A stretch of DNA of 64,000 nucleotides from a virus. Taxonomy: Duplodnaviria > Caudoviricetes. The position numbers were made by a program, and so were the translations under genes. Where the stretch lies: IMG/VR virus record IMGVR_UViG_3300025502_001322, positions 1-64,000 of that record; one strand, given 5' to 3'. Each line of letters opens with the position of its first letter. Within the stretch, counting starts at the first letter, position 1. This document shows positions 1 to 64,000 of the stretch, piece after piece. Below the pieces are notes generated by a model. It worked only from the letters and a program-made list of their open reading frames with translations, ran no database searches and was not told the DNA's origin.

Positions 1-56
1 CACGAAGCTCGTATACAAAATGGATTCCGCCTGTTTGGAGTCTACCTCCAGAACTT

Positions 57-431
57 GTGGGATTAGAGATGAAGAAAATACTAGTCACAGTTCTTGTTGT
101 CATTTGCTTTGTAATTGGAGTTGGCCTTGCAGATGACAATTTGGAAAAGGAGGAATCCGACCAGTACATAGAAGCAGACAAACAGGTTAAGCCGGTGAAC
201 TGTTGGTCCTTGATGTATGTATTAGAAGGCATCAAAGCACAAGGCTTAAACGTCGTATGGCAAGCACAAAATAAAGATGACGAATTCCAGAATAATCAAG
301 TTCTTTTTACCAATGATTCAAATGTGTGGGTGCTATTAGAGTTAAATGACACCATAGCATGTGTACTTGGAGCAGGCGACAGCTTTATTCTATTAGACAA
401 CAGATATAACCAAGGAGAGAACGAATTATGA
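57..431 (+). CDS. Secreted/periplasmic hypothetical protein, paralog of 48219..48587
   Basis: N-terminal hydrophobic signal; shares KPVxC...WQ...WVxxE...ACxLGxG pattern with 48219..48587. Confidence 0.7.
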   Translation: MGLEMKKILVTVLVVICFVIGVGLADDNLEKEESDQYIEADKQVKPVNCWSLMYVLEGIKAQGLNVVWQAQNKDDEFQNNQVLFTNDSNVWVLLELNDTIACVLGAGDSFILLDNRYNQGENEL

Positions 432-595
432 TTACTAAATGGGTAACAACACGATTAACAGAGCGCACAAGTTGGGACGGTATTGTTCTAGTAGGTGCTG
501 GTGTGGTATTTCTAATATTTAAACCTATTGCAAGTATAGTAGCATACGGTGCTATTGCATACGGCGCTTGGACTCTTTGGAAAAAAGAAGACTAA
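428..595 (+). CDS. Small 55-aa two-TM membrane protein (not in ORF track)
   Basis: Hand translation MITKWVTTRLTERTSWDGIVLVGAGVVFLIFKPIASIVAYGAIAYGAWTLWKKED; ATGA overlap with upstream stop. Confidence 0.7.
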   Translation: MITKWVTTRLTERTSWDGIVLVGAGVVFLIFKPIASIVAYGAIAYGAWTLWKKED

Positions 596-654
596 CTTAG
601 GCTTAGTTTTTGTACCCAATACAATAAGTACTGGTGTTAACCTAGGAACTTATT

Positions 655-1134
655 GTGAATAATATCTGGAAGTATGTATTAATGATTCCTGCAATTGCGG
701 CAGTGATCAGTTCGGTGTATGTTGGATTAAGTTATATCCACACATTGCAGGCAACGGTGGGATTTAACGAAAAACATATTGCCGAACTGCAACAGGCACT
801 GAACGTTACCGAAAAAGATACAAACGTTCAGACCGAAAAACTAGACAGTCGAGTACAAAGTGCAATCGAAAAGTTACAGATTCGATTAGCAGGTGTTGAA
901 ACCCTGTACAAAGATGGCAGTGAACGTATGCTGATTGAAATGACCAACATGGCGTCTGGGATTGCCGAAGTTAGAGTAAGGGGACAAGCCCTACAAGATA
1001 ACCAACACATGTTAGCATCGGAAGCAGAGTTTCGTTCACTAGAGCAGTCGTACTATCAACTTAAAGATGCTTACTACCAACAACAAAATGCTATCCAGCA
1101 ATTAAGACAAAAAATAGACTTTGGTGGGTACTGA
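655..1134 (+). CDS. Membrane-anchored coiled-coil hypothetical protein
   Basis: N-terminal TM segment followed by heptad-rich helix. Confidence 0.6.
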   Translation: MNNIWKYVLMIPAIAAVISSVYVGLSYIHTLQATVGFNEKHIAELQQALNVTEKDTNVQTEKLDSRVQSAIEKLQIRLAGVETLYKDGSERMLIEMTNMASGIAEVRVRGQALQDNQHMLASEAEFRSLEQSYYQLKDAYYQQQNAIQQLRQKIDFGGY

Positions 1135-1648
1135 TATGAAAAAACTTACTTTACTATTATTTTTATTATTCTCAACATCAGCATACTCACAACAGACGCA
1201 ATATTTAGGGATGAGTCCGGGGCATTGTGCGTTAGCAGATCTTGAACCCTATGTTGAATATTCACAAAACACCAATACAGGCACAGGTCAAAATCTGAGT
1301 GGATATCTTGATGATCGTGCAACTGTAGGTATTAGATTGCGGATCCCGCTTTTTGGAACCTGTACTACACGGTATCAAAAAATCATGTTGGAAAATGAAT
1401 TACTAAAACAACAGATGGAATTGCTTAAACAGTGTGCAAAATATCAAAACTTAGAACTAGGACCTCAGTTTTCAGAAGTTAGTAGAATGTGTGCAGGGGT
1501 TAACGTGAAGCCAGGCTATGAGGAAGTTCATACTACACTTGACATGCTACCACCAAGAGAAGTTATTACTAACGGCCCCCTTGGTGAGGAACCACCTGAC
1601 ATGGAAGAATTCCAGTTCATGCGTGAAGAAGAAGAACTGTTTGAATAA
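1121..1648 (+). CDS. Secreted hypothetical protein
   Basis: Signal peptide MKKLTLLLFLLFSTSAYS; likely start at the internal ATG near 1136. Confidence 0.6.
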   Translation: MVGTDMKKLTLLLFLLFSTSAYSQQTQYLGMSPGHCALADLEPYVEYSQNTNTGTGQNLSGYLDDRATVGIRLRIPLFGTCTTRYQKIMLENELLKQQMELLKQCAKYQNLELGPQFSEVSRMCAGVNVKPGYEEVHTTLDMLPPREVITNGPLGEEPPDMEEFQFMREEEELFE

Positions 1649-1656
1649 CAAATAGA

Positions 1657-1685
1657 GTGACATCAACCTGAATTAAGCGTATAAT
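1657..1685 (+). promoter_or_regulatory. sigma70-type promoter
   Basis: GTGACA(1657-1662)-17 nt-TATAAT(1680-1685); AAGGAG before ATG 1707. Confidence 0.6.
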
Positions 1686-1706
1686 ACTATGCTTAAAGGA
1701 GATATC

Positions 1707-1910
1707 ATGTTATACGAACTTATTTTAGTAACCGCAATGGGTGTTAGCAACGTAGCCACATTCAGTAACGAGTACGAGTGTTTGACCTACGCTGATGAAT
1801 GGCGGCTCCAGAACGTAAAAGCAGGATGCGTTCCAGTGCAAGATCCAGAAATGCAACTTGGGAAAATACTTGACATGATGAACAGGCTAACCGCAGAGGA
1901 CTACGAGTAA
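1707..1910 (+). CDS. Hypothetical protein
   Basis: Track ORF 1689..1910; AAGGAG favours the start at 1707. Confidence 0.55.
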   Translation: MLYELILVTAMGVSNVATFSNEYECLTYADEWRLQNVKAGCVPVQDPEMQLGKILDMMNRLTAEDYE

Positions 1911-2125
1911 TGGGAATAACCGTCACAGCACAGACACTAGAAAGAATAAAAGCCAACCCACAGGCACATGCAGTATTACTGGAACTGTGGGAACGCAGTT
2001 TTGGTGGCAATATATCAGTTACTCAAGTACAGGAAAAACTTGTTGAGTCTAACCTAATCGATACTGGTAACGAGGATATTGAGTTTGTTATATCTTCTAT
2101 TAGGCTTAATATTGGCAGTCAGTAG
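1910..2125 (+). CDS. Hypothetical protein
   Basis: 71-aa ORF coupled to upstream stop (TAATG). Confidence 0.5.
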   Translation: MGITVTAQTLERIKANPQAHAVLLELWERSFGGNISVTQVQEKLVESNLIDTGNEDIEFVISSIRLNIGSQ

Positions 2126-2165
2126 TACCCCATAAACCTAAAATCAGATTTGGAGGTTATTCAGA

Positions 2166-2249
2166 ATGTATAGAACACATTATAGACATACGCAAGTATG
2201 TTCCGATCAGGGTCGGCAATCCCTACAGGGAGGGCTAGGCGGACTATGA
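2166..2249 (+). CDS. 27-aa leader ORF coupled to ferredoxin start (not in track)
   Basis: GGAGGT at 2152-2157; [27 protein letters not shown]; TGA overlaps the ferredoxin ATG (ATGA). Confidence 0.4.
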
Positions 2250-2584
2250 CATATATCGTGAACGACGCTTGTATTAAATGCAAGTATACAGATTGTGTTG
2301 AAGTCTGCCCTTAGCTAGTAGACTGTTTTTACGATGCAGGAACAATGCTGGTAATTAATCCTGAAGAGTGCATTGACTGTGGTGTGTGTGAGCCAGAGTG
2401 CCCAGCAGGAGCGATTAAAGCAGACACAAATATGTCTGAAGAACTAGAGTTCTTCCTACAGTATTCTATAGAACAAAGCAAGGACAAGGAACCTGTTACT
2501 AAAACGTCTGAGCCTTACCCAGATGCTGATGATCTAAATCCTGTGTTAAATACTAGTATAGGAAACAAGAGGCACTTACTATGA
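2246..2584 (+). pseudogene. fdxA: 7Fe (3Fe-4S/4Fe-4S) ferredoxin, FdxA type, interrupted by in-frame TAG at 2312-2314
   Basis: [52 protein letters not shown] matches FdxA except for two extra codons (TAG CTA); track shows only the 3' part. Confidence 0.85.
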
Positions 2585-2904
2585 TTGAAATAACTGAATC
2601 AGCTTTAACTAAATTAACTACTATTTTAAATGAGGAAAACCCTGGATCAAAGTTACGTATCTTTATTCAGGGCGGTGGATGCTCAGGCTTCCAGTACGGC
2701 TTTGCTATTGAGCAAACTCAGGAAGAAGACGACTTCGTTATAACGGAAGGTGATGTTAGTGTACTGGTGGACTCAATGAGTAGCGCATACCTCCAGGGAG
2801 TTACAATAGGTTACGAACAAGATATCAATGGTGATAACTTTACTATAAAAAATCCCAATGCCGCATCTACTTGCGGATGCGGATCATCATTTACTCCAAG
2901 CTAA
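2581..2904 (+). CDS. erpA: A-type Fe-S carrier (HesB/IscA/ErpA family)
   Basis: GGGCSGFQY and C-terminal CGCGSSF motifs. Confidence 0.9.
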   Translation: MIEITESALTKLTTILNEENPGSKLRIFIQGGGCSGFQYGFAIEQTQEEDDFVITEGDVSVLVDSMSSAYLQGVTIGYEQDINGDNFTIKNPNAASTCGCGSSFTPS

Positions 2905-2910
2905 ACTTAG

Positions 2911-2956
2911 TCCTTGATTACTGAAACTAATAAATAACAGTAACAGTAATCAAGGA
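2911..2956 (+). promoter_or_regulatory. 13-bp inverted repeat enclosing late promoter and covering the SD of 2966
   Basis: TCCTTGATTACTG(2911-2923)/CAGTAATCAAGGA(2944-2956); TAAATA at 2931-2936 in the loop. Confidence 0.75.
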
Positions 2957-2965
2957 TACTTTAAT

Positions 2966-3352
2966 ATGGCAAGACAACTTATTAATATTGGATCTAGTGC
3001 CAACGATGGCACAGGCGACCCTATAAGATCAGCATTTGATAAAATAAACGATAACTTCCAGGAAGTTTATGGCGCATCAGCCGTTGGAACAAACATAGAC
3101 ATTAGTAGCAATACCATCGCAAGCACTAATACTAACGGCAACATCACACTAGATCCTAACGGTACAGGACTGGTTGTTATAGATGATGACCAGTTTAAAA
3201 TTAGTACAAGTAAGACGCCAGCCGCAAGCATAGGCGCAAGTGGTGATGTTGCAGGACTGGTAGCATGGGACAGCAGTTACATCTATGTTTGTACAGGAAC
3301 CTACGACGGATCAACAGCAATTTGGGCAAGAACCGCTATAAGCACTTGGTAA
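2966..3352 (+). CDS. Virion baseplate/tail protein (T4 gp9/gp10-like N-terminus)
   Basis: MARQLINIG..NDGTGD..R.AF.KINDNF N-terminus; C-terminal GDVAGLVAWDSSYIYVC..YDGS module. Confidence 0.7.
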   Translation: MARQLINIGSSANDGTGDPIRSAFDKINDNFQEVYGASAVGTNIDISSNTIASTNTNGNITLDPNGTGLVVIDDDQFKISTSKTPAASIGASGDVAGLVAWDSSYIYVCTGTYDGSTAIWARTAISTW

Positions 3353-3361
3353 GGATAAACA

Positions 3362-5377
3362 ATGGCAAGACAGACAATTAACATAGGTACCATTCAGAAT
3401 GACGGCACGGGAGATAAACTCCGTGATGCTATGGACAAAGTCAATGATAACTTCCTAGAGCTCTATACTGAACTAGGGGGCGAATCATTAAGCAACCTAG
3501 ACATTAGTGGTAATACTTTAAGTTCAGCGAACTCTAATGGGGACATTATCTTAGACCCCAATGGCACTGGAAAAGTTAAGATAGATAATCTTGCTATCTC
3601 AGGTAACACGCTCTCAAGTACAGATACTAACGGCAATATAACACTGGATCCAGCTGGTACGGGTAGTGTTGTATTGGATAGTCCAGTCAGTATTACAGGT
3701 ACTCTAACACTAAGCACATCATTAAGTGCCAATGTCATTGGAAATTTAACAGGTGATGTTACTGGCACAGTTAGTAGTATCAGCAACCACACAACAACTA
3801 ATCTTATTGAAGGCACAAATTTATATTACACTAATACTAGAGCAAGAGCCGCATTAAGTGCGACAGGCAGTATTAGTTACGATAGCGGAAGTGGTGTAAT
3901 TAGTTACACAGAATCAGTAACTAGTGTTAATGGTGAAACAGGCGCAGTTGTATTGACTCTGAGCGATATAGCGGTAGATGGTCAACTTGATGGAGACCTA
4001 GTAGGTAGTGTGTTTGGCAACGACAGTACTATTCTAGTAGATGGTGGTGCTAACGAAATAGTTGGTACTATTAATTCCACAAGTGGCACAATTACAACAC
4101 TAAATGCAACAACAATTACGGGATTTACAACATTAACTGGTGCAGGCGATGCAATTATTACTGCTGGTGTGTTCTATGGTGATGAAACACAAGTAGACAG
4201 ATACTTGATGAAAGATTCATCTATTGTTATAGATGAAACAGGAACACTACTTGCTGATATAAACAACAGCACATCAGCAACCTTCTCTGGCACAGTAAAT
4301 TTAAACGGCGCCACAGTATCCAACGCCTCATTTAACTTAACTGGTAACTTAACTGGTGTTGTAGACGGTGACTTAATTGGTAGTGTATTTGGTGATGACA
4401 GTACAACAATTATTGATGGTATTAATAAAACAGGAACACTTACTGAATTAGATGTAGATGATATAAACATCGATGGTAATACAATTAGTGCCGCTGGTGC
4501 CGCATCCAATCAGAATCTTATCTTAAATGTTAAGGGTGTTGCCGCATTAGAGACAAACTCAGATACAATTTCGTTTCAACCAAGAACAGACTTTGGACTT
4601 GATGGTATTGGTGCGGTTGGTGATGCAGACAACTTATTCAGTCAGAACGATGACTATCTATACAAATCAACAGTTGCATATGACGGCAGTACACTAATTT
4701 GGAAACGTGCAAAGTTACGTTATTTTAACGAACCACTATTTTATGTTGGGGCAGATGACAGCACAATGCGTGGTGTTGGTGACCTAGAAGGTATTAAGAT
4801 TATAGGTGGTACCAATGTAAGCACATCAAGTGACGCTGAAGGTAACATTACAATCGACGCAACTGATACAGGTATTACAGATGTAGTCAGTGATACGACG
4901 CCTCAACTAGGTGGCGACTTAGATGTAAACGGATTTAAGATTACTACAGCACGTAGCAACGAAGACCTACAACTAGAACCGAACGGCACTGGTACAGTTG
5001 TAATTAACAGTGGCCTAAGACTAGAAGAAGGCACACAAGACAGATTTAGCACACTAACTGGGGCCACTGGCACAGTAGCACATGATTGCGCAAACGGAAA
5101 CATATTTTACCACACAAGTATTAGTGCTAACTTCACTGCAAACTTTACAAACTTACAATTAGACACAAGTTATGCTACAGCAGTCACATTGGTATTGGTG
5201 CAGGGCGGCACAGCATATATTCCAAACGTAGTACAGATAGGTGGTGCGGGCCAAACTATTAATTGGCAAGGCAATTCAGAACCTACTGGAACTACAAGTC
5301 GTGTAGATACTGTTTCGTTAACTATTCTCAATAACAGCGGAAGTTATACTGTGCTTGGACAACTAACGGACTTTTAA
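3362..5377 (+). CDS. Long tail fibre/baseplate protein
   Basis: Same NDGTGD N-terminus; repeated ISGNTLSS.D.NG.I.LDP.GTG units; Thr/Gly/Asp rich. Confidence 0.7.
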   Translation: MARQTINIGTIQNDGTGDKLRDAMDKVNDNFLELYTELGGESLSNLDISGNTLSSANSNGDIILDPNGTGKVKIDNLAISGNTLSSTDTNGNITLDPAGTGSVVLDSPVSITGTLTLSTSLSANVIGNLTGDVTGTVSSISNHTTTNLIEGTNLYYTNTRARAALSATGSISYDSGSGVISYTESVTSVNGETGAVVLTLSDIAVDGQLDGDLVGSVFGNDSTILVDGGANEIVGTINSTSGTITTLNATTITGFTTLTGAGDAIITAGVFYGDETQVDRYLMKDSSIVIDETGTLLADINNSTSATFSGTVNLNGATVSNASFNLTGNLTGVVDGDLIGSVFGDDSTTIIDGINKTGTLTELDVDDINIDGNTISAAGAASNQNLILNVKGVAALETNSDTISFQPRTDFGLDGIGAVGDADNLFSQNDDYLYKSTVAYDGSTLIWKRAKLRYFNEPLFYVGADDSTMRGVGDLEGIKIIGGTNVSTSSDAEGNITIDATDTGITDVVSDTTPQLGGDLDVNGFKITTARSNEDLQLEPNGTGTVVINSGLRLEEGTQDRFSTLTGATGTVAHDCANGNIFYHTSISANFTANFTNLQLDTSYATAVTLVLVQGGTAYIPNVVQIGGAGQTINWQGNSEPTGTTSRVDTVSLTILNNSGSYTVLGQLTDF

Positions 5378-5401
5378 CCCATACTGCACCAGCACCGTAA
5401 G

Positions 5402-5409
5402 TATAAATA
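5402..5409 (+). promoter_or_regulatory. T4-like late promoter
   Basis: Exact TATAAATA upstream of AAGGAG and GTG 5430. Confidence 0.75.
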
Positions 5410-5429
5410 CACTATAAGGAGTTTTTATA

Positions 5430-7865
5430 GTGGCAAAACCAGTTTGGCAAACACCTGAAGGTGATTTGGGTATCATTGCAGAACGTCAATTTTACAATCT
5501 ACGTTTTGATGTCAATGACTCGGATCAGCCTATTAGTCCCTCGTTAACGTACACTATTACAGCAGGAGCGTTGCCACGTGGCCTCAGTCTTAAAGACGAT
5601 GGGTTTATTGAAGGTACTCCTACAAAAAATAAAGTATTCTTAAGAGGTGTTCCGTTAGATGTTGGACAGAACGAGACCAGCAGATTTGCGGTTAGAGTAT
5701 CCACTCCAAGCGGTCATATTGCAGACAGAACTTTTCAGTTAACCGTTACAGGTCAAAACCCGCCTAATATTACTACTTTATCGCAACGCCTGGGTATTGT
5801 ATATGACGGCACTTTCTTTAGTTTCCAACTACTTGCTGTTGACTTAGATATTGATGACATAATTACGTGGTCATTTTCTACTGGTGAACTTCCGCCAGGA
5901 CTAACAGTTAGTACAACAGGATTAATATCTGGTTATACAACACCACAAGCACTTATTGCTAATCCTAATCCTGGATTTGATTTCCAAGAGTGGGACGAAT
6001 TTCCCTGGGATAATTCAAGTCCCAGTGTTAATAAAACATATAGTTTTGAAATTAGTGCAACAGACGGCAAGGACTTTGACGTAGCCACTTATACTATTGA
6101 AGTATTAAGTAAAGATACATTGACTGCTGACGCAGAAGATTTTACAGCAGATCACCAAGACTTACTTACAACAGACACTGACAACAAACGACTGCCAGTA
6201 TTACGGTATGCGCCGACCACACTGGGTACGATATTGCATGATAATTACTTTGCATATAAATTTGATGGCTTTGATTTTGATGGTGACCGCATAACATATG
6301 CGTTATCCTTGGGTTCAGGCTCCCTATATGACGACGGTGGCTTTGATTCTCAGAGATATTCTGGCGGAGACTTTATTGCTCCCCCTGGACTAACCCTAAA
6401 TGCCGACACCGGTTGGCTACATGGATACATACCTATCCAGGCACTTACGCAACAAGAATTTACATTTGGTATTCAGGTAGAAAAGGCAGAGTTTAACGAT
6501 TACCAGAGCGACGTTGAAATCGTTACCTTAACACTAGTTACTGATTTGCTAAGATTAGTTACATGGGCAACTCCTGCGGCACTGGGATCAATAGAAAATG
6601 GTGCAGTAAGTGAATTATACGTGGAAGCGACTAATCCATTGGATAGAACGTTATACTACAGATTAAAAAGAGGCGAGTTAAATAGACTACCTCAAGGTCT
6701 TAAATTATTAGACAACGGGCTTATTGTAGGTCGATGTAGTTTTAATGTTTTCCAACTAGATAGTGGTGATATTTCTTTTGACACAGATACGTTATCGTTC
6801 GATACTACCTTTACAAGTACTATAGAGGCATATGACTTAGAAGGGGAAATTACTGTAACCAGAGACTTTACTATTACTATTACCGTTGCTAATACCAAAC
6901 CGTATGAAGATTTATACTTTGTAAGCAGAACTAAGAATACTGATAGGTCAAGTTTTACATCATTATTAAACAATGCTAATATTTTCCCTGCAACTAAGAT
7001 TTATAGATCGTCAGATCCGTATTTTGGTAAGCAGACAGATTTAAGATTTATGGTTGCTACCGGGTTAGAGCCCAAGTCAGTAAATCAATACGTAGCAGGA
7101 ATGAGTAAAAACCACTACAACAAGAAATTAAAGTTTGGAGGTATAGGGTCCGCCAGAGCACTAAACACTGATGGAACTACCAGATACGAAGTTGTCTATG
7201 TGGAAATAACAGACGATCAGGAAAATACCCTGGGAAAAAGCACGAGTAGTTCATTAAATCTTTCTAACAAAATAGATAATACACTTAGTGTAGACAAAGG
7301 TTACATAGATGTGTCGTCAGGGCACTGGCAAGCAAGTGCAACTAATGAGTACCTGGTGTACCCAAATAGTATATTAAACATGCAACAAGCAATGGTTACT
7401 GGTGTTGGCCAATCTAACGTTGGCACATTACCAGACTGGCAAACAAGTAAACAAAAAAATGATCAGACTCTAAACTACAAGCACTATGCTATACTAGCAT
7501 ATGTTACATCAGGCAATGCGGAACAAATAGCATTCCTGTTAACTAGACACATTGCCAATAATAATTTTGATTTTAAAGACATAAAATGGGAAACAGACAG
7601 ATACGTTCATGATCTTAACTTGAGCAAGAATTACGATAAATCTCTGGGCGTGTTTACTTCTGCTGGAGAAACATCATTTGATGAGGATGGGGTTAAATAC
7701 GGAGCAGAGACAACTTTTGACGGTGCAGGCACTAAGTTTGTTAAATATAAAGATGTATACGAAGAGCCCGATCAGAACGATAAATACTTGGTATTTCCGA
7801 GAAGAGGCATATTCGGACGAGAACCAAACGTAGACTACGAACTAATACAGTATCAGACAGATTAA
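5430..7865 (+). CDS. Virion baseplate protein with putative Ig (He_PIG) repeats
   Basis: Repeated G.LP.GL.L...G.I.G motifs; late promoter; among structural genes. Confidence 0.7.
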   Translation: MAKPVWQTPEGDLGIIAERQFYNLRFDVNDSDQPISPSLTYTITAGALPRGLSLKDDGFIEGTPTKNKVFLRGVPLDVGQNETSRFAVRVSTPSGHIADRTFQLTVTGQNPPNITTLSQRLGIVYDGTFFSFQLLAVDLDIDDIITWSFSTGELPPGLTVSTTGLISGYTTPQALIANPNPGFDFQEWDEFPWDNSSPSVNKTYSFEISATDGKDFDVATYTIEVLSKDTLTADAEDFTADHQDLLTTDTDNKRLPVLRYAPTTLGTILHDNYFAYKFDGFDFDGDRITYALSLGSGSLYDDGGFDSQRYSGGDFIAPPGLTLNADTGWLHGYIPIQALTQQEFTFGIQVEKAEFNDYQSDVEIVTLTLVTDLLRLVTWATPAALGSIENGAVSELYVEATNPLDRTLYYRLKRGELNRLPQGLKLLDNGLIVGRCSFNVFQLDSGDISFDTDTLSFDTTFTSTIEAYDLEGEITVTRDFTITITVANTKPYEDLYFVSRTKNTDRSSFTSLLNNANIFPATKIYRSSDPYFGKQTDLRFMVATGLEPKSVNQYVAGMSKNHYNKKLKFGGIGSARALNTDGTTRYEVVYVEITDDQENTLGKSTSSSLNLSNKIDNTLSVDKGYIDVSSGHWQASATNEYLVYPNSILNMQQAMVTGVGQSNVGTLPDWQTSKQKNDQTLNYKHYAILAYVTSGNAEQIAFLLTRHIANNNFDFKDIKWETDRYVHDLNLSKNYDKSLGVFTSAGETSFDEDGVKYGAETTFDGAGTKFVKYKDVYEEPDQNDKYLVFPRRGIFGREPNVDYELIQYQTD

Positions 7866-7875
7866 GGAACTATAA

Positions 7876-8622
7876 ATGGCCAGTAATATTAATCCAAATA
7901 CCATTGACGGCTTGTATCCAGTAGCTGGACAAGACAATGACAGTCAAGGTTTTAGAGACAATTTCACAAATTCTAAAAATAACTTTACGTATGCTAAGAC
8001 AGAACTTGAAGACTTGCAAAGTAAAGTTATTCTTAAGTCCGCATTGTCGGGTGGTTCACTTGACAATGACATGAACGATGCGCTTATTAAAGCGGCTAAG
8101 ATACAAGACTTTTCAGAAGCAAGGCTTGACAAAGGCTCAACCTCAGGCACAATGACTTTCAGCCATACTGAGGGACATTACCAAACTGTAACAGCAACGG
8201 GTTCATTAACGTTTGCGTTTAGTAATTTCCCCCCAGCAGGACAGTTGGGACGAATCAAAGTAGAGGTTACAATTAGCAACGTGGGCCACACAGTAACATT
8301 ACCCACAGCAGTAAGTATCGGACACGAAAACATCGCAGGTATTAGCTCAAGAGTTATTACTTTTGATGAAGTAGGCACCTATATTTTTGAATTTACCACA
8401 GAAGACAATGGCTCAGCAATTGCAGTAAACGATATTACACGAAATTTAACAAGAATACATGCAAACAGACTTAGATTAAACACCGTAACGCCAGCAAACA
8501 TTGGACAGGCAGGCGACGTGGCAGGGTTGCTCGCTATTGATGCTTCCTATGTGTATGTATGTACAGGCATTTACGATGGCTCCACAGTAATTTGGAAGAG
8601 GGCGGGAGTTAGCGCATACTAA
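7876..8622 (+). CDS. Virion structural protein
   Basis: YPVAGQDNDSQGFRDNF N-terminus; C-terminal GDVAG...YVYVC..YDGS module shared with 2966. Confidence 0.65.
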   Translation: MASNINPNTIDGLYPVAGQDNDSQGFRDNFTNSKNNFTYAKTELEDLQSKVILKSALSGGSLDNDMNDALIKAAKIQDFSEARLDKGSTSGTMTFSHTEGHYQTVTATGSLTFAFSNFPPAGQLGRIKVEVTISNVGHTVTLPTAVSIGHENIAGISSRVITFDEVGTYIFEFTTEDNGSAIAVNDITRNLTRIHANRLRLNTVTPANIGQAGDVAGLLAIDASYVYVCTGIYDGSTVIWKRAGVSAY

Positions 8623-8648
8623 CCTAAGTTAAAATAAACGGGGAAACG

Positions 8649-8669
8649 GGCTAGTAAACTAGCCTTTTT
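8649..8669 (+). terminator. Rho-independent terminator ending virion module
   Basis: GGCTAG-TAAA-CTAGCC-TTTTT. Confidence 0.7.
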
Positions 8670-8671
8670 CT

Positions 8672-8700
8672 TTGACTTTATCATCGGCTTTAGTTATAAT
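8672..8700 (+). promoter_or_regulatory. sigma70-type promoter
   Basis: TTGACT-17 nt-TATAAT. Confidence 0.75.
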
Positions 8701-8718
8701 AACATACAAGGAGAGCAC

Positions 8719-9123
8719 ATGATAGACTTAAACAAGTACAAGGATTTTGTTGCAGAAGTAACAAGCGAACAATCCAATATTACAGGAAGACTGGTAGAAA
8801 CCCTCGCTAGTCTCAACATACACACAGACATTAATCCAGCACTGTTACTTACAGCCGCTCTTGGATTGGCCGCAGAGTCAGGTGAGTTTGCAGAGATACC
8901 TAAAAAGATTATATTCCAAGGCAAACCGTGTGACGAAGATGCTATATTCCATATGAAACGTGAACTTGGTGATGTTGCGTGGTACTGGATAAATGCTTGT
9001 AGAGCACTTAACCTAGATCCAAACGACGTAATAGAAGAAAACATTAAGAAGTTGGAGTCACGTTATCCAGGTGGCAAGTTTGATGCACACTATAGTGAAA
9101 ACAGGCATGAAGGCGACTTATAA
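8719..9123 (+). CDS. mazG: MazG-like nucleotide pyrophosphohydrolase
   Basis: ALGLAAESGEFAE...KRELGDVAWY...N..KL..RYP motifs. Confidence 0.85.
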   Translation: MIDLNKYKDFVAEVTSEQSNITGRLVETLASLNIHTDINPALLLTAALGLAAESGEFAEIPKKIIFQGKPCDEDAIFHMKRELGDVAWYWINACRALNLDPNDVIEENIKKLESRYPGGKFDAHYSENRHEGDL

Positions 9124-9131
9124 ATAACAAT

Positions 9132-9377
9132 ATGTTTCATCCTTTACTAAACGACTTATCAGAACTTAATGATCAGGAACTTAATGATCGGGCACAGGAT
9201 ATTTCTCGAAAATTATCTTCAGTGTATAGAGTAGGCGCAAATTCCGGTCTCATACAGCAAATGCAACTGGTTAACGCACAACTTCAAGACGAAGTTATGT
9301 TCAGACAGCGCAAAGAACTTGAGAAATTAATGGATAAGAACGGTAAAGATTTCAAAAATATTATCGATATAAAGTAA
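9132..9377 (+). CDS. Hypothetical helical protein
   Basis: 81 aa; TAAATA 5 nt upstream of ATG. Confidence 0.6.
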   Translation: MFHPLLNDLSELNDQELNDRAQDISRKLSSVYRVGANSGLIQQMQLVNAQLQDEVMFRQRKELEKLMDKNGKDFKNIIDIK

Positions 9378-9381
9378 TTTT

Positions 9382-10008
9382 ATGGAAGCAAGCATAAGAA
9401 TATCAAAGCAGTTCACTGCAACTGCTGTAATCAATGATCGTATACTGTCAAATAAGTACGACATAAGTTATGCAATCTCATTGGTGTCAGCAGATCAACA
9501 CGAACAAAAAATAGCATACGATCGAGTTAAGTTTTTAACTGAGAGTATATTTGAGTCTACAATTTTTATAAAGTACAATAACCCTTTACTTAAAAAACTA
9601 AAAGGAAGTGTTAATAACTTGTATAGTCAGTTTTACGCAGAACCTTACGATAGTATAATGGTAGACTATCTGTTTCTTAAAGGTCAGGCTATTCTTGAAG
9701 ACAAAGCGAACATCGATCAGATAAGTCTAAGTAGTTGGCAAGGAAGAGACATAGAGTTCTATGCTGATTGTGAACATGATTACAGTGCTTACAGTAAAGC
9801 ACCATGGATCAAGGCAAAAGACGGTATTCCCTGGTACATGAGATCAGATATCTACGTAGGTGACTACAAAGAGAATGAGATGTTAGAATTTCCAGTCTGG
9901 GACGACTTATATCTAGGATGGAAAGAACCACAAGAGGAAGAAGCAGAGATAATAGATTTTAGAAAGTTTACCGGCAAAGTAGTTAAGGGCGGAAAACGTG
10001 GTAAGTAA
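9382..10008 (+). CDS. Hypothetical protein, possible degenerate T-fold (QueD-like topology)
   Basis: Strand/helix pattern resembles QueD, but no HGH or catalytic Cys. Confidence 0.45.
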   Translation: MEASIRISKQFTATAVINDRILSNKYDISYAISLVSADQHEQKIAYDRVKFLTESIFESTIFIKYNNPLLKKLKGSVNNLYSQFYAEPYDSIMVDYLFLKGQAILEDKANIDQISLSSWQGRDIEFYADCEHDYSAYSKAPWIKAKDGIPWYMRSDIYVGDYKENEMLEFPVWDDLYLGWKEPQEEEAEIIDFRKFTGKVVKGGKRGK

Positions 10009-10525
10009 CCAGTTTGGACAGACATTTTTAGAATCAGATGATCTAGTCACTATGCTTTACCGTGATCCTGACATGGATGTTACAGATTACGAAATTAATG
10101 ATCCAGACGAATACAATAATGCTGTTAAGCAATTACATTTAAAGATTCCAGAGCTTAAACAGCCTAGATTAGACACAACTAAATGGCTCACACAAGAGCA
10201 ATTTGATCTAGCACACCAAGCAGAGTACTTTATTCCCAAAGAGTATGAACAAATAGACGTCATGGATTACCTCAGTAAACAGTTAACTGACAAACCACAA
10301 AGCATTATAGATAGAGTTATAACGGAATATCAAGCATTTGCAGATTTAAACATGATACCTATGCTACGCTATCTCATATATCTAGTTGACGTAATGAGAG
10401 AAAACAATGTGGTATGGGGAGTAGGTCGTGGATCAAGTGTGGCTAGTTATATACTGTATCTGATAGGCATACACAAAGTAGACAGCGTTAAACATAATTT
10501 AGATTACACAGAATTTTTGCGGTAA
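9998..10525 (+). CDS. Stand-alone DNA polymerase III alpha (DnaE) fragment
   Basis: WGVGRGSSVASYILYLIGIHKVDS..HNLDYTEFLR matches DnaE GxGRGS..SL..Y.L.I...DP....L.FERFL; ends before PDxDxD. Confidence 0.8.
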   Translation: MVSNQFGQTFLESDDLVTMLYRDPDMDVTDYEINDPDEYNNAVKQLHLKIPELKQPRLDTTKWLTQEQFDLAHQAEYFIPKEYEQIDVMDYLSKQLTDKPQSIIDRVITEYQAFADLNMIPMLRYLIYLVDVMRENNVVWGVGRGSSVASYILYLIGIHKVDSVKHNLDYTEFLR

Positions 10526-10560
10526 ATATAATATATACGTATATAAAGGAGTTTTCAATT

Positions 10561-10986
10561 ATGGCTAGAAAAATACATAGAACAGCAAGAGGTGCGACTA
10601 TTGATATGGAACGTCTGCGACTCGCCAACGAAGATACCATTGCTGTTGGTAATATGAAAGTAAATGCTCGGGGCGACGAGTTGGGATTTGGTGGTAGTAT
10701 TGTAAAGACCAGAAAAGAAGTAATAGATGCAACTTATAAAGTTCATACTATGGTGCCACAAGATGACCGTGTATACACCGACGCAATGCATAGTGAAGCC
10801 GCAATGGCTGAGCCAGCGCCGGGTGTTAGCGCAGAGCCCAAACCAAAAGTTGAAGAAGTTGCAACACCAACCGAAGAATCTAAAACAATGCGTGGTGGTT
10901 TGGCAGCGGCACTTGCTAGAAAAGTAGAAGTATCAGAGCCTGAAATTAAACTTAATAGTCTATCAACCGGCGTTAAAAGAATTTAG
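10561..10986 (+). CDS. Hypothetical protein (late promoter)
   Basis: TAAATA 10523-10528, AAGGAG SD. Confidence 0.6.
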   Translation: MARKIHRTARGATIDMERLRLANEDTIAVGNMKVNARGDELGFGGSIVKTRKEVIDATYKVHTMVPQDDRVYTDAMHSEAAMAEPAPGVSAEPKPKVEEVATPTEESKTMRGGLAAALARKVEVSEPEIKLNSLSTGVKRI

Positions 10987-10998
10987 AAAGGGTATAAT

Positions 10999-11418
10999 AT
11001 GCAAGAGAATCCATACGGAAAAAATATAGGATATCAATTTCGCCTTGACTTTGAAGGCAAAACAATTAAACCACTACACAACAATGTAGTTGTGCGTGAC
11101 ATGAACTTTGCAGGACGTACACTGGACAGCGGTATCGTGTTGTTGGCTGACGACGGCAAGACAGATGGTATACGTCCACGTTGGGCACAAGTATATGCTG
11201 TTGGTCCTGAGCAAACAGATGTTACTGTGGGACAGTGGGTACTGTTAGAACACGGACGTTGGAGTCGTGGAATTAACATTACCCAAGATGGCGAAGAACT
11301 TACTATACGCAGAGCTGATCCAGACGCTATCTTAATGGTAAGTGACGATGAGCCCAATGCAGAAACAATTGCAGATTCTGTGCATGCCGAACGTAAAACC
11401 AGAGAACTTGCAGACTAG
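10999..11418 (+). CDS. groES: Co-chaperonin GroES/Cpn10 family
   Basis: IKPLHNNVVV...SGIVL...V.AVGP...V.VG..VL...IL pattern. Confidence 0.8.
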   Translation: MQENPYGKNIGYQFRLDFEGKTIKPLHNNVVVRDMNFAGRTLDSGIVLLADDGKTDGIRPRWAQVYAVGPEQTDVTVGQWVLLEHGRWSRGINITQDGEELTIRRADPDAILMVSDDEPNAETIADSVHAERKTRELAD

Positions 11419-11444
11419 ACATTTTTCAATAACTACTGTATAAT
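11416..11444 (+). promoter_or_regulatory. sigma70-type promoter, leaderless geometry
   Basis: TAGACA-17 nt-TATAAT, ATG 7 nt downstream, no SD. Confidence 0.7.
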
Positions 11445-11451
11445 ACTCTAT

Positions 11452-12375
11452 ATGAACCAATTATGGACTGAACTATATAGACCCAAGACTGTTGCTGACT
11501 ATGTTTTTACAGACAACACACAACGCCAACAAGTAGAATCCTGGGTTAAAGAAAAGAGTATCCCACACTTACTACTAAGTGGTAGCCCGGGTACTGGTAA
11601 AACAACCCTTGCTAAGATGTTAATGCATGAACTAGAAGTTGATGACATGGACGTCTTAGAAATTAATGCTAGTCGTGAACGTGGCATTGATCTTGTAAGA
11701 GACAAGATTGTAAACTTCTCAAGCACTATGCCTTTCGGTGAGTTTAAAATTATCCTCTTAGATGAGGCAGACTACTTAACTCCAGAAGCACAAGCATGTA
11801 TGCGTGGAGTTATGGAAGCCAATCATCAGACAGCAAGATTTATACTAACCTGTAACTATCCACATAAGATTATTCCTGCAATACATTCTAGATGTCAAGG
11901 CTTTCACATTGCTAAGACTGACCAAATAGAGTTTACTGCTCGTATTGCTAAGGTGATGATTGAGGAAGGCATTGAGTTTGAACTTGATGTGTTAGACAAC
12001 TATGTTAAAGCAACATACCCAGACTTGCGTAAGTGTTTAAACATGACACAGATGAATAGCAGTTCTGGCATACTTGTAGAAACACAAGCAAGTCAACAAG
12101 GTGGTGGTGAGTTTAAGTTAGACGTTGTTAAGTTGTTTAAGGCAGGTGAACTTAAACAGGCAAGACAAAAACTCGTTGACAGTGTGCGCCCAGATGAGAT
12201 GGAAGGTGTTTTTAGATGGATGTACGACAACATCACATTGTGGGGAGAGACTGATGAAGCACAAGATGAAGCAATTATAACTATTAGGCGTGGTCTTGTA
12301 CAACATATTAGTTGTGCTGATCCTGAAATAAACTTATCAGCAACATTTACAGAGTTATGCAGATTAAATGGCTAA
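11452..12375 (+). CDS. Clamp loader subunit (RFC small subunit/gp44-like AAA+)
   Basis: WTELYRP, GSPGTGKT, EINAS, LDEAD, SRC motifs. Confidence 0.92.
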   Translation: MNQLWTELYRPKTVADYVFTDNTQRQQVESWVKEKSIPHLLLSGSPGTGKTTLAKMLMHELEVDDMDVLEINASRERGIDLVRDKIVNFSSTMPFGEFKIILLDEADYLTPEAQACMRGVMEANHQTARFILTCNYPHKIIPAIHSRCQGFHIAKTDQIEFTARIAKVMIEEGIEFELDVLDNYVKATYPDLRKCLNMTQMNSSSGILVETQASQQGGGEFKLDVVKLFKAGELKQARQKLVDSVRPDEMEGVFRWMYDNITLWGETDEAQDEAIITIRRGLVQHISCADPEINLSATFTELCRLNG

Positions 12376-12694
12376 AGATATATATCTACTGTGTCAATAC
12401 ATACAGAAACCTAAACCAGGTACAAACACTGCACAGAAAGGCTTTGGTAATAATCCAGACAACTGGCAGTTTGACGAAGTCATAGCAGTAAGCCGTGGTT
12501 TAAAGAAACGTGATATGTCAACGCAGAGCGTGATTCTTAATATGTCTACGCAGAAAGTAGAACGCTGTGGTCTTAGGCAAGGAGCAACTTGGGACGAACT
12601 ATATGCGTATTACAAAGAACACTATCCAGAATACATTAAAACTATCGAAAAAGAAATTGAAAGAAGCCAGCCATCGTTATTTACGATGATATGA
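12368..12694 (+). CDS. Hypothetical protein
   Basis: 108-aa ORF overlapping both neighbours. Confidence 0.55.
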   Translation: MAKDIYLLCQYIQKPKPGTNTAQKGFGNNPDNWQFDEVIAVSRGLKKRDMSTQSVILNMSTQKVERCGLRQGATWDELYAYYKEHYPEYIKTIEKEIERSQPSLFTMI

Positions 12695-13110
12695 TAGGAA
12701 TTTCGTTTAGTAGTTTTGATTTATTCCATAGTGGTCACGTTGCTATGCTTAAAGAAGCAAGTGAGAACTGTGAATATTTAATTGTAGGATTACAAACAGA
12801 TCCAACGATTGATAGGCCTGAAAAGAATAAACCTATTCAAAGTGTGTTTGAAAGATATGTTCAGTTAAAAGGATGTAAGTATATTAATGAAATTATTCCT
12901 TACGAAACTGAACAGGACTTATTAGACATACTGCTAACTTATACAATTGATCGACGATTTATTGGCGAAGAATATAAGCAGTTAGACTTTTCTGGTAAAC
13001 AAATATGTGTCGACAAAGGCATAGAATTATATTATAATAAAAGACAACACTCGTTCAGCACATCTAATTTGAGAAAACGAATAAGCGAGGCAGAACTATG
13101 GTCAAGGTAA
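12691..13110 (+). CDS. Cytidylyltransferase (glycerol-3-phosphate CTase/TagD-like)
   Basis: SFDLFHSGH (HxGH) and C-terminal STSNLR motif. Confidence 0.88.
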   Translation: MIGISFSSFDLFHSGHVAMLKEASENCEYLIVGLQTDPTIDRPEKNKPIQSVFERYVQLKGCKYINEIIPYETEQDLLDILLTYTIDRRFIGEEYKQLDFSGKQICVDKGIELYYNKRQHSFSTSNLRKRISEAELWSR

Positions 13111-13676
13111 TATTAACGGACGTAGACGGAGTTTTATGCGACTGGGAGGGCGGTTTTAACTCATTTATGGAGTTAAAAGGCTTTGAAATGATAGAAAACG
13201 GGCACTTGGAGTACGCCATTGGCGATAGATTTGGTATCGACAGAGAAGTGGGTTATAGTTATGTGTGTGAGTTTAATAACAGTAAATCTATTGCTCAGTT
13301 AAAAACTCTTAAAGACTCTAATGAGTGGGTAAGGCGAATACATGACGAGCTAGGATACAAATTCCATGTATGCAGTAGCATGAGCCACTTGACAGAGTCA
13401 ATGAACATGAGAACTTCCTATCTTAAAGAACAGTTTGGTGATATTTTTGTGGGATTCACTTACTTGCCCACAGGTGCTGACAAGGATGAGGCATTGGCTG
13501 CCTGGAAAGACACGGGATATTTTTGGGTAGAAGATAATATAGCAAACTGTATAGCTGGAGAAGCCCAAGGTCTGCGACCAATATTAATCGACCACGACTA
13601 TAATAGAAATATAGACGTAGCGTACCCTAGAGTTAAGAACTGGCAGGCAATCTACCAGCTCTTATCCTCTGATTAA
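13098..13676 (+). CDS. HAD-family 5'(3')-deoxyribonucleotidase-like phosphatase
   Basis: DVDGVL motif I; WVED...N motif IV. Confidence 0.8.
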   Translation: MVKVILTDVDGVLCDWEGGFNSFMELKGFEMIENGHLEYAIGDRFGIDREVGYSYVCEFNNSKSIAQLKTLKDSNEWVRRIHDELGYKFHVCSSMSHLTESMNMRTSYLKEQFGDIFVGFTYLPTGADKDEALAAWKDTGYFWVEDNIANCIAGEAQGLRPILIDHDYNRNIDVAYPRVKNWQAIYQLLSSD

Positions 13677-14416
13677 ATGTCTGAATAGATTTGTAAAACT
13701 TCTATAACAGCAGGGTGTCTATGTATATCTTTGCCTAACATCTTGACTCCGCCTACGTAACTAAGTCCTTCATAACTATTGCATAAAGATTCAAAATTTA
13801 GTAGTCCGTTATCTGCCTCCTTTCTATCTGCTTGGCGAGTATCGCCTGTTATCACCATTTTACTGTTTTGACCGAGTCTGGTTAGGAGCATCTTCATCTG
13901 TCCTGGCGTGGCATTTTGCATTTCGTCTGCAATAATCCATGCATCTTTAAATGTTCGGCCTCTCATAAATGCTAGTGGAGAAATCTCAATTATACCTTCG
14001 TCTAACATTTTTGCAGTTTCTTTTGGTGAATAATATTCGTGTATAACATCAAATAGTGGTCTTGTCCACGGTTCCATTTTCTGATTGATGGTACCTGGTA
14101 AAAATCCATGCTGTTCATCGTCTACGCCAACAGCTGGGCGGGTTAAAATAATCTTATTAACGTCTCCTTGTCTATATGCCTGTAAGCCTGCCAGCACCGC
14201 TAACATAGTTTTTCCTGTGCCTGCTGGGCCGGTTGAAAACACGATTAATTTGTCCGGATCCGTCAACAAATTAATATATGTTTCCTGTCTAAGTGATTTT
14301 GGATGCAATCGAATGTTGCGTTGTTTGGGTGCATACTTCTGAAATTCTACTGTATTATCTTGATACGGAATGCTGTCATGGCGTTTTGAATTACTTTTGC
14401 GATGTTTTCTACTCAA
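13673..14416 (-). CDS. phoH: PhoH-like ATPase
   Basis: GPAGTGKT, RPAV, GFLPG, AFMRGRTF, DEMQN, VITGD..Q motifs; AAGGAG favours TTG start at 14416 over track start 14461. Confidence 0.93.
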   Translation of the reverse strand: MSRKHRKSNSKRHDSIPYQDNTVEFQKYAPKQRNIRLHPKSLRQETYINLLTDPDKLIVFSTGPAGTGKTMLAVLAGLQAYRQGDVNKIILTRPAVGVDDEQHGFLPGTINQKMEPWTRPLFDVIHEYYSPKETAKMLDEGIIEISPLAFMRGRTFKDAWIIADEMQNATPGQMKMLLTRLGQNSKMVITGDTRQADRKEADNGLLNFESLCNSYEGLSYVGGVKMLGKDIHRHPAVIEVLQIYSDI

Positions 14417-14567
14417 TTTGTTCTCCTTACAATTTTTGAATATATGTACGTTAGTAGACATAGTAGTATTCTCTGTGAACTAATACTACAGTTGTCCACA
14501 AAAATACTTACATACTCTTACAAGTAGAATTATAATGTGTTATTATTGTCTCGATGCCGACTATAAA

Positions 14568-15101
14568 TTACGAGTCTCTCACCCAGACTGCATAGATTCT
14601 ATTCTTAGATCCACTGTCTCGTTTGCACACTTCTACACGATAGCCCCATTGCGGTGCCATCAGATAGTGATCAACTTCACGCCAAGGATAAAACTGTATC
14701 TGGTATTGCATTTGGTTATTGTGGTCGTAGTTGCCAGGATTACACCGCCAGTATATTCTGGACTTGGGTTTCATCAGTCGCATGATTCTGCCAATCTGAT
14801 ATTCTACCACAGTTTTATCGCCAAAGTTTAAACTTCCCAAACAGAATGCAACATCAAAGCGTTGATCTGTATCAAAAAACTCTATTTGTTCTTTATGGTC
14901 AGCCGCATCGTTAGCAGGATCAATACCTACTAGGTTCTTAATCAGATCTTTGTACGGGTTATACCCACACCCTACATCAAGCACCCACTCGTCGTCTTTA
15001 ACTTCATTTGCTAAGTTAAAGCCAGTCTCTCCAAATCCACTTGTACTGGGCTTCCAAACTGATGCAAAATATTCGTTAAGTAATTTTTGATTCATCGACA
15101 A
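14568..15101 (-). CDS. Class I SAM-dependent methyltransferase
   Basis: VLDVGCG, GIDP, FDVAFCLG motifs. Confidence 0.8.
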   Translation of the reverse strand: MSMNQKLLNEYFASVWKPSTSGFGETGFNLANEVKDDEWVLDVGCGYNPYKDLIKNLVGIDPANDAADHKEQIEFFDTDQRFDVAFCLGSLNFGDKTVVEYQIGRIMRLMKPKSRIYWRCNPGNYDHNNQMQYQIQFYPWREVDHYLMAPQWGYRVEVCKRDSGSKNRIYAVWVRDS

Positions 15102-15123
15102 TCCTTAATAAGTACGTTATACT
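15095..15123 (+). promoter_or_regulatory. sigma70-type promoter, leaderless geometry
   Basis: TCGACA-17 nt-TATACT, ATG 6 nt downstream. Confidence 0.6.
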
Positions 15124-15129
15124 TATATT

Positions 15130-15714
15130 ATGATAATACCCGAACATATATTTTTTACTGGTGTGCCTGGATCACGTTGGTCAGGTATAGCACAAACTAT
15201 TGAAACCATACCTGGATTTAATACCAGTGACCGCACCCCAGAACGAGCATACGACCATCATGCCTATAGTGGACACAAAGGTGCATACTTTGGTTGGGGT
15301 ATGGAGTTTGATCCCACACACATTTATGGGTACAAGCACTTTGACCAAGCATGGACTGAGCCTGGTGGACACAAACTAATCAAAAGTCATGATTGGGCAT
15401 ACAGTCCGCGACAAGTAAAAGTGTATCATCCAGACAGTTGGTTTATAATGGTATATCGACCAGACATGGCAAGTTATGCCTGGTGGCACGAAGCTGGCGG
15501 TTTTAAGATACAGTACCCAAACTACAGTTGGTACAAGAACAGTGCAAAGATGTTGCAGGAAATACAAACACAAAACACACGCATATTGGAATATGCATGC
15601 GAAGTGGATGCAAAATGGGAATACTTTACTCCAGACTGGATTGAACGTGAGTTTGGATATGCTGTTGATGTTCCCACTATACACAAAGACATATTGGTAA
15701 CCATAATAAAATGA
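15130..15714 (+). CDS. P-loop sulfotransferase-like protein
   Basis: FFTGVPGSRWSG N-terminal loop, LIKSH, MVYRP. Confidence 0.5.
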   Translation: MIIPEHIFFTGVPGSRWSGIAQTIETIPGFNTSDRTPERAYDHHAYSGHKGAYFGWGMEFDPTHIYGYKHFDQAWTEPGGHKLIKSHDWAYSPRQVKVYHPDSWFIMVYRPDMASYAWWHEAGGFKIQYPNYSWYKNSAKMLQEIQTQNTRILEYACEVDAKWEYFTPDWIEREFGYAVDVPTIHKDILVTIIK

Positions 15715-15947
15715 AAAGAGATCACGTTTGGTACATTAAATATGCTAGTGCAATTGTAATACTGATTGCAATGGTTTTCCATGTTAACGGTTGGACACCC
15801 TGGAACAGTTACTTACAACTACTAGGTGCCAGTGGTTGGATGTACGTTGGGTACCGTTGGCGGGAGTGGTCTATGTTGTTGAACTTTATACCACAAATTT
15901 TTATTATTGTGCCTTACTTAATATACTTCTCTTATTATAAACCGTGA
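15711..15947 (+). CDS. Small multi-TM membrane protein
   Basis: Three hydrophobic segments. Confidence 0.6.
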   Translation: MKRDHVWYIKYASAIVILIAMVFHVNGWTPWNSYLQLLGASGWMYVGYRWREWSMLLNFIPQIFIIVPYLIYFSYYKP

Positions 15948-16750
15948 TAGAAAATTTTATATTTTACACTGCAGGCAGTTATGGTGTTTTTATAGATTGG
16001 TGTATTAATAATTTAACCAAACACTGTACAGAAGATAAGTTGCCTTTTACATCGACAGGCAGTTCGCACAATCATATAACATGTAACATGTTGTTTGATA
16101 TAAGTCCTAAGGTCAACTACTTCAGTGCTGTAGGAGACACAACACACTATGTAGAACTGTTTTACAATAAACCTAATATCGATAATCTCATTATTTTGTT
16201 AGCCAGAGAAGAAGACGAAGTTTGGCGTATATCAAACTATTTAGAAAAAGAAGAGGTAACATCGTCTATATTTTTACCCGTAAGTTATCAGGATGCGAAT
16301 CCAACATTAGACTACTTAGATAGACGCACACTACAATATTTTGGTAGAACTGATCTACTAAGCATGGATAGATGGGTAGCAAGAGAGATACTTAGTTTCG
16401 GTATATTGGATAGACTTGCAGATAACATCGTTCAACAAAAATTAATGATAGACAACTTAGCATATGATAAACTAGTAGTTTATATTGACGAACTAAGAGA
16501 CAACTTTGAGACAACTATCAATAAAATATTTAACTTTTGTAATTTAAAACCTTACGACCAAACTTTCCTACACAGTGTAGGTGTTAAGTGGGCTAGTAAA
16601 CAGAAATACATGCATGATACCCGACCACATAATCTATTAAGTGAAGCAGTAGTGCAGGCAAAACTACGTAACAACGGCATAGAGCTAGCATGTTACAATC
16701 TTAACAAATTCCCTAACAATGAGTCAGAACTTAGAAAACTATATAAATAG
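15944..16750 (+). CDS. Hypothetical protein
   Basis: 268-aa ORF in operon. Confidence 0.55.
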   Translation: MIENFIFYTAGSYGVFIDWCINNLTKHCTEDKLPFTSTGSSHNHITCNMLFDISPKVNYFSAVGDTTHYVELFYNKPNIDNLIILLAREEDEVWRISNYLEKEEVTSSIFLPVSYQDANPTLDYLDRRTLQYFGRTDLLSMDRWVAREILSFGILDRLADNIVQQKLMIDNLAYDKLVVYIDELRDNFETTINKIFNFCNLKPYDQTFLHSVGVKWASKQKYMHDTRPHNLLSEAVVQAKLRNNGIELACYNLNKFPNNESELRKLYK

Positions 16751-16785
16751 TATTGTATATACACACACCTTAAGGAGAAACATTA

Positions 16786-17481
16786 ATGAACGCACAACAA
16801 TTTGTGAAAAATCTTGCTGACAACAATGAAGCATTGTTTAAAGCAAGTGAGATGCAGGTCGAAGCATACTTTAATTCTAAGCCATCTCAGGAAAAATTAG
16901 TTGAGCACTTTGTAGGTCGAATGGTTAACGAGCGTATGAACATGGTTGAAATCAGCCGTCAGGTTGCAGAACTAGGTGCAGACACAGATCCAGTAGAACT
17001 TGAGTTACTCACAAAACAAGCACAAGATGAAGCCAGGCACTTTAGAATGGTTAAAGAAGTAATTGAGCACATTAAAGGCGAAAAGATAGACGTATCAGAA
17101 GCCATTGCTCAGGAAGCCGCAAAGCCAACTGCTAAGGGCGCAAGCCTATTAGCCAAGTACGACGCAGACAAAGATGAAGCCGCACTAGCCGCATATCAGT
17201 TTATTGCTGAGGGTCGTGCAGAACGTGTCTGGGACAAAATGGCAGATTGCATTGAAGATAGTTTTATTAGCACTCGCTATGCTAAGATTGCTAGAGACGA
17301 AGGTTTCCACAGCAAGATTGGTGAGAAGAAACTTTTAAAACTATGTGCAGATCCAGAAGTTCAGGCCAAAGTTGAAGCAATCGCTGACGCTATGAGAATG
17401 GACTTATATGCTGTTTCTTGCATGAACACACAAGAAATACCAGAAGCACGTAAGATTATCGAAGACGCATACGTACACTAG
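16786..17481 (+). CDS. Ferritin-like diiron four-helix-bundle protein
   Basis: E (VNER), QDEARH, E (AEGR), RDEGFH: E/ExxH/E/ExxH ligand set. Confidence 0.8.
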   Translation: MNAQQFVKNLADNNEALFKASEMQVEAYFNSKPSQEKLVEHFVGRMVNERMNMVEISRQVAELGADTDPVELELLTKQAQDEARHFRMVKEVIEHIKGEKIDVSEAIAQEAAKPTAKGASLLAKYDADKDEAALAAYQFIAEGRAERVWDKMADCIEDSFISTRYAKIARDEGFHSKIGEKKLLKLCADPEVQAKVEAIADAMRMDLYAVSCMNTQEIPEARKIIEDAYVH

Positions 17482-17484
17482 TAT

Positions 17485-18018
17485 ATGCGGATTGCGATAA
17501 CACAACGTGTATTGCAACACAAGGGAAGAGCTTACGATAGTTTAGATCAGAGTTGGTGGGATTTATTACAGTCCCATCAACTTATCCCGATTCCAAATAC
17601 TCCAAACCAAAACTTAACACAAACACTAGACGCAGTAGATTTAATAATACTGTCTGGTGGCGACGGTGACAATACTAGAGTTAATGTCGAGTCAGAAATA
17701 TTTAACTATGTTGACGAACACAAAACACCAGTACTGGGAGTTTGTAGAGGCATGCATCTAGTTGCTAGAAAATACGGGTTAGGTACTATTCCAGTAGACA
17801 ATCACATGGACACCAAACACACTATTACAATGTCAGGCAAAGAACACATAGTGCCTAGTCATCATACCATTGCTGTACTGCAAGGTGCTAACATAGAAGT
17901 TATTGCCACAGACAAAAGAAATTATGTTGAAGCATTTCAAGTAGATAATTATACTTGCATGCAATGGCATCCTGAACGCATGCAACAACCCTTATGGCCA
18001 AAAAACTTCTCATTATAA
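17485..18018 (+). CDS. Class I glutamine amidotransferase / peptidase C26-like
   Basis: LSGG, GVCRG nucleophile elbow, QWHPE. Confidence 0.88.
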   Translation: MRIAITQRVLQHKGRAYDSLDQSWWDLLQSHQLIPIPNTPNQNLTQTLDAVDLIILSGGDGDNTRVNVESEIFNYVDEHKTPVLGVCRGMHLVARKYGLGTIPVDNHMDTKHTITMSGKEHIVPSHHTIAVLQGANIEVIATDKRNYVEAFQVDNYTCMQWHPERMQQPLWPKNFSL

Positions 18019-18662
18019 CAGGACCGCAAGGATCAGGTAATCATCTTTTTAGTCGCCTATTCAGTTTACACCACGATGTGGGTGGCTGGAAAGAACTGAT
18101 AGATGAGTACTGGATACCCAGTGACCTAGAAACATTTGCACCTTATTGGGTTACCCCCAACAGCATGTCTATGGCAGACTTTGAAGGGCATGACTACTGG
18201 GTAGCGAACGTTAGCGTACCTTTTGTATTTGATGGTGTTAAGCAAGTTCCTAAAATACACTTAATGGCTAAACAGGCACAGCAGTTGGGAATAGAAGTAG
18301 AAATAGCAATTATTGTTAGAGACCAAAACATTAACTTAGAGCAACAACGTAGAGTACGCAGAGAAGAAACACTACCTATTGCACAAGAATACTACTACAC
18401 AGAATTGTTACCACATTTTAGTTGTCACTTCTTAGATCACGAAGCATTTTTCTTACATAAGGAACACTACTTAAAATGGACAAGCAAAATTTTAAACTTT
18501 CCCGTAGCATGGGATTCAGAAGATATTAACAAGTTTATTAACAAGGATGCTAATCATAAATATGTAAAATATGTTGATACATATTGGTTAGACGAACATG
18601 TACATGCAGGACTTAAACCTAAACAAGAACGAGGCATAAATGCAACTGATGGAAAAAATTAA
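17994..18662 (+). CDS. P-loop sulfotransferase/kinase-like protein
   Basis: IITGPQGSGNH loop, IIVRD. Confidence 0.5.
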   Translation: MAKKLLIITGPQGSGNHLFSRLFSLHHDVGGWKELIDEYWIPSDLETFAPYWVTPNSMSMADFEGHDYWVANVSVPFVFDGVKQVPKIHLMAKQAQQLGIEVEIAIIVRDQNINLEQQRRVRREETLPIAQEYYYTELLPHFSCHFLDHEAFFLHKEHYLKWTSKILNFPVAWDSEDINKFINKDANHKYVKYVDTYWLDEHVHAGLKPKQERGINATDGKN

Positions 18663-19293
18663 CGAGTGTCGTGTAGTCGTTGATCGCTGGAAAATGGCAA
18701 TACATAAAATAGAACCAGGTACACAGGTAACTAGAACACCTGATGGCACTGATATTGTTTTATTGTCTGATTGTCGTCTTGATGGCCAAGACATGCTACT
18801 AAAAAAAGTCACCGCGGCATGTATGTTAACACAGACATACGAAATAGACACATTAGCCGATGGTCATGCTGTTATTATCAAACTGCCAGGTTTTAGATCA
18901 TCTGAGCAAGTAGTGGGACTAGTTACACCTGGAGACTTGGGCAATCTAGTGTACATGGATGGGGCGACTAATACTAATATTGTTAATCCTGGACGTAGCG
19001 GTGATCCCTGTGTTAACTACGTAAATTTTCCAGCAGGTATGGTTCAAACTAGACACGTACACCCTAGTCATCGGGTCGGATTGGTTCTAAAAGGACATTG
19101 TACAACAGAAACAGAAAATGGACACAATGTAGACCTTAAAGCAGGTGATGCTTTTTATATGCCACGTAATACTTGGCATAATTTTGTATGTGATGATGAG
19201 GATATGATTGCATTTGTAATGCATCCAGACAGTGAAGATGGGCCCACAGATCAAAAAAATCCATTGAATACTCGTACATACCTTAAAGGCTAA
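18640..19293 (+). CDS. Cupin-domain protein
   Basis: RHVHPSHRVGLV and GDAFYMP..TWHNF cupin motifs. Confidence 0.78.
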   Translation: MQLMEKINECRVVVDRWKMAIHKIEPGTQVTRTPDGTDIVLLSDCRLDGQDMLLKKVTAACMLTQTYEIDTLADGHAVIIKLPGFRSSEQVVGLVTPGDLGNLVYMDGATNTNIVNPGRSGDPCVNYVNFPAGMVQTRHVHPSHRVGLVLKGHCTTETENGHNVDLKAGDAFYMPRNTWHNFVCDDEDMIAFVMHPDSEDGPTDQKNPLNTRTYLKG

Positions 19294-19326
19294 TTCAACT
19301 AAATAGTTAATAACGGATATTAAATT

Positions 19327-19857
19327 ATGGCAACTTCATTGAAAGCAGTACTAGAAAACACAAAAGACATTTATATGAGCAATAGCAGTTTGGATGCACT
19401 GCTTGACTACGAACGTGTATTAGATGAGCTTGACTTATATGCTTTTAAAAACTGGAAAAAAGGCGAGCTAGTTAGCGGACCTACATTTGAAAAGTACTAC
19501 GTAAGTGCTGTGTTTATGTGGCCCAATAAAGCAATGCCAGACCCTAGAGGTGCAGAGCGTTTACTACAATATGACTGTGAAGTAAAATATACCAAGGATA
19601 CATTAGAGTATCCCATAAAAGTTGAAAGCCCAGATGATTTTAAAGCAGGCACAAAGGTTCCCAAACTTGCTAAGATGCCAGTTTGGTTGGTTGAAATCAC
19701 TTTGCCAAAAAGTTTAATGCGTGACATTGAACGTGGCGCATTAGAACTTGAGAACGAGACCATCGACTTAGAAGACATCGAGCAGGCATACGAAGAAGGG
19801 TTTGATGAATCCCAGTTTAAAACAGATCAAGGTGAAATAAATGCAGAAGAAATTTAA
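19327..19857 (+). CDS. Hypothetical phage protein (late)
   Basis: TAAATA at 19300-19305; 176 aa. Confidence 0.6.
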   Translation: MATSLKAVLENTKDIYMSNSSLDALLDYERVLDELDLYAFKNWKKGELVSGPTFEKYYVSAVFMWPNKAMPDPRGAERLLQYDCEVKYTKDTLEYPIKVESPDDFKAGTKVPKLAKMPVWLVEITLPKSLMRDIERGALELENETIDLEDIEQAYEEGFDESQFKTDQGEINAEEI

Positions 19858-20410
19858 CGAAGGGTTAGAGTATGGCGATCTAAAAAGATCTGTTATCCCT
19901 GAAATAACCATCGATACATTTAAAAGTAAAATGGGCGATGATAAAGATATCTGCACAATTGCGTTATTATGTAAAGAAAAGAATCCTGCAATAGACTTGA
20001 TGGCGTTCCTGGAAAAAAGTTATGATTGGTTATTAGATGCTGAAGTTAGTGCAGGAGAGCGTGACGACGGCAAGTATCTGGTATTCATTGAGGCAGACAG
20101 GAATAAAGAATTACCTACTCATATTCACCAGATGCTGGAAGACTTGCTCAACTTAACAGAAGATAAAATAGAAGACTGGAAGTTTAGGTATTACAGAAGC
20201 AAAGTCTATCATGATGTCACAGTAGAAAATTTAGCAAGGGAGATACCATTGACTCCAAGAGAATACAGTAAAGAACACCCTAGTAAAAAAGATATAAAGC
20301 GTAAGTCAGAATTAAAACAACTTCAGGCTGTCGCCAATGTGCCTATTAAGGCAGAACGAACCGAAGACAAGGATCTACAGGCACTACAGAGTGCCGCAGG
20401 AATAATTTAA
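19841..20410 (+). CDS. Hypothetical phage protein
   Basis: 189-aa ORF overlapping previous gene. Confidence 0.6.
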   Translation: MQKKFNEGLEYGDLKRSVIPEITIDTFKSKMGDDKDICTIALLCKEKNPAIDLMAFLEKSYDWLLDAEVSAGERDDGKYLVFIEADRNKELPTHIHQMLEDLLNLTEDKIEDWKFRYYRSKVYHDVTVENLAREIPLTPREYSKEHPSKKDIKRKSELKQLQAVANVPIKAERTEDKDLQALQSAAGII

Positions 20411-20426
20411 TCAACCAGGAGCACAA

Positions 20427-20891
20427 ATGAAACTATCAAAGAATTTTTCACTTCAAGAATTTACAAAATCACAAACAGCATTAAGACAAGGTATTGACAA
20501 CACACCACAAGGTAAGCACTTAGACGCTGCCAAGTTACTATTTGAAAACGTAGTACAAAAAGTTAGAGATAAATTTGGTATTACAGTTATCAACAGTGGC
20601 TACCGTGGACCTAAGCTGAACGAAGCAGTTGGTGGTTCGAGCAGTTCACAACACTGCAAAGGTGAAGCCGCTGACATTGAGTGTCCTGGTGTCCCAAATG
20701 CAGAAGTTGCACAATGGATTGTTGACAACTGTGCCTTTGACCAAGTTATCTTGGAGTTTTACACACCAGGCATTCCTGACTCAGGTTGGGTACATGTAAG
20801 TTACAACTTTGATGGCGCACAGCGTAAAAGCATTCTCACAGCACTAAAAGAAAACGGCAAAACTGTGTACAAGCAAGGACTAATAAAATGA
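20427..20891 (+). CDS. Peptidase M15A endolysin
   Basis: LSKNFSLQEF, SGYR, SQHCKGEAAD, WVHVS zinc motifs. Confidence 0.88.
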   Translation: MKLSKNFSLQEFTKSQTALRQGIDNTPQGKHLDAAKLLFENVVQKVRDKFGITVINSGYRGPKLNEAVGGSSSSQHCKGEAADIECPGVPNAEVAQWIVDNCAFDQVILEFYTPGIPDSGWVHVSYNFDGAQRKSILTALKENGKTVYKQGLIK

Positions 20892-21307
20892 GATTAATCA
20901 CCGCTTTATTTGCTGTTTTAATACTTAACGGATGTGCATCGTACGATGCCGCCACAATGGCAAGGTTTGATAATAACGAATACCTACTTGCAGGTAAAGT
21001 TAGTGCCACAGCAGAAATTGCAAAAAGTTATTGTGGTGATCCAGGCATTGCAGGATCTTATGCAACTACTATCTGGGTTGCGGCAAGAGAATTGCAGTTG
21101 TATAGTTTTAACAGAAACGAAAACAAAGACGTAATAGAACTAACTGGTGCTCTGTATGAAATTGCAGAAGGATTAGGGAAAAAGTACATGGAGCACGAAA
21201 CAGCAGGCGCAGCCGCTCCTAGTGCAGACTATTGCAAACTTAAAATGAAATCATTAAGCGCCAGCGCCGCTAAGGTACAGGAAGCTATAGGAGATAAAGA
21301 ACTATGA
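20888..21307 (+). CDS. Lipoprotein, hypothetical
   Basis: Lipobox LNGC. Confidence 0.6.
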   Translation: MRLITALFAVLILNGCASYDAATMARFDNNEYLLAGKVSATAEIAKSYCGDPGIAGSYATTIWVAARELQLYSFNRNENKDVIELTGALYEIAEGLGKKYMEHETAGAAAPSADYCKLKMKSLSASAAKVQEAIGDKEL

Positions 21308-21564
21308 CATTAACTGAAATGTATGAAGTTGTAAAGAACATTAAAGCAGGTGACGATGCTATGCTCAAGGAAGTTGCTGGTAAGGTTGATGAACTCACTC
21401 ACCTATTAGAAGCAAAGGACATCTCAGAATCTGAGTACAAAGAACTAATGGCTGACGTAGAACGTGAGCAGTTTATAGATGCAGAATGCAAGGATTTAGA
21501 AGGAAAAGCCGCAATAGCACAAGTCTTTAACTGGGCCAAAACAGCGGCATCATTTTTACTTTAG
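21304..21564 (+). CDS. Hypothetical protein
   Basis: 86 aa, ATGA coupled. Confidence 0.55.
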   Translation: MTLTEMYEVVKNIKAGDDAMLKEVAGKVDELTHLLEAKDISESEYKELMADVEREQFIDAECKDLEGKAAIAQVFNWAKTAASFLL

Positions 21565-21574
21565 AGGAACGACA

Positions 21575-21907
21575 TTGTCAGAGGGAACAGAGGGTAACAC
21601 CGTAAGTAGGAAGATTAATATTGAAGTGGAGATAGACCCTATAGTTAATAGGGAAAGTCAAGTAAATCCATTTCAGAAATGGATATATTTAGCAAAAGCA
21701 GTTGATAGCTGGCGTATATTTCCAAGACTATTCTTAACCATTTACATTGTGCTACTGTACAGAACAGTAAATTGGTTTATGGGACTACCTGCACCCTCCA
21801 TGGAACAATCAGGATTAATCTCAGTTGTAGTAGGTGCAGGTGCGGCATGGTTTGGTTTGTATGCAGGTACAAGCAAACAGAGTTCATCATTTAAAGGAGA
21901 CAAATAA
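21575..21907 (+). CDS. Two-TM membrane protein, holin-like
   Basis: DSWRIFPRL + two TM segments; near endolysin. Confidence 0.55.
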   Translation: MSEGTEGNTVSRKINIEVEIDPIVNRESQVNPFQKWIYLAKAVDSWRIFPRLFLTIYIVLLYRTVNWFMGLPAPSMEQSGLISVVVGAGAAWFGLYAGTSKQSSSFKGDK

Positions 21908-22093
21908 ATGGCAGGACGTAAGGACATTGTATATCTAATACCAGAAGGTGAAACTCGAGATAGTCACACGTATCACTACACTTTACAAAAGACTAAGAAT
22001 ATAAAAAGTCAAAAAGTAAAGTTTCGTAAGTATAACCCAGTAAAACGTGTACACGAAATGTTTGTAGAAGCAAAAGCACCAGGGCATAATTAA
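21908..22093 (+). CDS. rpmG: Ribosomal protein bL33 homolog (zinc-free type)
   Basis: IVYL...HYT..KTKN....KVKFRKYNPVKRVH..F.EAK aligns with the bL33 pattern; no CxxC; AAGGAG SD. Confidence 0.75.
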   Translation: MAGRKDIVYLIPEGETRDSHTYHYTLQKTKNIKSQKVKFRKYNPVKRVHEMFVEAKAPGHN

Positions 22094-22101
22094 GGAAAAA
22101 A

Positions 22102-22365
22102 ATGGCTACTATAGCAAAAAACGACTGGATGAAAAACAGGTGGCGACCGGCGATGGGCTGGACGTACATGACAGTGTGTATATTTGATTTTATTGTTGGT
22201 CCGATACTATGGACACTTGCACAACAAGACGGGGGAGCAGTAGCACAACAATGGGCTCCACTAACTTTACAAGGTGCTGGATTCTTCCACATTGCAATGG
22301 GCGCAGTACTTGGTATTTCAGCATTTGGTCGCACAATGGAAAAGCGTGACAGTAAAGCAGGTTAA
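22102..22365 (+). CDS. Holin (GTA_holin_3TM-like)
   Basis: NRWRPAMGW N-terminus, TM segments, LGISAFGRT.EK C-terminus. Confidence 0.75.
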   Translation: MATIAKNDWMKNRWRPAMGWTYMTVCIFDFIVGPILWTLAQQDGGAVAQQWAPLTLQGAGFFHIAMGAVLGISAFGRTMEKRDSKAG

Positions 22366-22394
22366 TTGACAATCTGCTTTATACATAGTATAAT
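22366..22394 (+). promoter_or_regulatory. Consensus sigma70 promoter, leaderless geometry
   Basis: TTGACA-17 nt-TATAAT; ATG 22401 is 6 nt downstream. Confidence 0.8.
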
Positions 22395-22400
22395 ATGTCT

Positions 22401-23246
22401 ATGGATTACTATAAGTCACTGGGCGTAGAACGTTCTGCCAGCGCAGACGAAATCAAAAAAGCATACCGCAAACAAGCAATGAAACACCACCCAGATAGGG
22501 GTGGTGACGAAGCTCAGTTCAGACAACTTCAGGAAGCATACGACGTACTTGGTACGCCAAACAAACGAGCAATGTATGATGCTGGTGGGCACCGTAATCG
22601 TCAAAACTTTGACCCGAATGCATTCAATAATAGATTTGACCAAGGTGGGGTCGGAGATTTATTTGACTTCTTTGGTCGTAGACAACAACCACAGCAACCA
22701 CAGCAACGTCGTAACAGAGATATGAAAATCACTGTGGAGATACCGTTACCTGATCTTACTGAATCACAAACTAAAACTATAAGAGTACAAACCAGTAAGG
22801 GCGCAGATACAGAGGTTGAGATACAAATACCTGCTGGAATACAAAACAATATGCGTATAAGGTATCCAGGGTTAGGTGATAACTTTTTTGACACCATTCC
22901 TAGAGGAGACTTGTATGTCTACATCAGACACCAAAATACTAAAAACTTGGTTAAAGTTACAGAAGTAGATGTTATGACCAGAGTCTATTGTGATTTGGCT
23001 ACAGCAATAAAAGGTGGCAAAGTTCAGGTTGCAGGATTAGATGGGCCTATGTATAATGTAACTATACCTGCTGGAACACAAAGTAAGACTAAATTTAATA
23101 TCAGTAATAAAGGGTTATGGCAAGATACAAATTGTAATATTAGGGGAAGCCTTATAGCTGAATTAAATATTACTATACCAAATATTAACGACAAACCTGA
23201 AATAGAAAAATTAAAAAAGGCTTTAAATGTTAGCACACAATCCTGA
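22401..23246 (+). CDS. dnaJ: DnaJ/CbpA-class co-chaperone (J domain + C-terminal domain, no Zn finger)
   Basis: MDYYKSLGV, HHPD, GDLYV; track starts at 22395. Confidence 0.9.
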   Translation: MDYYKSLGVERSASADEIKKAYRKQAMKHHPDRGGDEAQFRQLQEAYDVLGTPNKRAMYDAGGHRNRQNFDPNAFNNRFDQGGVGDLFDFFGRRQQPQQPQQRRNRDMKITVEIPLPDLTESQTKTIRVQTSKGADTEVEIQIPAGIQNNMRIRYPGLGDNFFDTIPRGDLYVYIRHQNTKNLVKVTEVDVMTRVYCDLATAIKGGKVQVAGLDGPMYNVTIPAGTQSKTKFNISNKGLWQDTNCNIRGSLIAELNITIPNINDKPEIEKLKKALNVSTQS

Positions 23247-25512
23247 GATAGACACAATTATTGCTAAAGCAACAGATTATGCCAAGGAACTAAAACATGA
23301 ATATGTTATAGCGGAACATCTGTTGCTGGCGCTTATTACTTACGAAAATTTTTCGATAATGTTAAAAAAGTTTGGTGCGGATTATGATAATCTGTCAGCG
23401 GATTTACGACTTTACCTTGAGGGCAGAAAAGAAATTGTTAGGGAAGGTGAAATTCTTCCTAAGAAGACCTATGCGTTAGAACGTATCTTCAATAGAGCAT
23501 TTACACAGGTAATGTTCAGTGGTAGAGCGCATATGCAAACCATTGACTTATTTGTAAGCATATTGCAAGAATCTAACAGTCATGCCGCATATTTCCTATT
23601 GAAGTACGGAATTAATACGCAGAGCTTGGTAACGTTCTTTAATAAAAACTACACAGACAAAATAGGAAAAAGCAAACACCACCAACATGCAGATGCAGTC
23701 TTAGATGACTATTGTACAAATTTATCTGACTTGGCAACAAAAGAAAAAATAGATCCAGTTATCGGACGAGAATCAGAACTAGACGAGATATTTAATGTAC
23801 TTGCTAAAAAGAATAAGTCAAATATCTTAATGGTAGGTGATCCTGGTGTTGGTAAGACTGCTATTGCAGAAGGATTAGCTCTAAAAATAAGTCAAGGAAA
23901 TGCACCTGAATACCTACTACCGTATACCGTATATAATTTAGAAATTGGTAGTTTGCTCGCAGGATCAAAGTACAGAGGAGAATTTGAGGATAAAGTTAAA
24001 GAAGTATTAGAAGCACTTAAGGAAAAAGGCAACTGTGTCCTGTTTATTGATGAAGCACATCAAATGCACGGTGCGGGAGCAGGTAGCAGTAGCGGAGTAA
24101 CCTTCGCAGAAATGTTTAAACCAGCTCTAGCAAAAGGTGACCTTAAGGTTATCGCATCAACTACCTGGGAAGAGTATACGCAGAGTTTTGAAAAAGATCG
24201 TGCATTGATGCGTAGGTTCCATAGACTAACAATTGAGGAGCCAAGTCCTGAGGTAGCAAAGGACATCCTATATGGATTAAGGGAAGGATTTGAAAAGTTT
24301 CACAAAGGAAAGATCAGTGACGAGGCTATTGAATCGGCAGTTGATCTAAGTGTGCGATACCAAAGCGATAAGAAGTTACCAGATAAAGCGTTGGACTTAA
24401 TTGACACTGCGTGTGCTAAACTTAAAGTTAGGTCACCTAATTATGTACTACGTAAGAGTCATATTGTGGATCTGATTAGTAAGTTTACAAAGATCCCTAT
24501 CGACCAACTTGGTGCAGAGGAAACTAACACAGGACTGCAAAACCTAGAAATAAACATTAAGCAAAAACTGTACGGGCAAGACACGGCAGTTGATACGGTA
24601 TTGGAAAAGATTTATGTTGCTAGAGCAGGACTTAAAACTATCAATAGGCCGATCGGTAACTTTCTATTTTTGGGACCCACAGGCACAGGTAAAACAGAGT
24701 TTGCTAAATTACTAGCAGAGCACATGGGTATGAAATTAATACGTTTTGATATGTCAGAGTACCAAGAGAAACACTCTGTGTCTAAACTTATTGGTGCTCC
24801 TCCAGGATATGTAGGCTATGACGACGGTAACTTAGGTGGTGGCTTACTGGTTAGGGAAATAGAAAAGTCTCCCAATGCAGTTATTCTCTTCGACGAAATA
24901 GAAAAAGCACATCCAGACTTAAGCAGTGTATTGCTATCACTAATGGACGAAGGTTTTGTTACAAGCTCTAATGGTAAACGTGCAGACTGTAGAAACACTA
25001 TTGTGCTAATGACCAGTAACTTAGGGGCGGCTGATAACGAACTAAACAACATTGGCTTTGGTAGAGACTTAGAAAAGTTGCATGAAGACGATAAAGCAAT
25101 TAAAAAATTCTTTAAACCAGAATTTAGGAATAGGTTAGATGCTATTGTTAAGTTTGCAAAGTTAGACAATCTTGCAATGCGTAAAATTGTAGTAAAGTTT
25201 GTTAATGAACTTAATGAGCTAGTAAGCGACAAACACATTAATATTAGTGTTACTGAAGCAACTGTTGATTGGTTAGTTGACCAAGGCTTTGACAGTAAGA
25301 TGGGAGCAAGACCACTATCTCGTAAGATTGACGAGGCGATTAAAGTACCATTGTCTAAAAAGATACTATTTGAAAATTGTGGTGCTGGCACTACAATTAA
25401 AGTAGATGTTGTTGACGGTGAGTTAGTGTTTGAGACAGACAACAAAATGTTATCATCGACGGTAAAAAAAGATGGACTCATTGTATTGGACCAGTTTAAA
25501 CCCAAGGGTTAA
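23227..25512 (+). CDS. clpA: ClpA-type Hsp100 ATPase
   Basis: Clp_N (EHLLLAL), GDPGVGKT, FIDEAH, GPTGTGKT, LFDEIEKAH, IGF loop, GARPL. Confidence 0.93.
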   Translation: MLAHNPEIDTIIAKATDYAKELKHEYVIAEHLLLALITYENFSIMLKKFGADYDNLSADLRLYLEGRKEIVREGEILPKKTYALERIFNRAFTQVMFSGRAHMQTIDLFVSILQESNSHAAYFLLKYGINTQSLVTFFNKNYTDKIGKSKHHQHADAVLDDYCTNLSDLATKEKIDPVIGRESELDEIFNVLAKKNKSNILMVGDPGVGKTAIAEGLALKISQGNAPEYLLPYTVYNLEIGSLLAGSKYRGEFEDKVKEVLEALKEKGNCVLFIDEAHQMHGAGAGSSSGVTFAEMFKPALAKGDLKVIASTTWEEYTQSFEKDRALMRRFHRLTIEEPSPEVAKDILYGLREGFEKFHKGKISDEAIESAVDLSVRYQSDKKLPDKALDLIDTACAKLKVRSPNYVLRKSHIVDLISKFTKIPIDQLGAEETNTGLQNLEINIKQKLYGQDTAVDTVLEKIYVARAGLKTINRPIGNFLFLGPTGTGKTEFAKLLAEHMGMKLIRFDMSEYQEKHSVSKLIGAPPGYVGYDDGNLGGGLLVREIEKSPNAVILFDEIEKAHPDLSSVLLSLMDEGFVTSSNGKRADCRNTIVLMTSNLGAADNELNNIGFGRDLEKLHEDDKAIKKFFKPEFRNRLDAIVKFAKLDNLAMRKIVVKFVNELNELVSDKHINISVTEATVDWLVDQGFDSKMGARPLSRKIDEAIKVPLSKKILFENCGAGTTIKVDVVDGELVFETDNKMLSSTVKKDGLIVLDQFKPKG

Positions 25513-26233
25513 ACTGTTACGAACTAATAAGTTATTTTGGAACAAGTATGCCTTTAAGGTAAAGTTATACGTGCCTGGTGGTAACTATTTGTCTAGCTGG
25601 GTAAGTTCTATGTATAAGGACATAGATGCAATAACGTATGTGCAACGTAGGATAAAACAACATGCATCAATAAACAAGTTGCTGGTACAACCATACCATC
25701 AACATAAAGGAATAGAGGAACGCCAAGCAAAAATGGAAATATATTTGGCTGACCCAACCACATTGCAACTACTAAAAAAAGCAAAAATGGAAACGGATAT
25801 TCAGTTTAGGGTACAAGAGCCAAACATAAGTTTATTTCATAATGACGAGATAGTGCTTCAAGAGGTAGTACAACGTCTTTCTAGTCTAGATCGACGACTG
25901 TTGGAAGTCTCTGGGGTAGTTGATAGCAAACATGCCAAGAGTCTGAAACCTAATGTAATTTTAAATAGTAAGGTACCATACAATTATAAGGTTTATCTAA
26001 GGCTAACACATCATGTCAGACACCATGGACCTAAAATTTTACAGTATCTAGATACTTTAGGCAAAGACAGCGTTACGTACCCGGACTCGCTTAAACATGA
26101 GCTTCAGACACGTGGGCATGGATGGCATACAATTACTTACTTTTACTGTAATGATCCTGGTATATTAGACTTTATAAATCTAATATGCCCTGATGCTTGT
26201 ACAACTAACCAAGTTTATAAGTTAGTGCATTAA
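25472..26233 (+). CDS. Hypothetical protein
   Basis: 253-aa ORF. Confidence 0.55.
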   Translation: MDSLYWTSLNPRVKLLRTNKLFWNKYAFKVKLYVPGGNYLSSWVSSMYKDIDAITYVQRRIKQHASINKLLVQPYHQHKGIEERQAKMEIYLADPTTLQLLKKAKMETDIQFRVQEPNISLFHNDEIVLQEVVQRLSSLDRRLLEVSGVVDSKHAKSLKPNVILNSKVPYNYKVYLRLTHHVRHHGPKILQYLDTLGKDSVTYPDSLKHELQTRGHGWHTITYFYCNDPGILDFINLICPDACTTNQVYKLVH

Positions 26234-26265
26234 CAGCATAAATAAGTATATTAATGAGGTAAACT

Positions 26266-26430
26266 ATGGCTAAAATTCAAGAACAACATGTCGTTATTGC
26301 TTTAAGCAAACTCAAAAAGGATAGTGATCCTGATGAAATATTATTACCAGAAGAAGTTCTCACTTCATTAGAAGCAGTAGTGCAAGAACTTGTAGGTGAC
26401 AATGTTATAGTTGAAATAGCGAAAAATTAA
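26266..26430 (+). CDS. 54-aa hypothetical protein (not in track)
   Basis: TAAATA 26239-26244, GAGGT SD, MAKIQEQHVVIALSKL...EIAKN*. Confidence 0.65.
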   Translation: MAKIQEQHVVIALSKLKKDSDPDEILLPEEVLTSLEAVVQELVGDNVIVEIAKN

Positions 26431-26801
26431 TGGCAAAGAAAACAGTTACACTTATCCCTAGCACAACGTTTGGTTCAGCCGTAGGCAACTACGATGGTAG
26501 TAGTCTGAGTTTTACCAGCGACAAACACAAAGGTGATGGCTACTACGGCTATGCTGATGGCAGTCACACGGTTGCTATGTTCCCAACAATTCTGGAAGCA
26601 ACTATTCGCATACAGGCTACACTAGCAACTGAACCTGTAGATTCTGATTGGTTCGATGTGGATAACGTAATACTAGGTAATGACAGTACGGCTCAAAGTA
26701 CAGCAACAACATTTACCTTTACTGGTAATTTTGTCTGGATACGTGCTAAAGTAACTGATTTCCAAGCTGGTACAATAACTAAAGTTCAATATCTAAATTA
26801 A
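26430..26801 (+). CDS. Probable virion beta-sandwich protein
   Basis: Beta-rich, late operon, FTGNFVWIRA motif. Confidence 0.55.
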   Translation: MAKKTVTLIPSTTFGSAVGNYDGSSLSFTSDKHKGDGYYGYADGSHTVAMFPTILEATIRIQATLATEPVDSDWFDVDNVILGNDSTAQSTATTFTFTGNFVWIRAKVTDFQAGTITKVQYLN

Positions 26802-26807
26802 TAGTTA

Positions 26808-28013
26808 ATGCTAACTGTAGTATATGATCGTAGGAGCGAGTACGGTTTCGTACCTAACCTTATCCAACGTCTGGATATAAAACCCAAATCAAAAGAGTGG
26901 TGGGACCTGTGTATAGAACCACCATATAGTTTTGAGTTTAGATTTCTGCGATATCTTGATGCGGATCAGATCCCATACCAAGAAATATTGATAGATGACT
27001 ACCAGGGTGCAGATGGTATCTATCCAATTAACTTAAACATATACGACAAAAGTATTGACTACTTTGCGTTAATTAGACCAGAGTCCTTGCAAAAAGTAAG
27101 GGAACACGCATTAAATATTGTATTCTACTACAGTGAGGGAGACGATGTTATGTTAGACATAGCAGGGCACCTCACAATACTAAGTAATCAATATAGTATA
27201 CCACGCAAAAGTATTAAAATGGTGTGTGCAAATGCACTTGTAACTGATATACCTGGCTATTATTATATCCCAGACGACGAGCTATATTACAGATATCTAC
27301 ATCTAAATAACAGTGACTACGTTAAGCATATAAACTTGGATCAACGTAGTAAAAAGTTTACATTGTTAAACAGAATGGACAAACCTTTTAGGCGATTGTT
27401 TGCAGGCAGTCTACACTATCATGGACTTACTAACGATGCATATTTTAGTTACACTAACCAAAACTATAGCACACTGAGCGTAGATGAGAACAATGACCCT
27501 GTGTATGGCTGGAATAAGTGGTTTACCAAAACAAGACTAATTTTAGACAATTTTAGTATGCATTTGCCTATATATGCAGACTACTTGACAGACGACAAAC
27601 ATAATGACCACAAACATATTGAACGTAAATTTTATGAAGATGCATACTGGCACATAGTTACAGAAACACACTTTGCATCATGGACCGGATTTTTAACAGA
27701 GAAAACATTTAAACCCATACTAAACTTACAACCATTTGTTATAGTAGGTCCTCCAGGAAGTTTATTATTACTTAAAGATATGGGTTATAAAACATTTGGT
27801 AACTGGATAAATGAGGACTATGATAGGGTTGTAAATGATGAGAAAAGAATGTATTATGTATTTAAACTTGTGTGGCAACTTAGTCAGTTTACGCATGAGC
27901 AACACCAGGACCTTATGATAAAAATGGCTCCGGTGCTTAAACACAATCAGGAACTACTGTTAAGTAGCAAAAGTAAAAAGTTAACTAACCTAATAGATAA
28001 AATGTCATTATGA
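26808..28013 (+). CDS. Glycosyltransferase-like hypothetical protein
   Basis: C-terminal IVTET..LTEKTFKPI...PF...G...L..MGYKTF...I.E.YD pattern. Confidence 0.5.
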   Translation: MLTVVYDRRSEYGFVPNLIQRLDIKPKSKEWWDLCIEPPYSFEFRFLRYLDADQIPYQEILIDDYQGADGIYPINLNIYDKSIDYFALIRPESLQKVREHALNIVFYYSEGDDVMLDIAGHLTILSNQYSIPRKSIKMVCANALVTDIPGYYYIPDDELYYRYLHLNNSDYVKHINLDQRSKKFTLLNRMDKPFRRLFAGSLHYHGLTNDAYFSYTNQNYSTLSVDENNDPVYGWNKWFTKTRLILDNFSMHLPIYADYLTDDKHNDHKHIERKFYEDAYWHIVTETHFASWTGFLTEKTFKPILNLQPFVIVGPPGSLLLLKDMGYKTFGNWINEDYDRVVNDEKRMYYVFKLVWQLSQFTHEQHQDLMIKMAPVLKHNQELLLSSKSKKLTNLIDKMSL

Positions 28014-28681
28014 CAGACTTAAGTAAGGTACACATACAGATTGCTATCCCAGCATTTAATGGTATGATGCATGTGTCGTGTTTTAATAGTTTATTGCAGT
28101 TTCTAATAGAAGCCAGCAAAGTAAATCTTAACTGGACATTAGACACAATGGGCAACGAAAGTCTAATACCTAGAGCGAGGAACAACCTAGCTGGTAAGTT
28201 TTTACATAACACCAATGCAACACATTTAATGTTTATCGACAGTGACATTAGATTTAACCCAAACGATATAATAAAACTACTTACAGCAGATAAAGACATT
28301 TGCTGTGGAGCATATCCTGTCAAACAAATGCCTCCACAACTTGTGATAAATGAACTAACCAGCGGAGAGTTAGAAGGTGACTTAGTAGAAGTCAACACAG
28401 CAGGTACAGGATTTATGTTAATTAAGCGTGATGTTTTTAACAAGATGATAGACAACTTTCCTAAAACCAAATACTCCGACAACGTTGGGCTAGGGGCACA
28501 GTATAACCCGTATTTGTATGCATTATTTGATACAGACATAAGCAAAGAAGGATACTACCTCAGTGAAGACTGGACGTTTTGTTTACGTTGGCGGTCGATA
28601 GGTGGTAAAGTTTGGATACATAAAGGCATAGACTTAGGACATGTAGGAACATATGAATATAGAGCACCTAACAAGAAGTAA
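28010..28681 (+). CDS. GT-A fold glycosyltransferase
   Basis: IAIP, ARN, FIDSD (DxD), GTGFMLIKR, SEDWTFC, LGHVG. Confidence 0.8.
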   Translation: MTDLSKVHIQIAIPAFNGMMHVSCFNSLLQFLIEASKVNLNWTLDTMGNESLIPRARNNLAGKFLHNTNATHLMFIDSDIRFNPNDIIKLLTADKDICCGAYPVKQMPPQLVINELTSGELEGDLVEVNTAGTGFMLIKRDVFNKMIDNFPKTKYSDNVGLGAQYNPYLYALFDTDISKEGYYLSEDWTFCLRWRSIGGKVWIHKGIDLGHVGTYEYRAPNKK

Positions 28682-29030
28682 CTATATTATCAAACTAAGC
28701 ATGTTATCTACCGGTAACCTTGAGATTAGTCATAATAACACATTGCAAAAAATACACAGTGTGGCTGGAGATCAATTCAATGTGAAGGTAGACATAGTGT
28801 GGGGTAATAATCACATTGTGATACGTGCTATTGATGATTCAGAAATAGAGTTTCTTAGACTAGACTCAGAGGTGCCTATTTCTGACTGGGAAGGCAAAAA
28901 CCTAGCAGACTTAGCAGAAAATGTGTCGATAAAAGCAGGCGAAGAGAAACACTTTTTCTTTGTATACCCTGTAAGTCTGTCAGATGCATACTTAAAACTA
29001 AACAAAGACGATTTATTATACTATGAGTAA
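28653..29030 (+). CDS. Hypothetical protein
   Basis: 125-aa ORF. Confidence 0.45.
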   Translation: MNIEHLTRSNYIIKLSMLSTGNLEISHNNTLQKIHSVAGDQFNVKVDIVWGNNHIVIRAIDDSEIEFLRLDSEVPISDWEGKNLADLAENVSIKAGEEKHFFFVYPVSLSDAYLKLNKDDLLYYE

Positions 29031-29457
29031 AGAAAAACTGCGATTTAATATATCATTACGTTCGACACATTGGGACAAGAAGCCAGAGTTTGTGGTTACG
29101 TTAAATGACACCGCAATAACACAAGGGGTTTGTGGTGGCACAGAGGAATGTTCTTTTTATCACGAATTATCTGAGGGCGATCACGAATTGCAGATACAAC
29201 TAGTTAATAAAGAAGATTCAGATTGTGTACAAAACGAGGACAAAACAGAGATACTGAAAGACATGCAACTACACATTAACAGTATCAGTATAGACAACAT
29301 TAACTTAGAGCACATTAAACATACTTGTAGTACATTTGTTCCAGAAGATCCCAAACAGCACGAAACCTTGACAGAATGTGTTGATTTAGGCTGGAACGGC
29401 ACATATATCTTAAAATTTACCTCACCTTTTTATATTTGGCTTTTGGAAAACATGTAA
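29023..29457 (+). CDS. Hypothetical protein
   Basis: 144-aa ORF. Confidence 0.55.
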   Translation: MSKEKLRFNISLRSTHWDKKPEFVVTLNDTAITQGVCGGTEECSFYHELSEGDHELQIQLVNKEDSDCVQNEDKTEILKDMQLHINSISIDNINLEHIKHTCSTFVPEDPKQHETLTECVDLGWNGTYILKFTSPFYIWLLENM

Positions 29458-29490
29458 TAAATACAAGTATATAATTAATGGTGCTAATAA

Positions 29491-32235
29491 ATGAATGTTT
29501 TTGACCTCTTTAAAGAATCCTATGGCGTTGGCGTAGTAGCCAGCAAGGCCCAAACAAAAGATCCACGGTATAGTCACAGTGTCACTGTTGACGTAAAGCC
29601 TGATACTTCTAAGAAGAACAGAAAAGCGTTAGGATTATCTGAAGCACAACGAGAGGATGGTTCTTTTGCAAGCAGGGACGAGTTTTATAAAAACATGTAT
29701 CCCATGGCATTAAAGGCAGTTAGCAAATTAGGATTACAGATTCCACCTGAGTTGTTAATTACCCAATGGGGATTTGAGAGTGGATGGGGTTCTAAAGTTT
29801 CTGGCGATAATAACTTTTTTGGTATTAAAGCCGATAAAGGTTACGAAGGTGACAGTAAAGAAGTTGCTACATCTGAATATGAAGATGGTGAGAAAGTAAA
29901 CATCAAAGATAAGTTTAGATCCTATGACAACGTAGACGACGCAGTAGATGACTATGTAGATTTTATTAAAAGTAACCCAAGATATACAGAAGCAGGCGTA
30001 TTCGATGCTAAGAACAGTGAAGAGTACATGGCTGCTTTACAAAAAGCAGGATACGCAACTGACCCTGAGTATACAGATAAGATTCTAAAACAAGAGGCTA
30101 TTACTAAAAAACAAATTGCAAAAGTTGTTCCACCTGAAGAACAGGAAAAACTTAAAGCGGAGCAACCAACAGTTTCTACAACACCCCGGGCGGCAGAGCC
30201 TGCTACCCCAGAATACGATGCATTTGGAAATGTAGTTACTGATAAAGGATTTGATCCGGATAACAGAAAAGCCCAACGGGCGGCAAATAATGTTGCTAAG
30301 AGCGACACAAAACAGGCAAGAGACGATGCTATTAATGCAGAGTTAGGTGGAGCAGATTCCGCTGGTGCAACACAAAGCACAACAACTCCAGCAGGATCGG
30401 CTGGCAGTGCGTACAGTATTAAGCCAGGCGACACGCTAAGTAAGATTGCTAAAAACAATGGCACTACTGTTAGCGCATTAATGAAAGCAAATCCTCAAAT
30501 TAAGGATGCTAACAACATTAAAGCTGGTGCAAAATTAAACTTAACGACTCCAACACAAAAAGAACCTGCTGACGACAGCAACAAGTACGCACAAGCAGGC
30601 AAAACAGCCTTGCCTGATTCTGTAAGTGTAAAACAACGTGAACTAGACGATGCACAAGCAGGACTTGAAGCAATCACGTTAAACGGCACACAGGAAGAAG
30701 TAGCAAAAGCACAAGCAGATGTAGGCAGATTAACGAACGCAGTACAGTTTAACAAAGCCATGCAAGCAGGTGGTGTAGAGGGTCCCGGCACACTTACGAA
30801 AGATGACACTAAGTATCTCAGAGACAAAGAAGGTGCATTGTTACAAGGCAAAGACGATGTAACAAGTATTGCAGACGATGACCTAAACCGTAGACGTGCT
30901 GAAGCCTATGCGAATCAGCAAGAAAAAATGGGCAATACTGAAATAGCAGATGCCGCTCGTGCTGAAGCCAAGAGACACGAAGCATTACGCAACGAAAAGT
31001 TAACAAAAGGTATTACCTTTGGTCAAGGTTCTTTAGAACAGCAAGAACAACAAATGAAGCAGTGGGATAAGACTAACGCAGAAGGTGGAGATCCTACACA
31101 GAGTTGGAAAGGTGGTGTAATTACTGATCCAACGGAACTTACAGACTGGCAAAAAAGAAATCAAGAAGCAGATCAAAAACAAAAAGAACAAGGCAACTAC
31201 ACTGTCACTAAAGACATTGACGCCCTTAGAAAAGAAGTAGAACCCACTGTAGAACCTACTGTAGAACCTAAAGTAGACATGAGTACTGCTGGTCAAGCTG
31301 GAACCGACGACTTTATGAAGTCTGGTCCTGGTACTACACCAGAAAAGCCTGTTGTAAGCACAACACCAACAGGTCCTGAAGTAGACGACATATCAAAGGA
31401 CTTTCCAGCAACACCTAAAGTTGACCCTTATCCTAATCCAGGTTACAAAGATGAAGAACTTAGAATTTATAACCAGTTAAGTGATGGGCAAAAGGCAAAA
31501 GTTGTTGGTGACTTTGAAAAGTCTAAAAATAACACTGCCCAGCAAAGAAAGAATATTACACCAGGTACTGGACCAACAAGTATCCCAGATGCTAAACCAA
31601 GATCATTACTGGATATCAAACACCAACAGACACTGAGTGACATTGAAGGTGGTAAGGTATTAGTAGACCCTGCACAAGCTCGTGAAATTAGTAAAGCATT
31701 GACACAAAACTACCCAAGTATTCAGGCAAGAAATGCCGCTATAGAAAAGTTGCGTTATACTGCACCAAGTCTACAGGATATACAAAAAGTCCCGGCGCCT
31801 ATTGTGGATAAAAGCACAACGCTTGATACTAACACAGCACGAAATATAAACATAGCAACCAATAAGATAGGTGATGCTTACGGAGTATTAAGTCGAACAA
31901 ACGCAAACGTACCAGCCGCTAAAACAACTGCCCCTAGGAGTGCTGTAGGTCAAGCAACAATAGGATCAAAGCAAACAGTAGGCGTAACAGATCAGCAAAG
32001 AGCGCAACGGCAAGCAGATGCAGATGCTAGGAAAGCACAGCAAGAAGCACAAAAGGCAGAAGCGACGGCGAAACAAGAAGCACAAAAAGCAGAACAAGAA
32101 CGTAAGCGACAACAGCAAGCACAACAGAGGCCAGTAGTAACAACCGGATCAACACAAACAGTTAAGCCAGTTAGGTTTAGTCCTAGCGGCGGCATTGCAG
32201 GTGAAAGTGCCATCTTTAGGGCTATAAACAAGTGA
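29491..32235 (+). CDS. Virion-associated peptidoglycan hydrolase: GH73 glucosaminidase + LysM + long low-complexity tail
   Basis: QWGFESGWG, NNFFGIKA, FRSYD, GYATDPEY (FlgJ-type); YSIKPGDTLSKIA...N.I.AG LysM; TAAATA 29458. Confidence 0.85.
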   Translation: MNVFDLFKESYGVGVVASKAQTKDPRYSHSVTVDVKPDTSKKNRKALGLSEAQREDGSFASRDEFYKNMYPMALKAVSKLGLQIPPELLITQWGFESGWGSKVSGDNNFFGIKADKGYEGDSKEVATSEYEDGEKVNIKDKFRSYDNVDDAVDDYVDFIKSNPRYTEAGVFDAKNSEEYMAALQKAGYATDPEYTDKILKQEAITKKQIAKVVPPEEQEKLKAEQPTVSTTPRAAEPATPEYDAFGNVVTDKGFDPDNRKAQRAANNVAKSDTKQARDDAINAELGGADSAGATQSTTTPAGSAGSAYSIKPGDTLSKIAKNNGTTVSALMKANPQIKDANNIKAGAKLNLTTPTQKEPADDSNKYAQAGKTALPDSVSVKQRELDDAQAGLEAITLNGTQEEVAKAQADVGRLTNAVQFNKAMQAGGVEGPGTLTKDDTKYLRDKEGALLQGKDDVTSIADDDLNRRRAEAYANQQEKMGNTEIADAARAEAKRHEALRNEKLTKGITFGQGSLEQQEQQMKQWDKTNAEGGDPTQSWKGGVITDPTELTDWQKRNQEADQKQKEQGNYTVTKDIDALRKEVEPTVEPTVEPKVDMSTAGQAGTDDFMKSGPGTTPEKPVVSTTPTGPEVDDISKDFPATPKVDPYPNPGYKDEELRIYNQLSDGQKAKVVGDFEKSKNNTAQQRKNITPGTGPTSIPDAKPRSLLDIKHQQTLSDIEGGKVLVDPAQAREISKALTQNYPSIQARNAAIEKLRYTAPSLQDIQKVPAPIVDKSTTLDTNTARNINIATNKIGDAYGVLSRTNANVPAAKTTAPRSAVGQATIGSKQTVGVTDQQRAQRQADADARKAQQEAQKAEATAKQEAQKAEQERKRQQQAQQRPVVTTGSTQTVKPVRFSPSGGIAGESAIFRAINK

Positions 32236-32507
32236 AAGTAGTGGACATACAGTTTGATTTACTATGTAAATGGTCTAAGGCACCACCGACATACAGGTTG
32301 TACTGTAACGGAGATTTACTAACAGAGCGCACATATACTTTTGATAACACAAAAGCGTTCGTGCGTGAACTGTCAAAGGTAGAACTACCAGCAGGAGAAA
32401 GTGAATTTGTTGTTGAGAACATTAATCCTGAATTAGGGACATTTGATGTGTGTAACATCTGGATCGCTGGTAAAGAAACAAATAGTCTTAAGTTTACGGT
32501 AGCATAA
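32232..32507 (+). CDS. Hypothetical protein
   Basis: 91 aa, GTGA coupled. Confidence 0.5.
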   Translation: MKVVDIQFDLLCKWSKAPPTYRLYCNGDLLTERTYTFDNTKAFVRELSKVELPAGESEFVVENINPELGTFDVCNIWIAGKETNSLKFTVA

Positions 32508-32528
32508 ATACAAAAAAAGGTTAGTAAA

Positions 32529-32933
32529 ATGAAAGCAACAGACATTATTGAAGAAGGCATTTTAAGCGACATGGCTGCCAAAAGCGAGCAGGATCATGAG
32601 ATCCAAATGGCTCGTGGGCAGTTATATAAGACAGCAAAGTATGCTATTGAACTACACAACATGTTAAAAGGCATTAGCGAAGAGCAAGGCTTAGAAGCAT
32701 GGGTTCAAGCAAAGATTACTAAAGCCGCAGACTACTTGGGTGCTGTTAAGCATTACTTAGAATATGAAATGTTATCTAACGGTGAGATGCCAGTAGAAGC
32801 AGTTGAGCCTGAAGTTGAAACAGAATTAGAGTTAGGTGAGACTACTACAGCAGGTGGAGTTGCAACCAGTATGAGCGGCAACGGATTTGCTAGTGGCGGC
32901 CCAGGTGATAAGAAAAAGGTTATTAAACGATAA
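32529..32933 (+). CDS. Probable head-internal protein
   Basis: TAAATA 32505; N-terminus MKATDIIEE; LEAWVQAKITKAADY motif. Confidence 0.55.
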   Translation: MKATDIIEEGILSDMAAKSEQDHEIQMARGQLYKTAKYAIELHNMLKGISEEQGLEAWVQAKITKAADYLGAVKHYLEYEMLSNGEMPVEAVEPEVETELELGETTTAGGVATSMSGNGFASGGPGDKKKVIKR

Positions 32934-33538
32934 TGAGTAACGATATCTACAAAATACTAGAAGGTATGGACAGCATTAAGTCTAGTCATAAAGACCAGGT
33001 TAAAGGATCTGACAGGCCCAGTAAGGGCGAAAAGAAGTATGATGGTCCTTATACTAAACATCCTTTCCAGGGTAAACTTGTGGGTGAAGTTAAAGAAGAT
33101 GAGTTATCAGAAGAGTTTGACAAGTTTGATAACTCAGAACTAGTAACAGAGGCACAGTTTGATGAAGCCGCAGGCGAGAAAGACGCTTGCTACCATAAGG
33201 TCAAGTCACGTTACAAAGTGTGGCCCAATGCATACGCAGGTGGTGCATTACTTAAGTGCCGTAAAGTTGGTGCCAAGAACTGGGGCAATACGGGTAAAAA
33301 GAAAAGCAACGAAAACGTAGAGCTTGATAACAAATTAGATGTTAAAAAGTTGTTAACTAGCCTTAGTAATAGTAAAACCGTTAATAGTGACAGACTTGTA
33401 GACGCAATTGAAATGCGGTTCATGCATAACATGACCTACAAAGAAATAGGCGAAGAATTAGGTGTTGGTCCTCAAAGAGCCGCTACGATTATTGGAAAAG
33501 CACTACGCTTACTGAGGGCGCAATACGCTAGGCCTTAG
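32933..33538 (+). CDS. Modular probable head protein with C-terminal sigma70 region-4-like HTH
   Basis: CYHKVK.RY.VWP.AYA.GAL.KCRK module; IEMRF...MTYKEIGEELGV...R...I..KAL..LR HTH. Confidence 0.6.
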   Translation: MSNDIYKILEGMDSIKSSHKDQVKGSDRPSKGEKKYDGPYTKHPFQGKLVGEVKEDELSEEFDKFDNSELVTEAQFDEAAGEKDACYHKVKSRYKVWPNAYAGGALLKCRKVGAKNWGNTGKKKSNENVELDNKLDVKKLLTSLSNSKTVNSDRLVDAIEMRFMHNMTYKEIGEELGVGPQRAATIIGKALRLLRAQYARP

Positions 33539-33571
33539 ACTTTAAAAAAATGGATTAGGCATAGAATAGAA

Positions 33572-33805
33572 ATGAGAATAACAGACTTTATAACAGAAAA
33601 ATGCTGGAAAGGCTGCGATCTGCTCGACCAGGTGATCATGGCGACCAGCCCAGACGCCTTTGCGCAGTTTCAGGCTCGCTTGGATATGCTACCTAAGCCT
33701 AATGACCGTTTACGCAAAACTATGCTCACGCCTGCTCCCTGGTTGAGCAGAGAAGACCCAAACAAAAACCGAACTGGCAAAGCCAAGAACGTTGTTACCA
33801 AATGA
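33572..33805 (+). CDS. Chimeric ORF: phage head-protein ends flanking a DUF1778 antitoxin C-terminal segment
   Basis: MRITDFITEKCWKG | CDLLDQ...LTPAPWL | SREDPNKNRTGKAKNV; internal segment 56% GC. Confidence 0.7.
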   Translation: MRITDFITEKCWKGCDLLDQVIMATSPDAFAQFQARLDMLPKPNDRLRKTMLTPAPWLSREDPNKNRTGKAKNVVTK

Positions 33806-33957
33806 CCTTAATAGTAGAAGAAATTACAATTTGTAGAGGGTGCTGGCATCCCGCACACTGTGGACACAGTTGTGTAGATGAGGACTGTGATTACTGCTCG
33901 GAATGCCATTGTGAAAAATGTAGAGAAGAACATGCGAGCAAGCGAAATAATACGTGA
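33802..33957 (+). CDS. 51-aa Cys/His-rich metallothionein-like peptide (not in track)
   Basis: MTLIVEEITICRGCWHPAHCGHSCVDEDCDYCSECHCEKCREEHASKRNNT*; 9 Cys, 5 His; ATGA overlap. Confidence 0.7.
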   Translation: MTLIVEEITICRGCWHPAHCGHSCVDEDCDYCSECHCEKCREEHASKRNNT

Positions 33958-34153
33958 AGAGCCAGTAGCCAGTAGTTGGATTACTGACTTGGATTATTTT
34001 GTTTTTGATAACGGTGGTACCGCTGTTAGAATGAAAACCAAAGGTGGTGGAGAGTACTATATAGATGGTGCATCTCAGACTGACTACGATAGATGGATGC
34101 AGGCAATAAGCAAAGGCAAACACTGGTGGTCGGACATCAAATATTCTTATTAA
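33932..34153 (+). CDS. KTSC-domain protein
   Basis: VASSWITDLDY...V.M...G.EY....Y..WM.A.SKG pattern; likely start MRASEIIRE (track start 33878). Confidence 0.65.
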   Translation: MRASEIIREEPVASSWITDLDYFVFDNGGTAVRMKTKGGGEYYIDGASQTDYDRWMQAISKGKHWWSDIKYSY

Positions 34154-34230
34154 TAAAGGAAATTAAAAATGGCAAGAATTAAACAAATGGTCACTAAGGC
34201 ACACAGAGTCCAAGGTCGATAAATACTACT

Positions 34231-34638
34231 ATGCTTATAAGAGAATTGTTTGAAGACCAGAGTCCAGTAGCACCGTTAAATAGACCGTTGCCAGACACCC
34301 CCACCGATACAGACCTAGCACAATTAGGTCCTGACGCTGAAACAATTATGGCTATTACACAAGATGCTGGCACAAGAGCCGCCATTAAAGCACTAGCAAG
34401 TAAAATTGCTCGTAAAGAACAGTCATCTGACTCTAAAACATATAGAGACGCACCTTATTTACAGTTAGTGACAAGTATGGGACAGCACCCAGAGTTAGCT
34501 GATGAGTATAATCGAATCAGCAGTACTGCTGTACGTAAACAGCAACAACAACAACAAGCACAACAGCAGGCACAACAACAACGCCCAGGCAGTAGTTTAT
34601 CTACGATCAAGTCAACTGGCACAATTGCACCTTCGTAA
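34231..34638 (+). CDS. Probable head-internal protein with poly-Gln tract
   Basis: TAAATA 34220-34225 is 5 nt before ATG; MLIRELFE N-terminus; QQQQQQAQQQAQQQ. Confidence 0.5.
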   Translation: MLIRELFEDQSPVAPLNRPLPDTPTDTDLAQLGPDAETIMAITQDAGTRAAIKALASKIARKEQSSDSKTYRDAPYLQLVTSMGQHPELADEYNRISSTAVRKQQQQQQAQQQAQQQRPGSSLSTIKSTGTIAPS

Positions 34639-34677
34639 TTTAATTTATTCAACAAGAACAAAGGAGGTTAAAATCGT

Positions 34678-35331
34678 ATGTATGTATGGAACCACATAGA
34701 TAATATAGATCCAGATATGGTTCTAGAAATTAAAGATTATTATAGAAACAGTTACAGTTTACAAAAAGAAGTACAAAAAATAATCTATGAACAAGACAAC
34801 GGTTTTGTAAAGTTAAAAACAGAGGACGTATTTGAAAAATGTCCTAAGTTTACATATTGGTGCGAAGATGTTGCAAAGATTAAGATAGATTATATAGGAT
34901 ATCTAATCAGTGCTCCGTTTTATACTTTAAAACATTGCCACATAGACACAGACACTACTGGCGTAGGAATTAACTTTCCTGTATCTGGTTGTGATCACAC
35001 TGAAACAATATTCTACGAACCCAACAATAATGTAAGAAGTGTATTGCTTGACGAACATGCCCATAAAACTCGCATTGTTTGTTATAGCGACAACTGGGTA
35101 CAACTAACAAAATACAGTTTACACACACCCACAATATGCATTAACACTATACCGCATGTATTCACAAATACCGGAGAAGGACTCCGTATATCAATGACTG
35201 TGAGATGTACTCCAGATACCGTGCCTTTTAAATTAATGAAAGGCTGGGACACCAGCAAAGATGCTATAAGATGGGGAGTTGATTGGTATGAAAGTTGGTA
35301 CGGGCACCCTAAACCACCGGAGAATAGTTAA
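34678..35331 (+). CDS. 2OG-Fe(II)/cupin-like protein, paralog of 35332
   Basis: HIDTD, GINFPV, IPH...N...R.S. Confidence 0.55.
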   Translation: MYVWNHIDNIDPDMVLEIKDYYRNSYSLQKEVQKIIYEQDNGFVKLKTEDVFEKCPKFTYWCEDVAKIKIDYIGYLISAPFYTLKHCHIDTDTTGVGINFPVSGCDHTETIFYEPNNNVRSVLLDEHAHKTRIVCYSDNWVQLTKYSLHTPTICINTIPHVFTNTGEGLRISMTVRCTPDTVPFKLMKGWDTSKDAIRWGVDWYESWYGHPKPPENS

Positions 35332-35904
35332 ATGTGGTACTGGAACTGGCTGGATTGTGATGAGCGTGTAACACATGACATACAGCGTTATTACAACACA
35401 AGTCAGGATCTACAATGGATTGTGAAAAAAGCAATAGCAGGGGCATATCATACGTTTGTGCGGATGGATCTTCAGGGGTTTGTAGACAACTGCCCGTTAC
35501 TTACACGATGGATGAAGCGTAACAACGTATATCCAGCTTATATGATATTCTTTGTATCAAGCCCGCATGACGATCCCGACTACAAACACACTGATATAGA
35601 CGAAGCTGGTGTATCTATTAATTTTCCCATAGCAAATTGTCTAGGCACTTCATGTATATTTTATCACAAACCAGATGATCTGAAGATTAATCTAGTTGAC
35701 TTAGGTAACGGACATGTGTATAATGATTGTTTAACAGAAAAAAAGTGGCACGAGCATTCAAGATACGAACTAGTAAAACCTATAATAATGAATAATCAAG
35801 TACCTCATAGGTTTACAAATCCTAAAGACTCTGTTAGAATATCGTTTAGTATTAGGCTTGATCCTACAAAAGAATTACCAACACACTTAATCAAGGAAAA
35901 TTAA
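35332..35904 (+). CDS. 2OG-Fe(II)/cupin-like protein, paralog of 34678
   Basis: HTDID, SINFPI, VPH...N...R.S. Confidence 0.55.
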   Translation: MWYWNWLDCDERVTHDIQRYYNTSQDLQWIVKKAIAGAYHTFVRMDLQGFVDNCPLLTRWMKRNNVYPAYMIFFVSSPHDDPDYKHTDIDEAGVSINFPIANCLGTSCIFYHKPDDLKINLVDLGNGHVYNDCLTEKKWHEHSRYELVKPIIMNNQVPHRFTNPKDSVRISFSIRLDPTKELPTHLIKEN

Positions 35905-36158
35905 TGAAAATTTATAACACTGAACAAAAAGCAAAACTTAATCAGGTTATTAACGAAGGCATTGCAGTTATGCAAGAAGTCGAAGACCTTAATGCTGGTC
36001 TTAGCGATACTATTAAAGCAGTAGCAGAGTCTATGGACATTAAACCTTCAGTGCTTAAAAAAGCAATTAGAATTGCATTTAAATCAAAACTTGGTGAAAC
36101 TACTCAAGACCACGAAGAAACTGTAAATATCCTAGAAACTGTCGGCAAGACACTCTAA
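35904..36158 (+). CDS. dsDNA-binding protein (T4 DsbA/GapR-like)
   Basis: 84-aa helical; size and charge pattern resemble T4 DsbA; precedes polymerase. Confidence 0.55.
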   Translation: MKIYNTEQKAKLNQVINEGIAVMQEVEDLNAGLSDTIKAVAESMDIKPSVLKKAIRIAFKSKLGETTQDHEETVNILETVGKTL

Positions 36159-36440
36159 TTGGGAAACATCAAAAACTTTTGGGTTAACAGTTATAAAAGT
36201 GACCACATAGCGTTCTATCTTGAACTAATTAGTTTTGTTACAACAGTTGGTGCTAGTGCAACCTTGGCGTTTACAGCAGACGCCCCGAATATGATTGTGA
36301 TATACCCCGGCTTCTTTGTTGGGTGTATTACGGGTGCAATAGCATACTTGCGTAGAAGGTTACCTTTTCCGTTTTTGTTAACTAGCTGGTTTGCATGTGT
36401 TAACATATTTGGATATGGTGTAGCATCTGGATGGTGGTAA
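36159..36440 (+). CDS. Three-TM membrane protein
   Basis: Hydrophobic segments; TTG start. Confidence 0.6.
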   Translation: MGNIKNFWVNSYKSDHIAFYLELISFVTTVGASATLAFTADAPNMIVIYPGFFVGCITGAIAYLRRRLPFPFLLTSWFACVNIFGYGVASGWW

Positions 36441-36505
36441 TATGTCTTGGCAATGAAAACTTATTCGATAGACTTCCCCTTTACCGATTATAGTACAATA
36501 AACAT

Positions 36506-39169
36506 ATGAGTTACATAGACGCATTTCATGACAAAGACACAGATAGAATACACGTCGTAGAACGTATTAATGGTGAGAGAATCTACAACGAGTTTCCTGC
36601 CAATTACGTATTTTATTATGATGACCCTAAAGGCAAACATCGAACTATATACGGCACACCAGTAAGTAGATTCAATACACGTAACGGCAAAGAATTCCAC
36701 AAAGAGCAAAGAATACAAGGCGGTAACAAAAAGCTCTGGGAGTCGGATGTTAATGTAGTTTATCGCTGTCTAGAAGAAAACTATCTGGGCCAAGACGCTC
36801 CCAAACTACAAACATGTTTTTTCGATATTGAGGTTGACTTTGATCCTGAGAAAGGATTTAGCCCGCCCAGTGATCCGTTTAACAAAATAACTGCAATAAC
36901 AGTTTACTTAGACTGGCTTGGCAAACTAATTACTCTTGCAATCCCACCTAAGGGTATGAGTTGGGAAGAAGCACAAGATGTGGCAAACCAGTTTGATGAT
37001 ACATTCATGTTTACTGACGAAGCAGACATGTTGGATCAGTTTTTAAACTTAATAGATGATGCAGACATACTTAGTGGCTGGAACTCAGAAGGTTATGATA
37101 TTCCCTACACTGTTTTGCGTATTAATAAGGTATTAAGTAAAAATGATACCAGACGTTTTTGTCTATGGGGGCAATATCCTAAGAAGCGCACCTTTGAACG
37201 TTTTGGTGCAGAAAATCTGACATTTGATCTTATTGGCAGAGTGCATCTAGATTACATGCAACTCTATCGTAAGTACACATATGAGGAACGCCATAGTTAT
37301 TCACTAGACGCAATCGGTGAGTATGAACTAGATGAGCGTAAGACTCAATACGAAGGTACGCTGGATCAGTTATATAATCAGGACTTTAAAACGTTTATTG
37401 AATATAACAGGCAGGATACTGCATTGCTGTTTAAGTTGGATCAGAAACTAAGGTTTTTAGATTTAGCAAACGACCTTGCACACGACAACACAGTGCTACT
37501 ACCAACCACAATGGGTGCTGTGGCTGTCACAGAGCAGGCAATTATTAACGAAGCACATCAGCTGGGTATGGTTGTTCCTAATCGCACGAGAAGAGGCGAA
37601 GAAGAAAATACACAAGCGGCAGGTGCTTACGTTACACAACCTAAAAAAGGCATGCATGACTGGGTGGGTGCTATTGATATTAACTCACTGTATCCTAGTG
37701 CTATTCGTGCTTTAAACATGGGATCAGAAACTGTCGTGGGACAACTACGTCCTATTATGACAGACAGTTACTTGAACGAGAAACGTGTCGCAGGTAAAAC
37801 TTTCACAGACAGCTGGGACGGATTGTTTGCGTCACTGGAATATACTGCTGTTATGGAAATGCAAGCAGGCACTGAGATAACAGTAGACTGGGCGAATGGT
37901 GAAAGCACCGTACATACAGGTGCAGAACTCTGGAAGATGTTATTTGACTGTAATCAAAGTTGGACACTGAGTGCTAACGGCACTATCTTTACATACGAAA
38001 AGAAAGGTATTATTCCTGGACTGTTAGAACGTTGGTACGCAGAACGTCAAGAACTACAGGCAAAGAAGAAAGAAGCAACAGACACAGAGGACATTGCATT
38101 CTGGGACAAACGACAGTTGGTTAAGAAGATTAACTTGAACAGTTTGTACGGTGCTATCCTTAATCCAGGTTGTAGATTTTTTGACAAACGTATTGGACAA
38201 TCAACTACACTGACTGGCAGAAGTATTGCTAAACACATGGATGCGTTTACAAATGAATGCATAATGGGTGTGTACGATCATACTGGTGAAGCCATTATAT
38301 ATGGTGATACAGACTCTGTTTATTTTACTATGTGGCCCGCAGTTAAGGAAGATGTTGAGGCAGGTCGATTAACCTGGAATAAAGATGTAGTTATACAACT
38401 ATATGATCAAATTAGTAGTTCGCTTAATGAGAGTTTTCCTAAGTTTATGGCAAAAGCATTTCATTGTCCAAAACACATGGGAGAACTTATCCAAGGTAAC
38501 AGGGAACTTGTTGCTACTAAAGGCTTGTACATTAAGAAGAAGCGTTATGCGGCACTGATATATGACATGGAAGGGTACAGGTTAGATACTGAAGGCAAGC
38601 CAGGCAAAGTAAAAGCCATGGGACTTGACCTAAAACGGTCAGACACTCCTCCTGTAGTACAGAAGTTCCTAAGCGAGATATTATTAGCCACACTAACAGG
38701 TGCTAAAAAAGAGGAAATATACGACACGGTACGTGAGTTTAAAGTTGCGTTTAGAGAGCGTCCAGCATGGGAAAAAGGCACACCTAAACGTGTCAACAAC
38801 TTAACCAAGTACTCAGCCGCTGAGAAACGTGAGGGCAGAGCAAACATGCCCGGACACGTAAGAGCCAGTATGAACTGGAACAACTTATGTAAAATGATGA
38901 GCGACAATTACAGTCAGAAGATTGTTGACGGTATGAAAGTTATTGTTTGTAAACTTAAACAGAATCCGTTAGGATATACTAGTGTTGCTTATCCCACAGA
39001 CGAATCACATATTCCACAGTGGTTTAAAGACTTGCCGTTCGATGACGACTTGATGGAGGCCACTATTGTTGACCAAAAAGTAGAAAACTTACTAGGAGTA
39101 CTAGACTGGGATATTCCTAATTATACAGGAATAACTACTACATTTGACAGTTTATTTGATTTTGAATAA
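36506..39169 (+). CDS. DNA polymerase family B with 3'-5' exonuclease
   Basis: FDIEV (ExoI), GWNSEGYDIPY (ExoII), YNRQD (ExoIII), DINSLYP, KINLNSLYG, YGDTDS; uninterrupted. Confidence 0.96.
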   Translation: MSYIDAFHDKDTDRIHVVERINGERIYNEFPANYVFYYDDPKGKHRTIYGTPVSRFNTRNGKEFHKEQRIQGGNKKLWESDVNVVYRCLEENYLGQDAPKLQTCFFDIEVDFDPEKGFSPPSDPFNKITAITVYLDWLGKLITLAIPPKGMSWEEAQDVANQFDDTFMFTDEADMLDQFLNLIDDADILSGWNSEGYDIPYTVLRINKVLSKNDTRRFCLWGQYPKKRTFERFGAENLTFDLIGRVHLDYMQLYRKYTYEERHSYSLDAIGEYELDERKTQYEGTLDQLYNQDFKTFIEYNRQDTALLFKLDQKLRFLDLANDLAHDNTVLLPTTMGAVAVTEQAIINEAHQLGMVVPNRTRRGEEENTQAAGAYVTQPKKGMHDWVGAIDINSLYPSAIRALNMGSETVVGQLRPIMTDSYLNEKRVAGKTFTDSWDGLFASLEYTAVMEMQAGTEITVDWANGESTVHTGAELWKMLFDCNQSWTLSANGTIFTYEKKGIIPGLLERWYAERQELQAKKKEATDTEDIAFWDKRQLVKKINLNSLYGAILNPGCRFFDKRIGQSTTLTGRSIAKHMDAFTNECIMGVYDHTGEAIIYGDTDSVYFTMWPAVKEDVEAGRLTWNKDVVIQLYDQISSSLNESFPKFMAKAFHCPKHMGELIQGNRELVATKGLYIKKKRYAALIYDMEGYRLDTEGKPGKVKAMGLDLKRSDTPPVVQKFLSEILLATLTGAKKEEIYDTVREFKVAFRERPAWEKGTPKRVNNLTKYSAAEKREGRANMPGHVRASMNWNNLCKMMSDNYSQKIVDGMKVIVCKLKQNPLGYTSVAYPTDESHIPQWFKDLPFDDDLMEATIVDQKVENLLGVLDWDIPNYTGITTTFDSLFDFE

Positions 39170-39192
39170 TTATTGACGATAAATAGTTATGT

Positions 39193-40449
39193 ATGCGACT
39201 CAGTCAGTTACTCAAATTAAAGCAGGATCTTCAAAAACATAATAATAAAATAATTGAAGATGCTATTAATGATGCCATTGCACATGTTAATCAACTAGCA
39301 ATGGTTCCTGCTAGGCTGCCTGAAGCAGACACCTTCCAATCCCTAAAGTCTGAATATAGGAATCTATTACCAAATCTAAGGAAAATAGATGAGCACAAAC
39401 GAACTAAAATTCAAGACTTAGATGAGAAAATATCTGAATGGGGCAAACAGTATTATATAGACAGTTACGACATGTATGAATCGCAACACAAATTAGCTGA
39501 TGTTGCTACTAACAGGGACATACGTAAGTTGTACATGTATGATAATGTCAGAGAAGTTGTTAAAACAAGAATATACACATATGTAGATTGGCGCTACCCT
39601 ACGTTAGAGATAGGTCCTGGAGACGGTGATTTTACACAACACTTAATTGCAGGAGACCCATTATATGTTGTTGACATTCATCAGGAATTCTTAGACAGTA
39701 CCAAAAAACAGTTTAATGAGTTTTACGCTACCAAAAGACTTAGACCTTATCTTATTAAAAATAACTATGACCTAAGTGCCTTACCACAACAACAGATGGG
39801 GTTTGTGTTAGCATGGAACATTTTTAACTATTTTCCACTGGAAGGAATTAAAGAGTATCTTAAAGAAATTTCTAAAGTAATGCGACCAGGTGGAGTCTTG
39901 CTATTCAGTTATAACAACTCTGACAGATGGCAAGGTGCTGAAATGGTAGAAAATGCTTTCATGTGTCATACTCCCAAACACGTACTTTTGCCTTTATTAG
40001 AGAGTTTAGGATTTGAGATTATAACCAGCAAGGATTACGACCCAACAGTAAGTTGGGTAGAGGTGCGTAAGCCTGGTGTTATATCAACCTGTAAAGCTCA
40101 CCAGACGATGGGCTCAGTAATTCAAATTTTAGATCCAGACGAAGATCCAATAAGTGTAGTAGCAAGGGCTCAAGAAGAATTAAGAGTTTCCCTAGATGCA
40201 CAGACACGTTTTGACCTACAGAGACATAAACCAGACTGGTTTGACGCAGTCATACAGTATAGAAAAAAACACAACATAACTATTGAAAAGGCACTAGAGA
40301 TTGTATTTGAACAAGTAGGACTGGATCTCAATAGTGTTAAGGAACATAAAACGCAGACTCTTTTAACAGAAGAACGCAAACCACAGGAACAAATTGATCT
40401 TGAACGACAAGAAAATTTAGACCTGGCAAAAAAAGCCCGAAAAAAATAA
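39193..40449 (+). CDS. Class I SAM-dependent methyltransferase with helical extensions
   Basis: LEIGPGDG, VVDI, NIFNY, PGGVLLF. Confidence 0.75.
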   Translation: MRLSQLLKLKQDLQKHNNKIIEDAINDAIAHVNQLAMVPARLPEADTFQSLKSEYRNLLPNLRKIDEHKRTKIQDLDEKISEWGKQYYIDSYDMYESQHKLADVATNRDIRKLYMYDNVREVVKTRIYTYVDWRYPTLEIGPGDGDFTQHLIAGDPLYVVDIHQEFLDSTKKQFNEFYATKRLRPYLIKNNYDLSALPQQQMGFVLAWNIFNYFPLEGIKEYLKEISKVMRPGGVLLFSYNNSDRWQGAEMVENAFMCHTPKHVLLPLLESLGFEIITSKDYDPTVSWVEVRKPGVISTCKAHQTMGSVIQILDPDEDPISVVARAQEELRVSLDAQTRFDLQRHKPDWFDAVIQYRKKHNITIEKALEIVFEQVGLDLNSVKEHKTQTLLTEERKPQEQIDLERQENLDLAKKARKK

Positions 40450-40459
40450 CAAATAATTC

Positions 40460-40488
40460 TTGCTTTCTACCTCAATATCAACTATAAT
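40460..40488 (+). promoter_or_regulatory. sigma70-type promoter
   Basis: TTGCTT-17 nt-TATAAT; AAGGAG SD. Confidence 0.65.
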
Positions 40489-40509
40489 ATCCCTAAAGGA
40501 GAACATTCA

Positions 40510-41241
40510 ATGAAAGATAACTTATTAGACCTAGTATCGCATACATTTGCACTTGGTAATGTAAACAAACTTAAAGTGCAAGGTACTGCAACAGAAACAA
40601 AAATTAATTCTATAGCAGAAGACAAGACTGTTATTATCGAGGGTACATTTAAAAAGCCTATTAAAGAGCTCGAAGGCACGTTTGGTATGCCTAACCTGAG
40701 CAAACTTAATATTATTTTAGGCATTCCAGAGTACAAAGACAACCCTAACATTTCAATTAGTACACAAGACAAAAACGGTGAGACTGTTAAAACAGGTATT
40801 AGTTTTGAGAATGCCGAAGGTGACTTTAAAAACGATTACAGATTTATGAGTAAAGAAGTTGTTGAGGAACAACTTAAAACAATTAAGTTTAGGGGTGTTA
40901 AATGGAATGTAGACTTCAGTCCTACCGACGCCAGTATCCAGCGTTTTAAATTTCAGACACAGGCTAATGCAGAACACCCAAGTTTTATTGCTAAGTCAGA
41001 AGGCAACGACTTAAAATTCTTCTTTGGTGAAGCAACAAGTCACGCAGGTAACTTTGTGTTTGCCGCAGATATTGAAGGCAAAGTTACCAAGCCTTGGTCA
41101 TGGCCCGTAGCACCTATTACAGCAATACTGGGTCTTATTGGTGACAAAACTATCAAATTTAGTGACGAAGGAGCGGCTATGCTTACAGTAGATAGCGGTA
41201 TTGCAGTATATAACTACATTATTCCAGCACTTACCAAGTGA
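40510..41241 (+). CDS. Sliding clamp (gp45/PCNA-like processivity factor)
   Basis: 243 aa, two-domain alpha/beta pattern, C-terminal Y.Y.IP; RFC loader and PolB nearby. Confidence 0.6.
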   Translation: MKDNLLDLVSHTFALGNVNKLKVQGTATETKINSIAEDKTVIIEGTFKKPIKELEGTFGMPNLSKLNIILGIPEYKDNPNISISTQDKNGETVKTGISFENAEGDFKNDYRFMSKEVVEEQLKTIKFRGVKWNVDFSPTDASIQRFKFQTQANAEHPSFIAKSEGNDLKFFFGEATSHAGNFVFAADIEGKVTKPWSWPVAPITAILGLIGDKTIKFSDEGAAMLTVDSGIAVYNYIIPALTK

Positions 41242-41269
41242 TAGAACTTAACAACAGTTCTCCTGCGTA

Positions 41270-42022
41270 GTGACGTACTTCATTGACAAGATAAGAGTTG
41301 AACATTCTTCTAACTCAGGAACAAGCATACTACATGGATACATTCCTAGTGTAGGACTCACTTATTATAGTGGACAAGGACACACAGTAGGACAATGTTA
41401 CAAGTGTCCTGACCAACCGGTAGTGTATATTAATACACCAAAGTGTGCGAGTAGTTTTATGAAGACTCATTTACTTAATCTAGGGTGGGAAAATAAATTT
41501 TTACAACTAGGAGACTGGGTTGCGGATAATCCCTCTGATATGATGCCAGTCAGCGACGTAGAAAAGTTCATTGTTGTTATGAGAGATCCTTATGATAGAT
41601 GGTTAAGTGGTATAGCAGAATACTTTGGTGAATATTTTAACGATCACGAAGGCATATTTGAATACTTGAATAATCCGTTAACTCTAAAGTTATTAGCACA
41701 AAGAGTATCGTTTGATGATCATACTGAAAGCCAATTATTCTTTTTACAGAATGTACCGTTAGAAAAATGTGTGTTCTTAAGACAGGAACAAGGGCTTAAC
41801 TTTAAAATTTCAGAGTACTTCAGAACTGTTCTAAATATACCTAACAATATATCAAGTGAAAAGCCAGTGCATGTCTCAACAGGCGGTTCCTGGAACGGCA
41901 GAGTAAAACAACATTTAAATAGACTTTTAAGAGAAAACAACGTAGAATACATGAATGTCTTAAAGACTATGGAACAAGATTACGAATTTATGGATAACAT
42001 AGTGCATTTTTATGGCGATTGA
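41270..42022 (+). CDS. Sulfotransferase family 2-like protein
   Basis: YINTPKCASS (PAPS loop), RDPYDRWLSG, DDHT.SQ. Confidence 0.72.
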   Translation: MTYFIDKIRVEHSSNSGTSILHGYIPSVGLTYYSGQGHTVGQCYKCPDQPVVYINTPKCASSFMKTHLLNLGWENKFLQLGDWVADNPSDMMPVSDVEKFIVVMRDPYDRWLSGIAEYFGEYFNDHEGIFEYLNNPLTLKLLAQRVSFDDHTESQLFFLQNVPLEKCVFLRQEQGLNFKISEYFRTVLNIPNNISSEKPVHVSTGGSWNGRVKQHLNRLLRENNVEYMNVLKTMEQDYEFMDNIVHFYGD

Positions 42023-43484
42023 ACAAGACAACTTGTCTGCTAAACAAAAAGACTACGCAGTCTACTTGCCTGCGCTTAGTAGTTTTTATACGGCATTTGT
42101 AGGTAAACAACAAGAGACAGGCAACTATGTAGATCCTGCTAGAGTGCCCAGTAGTTTCCAAAATGGTGTGGAAAGTCTAAACTTCCTTAATGAAAAAGAA
42201 GGAATGTTTACCTACAATCAAGCATTATATAGTGCAGGACATGCAGTGTTAGATGTTGCTAAAGACCATCCTAAAGACTGGATGGTAACACGTCGTGACA
42301 GGAAAAAGAATCTCATCGTAGGTGATTCAGGTGGCTTTCAGATTGCAAAGGGCACCTGGGAAGGCAACTGGCCCGACACTACAGATAAAGCTACAAGTAA
42401 AAAACGTAAACAGGTGTTGACCTGGTTAGACTCAGTTTGTGATTATGGAATGACACTTGATATTCCTACTTGGACTGTGCATGACAAAAAAGCAAGTGCA
42501 AAGACAAATATTAAAACATACCAACAGGCTGTCGACATAACACAATTTAACAACGAGTACTTTATTAAGAACAGAACAGGTGCCTGTAAATTCTTAAATG
42601 TGCTTCAAGGCAGTAACCACACTGATGCTGACCATTGGTATAGTTTAATGAAGAAGTACTGTGACCCAAAACAGTATCCCAATGACCACTTTAACGGTTG
42701 GGGCATGGGAGGTCAGAATATGTGTGATCTGCATCTTATTCTAAAACGTCTTGTAACGCTACACTATGATGGTTTACTACTACCCGGCACACATGACTGG
42801 ATGCATATCTTAGGTACAAGTAGACTAGAATGGGCATGTGTCCTAACAGATACACAACGTGCGGTTAGAGAAAATTACAACCCACAATTTACTCTAAGTT
42901 TTGATTGTGCGAGTCCCTTCTTAGCAACAGCCAACGGACAAGTGTACACTGTAAACGAACATCCAGACCGGGGTAAATGGGTATACAGAATGCGTCCCTG
43001 TGTTGATGACAAGAAGTATCATAACGATACACGACCATTTGTGTCAGCAGTGTTACAGGATGGGTTATTTGATAACTTTACTGACAGCATAGTAACCCAA
43101 GGCATACAGTTGAAAGATGTCTGCATTTATGCCAACGGTGACCTCAATAAAATTGGCAAAGAAGGCAAGACCTCTTGGGATAGTTTTAGTTACGCCATAC
43201 TGATGGCACACAATGTCTGGATGCACATTAAGGCAGTACAAGACTCAAATGTTCTGTATGACCAGGGCAAGATGCCAAGAATGCTAGTAAATGACCTGGG
43301 TGCTGGCACTGCTATTAGGGACATAATTAACGAAGTGTTTGCACAGCCCACTAAAGAAAAGAGCCTTGCAATTATTGAAAAACATAGCACACTCTGGATG
43401 CAAGTAGTTGGAAACAGAGGATTCTCAGGCAAGAGAGCTCTAAACGCTAATACACAGTTTAGCAATTTGTTTGAAATGGCTTGA
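42012..43484 (+). CDS. TGT-fold guanine transglycosylase, DpdA-like
   Basis: GDSGGFQ, MTLD, NVLQG, GWGMGG, HILG, SFDCASP map onto TGT motifs; no C-terminal Zn site. Confidence 0.8.
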   Translation: MAIEQDNLSAKQKDYAVYLPALSSFYTAFVGKQQETGNYVDPARVPSSFQNGVESLNFLNEKEGMFTYNQALYSAGHAVLDVAKDHPKDWMVTRRDRKKNLIVGDSGGFQIAKGTWEGNWPDTTDKATSKKRKQVLTWLDSVCDYGMTLDIPTWTVHDKKASAKTNIKTYQQAVDITQFNNEYFIKNRTGACKFLNVLQGSNHTDADHWYSLMKKYCDPKQYPNDHFNGWGMGGQNMCDLHLILKRLVTLHYDGLLLPGTHDWMHILGTSRLEWACVLTDTQRAVRENYNPQFTLSFDCASPFLATANGQVYTVNEHPDRGKWVYRMRPCVDDKKYHNDTRPFVSAVLQDGLFDNFTDSIVTQGIQLKDVCIYANGDLNKIGKEGKTSWDSFSYAILMAHNVWMHIKAVQDSNVLYDQGKMPRMLVNDLGAGTAIRDIINEVFAQPTKEKSLAIIEKHSTLWMQVVGNRGFSGKRALNANTQFSNLFEMA

Positions 43485-43509
43485 CAGCCTAGTCGAGTAG
43501 CCTTATAAT
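43481..43509 (+). promoter_or_regulatory. Consensus sigma70 promoter
   Basis: TTGACA-17 nt-TATAAT. Confidence 0.8.
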
Positions 43510-43542
43510 AACACAATACTAATCATACGTAAGGTGTAGGTT

Positions 43543-45966
43543 ATGAAGCTACTAGTAATAACTGTTTGTGCAACCCTACTGTCAGCATGTGGCGGAGGTG
43601 GTGGGGGCGGTGGGGGCAATCTTCGCCAAGGAAGTCCTGTTTCTTCTCCCACACAATCATCAGCTGATGTAGACTTTGCAACACCGATTCGAGCTGGCAC
43701 CTACGAGCTGTTTACATCTGGTAGTACCAGTACTCCTGTACAAGACATATTTGTACAGGACTTAAATGCTGACTCTAAAGAAGAAGTTATTATTGCAGGT
43801 AGACAGAGTGCAAGCGCATTTAGTGCTTGTACCGGTGATCTAGACTGTAAAAAAGCCGCATACCAAAACAGTCAAATTAGTATATATGGCTTTAATGCCA
43901 GTAACATACTGGTTAACCAAACAGGTGATTGGTTTACGGGTAATGATCATCAAATAATAGGATCAGAGCCTAGCCTAAGGTTTGGTGACTTTAATGGCGA
44001 CAACAGTATAGACATGGCAGTGGGACATTCTACTGACATGGAACACTTTGGTCCTTTAATCGTATATAAAAACACAGGCGCAAGTAGTTTTAACAGAGAA
44101 GACCATGATATTGGTGACAAGTGGATGCACGATATCGGGGTAGGCGATGTTAACCAAGATGGGTTTGACGATGTTATTGTTGGTGGTTACAGTAACATGG
44201 TTGTTATGTTGGGCGGAGCGGCAAACTTTACACAACTAGACACAACACATAGTGGCAACAGTGGTTTGGCTATAGGAGACTTCTTGGGTGATGGGTCAGT
44301 AACATTTGTGTTTGTTGATTCGACCGGTGATGGCGATGTAGATGACGACACCACGTTAATGAGTTTTAGTCAAACAGGTGTTAATACAGGAGAGTTTACT
44401 AGAATATCAAGACTACCCAGCTCACGTTTTGAACTCCCTTTATATGACGAATTGTTTGATCCCACACAAAACGAACGAGGTCACGACATTAGAGCAGTAC
44501 CGTTTGACTTCAACAACGACGGCTTACTGGATGCTGTGGTTGTCAGCGTTAGCACGGGTCCATTGGATAATAAGAACAGAACAGAAATACAGTTCTTACA
44601 AAATGCAGGAGCAGGCAACTTCATTGACGTAACAGATGACTTACGTGTTGGTTGGGATTTATTTACAAACGGTGACTACAATCCACAGTTGGTTGATGTT
44701 AACGATGACGGCTTAATGGATATTTTATTAAGTGCGCAAAACTTTGGCAATTCTGAATCTACGAGGGTATTACTGCAAACAACTGAAGGCAAGTATGTAC
44801 AAAGTTTTACAGACGTATTTGCTGACTTTGCAACAACAGTACAGGGGTTAGAGACCGAAAAAAATCAGGTACTTAATACTGTTAGATTCGTTACCGGTCC
44901 TGGTGGTGCCAAGTTTCTTGTTACAGCAGTTACACTTAACGATGGCAGTAATGCACTTTACACAACTAAACTAGGCAATGCAGGTGGCACCACAGCACAA
45001 GCCAGCATTGCCCTAATACAACAGGTATGGCCTTACATAACAGACGAACTAGCCGCACAGATCCTAGCTGGTACAGCATTTACAGACTTTGAAGGCTTTG
45101 ATCCTGCTGTGCATGGCTTTGGAATTATTGACATAGAACGTGCATTGTTGCCAGTAGGTGAATTACGCCTGCCGCTAGAAGGCAGGGATGGTACCGTTGC
45201 AATTACAGGCTTACTAAGTGGTGTTAACTTTGGTAATTTAGATAGAGTACAGGCAGTAGACAGTTTAGGTAGAGGATTTGAGATTGGCATTAACAGTATG
45301 CATAATCCTCAGCAACAAGATATCTGGTATGACATTAGTTTTACTAATGACAGTTACACCAGAATGGACTACAACTTTAACACCGTGTATGATAATGGTG
45401 TTGTCAATTACAGTCCAACAGATGAGTCTGGAAACTACACTGTGGGACTTAAGAACATTAAACTACTGAAAGACTGGTACTTACAGGGACAATACACTGT
45501 ATTAAATGCACAAAATCCCTGGTTTAACATGTCTGGTATGTGGGGTACTATAAACAGTTCTACTACATTTGAAACTGTGGCAACACATCTACACAACGAC
45601 TTTACCTTTAACCTTGGTACTATGTATACTAACACAGACTTTGAACCAGGATTGGTTACTGATGTAAGTTCGCTAACTAGTGTGTGGTCAGAAGTAAGTT
45701 GGCGACGTGCAGGTTTCAGAGCCGCAGTGGGCACAATGCCTTATTTGGTAGACGGTGGTATAACATTAAGATTGCCCACAAGTATTGACTTTACTGGCTC
45801 AATACAATATACTGAATTTGACTACAAAATAAGAAACACATTTGCAGAGTATGTTAGTTTAGGTTATAAGAAGCAACTTAACTTTAACACCAGTGTTAGC
45901 GTAGATGGTTACACTAACGGATATGGATTTAGTAAAACACAATTGAAATACAACTATACATTTTAA
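43543..45966 (+). CDS. Lipoprotein with FG-GAP/VCBS repeats and autotransporter-like C-terminal beta domain
   Basis: Lipobox LSAC + Gly9; repeats DLNADSKEE, GDFNGD, GDVNQDG, DFNNDG, DVNDDG; amphipathic strands ending YNYTF. Confidence 0.7.
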   Translation: MKLLVITVCATLLSACGGGGGGGGGNLRQGSPVSSPTQSSADVDFATPIRAGTYELFTSGSTSTPVQDIFVQDLNADSKEEVIIAGRQSASAFSACTGDLDCKKAAYQNSQISIYGFNASNILVNQTGDWFTGNDHQIIGSEPSLRFGDFNGDNSIDMAVGHSTDMEHFGPLIVYKNTGASSFNREDHDIGDKWMHDIGVGDVNQDGFDDVIVGGYSNMVVMLGGAANFTQLDTTHSGNSGLAIGDFLGDGSVTFVFVDSTGDGDVDDDTTLMSFSQTGVNTGEFTRISRLPSSRFELPLYDELFDPTQNERGHDIRAVPFDFNNDGLLDAVVVSVSTGPLDNKNRTEIQFLQNAGAGNFIDVTDDLRVGWDLFTNGDYNPQLVDVNDDGLMDILLSAQNFGNSESTRVLLQTTEGKYVQSFTDVFADFATTVQGLETEKNQVLNTVRFVTGPGGAKFLVTAVTLNDGSNALYTTKLGNAGGTTAQASIALIQQVWPYITDELAAQILAGTAFTDFEGFDPAVHGFGIIDIERALLPVGELRLPLEGRDGTVAITGLLSGVNFGNLDRVQAVDSLGRGFEIGINSMHNPQQQDIWYDISFTNDSYTRMDYNFNTVYDNGVVNYSPTDESGNYTVGLKNIKLLKDWYLQGQYTVLNAQNPWFNMSGMWGTINSSTTFETVATHLHNDFTFNLGTMYTNTDFEPGLVTDVSSLTSVWSEVSWRRAGFRAAVGTMPYLVDGGITLRLPTSIDFTGSIQYTEFDYKIRNTFAEYVSLGYKKQLNFNTSVSVDGYTNGYGFSKTQLKYNYTF

Positions 45967-45974
45967 ATAATATT

Positions 45975-46271
45975 ATGAAAACAATTATCTTAGCAACACT
46001 ACTTACAATATCAACTCCTACATGGGCTAACCAAGCATGTATGGGGTACTCTAGAATGGCAGAAGACATCGCAACAATGCTAGTAGAGGGCATTAACCCC
46101 GACAACATTAACTTTGTCGACCCAGGTAACCCAGTGGACAAAGGTGCACAAAACTCAGGCAATGGGTTGGTTAGGCGCATACAACAAATGTTGGCTAATC
46201 AGAGTACACCAAGAGAGATCAGGGACATTATATTACAAGATTGTTTAAACCCAAACGATGTCAAATCTTAG
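45975..46271 (+). CDS. Secreted hypothetical protein
   Basis: Signal peptide; two Cys. Confidence 0.55.
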   Translation: MKTIILATLLTISTPTWANQACMGYSRMAEDIATMLVEGINPDNINFVDPGNPVDKGAQNSGNGLVRRIQQMLANQSTPREIRDIILQDCLNPNDVKS

Positions 46272-46280
46272 GAGAATAAA

Positions 46281-46454
46281 ATGTTATCTAATAGACTTGA
46301 AGCACTCTATGAAAAACACCAAGAGCTAGAACAAGAACTTTGCTTTCTAGTTAACGGACATCCGCATGTTCAGGAACAGAGAGTAAAAACAATTAAGAAA
46401 CAGAAGTTGCTGATTAAGGACGAACTACAACATCTTAAAACTGTGGATAAATGA
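46281..46454 (+). CDS. DUF465/YdcH-like helical hairpin protein, 57 aa (not in track)
   Basis: GGAG SD; RLEALYEKHQELE...IKKQKLLIKDEL; ATGA overlap with next gene. Confidence 0.65.
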   Translation: MLSNRLEALYEKHQELEQELCFLVNGHPHVQEQRVKTIKKQKLLIKDELQHLKTVDK

Positions 46455-47332
46455 AAAGCATTGTAGTCGGGTTAGGTATAGGCAATCTATATAAGTCTGT
46501 CTTAGAACACATTGGTAATGAAGTAGTAACTGTTGACACTGACAGTGCCAAGAATCCTACTTATACCGACTTATCAAAATCTCTGACATCTCAAGAGCTA
46601 AGTTTAAATGGCAAGTTTGTTACGGGACACGTATGCACACCAAACTTTACACATTATAGTGTAGCAGATACAATAGCACCCTACTGTGATATTGTATTTG
46701 TAGAGAAGCCAGGTGTTAGAACTGCTGACGAATGGCAACAGTTAGTAGATAGGCATCCTGACACAAAGTTTATACTTGTTAAAAATAACATGTGGCGTAG
46801 TAATATCAAAGAACTACGTGAACATGCGCAACAAGCAGAATCTGTTGAGCTTAATTGGATAAACAAAGATAGAGTACCTAGTCCGGGTACTTGGTTTACC
46901 ACGATGGACCTCGCATTTGGTGGTGTTAGTAGAGACCTTATGCCACATCTACTAAGTTTATATATGGCATTTGATGACGATTGGCGTCAAGCAGAACCAA
47001 CACAAGCACTAGCACACAGACGTTATGAGTTGTCAGAATTATCCAACACTGATTACGGAGAAGTAAATAATAATGGCGTTTACAATGTAGACGACTTATG
47101 TAAATTTTCTATTAACAAATATAAACTAACCGCCGATTGGCGTGACACACAATCTGATAAACGTAATATAATTTTCTCTAACCCGGACTACACGTTTAAA
47201 CTAGGATTATGCCCAGAACTAGCATACGAGAATATGATACGAGACTGTATCTATAATCGTAACACAGAAGGTTTCTGGCAAGATCAACTGGAAAAAGACT
47301 TGTGGATACACAAACAAATTCAAAACTTATAA
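46451..47332 (+). CDS. Gfo/Idh/MocA family oxidoreductase
   Basis: VVGLGIG, VCTPNFTH, VEKP, GGVSRDLMPH. Confidence 0.85.
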   Translation: MKSIVVGLGIGNLYKSVLEHIGNEVVTVDTDSAKNPTYTDLSKSLTSQELSLNGKFVTGHVCTPNFTHYSVADTIAPYCDIVFVEKPGVRTADEWQQLVDRHPDTKFILVKNNMWRSNIKELREHAQQAESVELNWINKDRVPSPGTWFTTMDLAFGGVSRDLMPHLLSLYMAFDDDWRQAEPTQALAHRRYELSELSNTDYGEVNNNGVYNVDDLCKFSINKYKLTADWRDTQSDKRNIIFSNPDYTFKLGLCPELAYENMIRDCIYNRNTEGFWQDQLEKDLWIHKQIQNL

Positions 47333-48225
47333 TGGATGTCAAACTATTAGTTACAGACGGTAACGGTACATTTGCCGAAACGGTCTGGTCCAAGCCTGAA
47401 ATCACCGATACTGAGATAGAAGTTAAAGCCATTATGACTGGCGTGTGTCGTAGTGATATAGACATGATGACTGGTCAGTTTGGTCCGTTGCCGATACACA
47501 TGAGCGGGCACGAAGGCTTAGGGCAAGTTACTAAGATTGGTAAGCACGTTACAGACGTTAATGTTGGTGACATTGTCGCTACTCGTGGTGAACCTGCTTA
47601 TGCAGATTACTATAACGTAAAGCGCAACGAGTATGTGATTGTGCCAGAAGCAAGTCCGGACTACATATTAGAGCCCGTTGCATGCGGTATAAATGTTGTC
47701 GAACAGAACTTACAACAGATACAGTTACGCCAAGATGAGGGTTCAAGACTGCTTATCAAGGGCAGTGGCTTCCTAGCATATTGTGCATATACCACGTTAC
47801 AACAACGTAATGTAGACTTTGATATAGATGTTGTGGGCTCAAGTAACCAACATCTATGGGGCGACAAGTTACAGACTGCTCCTACTGGAGAGTACGATAT
47901 TATCATCGACCTTAAGGGTGACACTAAAACATTTACAGACCCCATATATAAAGAGAATGCGCTAATTATCGTAGGCTCCAACATGCAGGTTAATATGAAC
48001 TTAAACAACTTGTTATGGAAAGCAGTAACAGTAACATTCCCAAGTCCACGTAACCCCAACTTTATCAAATGTATGAAATTAGCAGAGGTATGGATATCAA
48101 AAGGTGTGTTAGAAGTTGACTCATTTTGGACAACCAGTTATAATAGACATACAGACTGGCAAAAAGCATTCGAAGATGGGGTCAACAGACCAGTAGGATA
48201 CAGCAGAGGATACATAGAATGGTAA
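47302..48225 (+). CDS. Zinc-dependent medium-chain dehydrogenase (no structural-Zn loop)
   Basis: GVCRSD, GHEGLG, VGDIV, EPVAC. Confidence 0.85.
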   Translation: MDTQTNSKLIMDVKLLVTDGNGTFAETVWSKPEITDTEIEVKAIMTGVCRSDIDMMTGQFGPLPIHMSGHEGLGQVTKIGKHVTDVNVGDIVATRGEPAYADYYNVKRNEYVIVPEASPDYILEPVACGINVVEQNLQQIQLRQDEGSRLLIKGSGFLAYCAYTTLQQRNVDFDIDVVGSSNQHLWGDKLQTAPTGEYDIIIDLKGDTKTFTDPIYKENALIIVGSNMQVNMNLNNLLWKAVTVTFPSPRNPNFIKCMKLAEVWISKGVLEVDSFWTTSYNRHTDWQKAFEDGVNRPVGYSRGYIEW

Positions 48226-48587
48226 AAGTTTTTTTACTTAGTGTTTTAGTTGTTTGTTGCAGTATCGCTAATGCACAAGAACTGCCAAATGCAGATCAGG
48301 AAACATTGGAAGATCCGGAAACATTGCATAAGCCTGTAGAGTGCTATTCTGCAGAGAGTATTGTTAAATTAACAGAAGAGAAGGGATTAATACTATTTTG
48401 GCAAGGTCCAAACTTAAAAGATAATTACCCAGATAACACAATAGTAGTAATGTTAGACCCCAACGCTAACGGCTGGGTGGTATTTGAAATGACTTTACAA
48501 GTCGCATGTATACTTGGCTACGGTCAAAGTTTTTGGTTGTTTGATCAACTGTATATGTTCTTAGACCCTTTACAGGAAACTGACTAA
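48219..48587 (+). CDS. Secreted hypothetical protein, paralog of 57..431
   Basis: Signal peptide; shared Cys/Trp pattern. Confidence 0.65.
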   Translation: MVKVFLLSVLVVCCSIANAQELPNADQETLEDPETLHKPVECYSAESIVKLTEEKGLILFWQGPNLKDNYPDNTIVVMLDPNANGWVVFEMTLQVACILGYGQSFWLFDQLYMFLDPLQETD

Positions 48588-49021
48588 TGGAAGAACAACG
48601 AGCAATGGCAGTGGCAGAGAAACTACTCAAGCAAGCAAATAATGCAAGCAAGATGATATGGGTAACTTTTCGTAAGGAAGGTATTCATTGCTATCCTGGT
48701 GCAGACACAGATCCTAAACTAGCAACAGGTGACTGGGACGATGTTAGTTTTTTAGGTGTACCACACAGACACATATTTCACTTTAAAGTCTGGATAGAAA
48801 TATTCCATGACGATAGAGACATAGAATTTATACAGTTTAAGCGTTGGCTACAACGTTTATATGAAAATAGCGTATTAGAGTTAGACCACAAGTCATGTGA
48901 AATGATATCTAATGATCTATTCTTGCAAATTGCAACTCGTTATCCAAGACGTAACATCTGGATTGACGTTAGTGAAGATGGCGAAAACGGAAGTTTCATA
49001 AAGTACCACAAGGAGAATTAA
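48587..49021 (+). CDS. QueD-like T-fold protein with LxxxHRHxF motif (DpdL candidate)
   Basis: FLGVPHRHIFHF, DRDIEF, SCEM, VSEDGENG C-terminus. Confidence 0.65.
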   Translation: MEEQRAMAVAEKLLKQANNASKMIWVTFRKEGIHCYPGADTDPKLATGDWDDVSFLGVPHRHIFHFKVWIEIFHDDRDIEFIQFKRWLQRLYENSVLELDHKSCEMISNDLFLQIATRYPRRNIWIDVSEDGENGSFIKYHKEN

Positions 49022-49022
49022 G

Positions 49023-49235
49023 ATGGCTAAGCCAAAAACAGGCATGACGCCCAAAGTAACACGTATTTTTGAAGATTTAGAGGCATACGCAGATTACTGC
49101 AGGATGCACTATTGCAAGTTTGACGAAGCAGATATGTATCGCAGAGGTACTAATTGGGAACGTATGCAAAACAAACTACAACGTGGGAATAGAAACGACA
49201 ACGGCAACTACAACTATAAGCAGAGGCGTCGTTGA
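49023..49235 (+). CDS. Small basic hypothetical protein
   Basis: 70 aa, AGGAG SD. Confidence 0.6.
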   Translation: MAKPKTGMTPKVTRIFEDLEAYADYCRMHYCKFDEADMYRRGTNWERMQNKLQRGNRNDNGNYNYKQRRR

Positions 49236-50320
49236 TATATCTAGTAGACCTAGAAGGTTTGGATACACGTTATACTAAACAATGGAAACACCATGTGCCA
49301 GATCTCCTACGGAGAGAACTGACGGAGGAAGTCACAGTAATTAGTGGTGGTGATACTCCACAGGCAACAACACCAGGTGCGTTCTTAAACTTTGGTGGTA
49401 CCAATGTGTACAAGTCTAAACAACTAGAACAGATAGGTGAATTATTTTGTGCTGGTAAAGTTAAAGACGGTGACTACTTCCTTTATACCGATGCTTGGAA
49501 CCCTACTGTTATACAGTTAAAGTATATGGCAGAGTTGTTGGGTGTCAACATAAAAATAGGTGGTATGTGGCATGCTGGTAGTTATGATCCAGAAGACTTT
49601 TTAGGAAGACTTATTGGTGACAAGCCTTGGGTCAGACATGCTGAAAAAAGTATGTACGAAGTGTTTGATCATAACTTCTTTGCTAGTGTGTTTCATATCA
49701 AAATGTTTCACAACACACTCAATTATCCTGAGCGTATTATATGGGCTGATGGAATGTTTAGTGATGGCAAGATAACTCGCACTGGTTGGCCCATGGAGTA
49801 TATGGTAGAAACTCTTGCGCCATACAGTAATTTAGAAAAACGAGACATAATACTTTTCCCACATCGTATTGCTCCAGAAAAACAACCAGAGATATTTAAA
49901 GACCTGCAAAAGTCCCTGCCACAATACAAGTTTGTGATGTGTCAAGAACAGCAACTTAGCAAAGACGAGTACCATACTTTATTAGGGTCGGCTAAAATTG
50001 TGTTTAGTGCTAACTTGCAAGAAACACTTGGTATAAGTTGGTATGAAGGCGCATTAGTTAATGCTGTTCCCATGGTGCCTGGCAGGCTAAGTTACAGTGA
50101 AATGGCTGTAGACAAATTTAAGTATCCAAGCGAATGGACTACTAACTGGGACAGTTACCAGAAACACAAGACTGATCTATGTGATGCCATTACTATAGTT
50201 ATGGAAAACCACAGTGACTATTTGCCAGCACTGGAACAACAATTAACGAAACTTAAAGACGAGTACTTTGGATGCAGTAAATTAATTTCAACTATTAGAG
50301 ACAGGAGCAAGCATGCGTAA
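49232..50320 (+). CDS. GT-B fold glycosyltransferase
   Basis: FPHRIAPEKQP and LQETLGISWYEG donor-binding motifs. Confidence 0.78.
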   Translation: MIYLVDLEGLDTRYTKQWKHHVPDLLRRELTEEVTVISGGDTPQATTPGAFLNFGGTNVYKSKQLEQIGELFCAGKVKDGDYFLYTDAWNPTVIQLKYMAELLGVNIKIGGMWHAGSYDPEDFLGRLIGDKPWVRHAEKSMYEVFDHNFFASVFHIKMFHNTLNYPERIIWADGMFSDGKITRTGWPMEYMVETLAPYSNLEKRDIILFPHRIAPEKQPEIFKDLQKSLPQYKFVMCQEQQLSKDEYHTLLGSAKIVFSANLQETLGISWYEGALVNAVPMVPGRLSYSEMAVDKFKYPSEWTTNWDSYQKHKTDLCDAITIVMENHSDYLPALEQQLTKLKDEYFGCSKLISTIRDRSKHA

Positions 50321-50879
50321 GAAATATTATTCATGGCGGGACGTTGAAACCATATGTACAGAGCTAGTTATAGACATGTATAAATCTAACTACAAGCCGG
50401 ACATCGTAGTTGGTCTCACACGTGGTGGTAATATCCCTGCTACTATTATTAGCAATATGTTAGATGTTCAATGCGAGTCACTAAAAATTAAACTACGAGA
50501 CAACAAGCCTGGTGAGGAGAACGAAACTAATTGTCAACTTGCACGACAAGCATTTGGGTATGTGTCGGAAACTGAACAAGTAGTATTGAAAACACGATGG
50601 GATATCTCACAACGAAAAAACATTCTTATTGTGGACGACATTAATGATTCTGGTGCTACATTTAATTACCTTAAACATCAGTGGCAACAATGTTGTTACC
50701 CTGAGGAATCCAGTTGGGGGACTGTCTGGGAACACAATGTTAGGTTTGCAGTACTAACGGAAAACTTGTCTAGTAATTTCCAACACGTCAGCTATCACGG
50801 CGACGAAGTAAATAAAATGGAAGAAGATATTTGGTTAGTTTACCCTTGGGAAAACGTAGGTCGATATGGAAACGTATGA
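50313..50879 (+). CDS. Type I purine phosphoribosyltransferase (Gpt/Hpt-like)
   Basis: VGLTRGG, ILIVDDINDSGAT PRPP loop, WLVYPWE. Confidence 0.88.
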   Translation: MRKKYYSWRDVETICTELVIDMYKSNYKPDIVVGLTRGGNIPATIISNMLDVQCESLKIKLRDNKPGEENETNCQLARQAFGYVSETEQVVLKTRWDISQRKNILIVDDINDSGATFNYLKHQWQQCCYPEESSWGTVWEHNVRFAVLTENLSSNFQHVSYHGDEVNKMEEDIWLVYPWENVGRYGNV

Positions 50880-51486
50880 TGAGGACGTCAGTCCCTGGCA
50901 ACCTATACGTGATTTCGAACAGGAACTAGCCGCATACACTGGCGCACCTTACGCAGTAACAACTGATAGATGCACCCACGCAATAGAAATAGCACTTAGA
51001 TTACGACCACCCACAGAACCTGTTAGATTTACAGCATTTACCTATGTGAGTGTTGTGATGACCATGCACAAACTCGACATAGCTTACGAGTTGATAGACG
51101 AGCAATGGCGTGGCAAATATCAATTTCATAACACTAATATATGGGACTGTGCTAGGTTCTTAGAGCGTGACATGTACGAACCAGGACAAACCCAATGTTT
51201 AAGTTTTGGTAGGACCAAACCACTACCATTGGGCTTTGGTGGTGCTATATTAACTGACGACAAAGAGCTATACGAACGTGCAAGCCGCATGCGTTACGAT
51301 GGCAGAGACTTGTTTAGTCACCAAAAGTGGTCAGAACAAACAGACTGGGAGCCAGGCTTCCATTACTATATGACTCCAGAACAGTGCGAAGTAGCAGGCT
51401 TCCGTCTGGTCAACGAACTCTTAACAATTCAAGAAGATCACCATTACAACTACCCAGACTGTAGACAACTTAATATTAAACATTGA
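50866..51486 (+). CDS. DegT/DnrJ/EryC1/StrS-like PLP aminotransferase, N-terminal domain only
   Basis: FEQELAAY, CTHAI, DCA, SFGRTK (PLP lysine), GGAILTDD; only 206 aa. Confidence 0.75.
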   Translation: METYDEDVSPWQPIRDFEQELAAYTGAPYAVTTDRCTHAIEIALRLRPPTEPVRFTAFTYVSVVMTMHKLDIAYELIDEQWRGKYQFHNTNIWDCARFLERDMYEPGQTQCLSFGRTKPLPLGFGGAILTDDKELYERASRMRYDGRDLFSHQKWSEQTDWEPGFHYYMTPEQCEVAGFRLVNELLTIQEDHHYNYPDCRQLNIKH

Positions 51487-51511
51487 CTTGATTATCTAAA
51501 TATCGTATAAT
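51483..51511 (+). promoter_or_regulatory. sigma70-type promoter for folE
   Basis: TTGACT-17 nt-TATAAT. Confidence 0.75.
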
Positions 51512-51554
51512 ACAACATTAAAGAGACTCCCCCTCTTGTTAACTCGGAGATACA

Positions 51555-52235
51555 ATGAAACTATCAACAGCAGAAGTAATTAGACAACGTCTTAAAGTCG
51601 CAGGTGTTAGATTCCATTCTAACGACAATATCAGTGAATATATTAAAGAAGGTGAACTAGACAGTCTTCAAACAGAAGTACAAGATGCAATGCAGAATGT
51701 ATTAGATGCACTCGTTATTGACACAGACAATGACCACAACACACAGGAAACTGCTAAACGTGTTGCTAAGATGTTTGTACATGAAACTTTCAATGGTAGG
51801 TATGTGCCTCGTCCAAGAATAACAAGTTTTCCCAACATGGGTTACAAGAGTTTGTATGTAAGCGGTCCCATTAGCGTTAGGTCAACTTGCGCACATCACT
51901 TTCAGAATATTGTAGGTAAGTGTTGGATTGGTGTACTGCCAGAAGATGAAGTTATCGGACTAAGCAAGTTTAATCGTCTTGTGCATCACATTGCAGAGCG
52001 TCCTCAAATACAGGAAGAGATGACCACACAGATTGCAGAAGAATTAATTAAGTATGCAAAGACTCCTAACATTGCTGTTATAGTTAAAGCAGAACATCAC
52101 TGTATGACTCATAGAGGTGTTAAAGAACATGAGTCAGATATGACTACTGCTATTATGCGTGGTGCGTTTGATGATCATGCTCCTCTTAAGAAAGAGTTTT
52201 ACGATATCGTTATGAACATGAAGGGTCATAGATAA
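51555..52235 (+). CDS. folE: GTP cyclohydrolase I
   Basis: ET..RVAKM, STCAHH, GLSK, RPQIQE, HHCM..RG. Confidence 0.95.
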   Translation: MKLSTAEVIRQRLKVAGVRFHSNDNISEYIKEGELDSLQTEVQDAMQNVLDALVIDTDNDHNTQETAKRVAKMFVHETFNGRYVPRPRITSFPNMGYKSLYVSGPISVRSTCAHHFQNIVGKCWIGVLPEDEVIGLSKFNRLVHHIAERPQIQEEMTTQIAEELIKYAKTPNIAVIVKAEHHCMTHRGVKEHESDMTTAIMRGAFDDHAPLKKEFYDIVMNMKGHR

Positions 52236-52250
52236 CCTCTATTACTGTAG

Positions 52251-53036
52251 ATGTATAAACGAGCAATCATAACACTAAGTCATATTGAACGTGTTACAGA
52301 CACCATAGACGTAGAGTTTAAATTAAACAACCACAGTTATGCACAGAAGTGGGCAGAGTGTATAAAAACTATTGAAGGTCCCCCCAACGACTTTGGCTTC
52401 CCTAGACGATTAGAAGAAGATCCTGACATATATAAAGCGAGGATTAGCACACATATAGAATCCATTCCTGAATTAGACTTTAGTGTGATTAATCAAGACT
52501 CAGTCAATGCAATACACAGGTACATAGAAGACAATCACAAACAAGCAGACAAACTATTAACACTACACAACGACATACACTATTTGGAGAGTTTATGGGA
52601 AGGGCCAAGAGAAGTAGTGTTTAAAAAGGTACAGTGGGTTCCGCCAGGTAAGAGAATTAAAATGGAGCCAGATGATTACAAGTGTTATACAACTGAACCT
52701 TGTGAGAATTACCTAGAAGCAGACTTTAGTCATGTAGGCAGAACACCACACAATACTTGGTACTACAAAGATGACACAAGTTTGTCAACAAGTTGTCGTA
52801 TACAGGAAGACGTTACTAGTGGTTGTATGTGGTGGTTTACAGACAACAGTCATATATACGAAAACAGACACGGGTTTGTGGAATGGTTTTATCAACACCA
52901 AGCATACTTCCTTCGTAAATATAATATAAATTGGCCACATGATCCACGTGTGTGTTATGGTAGAGTCATACTTGCAACTGCTAAAGAGTTGCCAGGCCCA
53001 GAGTGGGACTTTGTTCAACAATTAAGAGTAGAATGA
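52251..53036 (+). CDS. Hypothetical protein
   Basis: 261-aa ORF between folE and queE. Confidence 0.55.
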   Translation: MYKRAIITLSHIERVTDTIDVEFKLNNHSYAQKWAECIKTIEGPPNDFGFPRRLEEDPDIYKARISTHIESIPELDFSVINQDSVNAIHRYIEDNHKQADKLLTLHNDIHYLESLWEGPREVVFKKVQWVPPGKRIKMEPDDYKCYTTEPCENYLEADFSHVGRTPHNTWYYKDDTSLSTSCRIQEDVTSGCMWWFTDNSHIYENRHGFVEWFYQHQAYFLRKYNINWPHDPRVCYGRVILATAKELPGPEWDFVQQLRVE

Positions 53037-54373
53037 AATATCTAATACGTTATAACCCTATAGCAGATTGTGATCCAGAATACCAAGAGCGTATCAAGGA
53101 CATTGCACAGTTTCATCAACAGTTGCCGTTCGATACTGACTTTCAGGTATTAGAAAGTTCTGATTTAGACCAAGCATTTGCAGAAGTATCGGCAGATTCT
53201 GAATGGGTCGTTGTTGTTAGTCTTGGGCACTGTAGTCAAGACAGAAACATGTACGACAAAGCCATTGCCGTTTGCAAAGAAAATAATGTAAAATTAATGT
53301 GCCACCTACTGGACTTTAAAGATCAGTACATACATTTCCATCCGCAGTTTTTTGTCATACACTACCCAAGTTGGATTAAGGCGGGGAGACCTCGCTTTGG
53401 CTACGATGGCGAGGAGCAACAGTTTACAGGACTCGATTATATTCCCAGTAAAGACACGTATCACGATGATTACACACCTGTTAGCCTTAGACCTGGGTTG
53501 CGACGGCGAACATTTCAAGTTCATGAAATGCAAACTGGTGCTTGGGTAATTAAAAACTTCTTAGACAAGGGGTTTAGTATTATTAACGTAACACAAAAAC
53601 TAAGAGATAATACGTTTCACTTATATCCAGACATAGAGTCCGACGAGTTTTATAATTTTTTAAAGACAGGTGAATATACTGGGTCACAGTCAAGTCAGGA
53701 GTGGTATGTTGGGCTTATTAAACATCTAGCACGTAACGTAAAACACCAGTTCTATCCTCTTAACACAGAACCTGTTGGTAATGACAAGATCGATTTTAGT
53801 ATAAACAACTTCATATGTGTAGCAAGCGGCTTAAAACCTTGGTTACTACCAATGTATTATGCTAACGAAACAGACCCTTTGAGTATTAATTTTTGCGATT
53901 TTTCAGATGCCGCGGTGCAATTTCAACAGCATTTAAGCACTTGGTCGGGCGAAGTTGGAACCTTTAATGCAACTGTACAGCAATTTCTTAAAGAACACCC
54001 TGAGTTTGAGAGTTGTGATCCTCCAGGCGCATACGACACCGAGCTTGTTCGACAGTTAACTAATATTAACATAGCCCCTAAGGTTTTTCAGGCTGTCTGG
54101 AGTCAGATACCCAAGGATCAGCCATGCAGTTTATTAAATTTGTATACCGAAGAAGGACAGGATCAGATAATTAACATAGTTGCCAACAATGATACCACAT
54201 ACGTGTGGTTAAGCAATGCATTCTATATGGAGTATGCATTAGTTACTGTTGGTAAAAAGAAGGTATACGAATATAGACAACGTCTTATAGATGGGCTAAC
54301 CGCAACTGGTAAGCGTTTTGTGTTAGACTTGATGGATCCTTGGCAACAAGGACCGGTAACCTTCAATGACTAA
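53003..54373 (+). CDS. Hypothetical protein
   Basis: 456-aa ORF; WLSNAF motif. Confidence 0.55.
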   Translation: MGLCSTIKSRMKYLIRYNPIADCDPEYQERIKDIAQFHQQLPFDTDFQVLESSDLDQAFAEVSADSEWVVVVSLGHCSQDRNMYDKAIAVCKENNVKLMCHLLDFKDQYIHFHPQFFVIHYPSWIKAGRPRFGYDGEEQQFTGLDYIPSKDTYHDDYTPVSLRPGLRRRTFQVHEMQTGAWVIKNFLDKGFSIINVTQKLRDNTFHLYPDIESDEFYNFLKTGEYTGSQSSQEWYVGLIKHLARNVKHQFYPLNTEPVGNDKIDFSINNFICVASGLKPWLLPMYYANETDPLSINFCDFSDAAVQFQQHLSTWSGEVGTFNATVQQFLKEHPEFESCDPPGAYDTELVRQLTNINIAPKVFQAVWSQIPKDQPCSLLNLYTEEGQDQIINIVANNDTTYVWLSNAFYMEYALVTVGKKKVYEYRQRLIDGLTATGKRFVLDLMDPWQQGPVTFND

Positions 54374-55048
54374 TTGTCGAAAACGTTCAGCAACTCTATA
54401 ATCGTCTGGGTAACCATGTATAATCATATGATATCTATCATGTTCACTGTCATTAAAAACAGCATGTTCAAAGTTGTTGGCAAAAAGAAATATACTACCC
54501 ATTTGATTGAATGGTACAGTACCTTGGTCTTTAACTACCAATTTGCAGCCGTCAGGATTCCATAAACTTATGTTTACTGCATTTAATCCGTATGTGTTGC
54601 CGTCAGTATGTGGTAAAATATATCCGCCCGGCTTAACCTTCATAAAACGAACACGGTGATAAACATCATATGGAAAGTGTTGTGCTAACCACAGTTTCGT
54701 ATAAGGAGCATCTATGTCTGTCCAGTCATATGGTACATTTCTATTTGACAAATCCTTGTATTCCGTATATAATTCATAATGATCCGTATAACTTTGACTA
54801 ATACCATGAACACAAACACTGGACCAACCGCTACTGTCGTTATCCCTATGTTCGTGATAAGTAGCACGTTCGGCTTCTGCATGCAACACCGGCCATTGTG
54901 CATGAATATAAAGAGGAATATAGGGCAGGTTACTTTCTGTCACAATCCATTCGTAGTCAGCATCTCTAGGAAGTTGACTAACGTCAGGACTGCAATCAGA
55001 ATTACTAGCAATAAATGTTTCGAGTTTGTCCACAAAATTATTTACCAT
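54323..55048 (-). CDS. Aspartyl/asparaginyl beta-hydroxylase-like 2OG-Fe(II) oxygenase
   Basis: RVRFM...PGG.I.PHTD, EHAV.N....R.HMI. Confidence 0.75.
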   Translation of the reverse strand: MVNNFVDKLETFIASNSDCSPDVSQLPRDADYEWIVTESNLPYIPLYIHAQWPVLHAEAERATYHEHRDNDSSGWSSVCVHGISQSYTDHYELYTEYKDLSNRNVPYDWTDIDAPYTKLWLAQHFPYDVYHRVRFMKVKPGGYILPHTDGNTYGLNAVNISLWNPDGCKLVVKDQGTVPFNQMGSIFLFANNFEHAVFNDSEHDRYHMIIHGYPDDYRVAERFRQLVIEGYRSLLPRIHQV

Positions 55049-55082
55049 AATACAAGTAGTCTAGATATAAGCAGAGGTTAAA

Positions 55083-55958
55083 ATGAAATTTAAAGTAAGT
55101 GAAATATTTTACAGTCTACAGGGAGAGGGGAGATTTGTAGGAGTACCCAGTGTATTCTTAAGACTGTTTGGGTGTAACTTCGAATGTCCAGGTTTCGGTT
55201 TGCCTAAAGGTAAGAAGACTGAAGAAGTCGACAACATAATTAAACTGGTAGAACAAGATCCCGACAAGTACAAACGACTAGAAGACCTTCCACTTGTTAC
55301 AACAGGCTGTGATAGTTATGCAAGTTGGCATCCAAAGTTTAAAAAGTATTCGCCAACTTATGACATAGACACACTTGTTGGTAAATTAACCGACTTACTC
55401 CCTAATAACACATGGCGACAAGATAATGGATCAGACATACACCTAGTTGTTACTGGTGGAGAACCATTATTAGGCTGGCAACGTATATACTCGCACTTAC
55501 TAGAACATGACAAAATGAGTAACTTGCAGAATATAACGTTTGAGACAAACGGCACACAAAAGTTACATGATGACTTTAAGGCATTCTTTCACACATGGAA
55601 GAATGATTATCATAACTACCACAACTTAACATTTAGTGTTAGTCCTAAACTAAGTGCTAGTGGTGAAGCGTGGGACGATGCTATCATGCCAGAAGTAGTT
55701 GCTGAGTATAACTGGATAGGCAACACGTATTTGAAGTTTGTAGTAGAGAATGATGAACACATGGCTGAAGTAGATGAAGCTGTTAATGCATATCGTAAAG
55801 CAGGAGTAAACGGTAACGTTTATATTATGCCTGTTGGTGGGGTAGCAGAAGCATATAATCAAAATAACAAACGGGTAGCCGAATATGCACTAAGTAAAGG
55901 TTACAGATACAGTCCCAGATTGCACGTAGATATCTGGGGCAACAGTTGGAGTACTTAA
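55083..55958 (+). CDS. queE: 7-carboxy-7-deazaguanine synthase (radical SAM)
   Basis: EIFYSLQGEG, FLRLFGCNFEC...GCDS, TGGEP, ETNGT, VSPK, RLH..IWG. Confidence 0.88.
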   Translation: MKFKVSEIFYSLQGEGRFVGVPSVFLRLFGCNFECPGFGLPKGKKTEEVDNIIKLVEQDPDKYKRLEDLPLVTTGCDSYASWHPKFKKYSPTYDIDTLVGKLTDLLPNNTWRQDNGSDIHLVVTGGEPLLGWQRIYSHLLEHDKMSNLQNITFETNGTQKLHDDFKAFFHTWKNDYHNYHNLTFSVSPKLSASGEAWDDAIMPEVVAEYNWIGNTYLKFVVENDEHMAEVDEAVNAYRKAGVNGNVYIMPVGGVAEAYNQNNKRVAEYALSKGYRYSPRLHVDIWGNSWST

Positions 55959-56332
55959 TGATTGATAAAATTAAAAACTTTTTTAAGAAAAACGAAGAGC
56001 CTGCACCTAGGCAACAACGCAAGTCTAAAAAGTCTGACAAAGACATAGCAACCGAAAAGAAAGAACCTTGGGTCAGCGTATTACAAGTTGAGCTTGATCC
56101 TGATAATATAGGTAACGGTAGTTTTGAACTAGACTGGAACGATTTCTTTGTTGCTAAACTTGTTAGGTCGGGCTACCCTGGCAAAACAGATCAAGACATT
56201 GTTGATAACTGGTTTCAAGATGTATGCAGGCATATTGTACTAGAGACACATCAACAGTATGATGCTAATGTTAGCCGTGCTGACAGAGTTAATAAAAAAG
56301 ACTTAGGTGACGGTAGGTCAGAATATAATTAA
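55946..56332 (+). CDS. Hypothetical phage protein
   Basis: 128 aa. Confidence 0.6.
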   Translation: MEYLMIDKIKNFFKKNEEPAPRQQRKSKKSDKDIATEKKEPWVSVLQVELDPDNIGNGSFELDWNDFFVAKLVRSGYPGKTDQDIVDNWFQDVCRHIVLETHQQYDANVSRADRVNKKDLGDGRSEYN

Positions 56333-56525
56333 CATGGGTATGGTGACACGACATCATGATGTAGAAAAAACACCATGGGAAGAATGGTTTGCGTGGAGAC
56401 CAGTTATGACGTTAGACGGAGAAACTATCTGGTGTCGTAAGTGTTACAGAAGATATGTAAAGTTCTATCATGGAGTTAACCCTAATCGCTGGCAATACGC
56501 CAATATTTTTACAATACTAAAATGA
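56307..56525 (+). CDS. Hypothetical protein
   Basis: W..WFAWRPV motif; start uncertain. Confidence 0.5.
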   Translation: MTVGQNIINMGMVTRHHDVEKTPWEEWFAWRPVMTLDGETIWCRKCYRRYVKFYHGVNPNRWQYANIFTILK

Positions 56526-57268
56526 TACTATACACAAACGGTTGCAGTCACGTTGCAGGTGCAGAAGCACTTAACACATATTGTTTTGCAGAAGATGATT
56601 CACAATACTTCTATCTAAAACGTAAACCACATCCAGCTAACTTAGCAGTGAGTTTTAGTGCTATTTTAGCCAAACTACTACAAGCACGTTTATATTGTGA
56701 TGCTGAAAGTGCCGCCAGTAACGATCGAATTGTTAGAACTACTCGAGACTTTATTAAAGGACAATATAAAGAAAACGTAAAAGAAGATGTGTTTGTACTA
56801 ATTGGTTGGACTACGTGGGAACGTGAGGAATGGGAACACGAAGGCGAATACTATCAGGTTAATAGTAGTGGGTTAGATGCTCTTCCTGAACCTTTACAAC
56901 TAAAGTATAAGCATTGGATAGTGGGAAAGGCAAGTAACTGGCAAGCACATCAGCAAAAATGGCACAGACAAGTATGGGATCTACATTGCGAACTACAGGA
57001 ACAAAATATCAAACACTTATTTTTTAACAGTCATATCGCCTTCAGTCTGATACAAGAACAAGATCAAAAAGACTGGGGCGATAGCTATGTAGACCCTTAC
57101 ACTGAATCACAATCATATTTTAACCTAATGAACACAAAAGGATTCAGTGTTCGACCTAGTGTTGCCGCTGATATGGGCGGTGGTCACTACATGGCTGACG
57201 GTCACCAAACCTGGGCACATCACTTGTTGCCGCACTTGACAAAAGCACTGAGTGGCCCTATAATATAG
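56522..57268 (+). CDS. SGNH/GDSL-like hydrolase
   Basis: LYTNGCSH block I, ASNDRI, GWT, C-terminal GHY...GH. Confidence 0.55.
   Translation: MILYTNGCSHVAGAEALNTYCFAEDDSQYFYLKRKPHPANLAVSFSAILAKLLQARLYCDAESAASNDRIVRTTRDFIKGQYKENVKEDVFVLIGWTTWEREEWEHEGEYYQVNSSGLDALPEPLQLKYKHWIVGKASNWQAHQQKWHRQVWDLHCELQEQNIKHLFFNSHIAFSLIQEQDQKDWGDSYVDPYTESQSYFNLMNTKGFSVRPSVAADMGGGHYMADGHQTWAHHLLPHLTKALSGPII
57236..57264 (+). promoter_or_regulatory. Consensus sigma70 promoter, leaderless geometry
   Basis: TTGACA-17 nt-TATAAT; ATG 7 nt downstream, no SD. Confidence 0.8.
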
Positions 57269-57271
57269 TAT

Positions 57272-58261
57272 ATGAGATACTTAATAGTCGACTTAGCAAA
57301 CACATTCTTTAGAGCCCGCCACATTGCACATCGTGGGTCAGATCAATGGACTAAACTGGGATTTGCAGTACACCTTACATTAGGTAGTGTTGCTAAAGCC
57401 TGGCGAGACCAAGCCGCAGGACACGTAGTGTTTTGCCTAGAAGGCAGATCCTGGCGTAAAGACTTTTACGAACCCTACAAGAAAAACAGGAAAGTGGCAC
57501 GTGATGCACTAACAGAAGCAGAGGCAGAAGAAGATCAACTGTTCTGGGATACATTTGACGATATCAAAACATTCCTAACAGAGAAGTCGAACTGCACTGT
57601 TATGCGACATCCTGAACTGGAAGCAGATGACTTAATTGCAGGTTGGGTACAAGCACACCCTAACGATCATCATACTATTGTGTCTAGTGACACAGACTTT
57701 TATCAGCTGTTAGCTAAGAATGTTAAACAGTATAATGGTATTACTGATGAGTTGCATACACTCGAGGGTGTGTTTAACAAAAAAAGCGAACCTGTACTGG
57801 ACAAGAAAACTAAAGAACCTAAAGAAGTTAATCCACAGTGGATGTTGTTTGAGAAGTGTATGCGTGGTGACACCAGTGATAATGTGTTTTCAGCATATCC
57901 TGGTGTGCGTAAGAAAGGCACTAAGAACAAGATTGGGTTGTTAGAAGCATTTGCAGATAAGGGCAAGAAGGGGTTCAACTGGAACAACATGATGTTACAA
58001 CGTTGGTCAGATCATAATGGTGTTGAGCATCGAGTGCTAGACGACTATCAGCGTAACGTAACACTTGTCGACTTAACTGCACAACCAGACGACATTAAAC
58101 GAAAGATTGCTGAAACAATAGCAGAAGCCAGTAGTCCCAAAACTACTAGCATGGTGGGTGCTAAATTTCTTAAGTTCTGTGGCAAGTACGAGCTAACTAA
58201 ACTGTCAGACGATGCACAAAGGTATGCTGATCTACTAGGCTCTCCCTATCCGGCTTCTTAA
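57272..58261 (+). CDS. rnh: T4 RNase H-like 5'-3' exonuclease (FEN/PIN fold)
   Basis: LIVD, SWRKDFY..YK.NR, LEADD, VSSDTDF.QL, GDTSDN. Confidence 0.9.
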   Translation: MRYLIVDLANTFFRARHIAHRGSDQWTKLGFAVHLTLGSVAKAWRDQAAGHVVFCLEGRSWRKDFYEPYKKNRKVARDALTEAEAEEDQLFWDTFDDIKTFLTEKSNCTVMRHPELEADDLIAGWVQAHPNDHHTIVSSDTDFYQLLAKNVKQYNGITDELHTLEGVFNKKSEPVLDKKTKEPKEVNPQWMLFEKCMRGDTSDNVFSAYPGVRKKGTKNKIGLLEAFADKGKKGFNWNNMMLQRWSDHNGVEHRVLDDYQRNVTLVDLTAQPDDIKRKIAETIAEASSPKTTSMVGAKFLKFCGKYELTKLSDDAQRYADLLGSPYPAS

Positions 58262-58272
58262 TAAATACTGAT

Positions 58273-58770
58273 ATGCTTACATCAATTAAAATTGGAATCG
58301 TCATAGCCATAGTTGGCGCACTTAGTGGTGGTGCATTGTATGTTAAAAACCTACGCAGTGACTTAGAAACATCAAGAATTAATCAGAAACTGCTAGAACA
58401 AACAGTTGCCGAGCAAAAACAACTGATGGTTGTTAAAGAGAAAGACATCGAATTACAGAAGAAGATCCACAAAGAGTTGGATAATACTCGCAAGGCAAGT
58501 GAACAGCGTATCGATGACCTTAACGATAAACTTAATAAAGTTAACGAAGCAACAGGCAAGCGTCGTGATATTAATGAAGCCGCTGTTAGAAAAACAACGT
58601 TGGTTACAAAAATCATCAATAATGCCAGCAAAAATGTTATGAGGTGTTTTGAGATTGCTGGTGGCAGTCCGTTAACTCCAGATGAGGCGGAGGCTACTAA
58701 GAAAAGCCAGGCTAACAACGAGTGTCCTGATCTAGCAAATCCAAACTATACACCCAAGGAGCAGCCATGA
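58273..58770 (+). CDS. i-spanin (Rz-like)
   Basis: N-terminal TM + coiled coil + C-terminal Cys pair; overlaps lipoprotein gene. Confidence 0.65.
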   Translation: MLTSIKIGIVIAIVGALSGGALYVKNLRSDLETSRINQKLLEQTVAEQKQLMVVKEKDIELQKKIHKELDNTRKASEQRIDDLNDKLNKVNEATGKRRDINEAAVRKTTLVTKIINNASKNVMRCFEIAGGSPLTPDEAEATKKSQANNECPDLANPNYTPKEQP

Positions 58771-59150
58771 GATATCTACTGATTTTATCGTTAGTGTTTG
58801 TAACTGGATGTTCCATGTTCAGTAAGAGAGAACCTGAGATCGTAATTAAGACAAAACTGGTAGAGCGTGAGCCGTTAGGCTTAGAAGCCCCAGCACCATT
58901 ACGCTTAAAAAGTCCTGAGTGGATAATTGTTACTGAGGTAAACCTTGAGGAACTAATCGAGGAACGCAAAAAGAACCCTGATGATTTTATAGCGTTTTAC
59001 AGTCTTGATGAAACTGGCTATAAACAACTTGCAATTAATATGCAAGAACTATTACGCCTAGTTCAGGAACAAAAACTAATTATAGTAAAGTACAAAGAAT
59101 ACTACGAGCAAACCGATCGAAGCACTCCTGAGGAAGCTGAAACAAAATAG
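58767..59150 (+). CDS. o-spanin (Rz1-like) lipoprotein
   Basis: Lipobox VTGC, Pro-rich linker, ATGA overlap. Confidence 0.65.
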   Translation: MRYLLILSLVFVTGCSMFSKREPEIVIKTKLVEREPLGLEAPAPLRLKSPEWIIVTEVNLEELIEERKKNPDDFIAFYSLDETGYKQLAINMQELLRLVQEQKLIIVKYKEYYEQTDRSTPEEAETK

Positions 59151-59178
59151 AACTTGGTTAACAGTAATAAGTAGAAGT

Positions 59179-59541
59179 ATGAGAAAACTACTATTACTAC
59201 TACTCTTGCCGTTTACAGCACAAGCAGAATACGCAGACTGGGACAAATACGACAAAGAGTTGTTTTGGATGTCAACCACAGCTATTGCTGTGGATCACTT
59301 AACCACAAGAGATATGGCTAGTAGGTATGATGAAGGATACGTAGAACACAATCCTTTACTGGGCAATAGGCCCGATACAGATACGGTGGATCTGTTTTTT
59401 CTATTAAACTATGTTACACATTACTATCTAACAGACTATTTACAAGGCGAACATAGACCTGTGTATCTAACTGCTAGGCTCGTGGTCAACGGCCTAGCTT
59501 CTGCAAACAATCTTAAGATAGGGTTGGGACTTAGGTTTTAA
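59179..59541 (+). CDS. Secreted/membrane hypothetical protein
   Basis: Signal peptide; E.NPLLG..P motif. Confidence 0.55.
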   Translation: MRKLLLLLLLPFTAQAEYADWDKYDKELFWMSTTAIAVDHLTTRDMASRYDEGYVEHNPLLGNRPDTDTVDLFFLLNYVTHYYLTDYLQGEHRPVYLTARLVVNGLASANNLKIGLGLRF

Positions 59542-60463
59542 AACAGTCTTTAATATTGTTATCATACTCATTATCAAAGAACAGAGCTTGGTTAGCCCTA
59601 AGTTTATTAATATTATCTAGGTAGAATTCAGTTAGGGCATGCTTGTGTGTGCCCATACAGAATTTACGCAAACACTGACAAAATTGTTCCAGTCTATTAT
59701 AATCATCAAGCACTTGGTCATATGTAAAATCAAATAAATCGCCCAACCAGAACCCTTTTGCACCCAGTTTTTTAACTTGGAAGGGCGCACTATATAGCAT
59801 TACTAAGTGACCCCTACTTAATGCATGGTACGTACTAAGGCCCAACTGAGGCTCTTCAATCACACTTACCATGGTGTGTATAAAATCACCACCATCAGTA
59901 ACTTGTCCTGAATAGTCACTAAACACCAGGTCCCTTAGTTCTGAAACACCGCCATCAAATTTCAGTATATTGCCAATATTTTTCTCTGCCAGTAGCATAG
60001 GCATATGGTAATCCTGATATTGCCAGAACTTTGTGGGATCCTGTACGTCTTGTGTGGCATAGTACTTAAAATGATTCCATGACCAGTCATATCTAACAGT
60101 GTTGTATTCTGTTTCAACTAGTTTGTCAGTAACAAGCACAAGTTCTTTATCGTAGAATAGTTTTTTAACTTCGGTGTAGTCTACTTCAGGGTAACCTATA
60201 TCCCATAAGATAATCCTTTGGCAAAACCTATAGTGTGCCCGTAACCTGTCTCTGTAATACTGATTCTCCAACCACACAGGATCACCTGACACATAATATG
60301 GTGGCAACCAACCTATTGTGCTTTCAGGATGGAACTCAAATTCTATGTTATGGAACAACGACATGGCGTTGGTAAAATAATTAAATTCTTTTTCCAGTTT
60401 TTGATAGGCACTGTCTTCTCTAGGGAAAACAAATTTAATTCCAGGCTGTAGTGTTAGTTTCAT
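59531..60463 (-). CDS. Hypothetical protein, distant relative of 26808..28013
   Basis: C-terminal G.WL..LFD.TYD...DD..R resembles 26808 ORF. Confidence 0.5.
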   Translation of the reverse strand: MKLTLQPGIKFVFPREDSAYQKLEKEFNYFTNAMSLFHNIEFEFHPESTIGWLPPYYVSGDPVWLENQYYRDRLRAHYRFCQRIILWDIGYPEVDYTEVKKLFYDKELVLVTDKLVETEYNTVRYDWSWNHFKYYATQDVQDPTKFWQYQDYHMPMLLAEKNIGNILKFDGGVSELRDLVFSDYSGQVTDGGDFIHTMVSVIEEPQLGLSTYHALSRGHLVMLYSAPFQVKKLGAKGFWLGDLFDFTYDQVLDDYNRLEQFCQCLRKFCMGTHKHALTEFYLDNINKLRANQALFFDNEYDNNIKDCFKT

Positions 60464-60583
60464 TATGCTTCTTTAATGAATATCAGTATGTACTTTAGGA
60501 TAATCTCTCTATATACTTATGTTAAATACTAGCGTTGGAACATTGTTTTAACATTAATTAATTAATCACTGAAAGGAAATACT

Positions 60584-60655
60584 ATGTGGAGCAAGCCCGA
60601 GTACACAGAAATGCGTTATGGCTTCGAAATTTCAATGTACATTGCACATCGCTAA
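60584..60655 (+). CDS. pqqA: PQQ precursor peptide PqqA, 23 aa (not in track)
   Basis: MWSKPEYTEMRYGFEISMYIAHR*: W.KP...E.R.GFE..MY with ExxxY; GAAAGGA SD; TAAATA at 60523-60528. Confidence 0.92.
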   Translation: MWSKPEYTEMRYGFEISMYIAHR

Positions 60656-60680
60656 TATACATTAATTTTTAAAGAAACAA

Positions 60681-60709
60681 AAAGTGCTCACTTCGGTGGG
60701 CATTTTCTT
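60681..60709 (+). terminator. Terminator after pqqA
   Basis: AAAGTGCTCAC-TTCG-GTGGGCATTTT (cUUCGg tetraloop). Confidence 0.75.
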
Positions 60710-60736
60710 GACACAAACATTTTCTACCTGTATAAT
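60708..60736 (+). promoter_or_regulatory. Consensus sigma70 promoter, leaderless geometry
   Basis: TTGACA-17 nt-TATAAT; ATG 5 nt downstream. Confidence 0.8.
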
Positions 60737-60741
60737 AAGGC

Positions 60742-60990
60742 ATGAAAAAATACATTCACGTTAATCAAAACGTAATTCGCAGTAACTTGAAGAAGCAACG
60801 ACTCGATCCTGAGTTTGTAGATGTGGAACCTACCATAACTATCAAAGAAGGAAAATCTAACACATACTGCCACGAAGTAGAAATACTAGGTCCCAGCAAG
60901 GTTGTTTACGGCGAACACGGTAAACAGATACTAAGTTGTGGTGCCAGAGTCGTAATTGAAACAGACAGTAACATTAAAATAATAAGATAA
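60742..60990 (+). CDS. Hypothetical phage protein
   Basis: IHVNQ..I..N.K...YCHEVEILGPSK...LSCGARV.IET. Confidence 0.6.
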   Translation: MKKYIHVNQNVIRSNLKKQRLDPEFVDVEPTITIKEGKSNTYCHEVEILGPSKVVYGEHGKQILSCGARVVIETDSNIKIIR

Positions 60991-61000
60991 GGAGAAGCAT

Positions 61001-61546
61001 ATGATCGAGCAAAAGAAAATTCCCACCATTACCTTTATGTGTAGGGTAGGTGATGAAGAGCCTGAAGACGGCGGATGTCCAATTGGTGGGGAATTCATAC
61101 CCACAACCACAGACCAATTATTTGCTGGCAAGAGGGTAATTGTATTTTCATTGCCAGGAGCATTTACTCCAACCTGTAGTTCATTACAACTGCCTGCCTT
61201 TGAACAAGCACATGAAGACTTTTATGCACAAGGCATTGACGAAATTTATGTATCCAGTGTTAATGACAGTTTTGTAATGAATGCTTGGGCACAACACATG
61301 GGCATTAAAAAAGTAAAAGTAATTCCAGATGGCAACGGAGAGTTTGCTGACTCATTGGGTATGTTAGCAGACATGAGTGTTATTACCTTCGGTAAGCGAT
61401 CAAGACGTTTTGCTGTTGTTATTAACGATGGAGTGGTTGAACGCAGTTTTGTGGAACCAGATGGGTCCGAAGAGAATCCAGATCCATATGGAGTAAGTAG
61501 TCCTGCGCACATCCTCAAAGTATTGTCTGACGCACCTGGTGATTAA
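61001..61546 (+). CDS. Peroxiredoxin (Prx5/AhpE-like)
   Basis: PGAFTPTCS peroxidatic motif, SVNDSFVM.AW, DGNGEF, RSRR. Confidence 0.92.
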   Translation: MIEQKKIPTITFMCRVGDEEPEDGGCPIGGEFIPTTTDQLFAGKRVIVFSLPGAFTPTCSSLQLPAFEQAHEDFYAQGIDEIYVSSVNDSFVMNAWAQHMGIKKVKVIPDGNGEFADSLGMLADMSVITFGKRSRRFAVVINDGVVERSFVEPDGSEENPDPYGVSSPAHILKVLSDAPGD

Positions 61547-61549
61547 TAA

Positions 61550-61735
61550 ATGCACTTAGAGCGGTGCGCAAGATGTAACTCGTTGCTCAAGTGTGCGGCT
61601 CGTACACCAGAGGTTGAATGCTGGTGTACGATTATGCCACCCCTTGTCGAAATCAATAAGGATCAAGGTTGTTACTGTGGTCAGTGTTATAGACAGATTC
61701 TTAATGAACAAAACACACAAGAGTTAAGAGGCTAA
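61550..61735 (+). CDS. Cysteine-rich CWC family protein
   Basis: CARC...C...CWC...CYC..C. Confidence 0.7.
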   Translation: MHLERCARCNSLLKCAARTPEVECWCTIMPPLVEINKDQGCYCGQCYRQILNEQNTQELRG

Positions 61736-61879
61736 ATGAAAACTTGGATAGTTTTACAAAAACGAGACAAGAACGTTAACTACAAATACATATCATTATT
61801 GCATTGCAATAAATACCACTGTGGAGTCAGGAGTACTTCACAAATTTAAATGCGTCAAGAGTACGCAGAAAGGTAATAA

Positions 61880-62217
<338 letters not shown>

Positions 62218-62218
<1 letters not shown>

Positions 62219-63441
62219 TGGACTTAGCATATAGTTTAGACACATTCTACTTCCTGGTATGCGGAGCCCTGGTCATGTTCATGGCGGCAGGCTTTACAAT
62301 GCTAGAAGCAGGTATGGTTCGTAGTAAAAACGTAGCAGAAATTATCACCAAGAACTTTGCACTGTATGGTGTTGCATGTTTGATGTATCTATTATGTGGA
62401 TACGGAATCATGTATGGTTCAGGAGAAGGCTGGGTACCTGGGTTCGGTACACTGATCGGCGCCGACAATACTGTAGCAAGTGAAGAGGCTTACTACAGTG
62501 TTCTGAGTGACTTCTTCTTCCAAGTGGTATTTGTTGCAACTGCAATGAGTATCGTAAGTGGTGCTGTAGCAGAGCGCATCAAGTTATGGAGTTTTCTATT
62601 ATTTGCTGTGGTGATGACAGGCTTTATCTATCCTATCCAAGGATTTTGGAAATGGGGAGGTGGTGCATTAGATCAACTTAACTTTTTGGACTTTGCTGGC
62701 TCAGGTGTTGTACACCTAGCAGGAGCAAGTGCCGCACTAGCAGGTGTTATACTGTTGGGCGCACGTAAAGGCAAGTACGGACCAGACGGTAAACCTAGAG
62801 CTATTCAGGCCAGTAACTTGACACTGGTAGGACTAGGCACATGGGTGTTGTGGTTAGGTTGGTTTGGTTTCAATGGCGGAAGTCAATTGCAAATCACTGG
62901 TTTACTGAATGCCAATGCAGTAGCACAAATTTTCGTCAACACAAACATGGCGGCAGTTGGTGGCCTACTAGCGGCAATGATAGCAAGTAAACTGATCACA
63001 AAGAAGACAGACTTAACAATTACACTTAATGGCGCACTGGCAGGTTTAGTTGCTGTAACAGCAGAACCACTCACAGGATCTGCACTTGCAAGTACCTTTA
63101 TTGGTGCAGTAGGTGGCGTACTGTGTTATGCCAGTATCATAACACTGGATCGTGTGTTTAAGATAGACGACCCAGTTGGTGCAATTTCAGTGCATGGCGT
63201 TGCAGGAATTTGGGGACTAATAGCAGTAGCGTTTACTAATCCTGATGCAGGGTTTGGTAACCAAATATTTGGTGCAGTTGTTATCTTTGCATTTGTATTC
63301 TCGACCAGTTTTGTTACTTGGTACATTATCAAGAAAGCAATCGGGTTAAGAGTGGATATTAAAGAAGAACATGAAGGCTCAGACATGGAAGAATGTGGAC
63401 TTGTAGCATATCCAGAATTTAGGATGTCAAACAAAATTTAA
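62218..63441 (+). CDS. amtB: Ammonium transporter
   Basis: FFQVVF, DFAGSGVVH, WFGFNGGS, IDDPVGAISVHG (twin His). Confidence 0.95.
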
Positions 63442-63458
63442 CAACTGTTAAACAGATT

Positions 63459-63486
63459 AGCCAGCTCACTTGGGGCTGGCTTTTTT
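63459..63486 (+). terminator. Rho-independent terminator after amtB
   Basis: AGCCAGCTC-ACTTG-GGGCTGGCT-TTTTT. Confidence 0.8.
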
Positions 63487-63531
63487 GTGACTTCACGTGA
63501 TAAATACTTGTGAGGGCAAGGGGGCATTATT

Positions 63532-63693
63532 ATGATGTACATGGATTACTTTTTTCATATCGATAAGAGGGGAAACTCGATTCAATTTGACAGAGAATTA
63601 GATGTCAGCGATATGATCGAAGATGGAGCAAAATTCGAAGCGCAAGTAAACGAAAATGGTAGATTAACACTGGTTAGAGAAGTCTCTGAATAA
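63532..63693 (+). CDS. 53-aa hypothetical protein (not in track)
   Basis: TAAATA 63501-63506; MMYMDYFFHIDKRG...LVREVSE*. Confidence 0.55.
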   Translation: MMYMDYFFHIDKRGNSIQFDRELDVSDMIEDGAKFEAQVNENGRLTLVREVSE

Positions 63694-63985
63694 CCCATTG
63701 TAGATCAACGTTATTCTCATCTGACGTTTTGTAGGTTGCCCTATATGTACCTGACTCTGGTACATAGTAAAAAGGGGCCTTCCTCCAATGTGAGTGCATA
63801 AAGTTATATAGGTAATCTTCCTCCATGATAGGCACGAAGGCTATCAGACCTTTGGGTATCTCAAGTGTAAAATCTATCAATGGGAAAACATGTGTTGGGT
63901 ATTCAAGGTCAAATCTATATTCTGGCAAGTTACTGGGAGACCAGTTGACTGTGTGTAGTTTAGTCCTAGGATATATACTTCTCAT
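63674..63985 (-). CDS. Hypothetical protein
   Basis: 103-aa ORF. Confidence 0.45.
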   Translation of the reverse strand: MRSIYPRTKLHTVNWSPSNLPEYRFDLEYPTHVFPLIDFTLEIPKGLIAFVPIMEEDYLYNFMHSHWRKAPFYYVPESGTYRATYKTSDENNVDLQWVIQRLL

Positions 63986-64000
63986 GTACTCGTCTACTGA

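Follow-up and report, generated by a model that had tools for sequence, protein, structure and literature searches.

A 77-residue phage reading frame carrying the toxin-binding half of a TacA-type antitoxin: a possible minimal decoy in a T4-type giant phage

Antitoxins and anti-defence cargo of phages

The TacA/TacT, KacA/KacT and AtaR/AtaT pairs are toxin-antitoxin (TA) systems in which a ribbon-helix-helix antitoxin of the DUF1778 family (PF08681) is paired with a GNAT toxin that acetylates tRNA. The role of these GNAT/DUF1778 (TacAT-type) systems is still debated. Phages, for their part, encode antitoxin mimics, among which are T4 Dmd and pseudo-ToxI, and T4-type phages carry PeSL cassettes, which are mobile cassettes of small genes flanked by repeated promoter and terminator elements.

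The division of labour within this antitoxin family has been worked out for KacA. Its ribbon-helix-helix comprises residues 1-51, while strand B, helix C, a Pro-rich linker and helix D, together residues 52-86, are wrapped around the toxin and provide the high-affinity contact; an Arg of helix D is required for neutralisation, KacA deprived of its first 10 residues still neutralises, and the C-terminal regions of such antitoxins are disordered when free (PMC6698736). Orphan antitoxins of phages have been documented against the DarTG defence, namely the DarG-like proteins of T4-like phages and chimalliviruses, and AdfB of phage ICP1 (PMC11825919, PMC13309987, PMC11481870). Anti-defence proteins may also travel in the phage head: the T4 internal proteins IPI, IPII and IPIII are diverse anti-defence cargo lying behind a conserved 10-residue capsid-targeting sequence that is cut by the prohead protease after L/I-x-E, the first 10 residues suffice to load foreign proteins into the head and deliver them to the next cell, and one of the three, IPI, is injected and counters restriction (PMC9026906, PMC3012670).

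The open reading frame (ORF) of 77 aa described here shares with the TacA family the C-terminal wrapping region, its nearest structure being 7AK7. It differs from that family in having no ribbon-helix-helix, so that neither operator binding nor dimerisation would be expected of it, in having the last three antitoxin residues replaced, and in being embedded in a phage gene under phage expression signals. It also differs in having no GNAT toxin gene, either adjacent to it, where a Cys-rich phage ORF of 51 aa follows, or in the genome as far as covered by a search without a positive control on a record ~80% complete. Judged from its sequence, the ORF is not a full TacA family member, both the ribbon-helix-helix and the toxin partner being absent. 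Like the DarG-like proteins and AdfB, it is a phage-encoded homologue of a host antitoxin that comes without the toxin, and its sequence identity to the donors attests capture from host DNA. Unlike them, it belongs to the GNAT/DUF1778 family, which the literature found does not name among phage targets, it holds only the toxin-binding half, grafted inside a resident phage gene, and its decoy role is proposed from sequence and a structural model.

Anatomy of the chimeric reading frame

The window analysed covers the opening 64 kb of an IMG/VR record of 289 kb (hereafter G000) that is estimated to be ~80% complete. Its virus, designated phage 1, is a T4-type giant phage, as seen from a gp21-type prohead protease and a gp23-like capsid gene; it is uncultured and comes from salt-lake metagenomes. 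Among isolated phages, cyanomyoviruses give it the nearest DNA matches, over short stretches. The ORF is built as follows (relatives are designated by their locus numbers):

33572-33805, + strand: chimeric 77-aa ORF, made of a phage N-terminus, the TacA toxin-binding region and a phage C-terminal tail (from the ORF list, its translation, Pfam TacA1 and PDB 7ak7_C)
33572-33618, + strand: phage-native 5' part, from the start codon, 15 codons plus 2 nt, with 81-93% aa identity, over 14-16 codons, to the start of the intact ~131-aa gene in the relatives L012-L023
33619-33742, + strand: tacA-derived patch of 124 nt, coding for TacA residues 51-91, which take in the final turn of helix B and all of strand B, helix C, linker and helix D
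33743-33748, + strand: TTGAGC (Leu-Ser) at the 3' junction, six bases that match neither tacA (GAGCGT) nor the gene of the relatives (AAACGT or AAGCGT)
33749-33805, + strand: phage-native 3' tail, REDPNKNRTGKAKNVVTK plus stop; ORF residues 48-77 have 53-60% aa identity to the C-terminal ends encoded by the relatives' intact genes

The initial annotation had drawn attention to positions 33611-33750, where it counted 79 G or C in 140 nt. The recount is identical (56.4%), and this is the highest value of all 140-nt stretches in the 64 kb (mean 39.3%, sd 4.5%). It had further described these 140 nt as antitoxin sequence spliced in frame into a phage gene. The frame is indeed open at both junctions, but the extent has to be corrected, as DNA identity to tacA is limited to 33619-33742 and the bases from 33611 to 33618 belong to the phage. 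The patch proper has 56% GC versus 39%, and its final codon is that of a Trp. The phage-native 5' part carries one Tyr-to-Cys change relative to the relatives, and a 26-nt paralogous copy of the ORF's start is found at G000 188262. The length of TTGAGC is that expected for a join at AGCGT, which is common to tacA and the phage gene; at the 5' junction of the patch no microhomology was seen. At its other end the ORF is tied to the following gene, its stop codon overlapping the next ATG (ATGA, 33802-33805). A scan for promoters and terminators around the ORF gave nothing above chance.

The assignment of the segment to the C-terminal, toxin-binding part of a TacA/DUF1778 antitoxin, made at first from the letters alone, was confirmed by three kinds of comparison. 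The Pfam model PF08681 (TacA1/DUF1778) aligns positions 41-75 of its 80 with ORF residues 17-51 (E 1.4e-4; 22.2 bits, gathering threshold 21), chain C of PDB 7ak7, a TacA-family antitoxin, matches with E 1.5e-10, and bacterial TacA proteins of 94 aa are 70-77% identical. TacA residues 1-50, which form the ribbon-helix-helix domain for DNA binding and dimerisation, are absent, the alignment deriving ORF residues 1-15 from the phage gene instead; the last three TacA residues are also missing. No match was obtained between the ORF and the PHROG families.

The junctions in several read sets

A frame of this kind could have been created by an assembler inserting a tacA piece from bacterial or other-phage reads of the same metagenome, an alternative raised together with the first description of the segment. 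The 124-nt piece is in fact a true three-way repeat in these metagenomes, shared by phage 1, a second phage and a bacterium (see the next section), and it demonstrably yields cross-joined contigs. The read data, however, argue strongly against this explanation. Parts of the window are contained in 24 public runs, nearly all labelled salt-lake metagenomes, and seven of these have 98% of the sampled words. Four runs (X1, X8, X9 and X11) were compared with the window by means of contigs assembled from 31-letter words of the reads. In X1 one contig (33408-33648) spans the 5' junction at a depth of 33.3 and another (33713-33880) spans the 3' junction at 32.6, the flanking phage contigs having depths of 32.3 and 32.2. 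Bridging contigs recur in X8, X9 and X11, each junction being spanned in three of the four runs; X11 has no contig over 33470-33610, and gaps of such kind prove nothing. As the 31-letter words come from reads, the words that span the junctions exist in real molecules.

The 124-nt piece itself appears as a separate contig of about three times the phage depth (94.5 in X1) that branches at both ends, its upstream loose end leading to the 5' half of tacA and its downstream loose end to the end of tacA. No alternative path with an intact gene exists at phage-1 depth. Past the patch, the C-terminal tail of the same gene resumes in frame and is followed by the neighbours found in relatives. With both junctions spanned at phage depth in several runs and the gene order kept on both sides, an assembly artefact is scarcely credible. 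The 77-aa ORF is a real, recent product of recombination.

Four public contigs probably carry false joins at this repeat. L003 (34.7 kb) and L004 connect the left side of phage 1 to the right side of phage 2, with right arms that are 99.98-100% phage 2 and arms that overlap exactly on the 124 nt; L110 is the reciprocal, with the left side of phage 2 joined to the right side of phage 1; and the bacterial contig L108 (47 kb) has an end that runs into phage-2 sequence (region of L108:5286-5444). L003 and L004 were considered as a second genomic arrangement, which was rejected, since they are most simply assembler cross-joins; they still show the 5' junction in other assemblies. The small contigs are taken as cross-joins because all possible pairings are seen, while both long phage records keep a conserved gene order. 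Misassembly at the repeat is thus probable for the four, some rare real recombinants being possible. As a practical warning, the shared piece produces cross-joined public assemblies, and protein databases probably contain spurious chimeras of 60 and 111 aa translated from the misjoined ENA/JGI contigs.

A separate observation concerns positions 33294-33433 of the window, for which X1 holds a variant of the 3' part of the sigma-like gene with 13 differences, diverging near 33437. Its depth, ~2.7x that of phage 1, indicates a third, more abundant related phage in the lake.

Sources of the patch

The downstream loose end of the 124-nt contig led to phage 2 (IMGVR_UViG_3300022866_000322), a related IMG/VR contig of 221 kb whose sequence is also found on a 12-kb contig. 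A bacterium of the lake, represented by contigs of the same ENA project (L109 and L108), carries the gene as well. The relevant genes are:

L092:1318-1602: phage-2 tacA, complete (94 aa) and with a ribosome-binding site, between the major capsid gene and the genes of a 227-aa protein and of tail-fibre-like proteins
L109:1317-1601: tacA of the lake bacterium
L109:1598-2104: tacT of the lake bacterium, coding for the 169-aa GNAT toxin, directly after tacA and next to an integrase

A search for the donor had been recommended in the initial annotation, and it was successful: the patch is identical to phage-2 tacA at 124/124 positions (L092:1467-1590) and to the bacterial tacA at 123/124. Outside the patch, phages 1 and 2 share 78-84% DNA identity, and phage 2 has an intact ~131-aa gene at the sigma locus (L014). 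The recent capture that had been supposed is well supported by these identities of 100% and 99.2% to co-occurring tacA genes. To judge by them, the immediate source of the patch is the co-occurring related phage with its toxin-less tacA, or the lake bacterium that stands behind that gene.

In phage 2, about 13 nt of tacT are left after tacA. The cassette (L092:1275-1635) is flanked by a 23-nt direct repeat and lies between the capsid-gene terminator and the next late promoter. The record of phage 1 holds the single, empty counterpart of this site outside the window (G000 ~156,850-156,930), with the terminator followed by TATAAATA. In its placement between terminator and late promoter, its direct repeat and the empty site of G000, the phage-2 gene resembles the PeSL cassettes; the patch of phage 1, unlike these, has no flanking repeats. 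The orphan TacA of phage 2, toxin-less and in a giant phage of lytic type, may be a finding in its own right. Next to it, the 227-aa protein encoded 3' of tacA (L092:1663-2346) matches PF16190, the FCCH domain of the ubiquitin-activating enzyme E1 (E 1.4e-9), and has no counterpart in G000.

The bacterium itself is uncultured, with ~47.5% G+C, and a neighbouring C-S lyase gene suggests that it is Burkholderiales-like. The Comamonadaceae were considered and rejected, the C-S lyase being only ~26% identical to anything encoded in Polaromonas, Rhodoferax or Burkholderiales representative genomes; its named relatives from metagenomes (79-89%) bear no finer label than Burkholderiales or Proteobacteria.

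A search of the two phage records for TacT homologues, made without a positive control and with the G000 record ~80% complete, gave none, nor was a second tacA copy found in G000. Within IMG/VR this tacA subfamily was met in the phage-2 contigs only, and among isolated phages a full-length DUF1778 gene was found only in two Synechococcus phages, at 38% identity.

The two full-length genes differ in a markedly uneven way. Codons 1-35 of the phage-2 and bacterial tacA show four synonymous and five amino-acid differences (V4A, R9C, K17E, E19K and R35L), versus zero synonymous differences and one amino-acid difference over codons 36-94. Four of the changes in phage-2 TacA (R9C, K17E, E19K and R35L) hit positions with 90% conservation or more in an alignment of 36 TacA sequences, which, the two phage-2 forms apart, come from bacterial or unassigned metagenome contigs. 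By this pattern, the DNA-binding half of phage-2 TacA is drifting, while its toxin-binding half has been either freshly re-copied from the host gene or strictly kept, which fits selection on toxin neutralisation rather than on DNA binding. That no synonymous difference is seen over the 3' two-thirds of the gene speaks for recent gene conversion rather than purifying selection. On either view, phage 2 meets tacA in a cell and retains the neutralising half.

The recipient gene

Related viral loci were fetched with the upstream sigma-region-4 protein as anchor (484 loci). The genes on either side of the chimeric ORF are:

32933-33538, + strand: upstream neighbour, 201 aa, with a phage-specific N-terminal domain (PHROG 727) and a C-terminal sigma-70 region 4 (PF04545, E 1.2e-7)
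33802-33957, + strand: downstream neighbour, 51 aa with nine Cys and five His; 65-86% identity to its counterparts in L018, L019, L022, L024 and L025, where it directly follows the intact gene

The comparison of the locus with relatives, which had also been called for, gave a clear picture. At the position of the chimeric ORF, between the sigma-region-4 protein and the downstream neighbours, the relatives have an intact gene of ~131 aa, which in L012 occupies 4524-4916, with the same genes on both sides. After the 51-aa ORF come ORFs of 91, 135, 84 and 93 aa and then the DNA polymerase, an order common to the window and the relatives. The last ~18 residues of the intact gene product (REDP.KNR.GKAKNV.TK) match the tail of the 77-aa ORF. 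In phage 1, therefore, only the first 15 and the last ~18 codons of the gene are left, ~100 internal codons with both conserved domains of the ~131-aa protein having been replaced.

The recipient gene was at first regarded as that of a probable head protein. This label is unsupported, because the family has no Pfam model and falls in PHROG families of unknown function only (PHROG 727/23735); moreover, the locus stands between the sigma-region-4 protein and the DNA polymerase. Shortened versions of the gene occur at L019:4357-4626, L022:2334-2603 and L024:343-612, which are without the first module and start at the second domain, with an N-terminus of the type M-K-V-A-E-I-V-x-E. Such variation among relatives marks the recipient gene as modular and able to bear rearrangement. 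Evidently it is conserved but dispensable.

Some features of the neighbours may be recorded here. The PHROG 727 domain of the 201-aa protein is widespread in marine phages, and the core of the gene has ~76-82% DNA identity to cyanophage genes; several relatives match the protein over its first ~120 residues only, and its sigma part looks like a separate module. The 51-aa ORF is translationally coupled to the chimeric ORF and overlaps the next ORF, and its identity to the relatives' counterparts indicates a real gene.

What the patch encodes and the modelled contact with TacT

When mapped on the domains of KacA, the patch contains all of the toxin-wrapping region and exceeds it by four residues at one end and by two at the other. 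ORF residues 17-57 constitute this region and are 100% identical to the corresponding part of full-length phage-2 TacA. Helix D keeps its conserved Arg and Leu, both at the centre of the modelled interface.

A complex of the 77-aa ORF with TacT of the lake bacterium, a toxin that matches 7ak7_A with E 9e-64, was modelled with a score of 0.87, versus 0.00 for the best of three controls; of solved complexes 58 of 80 attain this mark, of mismatched pairs 2 of 110. Agreement between the runs extends to at least 69% of contacts, the pLDDT of the partner is at least 63, and the contacts involve only ORF residues 20-60, that is, the tacA-derived part. Since the homologous complex 7AK7 has been solved, the good score of the model means likeness to a known complex, not binding by this particular copy, and it possibly reflects that solved homologue. 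Binding of TacT by the 77-aa ORF is plausible.

A decoy antitoxin or a recombination scar

The reading that we put forward is that the ORF is a minimal decoy antitoxin directed at the host GNAT toxin TacT, and we give it about an even chance of being correct. According to it, 124 nt of tacA took the place of the ~100 internal codons of the ~131-aa phage gene, and the product would be expressed from that gene's own start. During infection the labile TacA of the host would be removed, for example by shut-off of host expression. The TacT thereby freed, an inhibitor of translation that acetylates tRNA, would bring protein synthesis to a halt and the infection to an abortive end. With the phage peptide bound to TacT in place of TacA, translation could continue, to the presumed benefit of the phage. 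The loss of the last three TacA residues and the absence of the dimerising ribbon-helix-helix may lower the avidity of such a peptide.

The main competitor is a neutral scar. In this case, a dispensable gene lost its central part to tacA sequence through an illegitimate or template-switch event, in which either two co-infecting phages or a phage and host DNA recombined; the open frame would be due to chance or to upkeep of the translational coupling of the next gene, and the peptide would have no selected function. We regard this as a serious alternative, of somewhat less than even probability. The event is very recent, the patch being 100% identical to its source in genomes that otherwise share 78-84%, which leaves room for a neutral allele to persist. 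The recipient gene is of a modular and variable kind, three relatives (L019, L022 and L024) having dispensed with its first module. There are also non-functional reasons for a kept frame, namely the stop/start overlap with the next gene and the AGCGT shared at the 3' junction, and the ORF is without a PHROG match.

Against the scar stands, in the first place, the fit of the patch. It lies in sense orientation and in frame at both ends, for which a chance of ~1 in 18 was estimated with the fit to domain boundaries not counted; when orientation, both frames and boundaries with only 4 + 2 spare residues are taken jointly, chance would account for them in ~1% of cases or less, before ascertainment. 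In the second place, the sister phage keeps an intact orphan tacA with decayed DNA-binding residues, as if the module were useful to the phages of this community. Finally, the chimeric allele is, by depth, the only form of the phage-1 lineage that is observed, and this in several samples. The sense orientation, the two open junctions, the boundaries that fit a domain and the orphan gene of the sister phage thus favour function over accident. Patch and source do not differ at all, so that conservation has had no time to reveal selection.

A function other than that of an anti-TacT decoy would make the patch a linker or disordered spacer in a shortened phage protein, or direct it at a TacA-dependent process of another phage. 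The original basic C-terminal tail and the N-terminal motif are retained, and free C-terminal regions of antitoxins are disordered (PMC6698736). With both conserved domains of the original protein gone, however, little of its function can remain, and nothing points to another partner. We hold this to be very improbable.

PADLOC contains no models for TacT/TacA (GNAT/DUF1778), and in the literature no paper was found showing that GNAT/DUF1778 systems defend against phage. Two related giant phages of lytic type, in one lake community, carry an antitoxin without its toxin, as a whole gene in one and as the toxin-binding half in the other. They amount to circumstantial field evidence, drawn from sequence comparison, that TacAT-type systems may bite phages and that the neutralising peptide alone may be the useful part. 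Orphan phage antitoxins were already known; this one differs in the TA family, the reduction to the toxin-binding half and the graft into a resident gene. If the decoy reading holds, three consecutive steps of counter-defence would be visible with donors at 99-100% identity, from a bacterial tacAT to an orphan phage tacA and from this to a minimal domain in a second phage.

The N-terminus and the idea of capsid delivery

The first nine residues of the ORF (MRITDFITE) end in I-T-E and resemble, by pattern, the capsid-targeting sequence of T4. It could be imagined, therefore, that the chimera is a natural targeting sequence with its cargo, a TacT-binding peptide that would be loaded in the prohead, clipped by the protease and injected with the DNA; delivery from the capsid had been envisaged in the first annotation of the segment. 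We consider this unlikely, the N-terminus ending in I-T-E being the sole, suggestive hint of capsid delivery. If true, the antidote would reach the host toxin ahead of all phage gene expression; it would be the first injected antitoxin, and a T4-type phage would have been caught recruiting anti-defence cargo behind a tag, which would imply that the GNAT/DUF1778 toxin-antitoxin is a natural anti-phage defence.

The comparison with the T4 internal proteins cuts both ways. Like them, the ORF has an N-terminus ending in I-T-E, a motif enriched at the ORF starts of this genome, and a T4-type protease is present (gp21-type prohead protease, PF03420, 93.8 bits, G000 153459-153893). Unlike them, it bears a likeness by pattern only, and its locus is beside replication genes, not head genes. 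With the motif defined as M, 2-4 residues, D/E, two hydrophobic residues, any residue and E, it is found at 9 of 336 ORF starts versus 2 of 1729 internal Met, an enrichment of ~23-fold, and these N-termini look like capsid-targeting sequences or protease-cleaved propeptides. The starts concerned include 29491, 32529 and 33572 in the window and 185682, 187243, 188262, 201130 and 242328 in G000, and they cluster at 29-34 kb and 185-188 kb.

Follow-up and report, generated by a model that had tools for sequence, protein, structure and literature searches.

The closest described system is that of the Cellulophaga phage phiST, which carries 2'-deoxy-7-deazaguanine (dDG) at every G and encodes FolE, QueD, QueE, DpdL and DpdA, with no QueC (Cui et al. 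2023, PMC10516641). DpdL, recognised by the signature LxxxHRHxF, is the proposed 7-carboxy-7-deazaguanine (CDG) decarboxylase of dDG-carrying phages; the activity is only proposed, and heterologous expression failed in the 2023 study (PMC10516641). A second reference point is the Pseudomonas jumbo phage PA5oct (Wroclawvirus), whose DNA resists G-containing restriction enzymes in a pattern that suggests motif-limited modification (PMC12191111) and thus fits base exchange. The literature that we searched contained no report of the chemical identity of its modified G.

We examined positions 42012-55958 of a 64,000-nucleotide window of phage DNA and searched the whole 289-kb record from which the window was taken. 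We read the locus as a DpdL-type, QueC-less 7-deazaguanine DNA-modification module in the replication block of a PA5oct-related jumbo phage, and propose a six-step explanation that includes a sugar step; taken whole, this reading is tentative and falls just short of an even chance. Like phiST, the phage combines FolE, QueD and QueE without QueC, a DpdL bearing LxxxHRHxF and a TGT-superfamily DpdA beside a polymerase gene. A sequence-only reading of the window had expected a deazaguanine other than preQ0. The gene set is indeed of the dDG type, but such a base was described in 2023 (PMC10516641); because the same gene set was already linked to dDG, the base would be of a known kind.

Gene content of the module

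The features are as follows.

39193..40449, +, SAM-dependent methyltransferase between PolB and the module (Methyltransf_12/25/23/11, 1e-8 to 1e-9)
41270..42022, +, sulfotransferase-like, a weak assignment, overlapping the start of ORF 42012 (PF03567, 3.3e-4, below cut-off)
42012..43484, +, DpdA-like transglycosylase of the TGT superfamily, 490 aa, in a divergent family outside Pfam coverage (structure, motifs)
43543..46271, +, FG-GAP lipoprotein (807 aa, lipobox) and small secreted protein (FG-GAP_3, 1.9e-10)
46451..47332, +, Gfo/Idh/MocA-like oxidoreductase, lineage-specific accessory (PF01408, E 1.8e-4, below the Pfam cut-off)
47302..48225, +, Zn-dependent MDR/alcohol-dehydrogenase-like protein (ADH), accessory (ADH_N, E 1.9e-11)
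48587..49021, +, DpdL, QueD paralogue and proposed CDG decarboxylase (LxxxHRHxF signature)
49023..49235, +, conserved short ORF of 70 aa, between DpdL and ORF 49232
49232..50320, +, GT4-like glycosyltransferase (GT) of GT-B fold, 362 aa, E264-x7-E272 (AF2 model, structural matches)
50313..50879, +, type I purine (6-oxopurine-like) phosphoribosyltransferase, PRTase (PF00156, E 3.6e-13)
50866..51486, +, short (206 aa) DegT/WbpE-like PLP aminotransferase homologue, accessory (PF01041, E 3e-18)
51555..52235, +, FolE, GTP cyclohydrolase I (PF01227, E 4e-45; phrog_2197, 3e-52)
52251 and 53003 (within 52251..55048), +, two clade-specific genes of no family
54323-55048, -, AspH-like 2OG oxygenase, clade-specific (PF05118, 1e-10)
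54779-55081, +, ORF, probably spurious
55083..55958, +, QueE, 7-carboxy-7-deazaguanine synthase, radical SAM (phrog_2076, E 2.5e-55)
273072-273581, PTPS/QueD, in the same 289-kb record and far from the module

Every gene named in the sequence-only reading was found at its coordinates on the plus strand. Overlooked there were the minus-strand AspH-like gene and three genes interleaved with the module, one for the lipoprotein and two for small secreted proteins. QueC, QueF and canonical QueD had not been visible in the window: searches of the whole 289-kb record found no QueC, QueF or Pfam TGT, and the PTPS/QueD gene at 273 kb has the motif CxxxHGY in place of CxxxHGH, a point against our reading. 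QueE shares 45% identity with that of cyanophage BUCT-ZZ01. ORF 48587, previously called QueD-like, is a QueD paralogue, but more exactly DpdL: its residues 56-64 (LGVPHRHIF) fit LxxxHRHxF exactly, it matches phrog_17812 at 6e-33, and it is 54% identical to the DpdL of Acidovorax phage ACP17 and 30% to phiST CGPG_00067.

ORF 42012 has no match among Pfam and PHROG models. Its AF2 model (pLDDT 92.6) retrieves TGTs in Foldseek at E about 1e-7 and aligns with them over about 300 residues in VIA-align (Z 18-19.4). Three aspartates, D105 (GDSGGFQ), D150 and D298 (SFDC), are invariant across 55 diverse homologues and fall in GDSGGFQ, LDxP and SFDC motifs. Among its neighbours in BFVD are phage proteins labelled 'queuine tRNA-ribosyltransferases' and one from Vibrio phage nt-1. 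By profile comparison (hhalign), the protein is homologous to the DpdA of ACP17 (probability 96.3%), Xanthomonas phage X1 (94.9%) and Burkholderia phage BCSR5 (94.2%). The phiST DpdA3, at 259 aa against 490, reaches a probability of only 54%, and ORF 42012 represents another, larger family. The earlier claim of a 7-deazaguanine module that has a DpdA-like transglycosylase but no QueC is supported.

ORF 49232 likewise has no Pfam match. Its AF2 model (pLDDT 78) resembles SPS, PglA, BshA and PimB' at Z 20-22, BH4 glucosyltransferase at 18.4 and T4 alpha-GT at 15.8; the GT4-fold tRNA-queuosine mannosyltransferase (QTMAN) is also among its structural neighbours, and E264 and E272 are invariant. 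Family searches with the small ORF preceding it gave no match. The PRTase matches the NCBIfam xanthine PRT model at 1.5e-9, and its closest solved proteins are 6-oxopurine PRTs, with GpT-2 and HGPRT at 7e-8 to 7e-7. Among the accessory proteins, the best solved matches of the Gfo-like protein are DgpA (2e-4) and WbpB (0.05). ADH homologues are 298-299 aa long, and the real ADH start probably lies near 47332. The DegT-like protein aligns with solved sugar aminotransferases over the SFxxxK lysine, which is kept, and is missing the C-terminal domain.

Linkage across relatives

We counted linkage in 26 complete modules of metagenomic relatives and, separately, in 51 upstream architectures. FolE, DpdL, the GT and the PRTase occur in 26 of 26 modules, and a TGT-fold protein with intact catalytic residues is universal in them; the small ORF before the GT is present in 24 of the 26. 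The new point is that the GT and the purine PRTase are linked to the deazaguanine module in all 26 complete relatives. The neighbourhood conservation named as a check in the sequence-only reading holds for the GT, but not for the dehydrogenases and the aminotransferase, which are not core: the Gfo and ADH genes occur in 7 of 26 modules, always as a pair in the interval from the TGT-like gene to DpdL, the DegT-like gene occurs in 10, often immediately 3' of the GT, and 9 modules have neither. Relatives have further sugar-nucleotide genes at this place, among them PMM, cytidylyltransferase-like, UDPG/GDP-Man dehydrogenase and epimerase/dehydratase genes.

Cultured phages extend the tie between the GT and the deazaguanine genes to at least five further lineages. 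The GT adjoins DpdL and/or DpdA in PA5oct, Phosso, ACP17, X1 and BCSR5; the DpdA-GT-DpdL linkage survives rearrangement in PA5oct, ACP17, X1 and BCSR5, whereas in Phosso only the GT and DpdL adjoin. The PRTase also adjoins QueE in BUCT-ZZ01, and was neither listed in the ACP17, X1 and BCSR5 clusters nor found there by tblastn.

The flanking genes are less constant. The methyltransferase occurs in 30 of 51 upstream architectures and the sulfotransferase-like gene in 18 (adjacent in 15). The FG-GAP gene, 52251, 53003 and the AspH-like gene are confined to a close clade (at least 85% identity on the TGT-like or GT protein), with 0 of 26 relatives' modules beyond it. Family searches with 52251 and 53003 gave no match; in the Atlas, 53003 falls in viral-only clusters, with one weaker related match (0.84) to a 688-aa cluster carrying PF05118. 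The FG-GAP lipoprotein has a readable signal peptide and lipobox and is served separately by a sigma-70-like promoter (12/12) at 43481; it and the small secreted protein are probably unrelated cargo, which their interleaving suggests the region also gathers.

A proposed pathway and its alternatives

The analysis shows how the proteins fold, which motifs they carry, and which genes are present and linked; from this we infer all of the chemistry that follows. FolE, QueE and the distant QueD (273 kb) would turn GTP into CDG (step 1), from which DpdL would remove the carboxyl group to give 7-deazaguanine (step 2). After replication, ORF 42012 would swap guanine in phage DNA for 7-deazaguanine (step 3), and the purine PRTase could convert the released guanine to GMP and hence back to GTP (step 4). 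The linked GT may add a sugar to the deazaguanine, either as free base or in DNA (step 5); the attachment site with chemical precedent is the 2-amino group, as the GT4-type enzyme HuiG attaches a sugar at N2 to a 7-deazaguanine core. Tailoring of the sugar in this lineage, possibly into a 3-amino sugar, may fall to the Gfo-like/ADH pair together with the short DegT-like protein (step 6). Because the GT and PRTase are linked to the module in every relative examined, the base actually present in the DNA could be a sugar-bearing one; the further sugar-nucleotide genes of relatives point the same way. On this gene linkage, a glycosylated deazaguanine is plausible as a DNA base, at a chance clearly below even; no paper reporting one was found in the literature that we searched.

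A somewhat unlikely alternative is that the DNA contains plain dDG as in phiST, and that the GT and sugar enzymes act elsewhere, for example on virion or host glycans or a small molecule, with their genes simply retained within one early-gene block. As phiST reaches dDG with FolE, QueD, QueE, DpdL and DpdA, the GT is dispensable for dDG, which also lacks an obvious sugar acceptor. The GT is acidic (pI 5.8), not expected of a DNA-binding enzyme; unrelated secreted-protein genes share the block, and among relatives the genes for the dehydrogenases and the aminotransferase have a patchy distribution. The genome presumably holds another large sugar/glycosyltransferase locus elsewhere, so that sugar genes would not be confined to the module. 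However, the GT is present in all 26 modules and keeps adjoining DpdA and/or DpdL across unrelated phage families with differing gene orders and DpdA types, and it lies between PolB and an exonuclease, away from structural genes.

Improbable, in our estimate, is a nucleotide-level route like that of tubercidin, in which the PRTase couples PRPP with CDG or 7-deazaguanine, DpdL decarboxylates the base or nucleotide, and 7-deaza-GMP is raised to a dNTP for the adjacent PolB, leaving the TGT-like protein a secondary role. The universal PRTase, its place beside QueE in BUCT-ZZ01, the MazG gene adjoining DpdL in phiST, the IMPDH/GMPR-family and HIT genes of some relatives and the identical logic of the tubercidin cluster (no QueC; CDG with PRTase, decarboxylase and GMP reductase) would suit it. 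The universal TGT-fold protein with intact catalytic residues argues against it, as do the PA5oct restriction pattern, which suggests motif-limited rather than total replacement, the DpdA-GT-DpdL sets of ACP17, X1 and BCSR5 lacking a detected PRTase, and the closeness of the PRTase to guanine/xanthine salvage enzymes. That the TGT-like enzyme acts on phage or host tRNA, or that FolE, the PTPS-like protein and the GT make a pterin glycoside, is highly improbable: the fold of ORF 42012 is that of tRNA-guanine transglycosylases and BH4 glucosyltransferase is a neighbour of the GT model, but that match is no better than those of dozens of other GT4 enzymes, QueE and DpdL indicate a deazaguanine rather than a pterin, the module lies within the replication block, and PA5oct DNA itself resists restriction at G (PMC12191111).

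Comparison with known systems

Returning to the glycosylated-deazaguanine reading, the existence of cultured relatives makes it directly testable. PA5oct and Sinorhizobium phage Phosso share a syntenic replication module with the present phage (37-57% identity), in the order PolB, clamp-like, TGT-like, GT, DpdL, PRTase and QueE up to the exonuclease; both are without Gfo, ADH, DegT-like, FG-GAP and AspH-like genes. ACP17, X1 and BCSR5 hold DpdA, GT, DpdL and QueE contiguously or nearly so (GT 24-37%, DpdL 43-54% identity), but belong to other phage families and differ in gene order and in having a DpdA of the nt-1/KVP40 type. In phiST, GT and PRTase homologues are not detectable, and MazG is found instead.

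Outside phages, HuiG of the huimycin/dapiramicin pathways, whose gene neighbours folE/queD/queE homologues, is a GT-B enzyme of GT4 type and glycosylates a 7-deazaguanine core at its 2-amino group. These are actinomycete small-molecule antibiotic pathways that proceed through preQ0, with QueC and without a base-inserting transglycosylase. Tubercidin biosynthesis likewise lacks QueC, branches off at CDG and includes PRTase and decarboxylation steps, but uses a UbiD-type decarboxylase where this module has the T-fold DpdL, yields a free nucleoside and has no TGT-like gene. The hydroxymethylcytosine glycosyltransferases of T-even phages and eukaryotic QTMAN are, like the GT here, GT-B enzymes, and place a sugar on a modified base within nucleic acid. 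Their acceptors have hydroxyl groups, unlike dDG, which speaks against an O-linked sugar, and T4 alpha-GT is the more distant structural match; the T-even sugar varies by lineage, and the QTMAN substrate is itself a 7-deazaguanine derivative.

Genes of the deazaguanine cluster

The window covers the opening 64 kb of a record of 289,070 bp that is estimated to be 80% complete. A replication block at 36.5-58.3 kb of the window is syntenic with Pseudomonas jumbo phage PA5oct and Sinorhizobium phage Phosso, and likewise with many contigs of uncultured jumbo phages. The same order recurs: PolB, a clamp-like protein (ORF 40510), ORF 42012, DpdL, ORF 49232, a PRTase, QueE, ORF 55946 and a 5'-3' exonuclease. 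Megablast of the entire cluster against 50,697 phage records returned no match. An uninterrupted 887-aa gene encodes PolB in the window (36506-39169), in contrast to PA5oct, where a homing-endonuclease gene splits it (L001:5605-10831).

Genes discussed in the text (window coordinates)
ORF 42012: DpdA-like gene of the TGT superfamily, 490 aa
43543-45966: FG-GAP lipoprotein, 807 aa, lipobox followed by a Gly run
45975-46271: small secreted protein
46451-47332: Gfo/Idh/MocA-like (Gfo)
47302-48225: ADH-like (ADH)
48219-48587: small secreted protein (ORF 48219)
ORF 48587: DpdL
ORF 49232: GT-B/GT4-like glycosyltransferase (GT), 362 aa
50313-50879: PRTase
50866-51486: DegT-like
51555-52235: FolE
53003-54373: ORF 53003
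54323-55048, minus strand: AspH-like oxygenase
55083-55958: QueE

The sequence-only reading described a 7-deazaguanine cluster interleaved with sugar-tailoring genes, perhaps for a glycosylated base. Its FolE (PF01227, 4e-45) and QueE (phrog_2076, 2.5e-55) are unambiguous, and its ADH-like, short DegT-like and PRTase genes are present; the Gfo/Idh/MocA-like match is weak. It saw neither QueC nor QueF in the window, and profile searches extend this absence to the whole record at its estimated completeness, in which Pfam TGT is absent too. The search for queD in the rest of the genome found its only QueD/PTPS gene outside the window, at 273 kb (G000:C1:273072-273581 in the whole record). This protein has CNVIHGY where QueD has CxxxHGH, so that one predicted zinc-binding His is replaced by Tyr. 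The AspH-like oxygenase had been overlooked, and nothing had been said of the genes for the lipoprotein and the secreted proteins, which interrupt the cluster.

ORF 48219 has a paralogue at 69-407 of the window (32% identity). For ORFs 52251 and 53003, Atlas returned viral hypothetical clusters only. A weaker match of ORF 53003 (score 0.84) is a 688-aa cluster with an Asp/Asn hydroxylase domain, the domain of its convergent AspH-like neighbour, which hints that the two form a functional pair.

In a consensus scan, sigma-70-like sites were enriched (78 observed versus 56 ± 6 in shuffles), and three perfect TTGACA-17-TATAAT sites fall within 19.5 kb.

Sigma-70-like sites in and near the cluster
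43481-43509: 12/12, before the FG-GAP gene
48116: 11/12, before ORF 48219
51483: 11/12, before FolE
54745-54773: 12/12, within the AspH-like gene and upstream of QueE
57236-57264: 12/12, before the exonuclease

These candidate sites suggest strong host-type early promoters that would split the cluster into several units transcribed by host RNA polymerase. One such predicted unit would cover ORF 48219, DpdL, ORF 49023, the GT, the PRTase and the DegT-like gene, which overlap or abut end to start.

The transglycosylase, DpdL and the glycosyltransferase

No HMM library match was obtained for ORF 42012, and PF01702 did not reach it; just 2/55 members of its family get to E 0.04 with that profile. 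Searches of PDB sequences with phmmer and a family profile found no TGT; structure comparison alone did. The AlphaFold model (pLDDT 92.6) has the (beta/alpha)8 barrel of the TGT type, matches TGTs in Foldseek at E ~1e-7 with probability 1.0, and aligns about 300 residues to bacterial, archaeal and eukaryotic TGTs in VIA-align (Z 18-19.4, rmsd 4.3-4.9 Å). The family is large, with at least about 8,000 matched clusters at 90% identity and 919 clusters at 50% identity with E<=1e-3. An alignment of 55 members (26-86% identity) leaves S74, D105, S106, G108, D150, P152, H265, G268 and D298 invariant, within the motifs GDSGGFQ (D105), LDxP (D150), HxLG and SFDC (D298). In Z. mobilis TGT, D102 lies in DSGGFQ, the nucleophile D280 in FDC, and Asp156 binds the base. 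We take D105, D150 and D298, by motif, to be the general acid/base, base-binding and nucleophile Asp of TGTs; the Asp pair and the base-binding Asp are thus placed by motif matching and not from a printed structural alignment. The same 55 members have no conserved Cys cluster corresponding to the canonical TGT zinc site CxCxxC...H; conservation in the C-terminal part is limited to C371 (69%) and H400 (85%).

Comparison by hhalign ties the family to the named phage DpdA proteins of ACP17 (96.3%), X1 (94.9%) and BCSR5 (94.2%), with only 53.7% for the DpdA3 of Cellulophaga phage phiST. BLASTP between ACP17 DpdA and phiST DpdA3 is itself insignificant. BFVD neighbours include a Vibrio phage nt-1 protein (3e-9), a phiST protein (1e-3) and phage proteins with the annotation queuine tRNA-ribosyltransferase. 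Placement of ORF 42012 among DpdA or tRNA TGTs had been left to profile searches; these give homology to three DpdA proteins and no Pfam TGT match. We conclude that ORF 42012 is probably a divergent DpdA-like transglycosylase, and its family is possibly a DpdA subfamily of its own. By context, co-location with the synthesis genes and the restriction resistance of PA5oct suggest action on DNA, where it would exchange G for a 7-deazaguanine. The DNA of PA5oct withstands restriction enzymes whose sites contain G, seemingly in GA/GG contexts (PMC12191111); this speaks for DNA as the target, with an exchange that is post-replicative and limited to motifs.

DpdL is separated from QueD by LxxxHRHxF in place of CxxxHGH (PMC10516641), and residues 56-64 of ORF 48587, LGVPHRHIF, are an exact copy of that signature. 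The genome also supplies the DpdL setting of FolE, QueD, QueE and a DpdA with no QueC, and the protein is 54% identical to ACP17 DpdL and 30% to phiST DpdL. We therefore assign it by sequence as DpdL, a putative decarboxylase of 7-carboxy-7-deazaguanine (CDG); DpdL expression in E. coli gave no 2'-deoxy-7-deazaguanine (dDG; PMC10516641). In phiST, the set of FolE, QueD, QueE, DpdL and DpdA without QueC is accompanied by dDG in place of all dG. The deazaguanine other than preQ0 of the earlier proposal would thus be a base that has been named before.

The PRTase matches PF00156 at 3.6e-13, has 6-oxopurine PRTs as its nearest solved proteins, and carries the PRPP motif of type I purine PRTs (hydrophobic-DD-x-x-D-S/T-G-x-T), visible as ILIVDDINDSGAT. 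The DegT-like protein keeps the PLP-lysine motif SFGRTK. At 206 aa, versus ~370 aa for a full two-domain fold-type I enzyme, it has neither the C-terminal domain nor all of the large domain, and this length is conserved in relatives.

ORF 49232 has no Pfam (Glycos_transf_1, Glyco_trans_4), PHROG or NCBIfam match, and phmmer against PDB returned nothing. Its model (pLDDT 78) has the two Rossmann-like domains of a GT-B fold and aligns 304-318 residues, over residues 1-362, to GT4-type enzymes (Z 20-22, rmsd 3.5-3.7 Å), with lower scores for BH4 glucosyltransferase (18.4) and T4 alpha-GT (15.8). An E-x7-E motif is present as E264-TLGISWY-E272, both Glu being invariant in 35 homologues. Structural neighbours in Swiss-Prot include tRNA-queuosine mannosyltransferases, which do not rise above the general GT4 background, and JGI labels some homologues 'glycosyltransferase involved in cell wall biosynthesis'. 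Its donor and acceptor are inferred from gene linkage. A pterin glycoside was dismissed, since the match to BH4 glucosyltransferase that suggested it is non-specific. We also considered a hydroxymethyl-pyrimidine as the target; the one thymidylate-synthase-family gene of the genome (341 bits, canonical) was taken as ThyA.

Conservation of the module among relatives

All window proteins were searched against 80 IMG/VR loci whose ORF 42012 homologue is 57-91% identical, and genes were counted over the 26 distinct architectures spanning ORF 42012 to QueE.

Occurrence between ORF 42012 and QueE
DpdL: 26/26
GT: 26/26
PRTase: 26/26
FolE: 26/26
ORF 49023: 24/26
DegT-like: 10/26
Gfo and ADH, always together: 7/26
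Neither Gfo and ADH nor DegT-like: 9/26
FG-GAP, ORF 52251, ORF 53003, AspH-like: 0/26

The sequence-only reading had staked its case on co-occurrence of the GT, dehydrogenase and aminotransferase genes with the deazaguanine genes. For the GT this is borne out in every architecture, but the Gfo-ADH pair and the DegT-like gene come and go. FG-GAP, ORF 52251, ORF 53003 and the AspH-like gene are confined to relatives of at least 85% identity. Upstream, among 51 distinct architectures from PolB to ORF 42012, a methyltransferase occurs in 30/51 and a sulfotransferase-like gene in 18/51. Variable slots of the relatives hold NAD epimerase/dehydratase (27 loci), cytidylyltransferase-like (17), PMM (17) and UDPG/GDP-Man dehydrogenase genes (8), together with SAM synthetase, radical SAM enzymes, HIT and an IMPDH/GMPR-family gene. 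Five relatives have the last of these in their module region (one copy is L067:12050-13165), where it could raise GTP supply or act on a deazapurine nucleotide as in tubercidin/toyocamycin biosynthesis.

A 204-aa protein (L039:8279-8893) occupies the gap between the TGT-like gene and DpdL in 70/80 metagenomic relatives and lies just upstream of DpdA in ACP17 (L006:7320-7718). It is absent from the present genome, PA5oct and Phosso, and may be a further optional member of the module. Relatives of ~85% identity have an extra DAHP_synth_1 (KdsA-like) gene, absent from the window, between the homologues of 40510 and 41270 (L010:8475-9284, L011:7722-8531, L012:690-1499), one more sign of rapid sugar-gene turnover at the locus.

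Beyond this clade the GT again adjoins DpdL or DpdA. The order is DpdA-GT-DpdL-QueE in ACP17, GT-DpdA-DpdL-QueE in X1, GT-DpdA with DpdL 3 kb upstream in BCSR5, DpdL-GT in Phosso and DpdA-like-GT-DpdL in PA5oct. Because DpdL modules without a GT exist (phiST, BUCT-ZZ01, RHph_I1_18, Ahp1), the GT is an add-on acquired or retained repeatedly and not required for dDG.

A candidate pathway and known systems

By established pathway knowledge and the 2023 model, GTP would be converted to CDG and then to 7-deazaguanine, which would be exchanged into DNA. The guanine released would be recycled by the PRTase, most simply the role of this universal member. Since the PRTase of the tubercidin pathway can take CDG, a nucleotide-level route in which the present PRTase takes CDG instead is a real rival to guanine recycling.

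Beyond this core, we tentatively propose, as a reading somewhat short of an even chance, that the GT4-like enzyme glycosylates 7-deazaguanine, at the 2-amino group as in huimycin or at C7 after decarboxylation. The result in phage DNA would be a glycosylated deazapurine whose sugar depends on lineage, a 3-amino sugar here and a mannose- or uronate-derived one elsewhere. Against it stand the missing hydroxyl group of dDG, the acidic GT, phiST, which needs no GT, the unrelated cargo genes interleaved in the cluster and, presumably, other sugar loci in the genome. What is new is that GT and PRTase are fixed in the module, that the presumed tailoring of the sugar differs between lineages, and that the DpdA family escapes Pfam; the deazaguanine core is of an already known type.

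The GT and PRTase are fixed members of a very abundant module: ORF 42012 and the GT each match at least about 8,000 protein clusters, largely from aquatic metagenomes. The same module is found in the therapy-relevant phage PA5oct. DpdL and DpdA of ACP17 did not work in E. coli, for which 'other unknown enzymes' were suggested (PMC10516641); the co-encoded GT may be among these. Cultured hosts exist, and the question of a glycosylated base is therefore quickly answerable. Were the sugar not on the base, the known pathway would still gain guanine recycling by the PRTase and a new DpdA family. A sugar on the base would bear on type IV restriction, END nucleases, the sequencing of such phages and enzymatic DNA labelling.

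Against restriction, the modification of DNA with 7-deazaguanines is a major defence of phages. Eight such bases are known to us, none with a sugar; a glycosylated one would found a new class of hypermodification, no base of this sort having been described in DNA so far. A precedent for the chemistry is huimycin/dapiramicin, where a GT4-type enzyme encoded with folE, queD and queE homologues attaches a sugar to a 7-deazaguanine core at its 2-amino group. In phage DNA, a glycosylated deazaguanine would be to purines what glucosyl-hydroxymethylcytosine of T-even phages is to pyrimidines. The turnover of sugar-nucleotide genes from one lineage to another seen here resembles the arms-race diversification of glycosylated hydroxymethylcytosine.

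Follow-up and report, generated by a model that had tools for sequence, protein, structure and literature searches.

A predicted purine phosphoribosyltransferase within a putative 7-deazaguanine DNA modification module of a giant T4-like phage

To our knowledge, all published models of 7-deazaguanine DNA modification in phages have DpdA insert the free base after replication and give no role to a phosphoribosyltransferase (PRT). Among the closest systems is that of Cellulophaga phage phiST, which makes dDG with FolE, QueE, QueD, a DpdL carrying LxxxHRHxF and a DpdA-family transglycosylase, with no QueC. The motif LxxxHRHxF, which replaces the QueD motif CxxxHGH, defines DpdL, and with phiST the DpdL-type phage ACP17 is the system to which the module described here is likened (Cui et al. 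2023, PMC10516641). That paper mentions a phosphoribosyltransferase 0 times, and our literature searches did not find a PRT role in phage deazaguanine pathways described. In phiST and Flavobacterium phage immuto_2-6A, the two cultured PRT-bearing phages whose DNA has been measured, guanine is wholly replaced: no dG peak is seen, and about 302,000 and 345,000 bases, respectively, are modified in every 10^6 nt (PMC10516641). The DNA of PA5oct resists cutting at G-containing restriction sites, from which its authors infer modified G (PMC12191111). A PRT is at work in the tubercidin pathway, which uses FolE, QueD and QueE and is QueC-less: there TubE, a purine-PRT homologue of 194 aa, joins PRPP to CDG, not to 7-deazaguanine, and decarboxylation follows later, at the nucleotide level (PMC6112128).

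The locus and its conserved gene order

The window analysed here comprises 64,000 nucleotides, the first part of a 289-kb IMG/VR record (IMGVR_UViG_3300025502_001322) from a giant, T4-like phage. The interval 50313-52235 holds three ORFs, all on the plus strand, of 188, 206 and 226 aa (Table 1). The intact first ORF and its PF00156 match bear out the type I PRT (PRT188) that the earlier note had recognised here, and the order PRT, DegT-like gene, FolE agrees with its placement of the gene two before folE. PRT188 is preceded by a GGAG ribosome-binding site 8-9 nt 5' of its ATG; its first 8 nt lie over the stop of p362, the gene before it, and its last 14 nt over the start of the DegT-like gene. 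The DegT-like protein (DegT206) falls far short of the 360 positions of its Pfam profile and contains the SF-x-x-x-K motif; a homologue occurs in only 1 of 81 related loci (83%), and by this comparison the gene is a lineage-specific insert between PRT and FolE. The sigma70-like match sits in the 68-nt gap 5' of folE. FolE, the first step towards CPH4/CDG, has visible C-A-H-H and H-H-C zinc/catalytic motifs, and NCBIfam FolE models match it at about 1e-48, yet below their equivalog cut-offs.

Table 1. Features of the locus, with positions in the window.
Feature	Position	Strand	Evidence
Family B DNA polymerase; anchors the conserved module upstream	36506..39169	+	PF00136, E 7.6e-34; synteny in 37 loci
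p490, putative DpdA-like TGT-fold protein, 490 aa	42012..43484	+	AF2 and Foldseek
p144, DpdL-like T-fold protein, proposed CDG decarboxylase family	48587..49021	+	phrog_17812, E 6e-33
p70, small conserved ORF	49023..49235	+	Family in 58/81 related loci, between DpdL and p362
p362, probable GT-B glycosyltransferase	49232..50320	+	Kept together with DpdL
PRT188, predicted type I purine PRT, Gpt/HGXPRT type	50313..50879	+	188 aa; PF00156
DegT206, short DegT/DnrJ/EryC1-like PLP aminotransferase	50866..51486	+	PF01041, E 3.4e-18
Sigma70-like promoter match, TTGACT-17-TATAAT	51483..51511	+	11/12, consensus match only
FolE, GTP cyclohydrolase I	51555..52235	+	PF01227 GTP_cyclohydroI, E 4.3e-45; phrog_2197, E 3e-52
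QueE-like radical-SAM 7-carboxy-7-deazaguanine synthase	55083..55958	+	phrog_2076, E 2.5e-55
5'-3' exonuclease/RNase H; anchors the module downstream	57272..58261	+	PF02739, E 6.5e-18; synteny in 59 loci

The QueE-like protein has a weak PF04055 match and is 45% identical to the QueE of Synechococcus phage BUCT-ZZ01. The DpdL-like p144 is 30% identical to phiST gp040 (DpdL; E 1e-16), its FLGVPHRHIF corresponds to LxxxHRHxF, and it has homologues in PA5oct, ACP17, Phosso, BUDD and others. The QueD/PTPS gene lies far off (273129-273545), and no QueC was found across the 289-kb record. FolE, QueE and QueD without QueC, together with an LxxxHRHxF DpdL, are the features of the DpdL type of Cui et al. 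2023.

No transglycosylase was found by sequence: Pfam TGT has no match across the record, and searches with p490 (Pfam including PF01702, PHROGs, PADLOC, NCBIfam, phmmer and profile searches of the PDB) returned no match. BLASTP found no similarity between p490 and phiST DpdA3, and when the p490 profile was aligned by hhalign to individual DpdA sequences the probabilities were 7% for ACP17, 0.9% for immuto and 0.3% for BUDD, although the DSGG of p490 was aligned with that of the ACP17 DpdA despite the low probability. The AF2 model of p490 (pLDDT 86, pTM 0.88), however, matches tRNA-guanine transglycosylases in all 50 top-ranked Foldseek hits in the PDB (E about 1e-7, best 8e-8), and the motifs GDSGG(F)Q and FDCASP are invariant in 25 homologues. 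We regard p490, which is 37% identical to PA5oct EST35_0316, as a putative DpdA-like DNA/tRNA-guanine transglycosylase-fold protein.

For p362, features of viral clusters match with scores of 0.99-1.00, one of them named glycosyltransferase family 1, and another matching viral cluster has PF00534 in 29% of its members. Weak Pfam matches occur among 25 homologues (PF00534 in 6, PF04577 in 3, PF24785 in 1), and proteins of PA5oct and Phosso are 42-48% identical, the latter annotated as a glycosyltransferase. A profile search against PDB sequences gave nothing meaningful; p362 is probably a GT-B glycosyltransferase.

The order polB-clamp-DpdA-like-DpdL-GT-PRT-FolE-QueE-exonuclease is kept in 81 related viral contigs. 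Counting only contigs long enough to show the gene in question, the DpdA-like gene accompanies the PRT in 44 of 45 loci, DpdL in 53 of 54 (p362 is as conserved as DpdL), FolE in 55 of 57 and QueE in 57 of 57. HIT-domain nucleotide-acting genes flank the PRT in 66 of the 81 relatives, and variable sugar-nucleotide genes surround the module. Deazaguanine genes are present with all 81 sampled close viral homologues of the PRT and in those phage-like contigs of MAG bins whose length takes in neighbouring genes; the pairing recurs in at least 578 IMG/VR contigs. At first reading, with no Pfam TGT, QueC, QueD or QueE nearby, a sugar or pterin pathway had seemed a candidate; it gave way to the PHROG match of QueE, the likeness to DpdL and the TGT fold of p490. 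By sequence and structural model the locus is a 7-deazaguanine module, in keeping with the earlier note, which had placed the PRT in a deazaguanine cluster; a distribution unrelated to dpdA and folE, which would have counted against the note's idea, is not what the counts above show.

The phosphoribosyltransferase and its relatives

PF00156 (Pribosyltran) matches PRT188 with E 3.6e-13 and 49.5 bits, past the gathering cut-off of 26.3. The family has 2773 homologues at E<=0.001, and 60 columns are invariant in a sample of 21 sequences, a conservation far above chance. We recognised the PRPP-binding motif as a hydrophobic run, two acidic residues and then D-[ST]-G-x-T, together with a PPi loop; in PRT188 it reads ILIVDDINDSGAT, and I104, L105, D108, D109, D112, G114 and T116 are invariant in the 21 homologues, as is the PPi loop G34-x-T36-R37-G38-G39 (TRGG). 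The PRPP motif VDDIND[ST]G and a W-x-x-x-P-W-E hood motif are likewise invariant in the family, and the WLVYPWE of PRT188 aligns with WIIFPWD, WIVFPWE and WYAYPWE of solved PRTs.

The top NCBIfam match is the curated equivalog model XPRT PRK09177, for xanthine/guanine PRT, at 37.6 bits against a cut-off of 138; PRT188 is a relative and not an equivalog. The best phmmer match in the PDB is S. solfataricus HGXPRT 4z1o (7e-8), with P. horikoshii 1vdm and yeast HGPRT. With the AF2 model (pLDDT 77), Foldseek places archaeal APRT/HGXPRT at the top, then XGPRT of E. coli, Yersinia and H. pylori; among the matches listed, ranks 1-46 (E 1e-10 to 4e-7) are archaeal HGXPRT/APRT, XGPRT and HGPRT, plus 5vog, an uncharacterised putative PRT with bound ppGpp. 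PRT188 is thus, by sequence and fold, a Gpt/HGXPRT-type 6-oxopurine PRT, and catalysis is predicted. A dedicated search found no longer, fused forms, which is weak evidence. The nearest cellular relatives, 24-34% identical, come from marine Bacteroidota and Sphingomonadales and have the unusual VDDIND[ST]G motif in common with PRT188; none has deazapurine genes within 8 kb, and they look like housekeeping salvage genes.

Distant gpt-like PRTs, only 24-33% identical to PRT188, lie in or near the deazaguanine clusters of four other phage lineages: PA5oct, BUCT-ZZ01, immuto_2-6A and phiST. In the first three the gene is within the cluster itself, and in four lineages the PRT is directly beside FolE or QueE. 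When three PRTs were used as tblastn queries on 50,697 phage records, essentially only deazaguanine phages came back, and megablast of 46000-56000 against the same number of records gave no match. A maximum-likelihood tree of 40 PRTs has a basal polytomy, with the four isolate-phage PRTs on long branches, and fits either one or several recruitments. No PF00156 gene is present in the sister DpdL modules of ACP17, Phosso, RHph_I1_18, BUDD, Ahp1 and D479, in 9g, CAjan, VH7D and Rosebush (DpdA users with G modified in part), or in CP220. Because the PRT has no counterpart in ACP17, Phosso, 9g, CAjan and CP220, it is accessory and not an obligatory step. Two simple rules were also discarded. That the PRT marks complete replacement of G fits phiST and immuto_2-6A; it is ruled out by CP220, which Crippen and colleagues are said to have described in 2019 as having complete dADG replacement. 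That it is specific to DpdL/QueC-less systems is ruled out by immuto_2-6A, which is of the preQ1 type.

Possible roles of the phosphoribosyltransferase

The analysis establishes to which enzyme family PRT188 belongs, that its catalytic motifs are intact, which genes make up the module and that they occur together. A functional link of the PRT to the deazaguanine system, proposed in the earlier note, is supported by its distribution, and sequence does not decide between the two functions offered there, guanine salvage and conversion of the deaza-base to a nucleotide. We tentatively and slightly favour the former, with PRT188 as a helper of 7-deazaguanine DNA modification that recycles guanine towards GTP, and we infer its substrate, the direction of flux and its coupling to DpdA as follows. 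FolE, QueE, the DpdL-like protein and a QueD encoded elsewhere would convert GTP to a 7-deazaguanine base, most probably CDG first and 7-deazaguanine next. In this scheme the DpdA-like p490 would swap the deaza-base into phage DNA and free one guanine per site; PRT188 would use PRPP to turn this guanine into GMP, taking other free 6-oxopurines as well; and host kinases would return GMP to GTP, the substrate of FolE. Recycling would make the pathway guanine-neutral and would clear guanine, which is both product of the exchange and competitor substrate of the transglycosylase.

Free guanine is to be expected as a by-product because the TGT-fold DpdA-like protein is present in nearly all loci. 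The position of PRT188 among 6-oxopurine PRTs, with its three motifs invariant, the housekeeping look of its cellular relatives and the adjacency to FolE or QueE also argue for this reading. The PRT occurs in DG-type (DpdL, no QueC) and preQ1-type clusters, so that the common factor is the use of GTP and the release of guanine and not one deaza-base, and its dispensability in sister DpdL modules fits a host-replaceable helper better than an obligatory step. However, identity to solved enzymes, at 13-21%, is too low to reveal specificity, two conserved insertions of the clade that are missing from cellular homologues could mean a changed substrate, and the DpdA users that modify only part of their G, as well as CP220, have no PF00156 gene. 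Hosts normally have their own Gpt/Hpt; therefore the benefit of a phage PRT to salvage would be quantitative at best. The flanking HIT genes and the MazG-like and kinase-like genes in the phiST and immuto clusters hint at nucleotide-level chemistry instead.

Such chemistry is the core of a serious, if less likely, alternative, in which PRT188 would act as TubE does, joining PRPP to CDG (or 7-deazaguanine) to form a 7-deaza-GMP derivative. DpdL may then decarboxylate at the nucleotide level, and kinases and ribonucleotide reductase would lead to 7-deaza-dGTP, incorporated by the polymerase before or during replication, while the DpdA-like enzyme would only patch or complete the replacement. TubE provides the biochemical precedent, the module is likewise QueC-less with a putative decarboxylase, 7-deaza-dGTP is a good polymerase substrate, and the HIT, MazG-like and kinase-like genes and the complete replacement of guanine in phiST and immuto_2-6A would all fit; moreover, Cui et al. 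obtained no dDG from DpdL and DpdA alone (PMC10516641). Nevertheless, the conserved TGT-fold enzyme would be a competitor for the same free base, some DpdL modules have no PRT at all, CP220 has no PF00156 gene despite its reported complete replacement, and the same PRT type with a preQ1/fdPreQ1 pathway would need a different base specificity. A dedicated NMP kinase or dGTPase is absent from the conserved module of this phage, and its MazG gene is about 40 kb away. That a TubE-like PRT gives a very large uncultured aquatic T4-like clade, PA5oct, phiST and immuto-type phages a pre-replicative nucleotide-pool route, alongside or instead of DpdA transglycosylation, we hold to be unlikely; if it were so, the conserved GT-B protein and the variable sugar genes might build an undescribed glycosylated deazaguanine.

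It is improbable that the PRT merely raises the supply of GMP/IMP for synthesis of 289 kb of DNA, its position being historical and uncoupled from DpdA. Large phages frequently carry nucleotide-metabolism genes, the cellular homologues look housekeeping, and the module lies within a replication block between polB and RNase H; against this, the close viral homologues and informative MAG-bin contigs all carry deazaguanine genes, the distant PRTs recur in or near deazaguanine clusters, and the tblastn search points the same way. More improbable still is a PRT that makes or binds a nucleotide for another hypermodification step (p362, HIT proteins) or serves as a non-catalytic PRPP/(p)ppGpp-binding regulator: p362 is well conserved and, provided that the promoter matches are real, would share a transcript with the PRT, variable sugar-nucleotide genes are near and ppGpp-bound 5vog is a structural neighbour, but all catalytic motifs are invariant, we know of no precedent for such a route, and of PA5oct, Phosso, ACP17 and BUDD, which all keep p362, only PA5oct has the PRT.

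That at least five phage lineages have a PRT associated with their deazaguanine clusters points to a guanine-recycling loop or to a second, nucleotide-level route into DNA. The loop, if real, would make heavy modification affordable and pull the exchange reaction forward; either role would change how the pathway is reconstituted and how modification levels are predicted from genomes. With PA5oct, phiST, immuto_2-6A and BUCT-ZZ01 as cultured carriers, the question is directly testable.

Comparison with described systems

The closest cultured synteny is the replication/modification block of the Pseudomonas jumbo phage PA5oct (Wroclawvirus), with the order polB-clamp-p490 (37%)-p362 (42%)-DpdL (57%)-x-x-PRT-QueE-...-p128-RNase H. 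Its PRT is short (144 aa), the alignment with PRT188 covers no more than 45 residues at 31% identity, and, unlike the module described here, the block has no FolE match. The phiST system has the same deazaguanine genes, and its gpt-like PRT is 29% identical to PRT188; that gene, however, is next to RNase H and RNR, 19 kb away from the cluster, whereas PRT188 is inside the cluster, and phiST has a DpdA3 of 259 aa without detectable similarity to p490 and no GT-B-like gene. In immuto_2-6A (QueD-QueE-x-x-PRT-FolE-x-MazG-DpdA) the PRT immediately precedes FolE, an arrangement also seen in most related loci, but the pathway is of the preQ1 type, with QueF and the formyltransferase DpdN, the PRT is short and DpdA is recognisable by annotation.

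With Gpt/HGXPRT-type enzymes (4z1o/5bqo, 1vdm, E. coli XGPRT 1nul/1a97, yeast Hpt1 2jkz) PRT188 shares the type I fold, the size class, the TRGG PPi loop, an acidic PRPP motif that runs into D-[ST]-G-x-T and, at the C-terminal end, the purine-stacking W-x-x-x-P-W-[DE], at the low identity to solved enzymes given above. It differs in the two conserved clade insertions, one of about 20 aa that follows the L-R-D motif and one of about 10 aa that follows the PRPP helix, and in lying in a DNA-modification operon, whereas those enzymes are encoded by housekeeping genes. TubE and ToyH of tubercidin and toyocamycin biosynthesis, compared here by description only, are purine-PRT homologues of about 190 aa encoded beside GTP cyclohydrolase I, QueD and QueE, a context resembled here by FolE and QueE in the locus, PTPS at 273 kb and the lack of QueC. 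The Streptomyces clusters, however, are without DpdA/TGT and use a UbiD-type decarboxylase, whereas the module described here has the T-fold DpdL.

Composition and layout of the module

The earlier note placed a type I phosphoribosyltransferase (PRT) two genes before folE within a deazaguanine cluster. Both statements are borne out. The PRT (PRT188), a short DegT-like ORF (DegT206) and folE are consecutive plus-strand ORFs, and their surroundings include a QueE-like match, an ORF with the similarity and motif of the proposed CDG decarboxylase family DpdL, and a protein, p490, predicted to adopt the fold of tRNA-guanine transglycosylases (TGT). The DpdL-like ORF carries the motif LxxxHRHxF, which is diagnostic in phiST gp040 (DpdL in the naming of Cui et al.) and replaces the QueD motif CxxxHGH (PMC10516641). 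No sequence-level match to p490 was found in any library searched, and the 50 top-ranked Foldseek neighbours listed for its model are all tRNA-guanine transglycosylases (E from 8e-8). Its GDSGG(F)Q and FDCASP motifs are invariant among 25 homologues and show a tentative resemblance to the two catalytic-Asp motifs of TGT. No Pfam match to TGT or QueC occurs anywhere in the 289-kb record, and the sole PTPS/QueD-like gene of the genome (273129-273545 of the whole record, G000) is some 220 kb away from the module and encodes C-N-V-I-H-G-Y at the position of CxxxHGH. Because of the QueE-like match, the DpdL similarity and motif, and the TGT fold of p490, the locus is, judged from sequence and predicted structure, a QueC-less, DpdL-type 7-deazaguanine module with a divergent, putatively DpdA-like enzyme.

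Features of the locus in window coordinates, with their occurrence in related loci that have enough flanking DNA
Feature	Positions	Strand	Assignment and evidence	Loci with room
p490	42012-43484		predicted barrel, pLDDT 86; Foldseek neighbours TGT	44/45
DpdL-like	48587-49021		30% identity, E 1e-16, to phiST gp040	53/54
p362	49232-50320		probably a GT-B glycosyltransferase (weaker evidence)	51/54
PRT188	50313-50879	+	PF00156, E 3.6e-13
DegT206	50866-51486	+	DegT/DnrJ/EryC1-like, only 206 aa
FolE	51555-52235	+	PF01227, E 4.3e-45	55/57
QueE-like	55083-55958		PHROG 'QueE-like radical SAM' family, E 2.5e-55	57/57
Lineage-specific set	39193-42022, 46451-48225, 50866-51486, 52251-54373		shared only with locus L002

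A GGAG ribosome-binding site precedes PRT188, whose reading frame shares 8 nt with the upstream gene and 14 nt with the DegT-like gene. A consensus scan places a sigma70-like promoter (11/12 match) at 51483-51511, in the gap ahead of folE. Together with those at 43481-43509, 48116-48144, 54745-54773 and 57236-57264, it makes five perfect or 11/12 matches to TTGAC[AT]-17-TATAAT, each lying shortly before a gene start, either in a short gap between genes or inside the 3' end of the ORF ahead. These matches would split the locus into p122-DpdL-p70-p362-PRT-DegT206, FolE-p261-p456 and p100-QueE-p128.

The window covers the first 64 kb of a viral record for which CheckV estimates a completeness of about 80%. 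T4-type genes in the window encode a gp9/10-like baseplate protein, clamp loader, PhoH, family B polymerase and RNase H-like exonuclease. Some 40 kb upstream of the module, the window encodes a MazG-like pyrophosphohydrolase (8719-9123); it also holds a full-length ClpB-type disaggregase with DnaJ (23227-25512) and an ammonium transporter (62218-63441; PF00909, E 5e-103).

Conservation across related viral loci

A search of the protein collection with PRT188 gives 2773 homologues at E<=0.001, and relatives are encoded on at least 578 IMG/VR contigs. When the window proteins were compared by tblastn with 81 fetched loci, a fixed same-strand order emerged: polB - p243 (clamp-like) - p490 - DpdL - (p70) - p362 - PRT - FolE - QueE - p128 - exonuclease, with PRT and FolE swapped in some loci. 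The co-occurrence of the PRT with dpdA and folE, to which the earlier note had tied its reading, thus holds for the DpdA-like p490 and for FolE (see the table).

The sugar-type genes of the window were found in only one or two of the 81 loci, L002 being a close relative. The set shared with that locus comprises a SAM methyltransferase, sulfotransferase-like, Gfo/Idh/MocA-like and Zn-dehydrogenase-like genes, DegT206, and p261 and p456 (261 and 456 aa), the last two with no family match; on this comparison the sugar-type genes are a lineage-specific insert. Upstream, most relatives have genes for a phosphomannomutase, a cytidylyltransferase-like protein and an epimerase/dehydratase instead. The PRT is adjoined by one or two HIT-domain genes in 66 of the 81 loci (e.g., 1307-1693 of locus L003; PF01230, E 2.7e-8); tblastn found none in this 289-kb genome, and DegT206 fills the slot. 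An HhH-GPD glycosylase lies between p128 and the exonuclease in 22 related loci. The 335-kb contig PBPT01000016.1 (L110), from a Candidatus Neomarinimicrobiota MAG bin, encodes the clamp, p490, DpdL, p362, PRT, FolE, QueE and exonuclease, and probably represents a jumbo phage genome that was assigned to this MAG by mis-binning.

Origin and possible role of the phosphoribosyltransferase

The top PDB sequence matches of PRT188 are S. solfataricus HGXPRT (4z1o), a P. horikoshii PRT (1vdm), S. solfataricus APRT (4trb), which evolved from a 6-oxopurine PRT, and yeast HGPRT; its AF2 model (pLDDT 77) recovers these too, with E. coli, Yersinia and H. pylori XGPRT ranking next. XPRT is the best NCBIfam model, scoring far below the equivalog cut-off. 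The PPi loop, the PRPP motif and a W-x-x-x-P-W-E motif are invariant among homologues, and PRT188 is read as catalytically competent. The closest cellular homologues (24-34% identity) come from marine Bacteroidota and Sphingomonadales and have the unusual VDDIND[ST]G motif in common with the phage PRTs. They lack two insertions conserved in the phage clade, and no gene for FolE, QueE or DpdL lies within 8 kb of them. MAG-bin contigs above 35% identity are phage-like and contain the whole module where long enough to show neighbours. A maximum-likelihood tree of 40 PRTs has a basal polytomy, compatible with a single as well as a repeated recruitment by phages.

We tentatively favor a role for the PRT in recycling guanine toward GTP, one of two suggested in the earlier note. 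DpdA-type exchange releases one guanine per site, and FolE uses one GTP per deaza-base; a Gpt-type PRT would close the guanine-to-GTP loop and would also take away a competing substrate of the exchange reaction. This agrees with the family to which the enzyme belongs, with cellular relatives that look like housekeeping genes, with a transglycosylase being constantly present, with the dispensability of the PRT in sister modules, and with its occurrence alongside chemically different deaza-bases.

The other suggestion, that the PRT makes the deaza-base into a nucleotide for a nucleotide-pool route, is less likely, but has a precedent in TubE of the tubercidin pathway. This purine-PRT homologue joins CDG to PRPP in a QueC-less FolE/QueD/QueE pathway, with decarboxylation later (PMC6112128). 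Three observations would also suit such a route: phiST and immuto have MazG-like and kinase-like genes in their clusters, HIT genes adjoin the PRT in this clade, and reconstitution with DpdL and DpdA did not succeed (Cui et al., PMC10516641); however, conservation of the transglycosylase, the existence of DpdL modules without a PRT, and the lack of one in CP220 argue against it. That the PRT is a generic salvage gene seems improbable, and a function connected with the GT-B and HIT genes, or with regulation, more improbable still.

Comparison with cultured deazaguanine phages

No close homologue of PRT188 occurs among isolates of the phage collection; distant gpt-like PRTs (24-33% identity) are almost confined to deazaguanine phages. 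PA5oct and its relatives have DpdL-x-x-PRT-QueE in a block syntenic with the window (identities of 37% for p490, 42% for p362 and 57% for DpdL), and PA5oct DNA resists cleavage at G-containing restriction sites (PMC12191111). The order is QueE-PRT-x-QueD-FolE in Synechococcus phage BUCT-ZZ01 and QueD-QueE-x-x-PRT-FolE-x-MazG-DpdA-DpdN-kinase-QueF in Flavobacterium phage immuto_2-6A, whereas in Cellulophaga phages phiST, phi13:1 and phi19:2 the PRT lies 19 kb off the cluster, adjoining RNase H and ribonucleotide reductase. Of the phages studied by Cui et al., phiST and immuto_2-6A are the two in which the dG peak is gone; they contain 302,000 dDG and 345,000 fdPreQ1 per 10^6 nt, respectively (PMC10516641); the term "phosphoribosyl" does not occur in that paper.

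Six-frame searches with PF00156 were negative in the DpdL-type phages ACP17, Phosso, RHph_I1_18, BUDD, Ahp1 and D479, and also in 9g, CAjan, VH7D, Rosebush and CP220. Deazaguanine clusters therefore have the PRT as an accessory that recurs but is not universal. Neither "complete replacement" nor "DpdL type" perfectly predicts its presence.

Besides PA5oct, p362 is found in Phosso (48%), ACP17 (37%) and BUDD (25%), and its conservation with DpdL matches that of the DpdA-like gene. In the 469-kb phage Phosso, no p490 homologue was found in the block, though DpdL, p362, FolE and QueE are kept; a 178-aa "glycosylase" (8379-8912 of L088, the Phosso locus) takes its position. Since 7-deazaguanine has, to our knowledge, no obvious glycosyl acceptor, conservation of p362 may mean that the base finally present is a glycosylated derivative not yet described.

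Neither the enzyme family nor the DpdL-type module is new. In the literature searched, we found no description of their recurrent pairing, in which the GT-B-like gene is conserved and the sugar genes vary.

Follow-up and report, generated by a model that had tools for sequence, protein, structure and literature searches.

We analyzed the first 64 kb (hereafter the window) of a 289,070-bp IMG/VR virus record, in which a pqqA gene encoding the 23-residue precursor peptide of PQQ lies on the + strand at positions 60584..60655, stop codon included. The frame runs from ATG to TAA over 23 codons, and its peptide reads as quoted in an earlier, sequence-only reading of this DNA, which had taken the short open reading frame for PqqA and pointed to its Glu-x3-Tyr pair. 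That identification proved real. The peptide scores above both curated cut-offs, with 30 bits against PF08042 (gathering cut-off, 21.1; E 5e-7) and 36.9 bits against the NCBIfam equivalog TIGR02107 (cut-off, 20; E 2e-9), and the similarity to PqqA families that the reading had proposed as a check is thus present. In a six-frame search of the genome, the gene scored 34.5 bits and was the single copy in the whole 289-kb assembly. The cross-link pair is present as Glu15-Ile-Ser-Met-Tyr19. PqqD recognizes the leader of PqqA (W-x-x-P ... R-x-G-F), and the phage peptide carries all of the conserved leader residues before its core (W2, P5, R11, G13, and F14). Ser17 and His22 of the phage peptide, on the other side, were found in no other of the 72 viral copies compared. 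A Shine-Dalgarno sequence, AAGGA, is read at 60573-60577 (+ strand), 6 nt 5' of the ATG, as had also been claimed, and equivalent AGGAG or AAGGA sites lie 5' of every phage pqqA examined.

The DNA around the gene is that of a phage. Genes for a baseplate wedge protein, an endolysin, and a family-B DNA polymerase (the last at 36.5 kb) lie upstream of pqqA in the window, which also encodes an exonuclease, and a Gp23-type capsid gene is found at 155 kb of the record (E 1e-99), such that phage genes flank pqqA on both sides; the possibility raised earlier, that the flanks might prove to be bacterial, is answered by these baseplate, polymerase, endolysin, and Gp23 genes. The DNA polymerase has its closest relatives in jumbo phages: it is 51.6% identical to that of Sinorhizobium phage Phosso, 45% to that of Agrobacterium phage Atu_ph07, and 43% to those of the Rak2/121Q group. 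The source contig is a jumbo myovirus of salt-lake metagenomes, and the phage was detected in about 19 "salt lake metagenome" runs from 2017-2018. HMM searches of the 289-kb record found no pqqB, pqqC, pqqD, or pqqE and no PQQ dehydrogenase, and tblastn with PqqB-E from two bacteria likewise found none (best E 0.04, to a radical SAM motif only); CheckV puts the completeness of the record at ~80%, and the absence of pqq genes covers that part only. The statement that no other pqq gene is in the window therefore extends to the whole record, and within this incomplete record pqqA is truly stand-alone on phage DNA. Linkage of pqqA to pqqBCDE in the same genome was not found here, and such linkage is typical, not defining, of PqqA, given that copies outside the operon are normal in bacteria (PMC4109929 and the bacterial loci that we fetched). 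A phage that carries no pqqB-E would depend on its host for the PQQ enzymes. Taken together, the identity of the gene, its phage context, its stand-alone status, and the anatomy of its transcription unit, which is described below, are upheld.

As judged from motifs and predicted folding, pqqA is a self-contained unit, consisting of an upstream box with a -10-like element, an overlapping late-type promoter motif, a ribosome-binding site, 23 codons, and a terminator. Downstream of the stop codon, an A+T-rich spacer of 22 nt leads to an intrinsic terminator at 60678..60710 (+ strand), which is predicted by folding to consist of a G+C-rich stem of 8 bp, capped by a UUCG loop and extended by A-U pairs, followed by a U-run (stem GTGCTCAC, loop UUCG, stem GUGGGCAU, and then UUUUCUU). 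The fold has an energy of -14.7 kcal/mol (z -4.2), and 0 of 200 shuffled sequences folded as well, which upholds the claim that the gene has its own UUCG terminator. A simple terminator scanner did not list this hairpin despite its G+C-rich stem and U-run, and no Rfam family matched within 59400-61100. A sigma-70 consensus site, TTGACA-17-TATAAT (60708..60736, + strand, 12/12 match), the predicted promoter of the next unit, starts within the terminator U-run, 5 nt 5' of the ATG of an 82-aa open reading frame, and this perfect site marks what we read as the downstream end of the pqqA unit. The whole record holds 49 sigma-70 sites matching at 11/12 or better, 22 of them in the intergenic 8% of the genome; 11 are perfect, and many of these stand right before gene starts. 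A second promoter class in the phage record, of the late type, is made up of NNTAAATA motifs.

The region directly 3' of pqqA (60742-63441) holds a series of auxiliary-like genes, namely, the 82-aa open reading frame, a Redoxin/AhpC-TSA gene, a gene for a 61-aa Cys-rich CWC protein, and genes for P-II (GlnK) and Amt. The P-II and Amt genes overlap by 1 base, as in cellular glnK-amtB operons, and other large phage-like contigs encode Amt proteins with 73-93% identity to this one. The P-II gene (61945-62199) is matched, with 1 difference in 255 nt, by a contig of 258 nt that was assembled from a marine metatranscriptome library (2016), a match by which transcription is not proven. No RNA run was among those listed for the pqqA unit. 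In the marine metatranscriptome run X20, a small share of a 6.5-kb stretch was covered, with contigs on P-II/Amt and the exonuclease and none on pqqA, and this coverage says nothing on pqqA expression.

Comparison with related phages allowed us to follow pqqA and its neighbors separately. A sister phage, L176 (record Ga0255763_1000378), is represented by a 49.5-kb contig that is syntenic with positions 52,263-64,864 of the record at 69-82% nucleotide identity. It keeps pqqA at the same position with 12 nucleotide changes and 3 amino acid changes, a comparison that is a cleaner test of selection than the pattern-collected set considered below, and its hairpin and spacer are 92% identical to those of the window. 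In L176, an HNH endonuclease gene is inserted just after the pqqA terminator, and the CWC, P-II, and Amt genes are absent. In the same lake runs, a second jumbo phage, L011, is ~10 times more abundant than the source phage; its similarity to the window is confined to pqqA with its terminator (139 nt, 87%) and to a relic, 35 nt long, of the amt 3' end. The stretch L011:6126-6697 contains the HNH gene as in L176, followed by the amt relic, which is 97% identical to window positions 63400-63434. The comparisons with L176 and L011 indicate that pqqA is retained while neighboring genes come and go, and, given the HNH insertion and gene loss in L176 and the amt relic in L011, the site after the terminator looks like a hot spot for insertion and deletion. 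Between the window and L011, the spacer and terminator (60656-60706 versus L011:6073-6123) differ at 1 of 51 positions, and the pqqA coding sequence differs at 14 of 72 (Fisher p 0.004), with the coding differences falling in two blocks around an identical 24-nt center. Recombination with other copies of pqqA could account for this contrast, as could an RNA element under strong constraint.

A late-type promoter with a TAAATA core had been proposed for pqqA, and the motif is indeed present upstream of the gene as GTTAAATA at 60521..60528 (+ strand; core at 60523-60528). It agrees with the T4 late consensus TATAAATA at 6 of 8 positions, and the full consensus itself occurs only three times in the 64-kb window. 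The absence of the full TATAAATA at this site argues against a late promoter, but the distribution of the core across the genome speaks for one. On a crude gene map of 328 open reading frames, 70 of 215 TAAATA sites (33%) lie 3-75 nt 5' of a start of a gene on the same strand, compared to 6-15% for 14 hexamers of the same composition, 10% for the reverse complement, and 4% for background; TAAATA is also the rarest among the 15 same-composition hexamers compared. When octamers were considered, the sites placed upstream of genes numbered 13 of 29 for AATAAATA, 10 of 19 for TATAAATA, 8 of 11 for GATAAATA, and 8 of 15 for GTTAAATA (p 4e-8; 7 of 14 when the pqqA site is excluded). The sister phage L176 has ATTAAATA at the position of GTTAAATA, and the motif falls within a block that is 94% identical between the two phages, in a surrounding alignment that is 72% identical. 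TAAATA was also found within 120 nt upstream in 31 of 77 viral pqqA loci versus 4 of 77 controls. The enrichment before genes makes the motif a credible late-type promoter of this phage and a plausible one for pqqA, as had been proposed. A sigma-70 promoter for pqqA was considered and discarded, as the + strand of the intergenic region, 120 nt in length, contains none that matches at 9/12 or better. Approximately 880 nt upstream, a sigma-70-like site directed at pqqA (59675-59703, + strand, 11/12) lies inside a 310-aa gene on the opposite strand (59531-60463) and could yield an antisense transcript reading into pqqA.

An alignment of the regions upstream of pqqA from the window, L176, L015, L016, and L011 revealed a further block, common to all five and located ~100 nt before the ATG, which we refer to as the pqqA box. 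In the window, it is the imperfect palindrome TAATGA-ATA-TCAGTA(TG) at 60474..60490 (+ strand), starting 110 nt before the pqqA ATG, and its core is TAATGA-N3-TCAnTA. An exact match to TAATGANNNTCANTA occurs once in the 289-kb genome, at 60474-60488, and the idea that the box is a repeated phage promoter class was ruled out, given that no second copy was found in this genome. The strict form of the box was found upstream of 41 of 76 viral pqqA genes (54%) versus 60 of 3476 control windows from the same loci (1.7%), and upstream of 12 of 90 bacterial pqqA genes (13%) versus 1.2% of controls; with the looser core, the counts were 59 of 86 viral and 50 of 90 bacterial pqqA genes. Positions left free by the search pattern are conserved as well, with A at +14 in 95 of 106 instances. 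In bacteria, the box takes the form of a 17-bp palindrome, CTCATGA-AAA-TCATGAG, or CTAAGGA-AAA-TCCTTAG in Methylophaga. In TMED22, the metagenome-assembled genome (MAG) with the closest PqqA, the box lies between pqqA and a gene for a REC+GerE (NarL/LuxR-type) regulator, which forms a pair with a HAMP-PAS histidine kinase. The gene order there (L092:2439-5756) is histidine kinase, REC+GerE gene, pqqA, and then a cytochrome b561 gene, with a second pqqA on the opposite strand at a distance of ~5 kb; two pqqA copies arranged in this way, on opposite strands and ~5 kb apart, recur in four more Burkholderiales MAGs. LuxR-type regulators control pqq genes in Pseudomonas (PMC12997753). No GerE protein is encoded by the phage record.

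The spacing between the box and a -10-like element is also shared among these phages. In the window, the -10-like hexamer TATACT (60512..60517, + strand) lies 38 nt after the box start and aligns with TATACT in L176, TATAAT in L015 and L016, and TACAAT in L011; across viral loci, -10-like hexamers cluster at +38 (12 cases) and +40 (14 cases) from the box. No -35 hexamer accompanies the -10-like element of pqqA, and at these offsets the box sits about where a -35 element would lie. We regard the box as a candidate operator of a host NarL/LuxR-type response regulator.

The gene has relatives in many other viral genomes. When the PqqA peptide was compared by tblastn with 50,697 phage records, 13 of them matched, of which 9 are cultured Methylophilales/Methylophilaceae phages (four genomes of Melnitz, and Venkman, MEP301, MEP401, MEP402, and P19250A); the others were one uncultured podovirus, two bacterial contigs mislabelled as phage, and one match that was noise. 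The true phage records have an intact pqqA of 23-24 codons with a ribosome-binding site, and in the cultured Methylophilales phages the gene is mostly unannotated, in agreement with the expectation that it is easily missed by annotation. In Melnitz-1 (L003, MZ577095.1 74848-74943), a "hypothetical protein" is annotated antisense over the unannotated pqqA, and likewise in the Melnitz genomes, while no annotated feature lies over pqqA in Venkman, MEP301, MEP401/402, and P19250A. The matches in "Acinetobacter phage MD-2021a" were rejected as phage pqqA because they are bacterial pqqABCDE contigs filed as phage, and they were used as a positive control; one such record (L009, CAKLQF020000010.1) carries ppk and the full pqqABCDE and looks like a contig of a bacterial chromosome. 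A pattern scan of IMG/VR gave at least 577 confirmed contigs with a pqqA relative. Among the best 80 of these at least 577 loci, all frames are intact, the peptides are of 51 distinct kinds, no pqqB-E gene lies within 6 kb, and no frameshift or loss of Glu15 or Tyr19 was found. Across 72 distinct viral copies, W2, P5, R11, G13, F14, E15, M18, and Y19 are invariant (Glu15 and Tyr19 also in all bacterial copies fetched), and the pooled pN/pS over the 72 distinct coding sequences is 0.22 with synonymous sites near saturation, although both the viral and the bacterial comparison sets were gathered by peptide patterns that include the conserved core, so that the sampling itself accounts for some of the apparent invariance and some of the low pN/pS. 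The pattern of substitutions indicates that viral pqqA is under purifying selection.

With regard to the host, the evidence points in more than one direction. The closest cellular PqqA peptides (19/23) belong to Burkholderiales/Betaproteobacteria MAGs of 1.6-4.2 Mb with two pqqA copies each, and XoxF-family PQQ dehydrogenases above the curated cut-off were found in TMED22 and in 14 of the 20 relatives searched with it. Every cultured pqqA phage returned by our search infects Methylophilales. A peptide of 23 residues is too short for its similarity to settle the host question. The phage Amt is 63-64% identical to those of Pseudohongiella, Methylophaga, and UBA2675 and 71% identical to that of a 2.17-Mb cellular ENA contig with the same operon, compared to 30-42% for betaproteobacteria (30-40% for the relatives of TMED22). 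By these identities (63-71%), the P-II/Amt pair appears to be gammaproteobacterial, in contrast to the Burkholderiales-like PqqA. The Methylophilales phages and the XoxF-bearing MAGs fit the suggestion of a methylotroph or another host that depends on PQQ but do not prove it, and the P-II/Amt pair points to gammaproteobacteria. The host is probably a PQQ-using proteobacterium of the saline lake.

PqqA is a substrate, not a catalyst, of PQQ synthesis, and one peptide is spent for each PQQ; PqqD delivers the peptide to PqqE, a radical SAM enzyme that links Glu and Tyr, and a peptidase, PqqB, and PqqC finish the synthesis (PMC12997753). Methylophilaceae have 3-12 pqqA copies beside a single pqqBCDEFG set (PMC4109929), and orphan and tandem pqqA genes were frequent in the bacterial loci that we fetched; on the basis of these copy numbers and arrangements, it can be argued that precursor supply is what cells scale up. 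We consider it likely that the phage carries a functional pqqA that resupplies the one consumable of the host PQQ pathway. In the course of infection that we infer, the phage would make the 23-residue PqqA in the infected cell, with expression driven by a host activator, the phage late promoter, or both. Host PqqD/PqqE, the peptidase, PqqB, and PqqC would then convert the phage peptide to PQQ, one peptide per PQQ. The phage would benefit in that PQQ-dependent periplasmic dehydrogenases, and with them respiration and energy supply, would be kept going during its replication. Only the precursor would be carried because it is the sole part of the pathway that is consumed stoichiometrically. The sequence-only reading had arrived at the same proposal of precursor supply, and it stands here as the best explanation of a stand-alone gene under purifying selection with a multi-copy precedent in cells, rather than as an observation.

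We weighed this resupply of the precursor against four other explanations. The peptide might be converted to PQQ with the benefit lying in redox protection, where PQQ, together with the peroxiredoxin-type Redoxin encoded next door, would serve as antioxidant or redox buffer. The Redoxin/AhpC-TSA gene (61001-61546) does lie 350 nt 3' of pqqA, and the adjacency is kept in L176; however, a terminator and an independent sigma-70 promoter lie between the two genes, the neighbors differ at most other viral pqqA loci, and cultured pqqA phages follow methylotrophy in their host range, and we therefore think this explanation unlikely. It is slightly less probable, in our judgment, that the cassette hinders the host, either because the peptide competes for PqqD/PqqE or because amplified boxes titrate the activator of the PQQ regulon. 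In keeping with such titration, the box closely reproduces the bacterial operator and would multiply as the phage genome replicates, but it stands at a fixed distance from the -10, like an activating site, and the strictly conserved cross-link residues and purifying selection are those of a substrate, whereas an inhibitor would not need both residues.

The case that pqqA is a neutral passenger, recently captured host DNA without a role in the phage, draws on the tiny size of the gene, its host-type operator, and its place in a variable region by a site of homing-endonuclease insertion. Retention at the same position in sister phages of only 72-83% nucleotide identity argues against it, as do the purifying selection on pqqA, its recurrence in several unrelated phage lineages, and flanks that are more strongly conserved than its synonymous sites, and we rate this case as more doubtful again than interference with the host. 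Least probable of the four is that radical SAM enzymes encoded by the phage use PqqA as their substrate and make from it something other than PQQ. Several radical SAM proteins are encoded in the phage record, and L011 has radical SAM genes near pqqA. The likeness of the phage enzymes to PqqE is limited to the radical SAM core, however (best score 15.8 bits against a cut-off of 381; tblastn E 0.04), which leaves them unsupported as PqqE; no PqqD or RRE domain was found in the phage record, and the small cultured pqqA phages lack such radical SAM enzymes. Resupply of the consumed precursor thus remains our preferred reading of the locus. As a more tentative extension, to which we give somewhat less than an even chance, pqqA may travel between co-infecting phages as a full cassette (host box, -10, pqqA, and terminator) that is switched on by the two-component regulator of PQQ and alcohol oxidation in the host and is backed in this phage by a late promoter. 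Such an exchange, if true, would explain why the 3' flank differs so little from that of L011 relative to the coding sequence.

Prior reports of viral pqq genes had been anticipated, and one was found: Coutinho et al. (2020, Microbiome 8:163, PMC7678222) described PqqA in T4-like Lake Baikal phages and proposed it as an auxiliary gene boosting PQQ. Viral PqqA has also been placed among viral phosphorus-cycling genes in a 2026 study. As in the Baikal phages (PMC7678222), pqqA is found here on an uncultured low-G+C T4-like phage with radical SAM genes elsewhere in the genome. The Baikal population, however, encodes a methanol dehydrogenase and was assigned Methylophilaceae hosts, whereas our record has no PQQ dehydrogenase and comes from a salt lake, and the Baikal report does not include the promoter, operator, and terminator anatomy described here. 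The Methylophilales phages (Melnitz, Venkman, MEP301, MEP401/402, and P19250A) are similar to our phage in having a stand-alone pqqA of 23-24 codons with a ribosome-binding site, at 52-59% peptide identity, and several of the cultured ones share the upstream TAATGA box, but they are small or mid-sized phages of OM43 or LD28 hosts, unlike the jumbo phage studied here. The papers describing these phages do not mention pqqA.

Among cellular genes, the chromosomal pqqA copies of methylotrophs (PMC4109929; tandem in Methylophaga) resemble the phage gene in that precursor genes have been multiplied apart from pqqBCDE and each is followed by a hairpin. The pqqA genes of the Burkholderiales MAGs have the same palindromic box, by a NarL-type two-component system. 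These bacterial copies are cellular, with the box 100-160 nt from the ATG and a -10-like element seemingly further from the box, whereas phage copies have the box 60-120 nt before the ATG, with the -10 at an offset of +38 or +40. A GerE-domain response regulator governs pqq in the Pseudomonas AgmR/PedR1/ErbR and PedS2-PedR2 systems (PMC12997753), which is reminiscent of the regulator directly upstream of the box and pqqA in TMED22; no binding site is common by sequence to the Pseudomonas systems, as far as checked. What is added at this locus is the statistics on the late promoter, the syntenic sister phages with retention of the gene, and the host-type operator box, whose retention by phage pqqA copies is, as far as we have seen in the literature searched, an addition in its own right.

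In summary, viral pqqA is an economical auxiliary gene, in that 69 coding bases would resupply the sole consumable of a multi-enzyme cofactor pathway on which the oxidation of methanol and alcohols by abundant aquatic bacteria depends. Given that annotation pipelines systematically miss pqqA, its ecological weight is under-counted. The box carried by many phage copies makes it possible to test whether a metabolic gene of a phage is connected to a signaling circuit of the host, and it could act as a sequence handle linking pqqA phages to the PQQ-using hosts that they infect.
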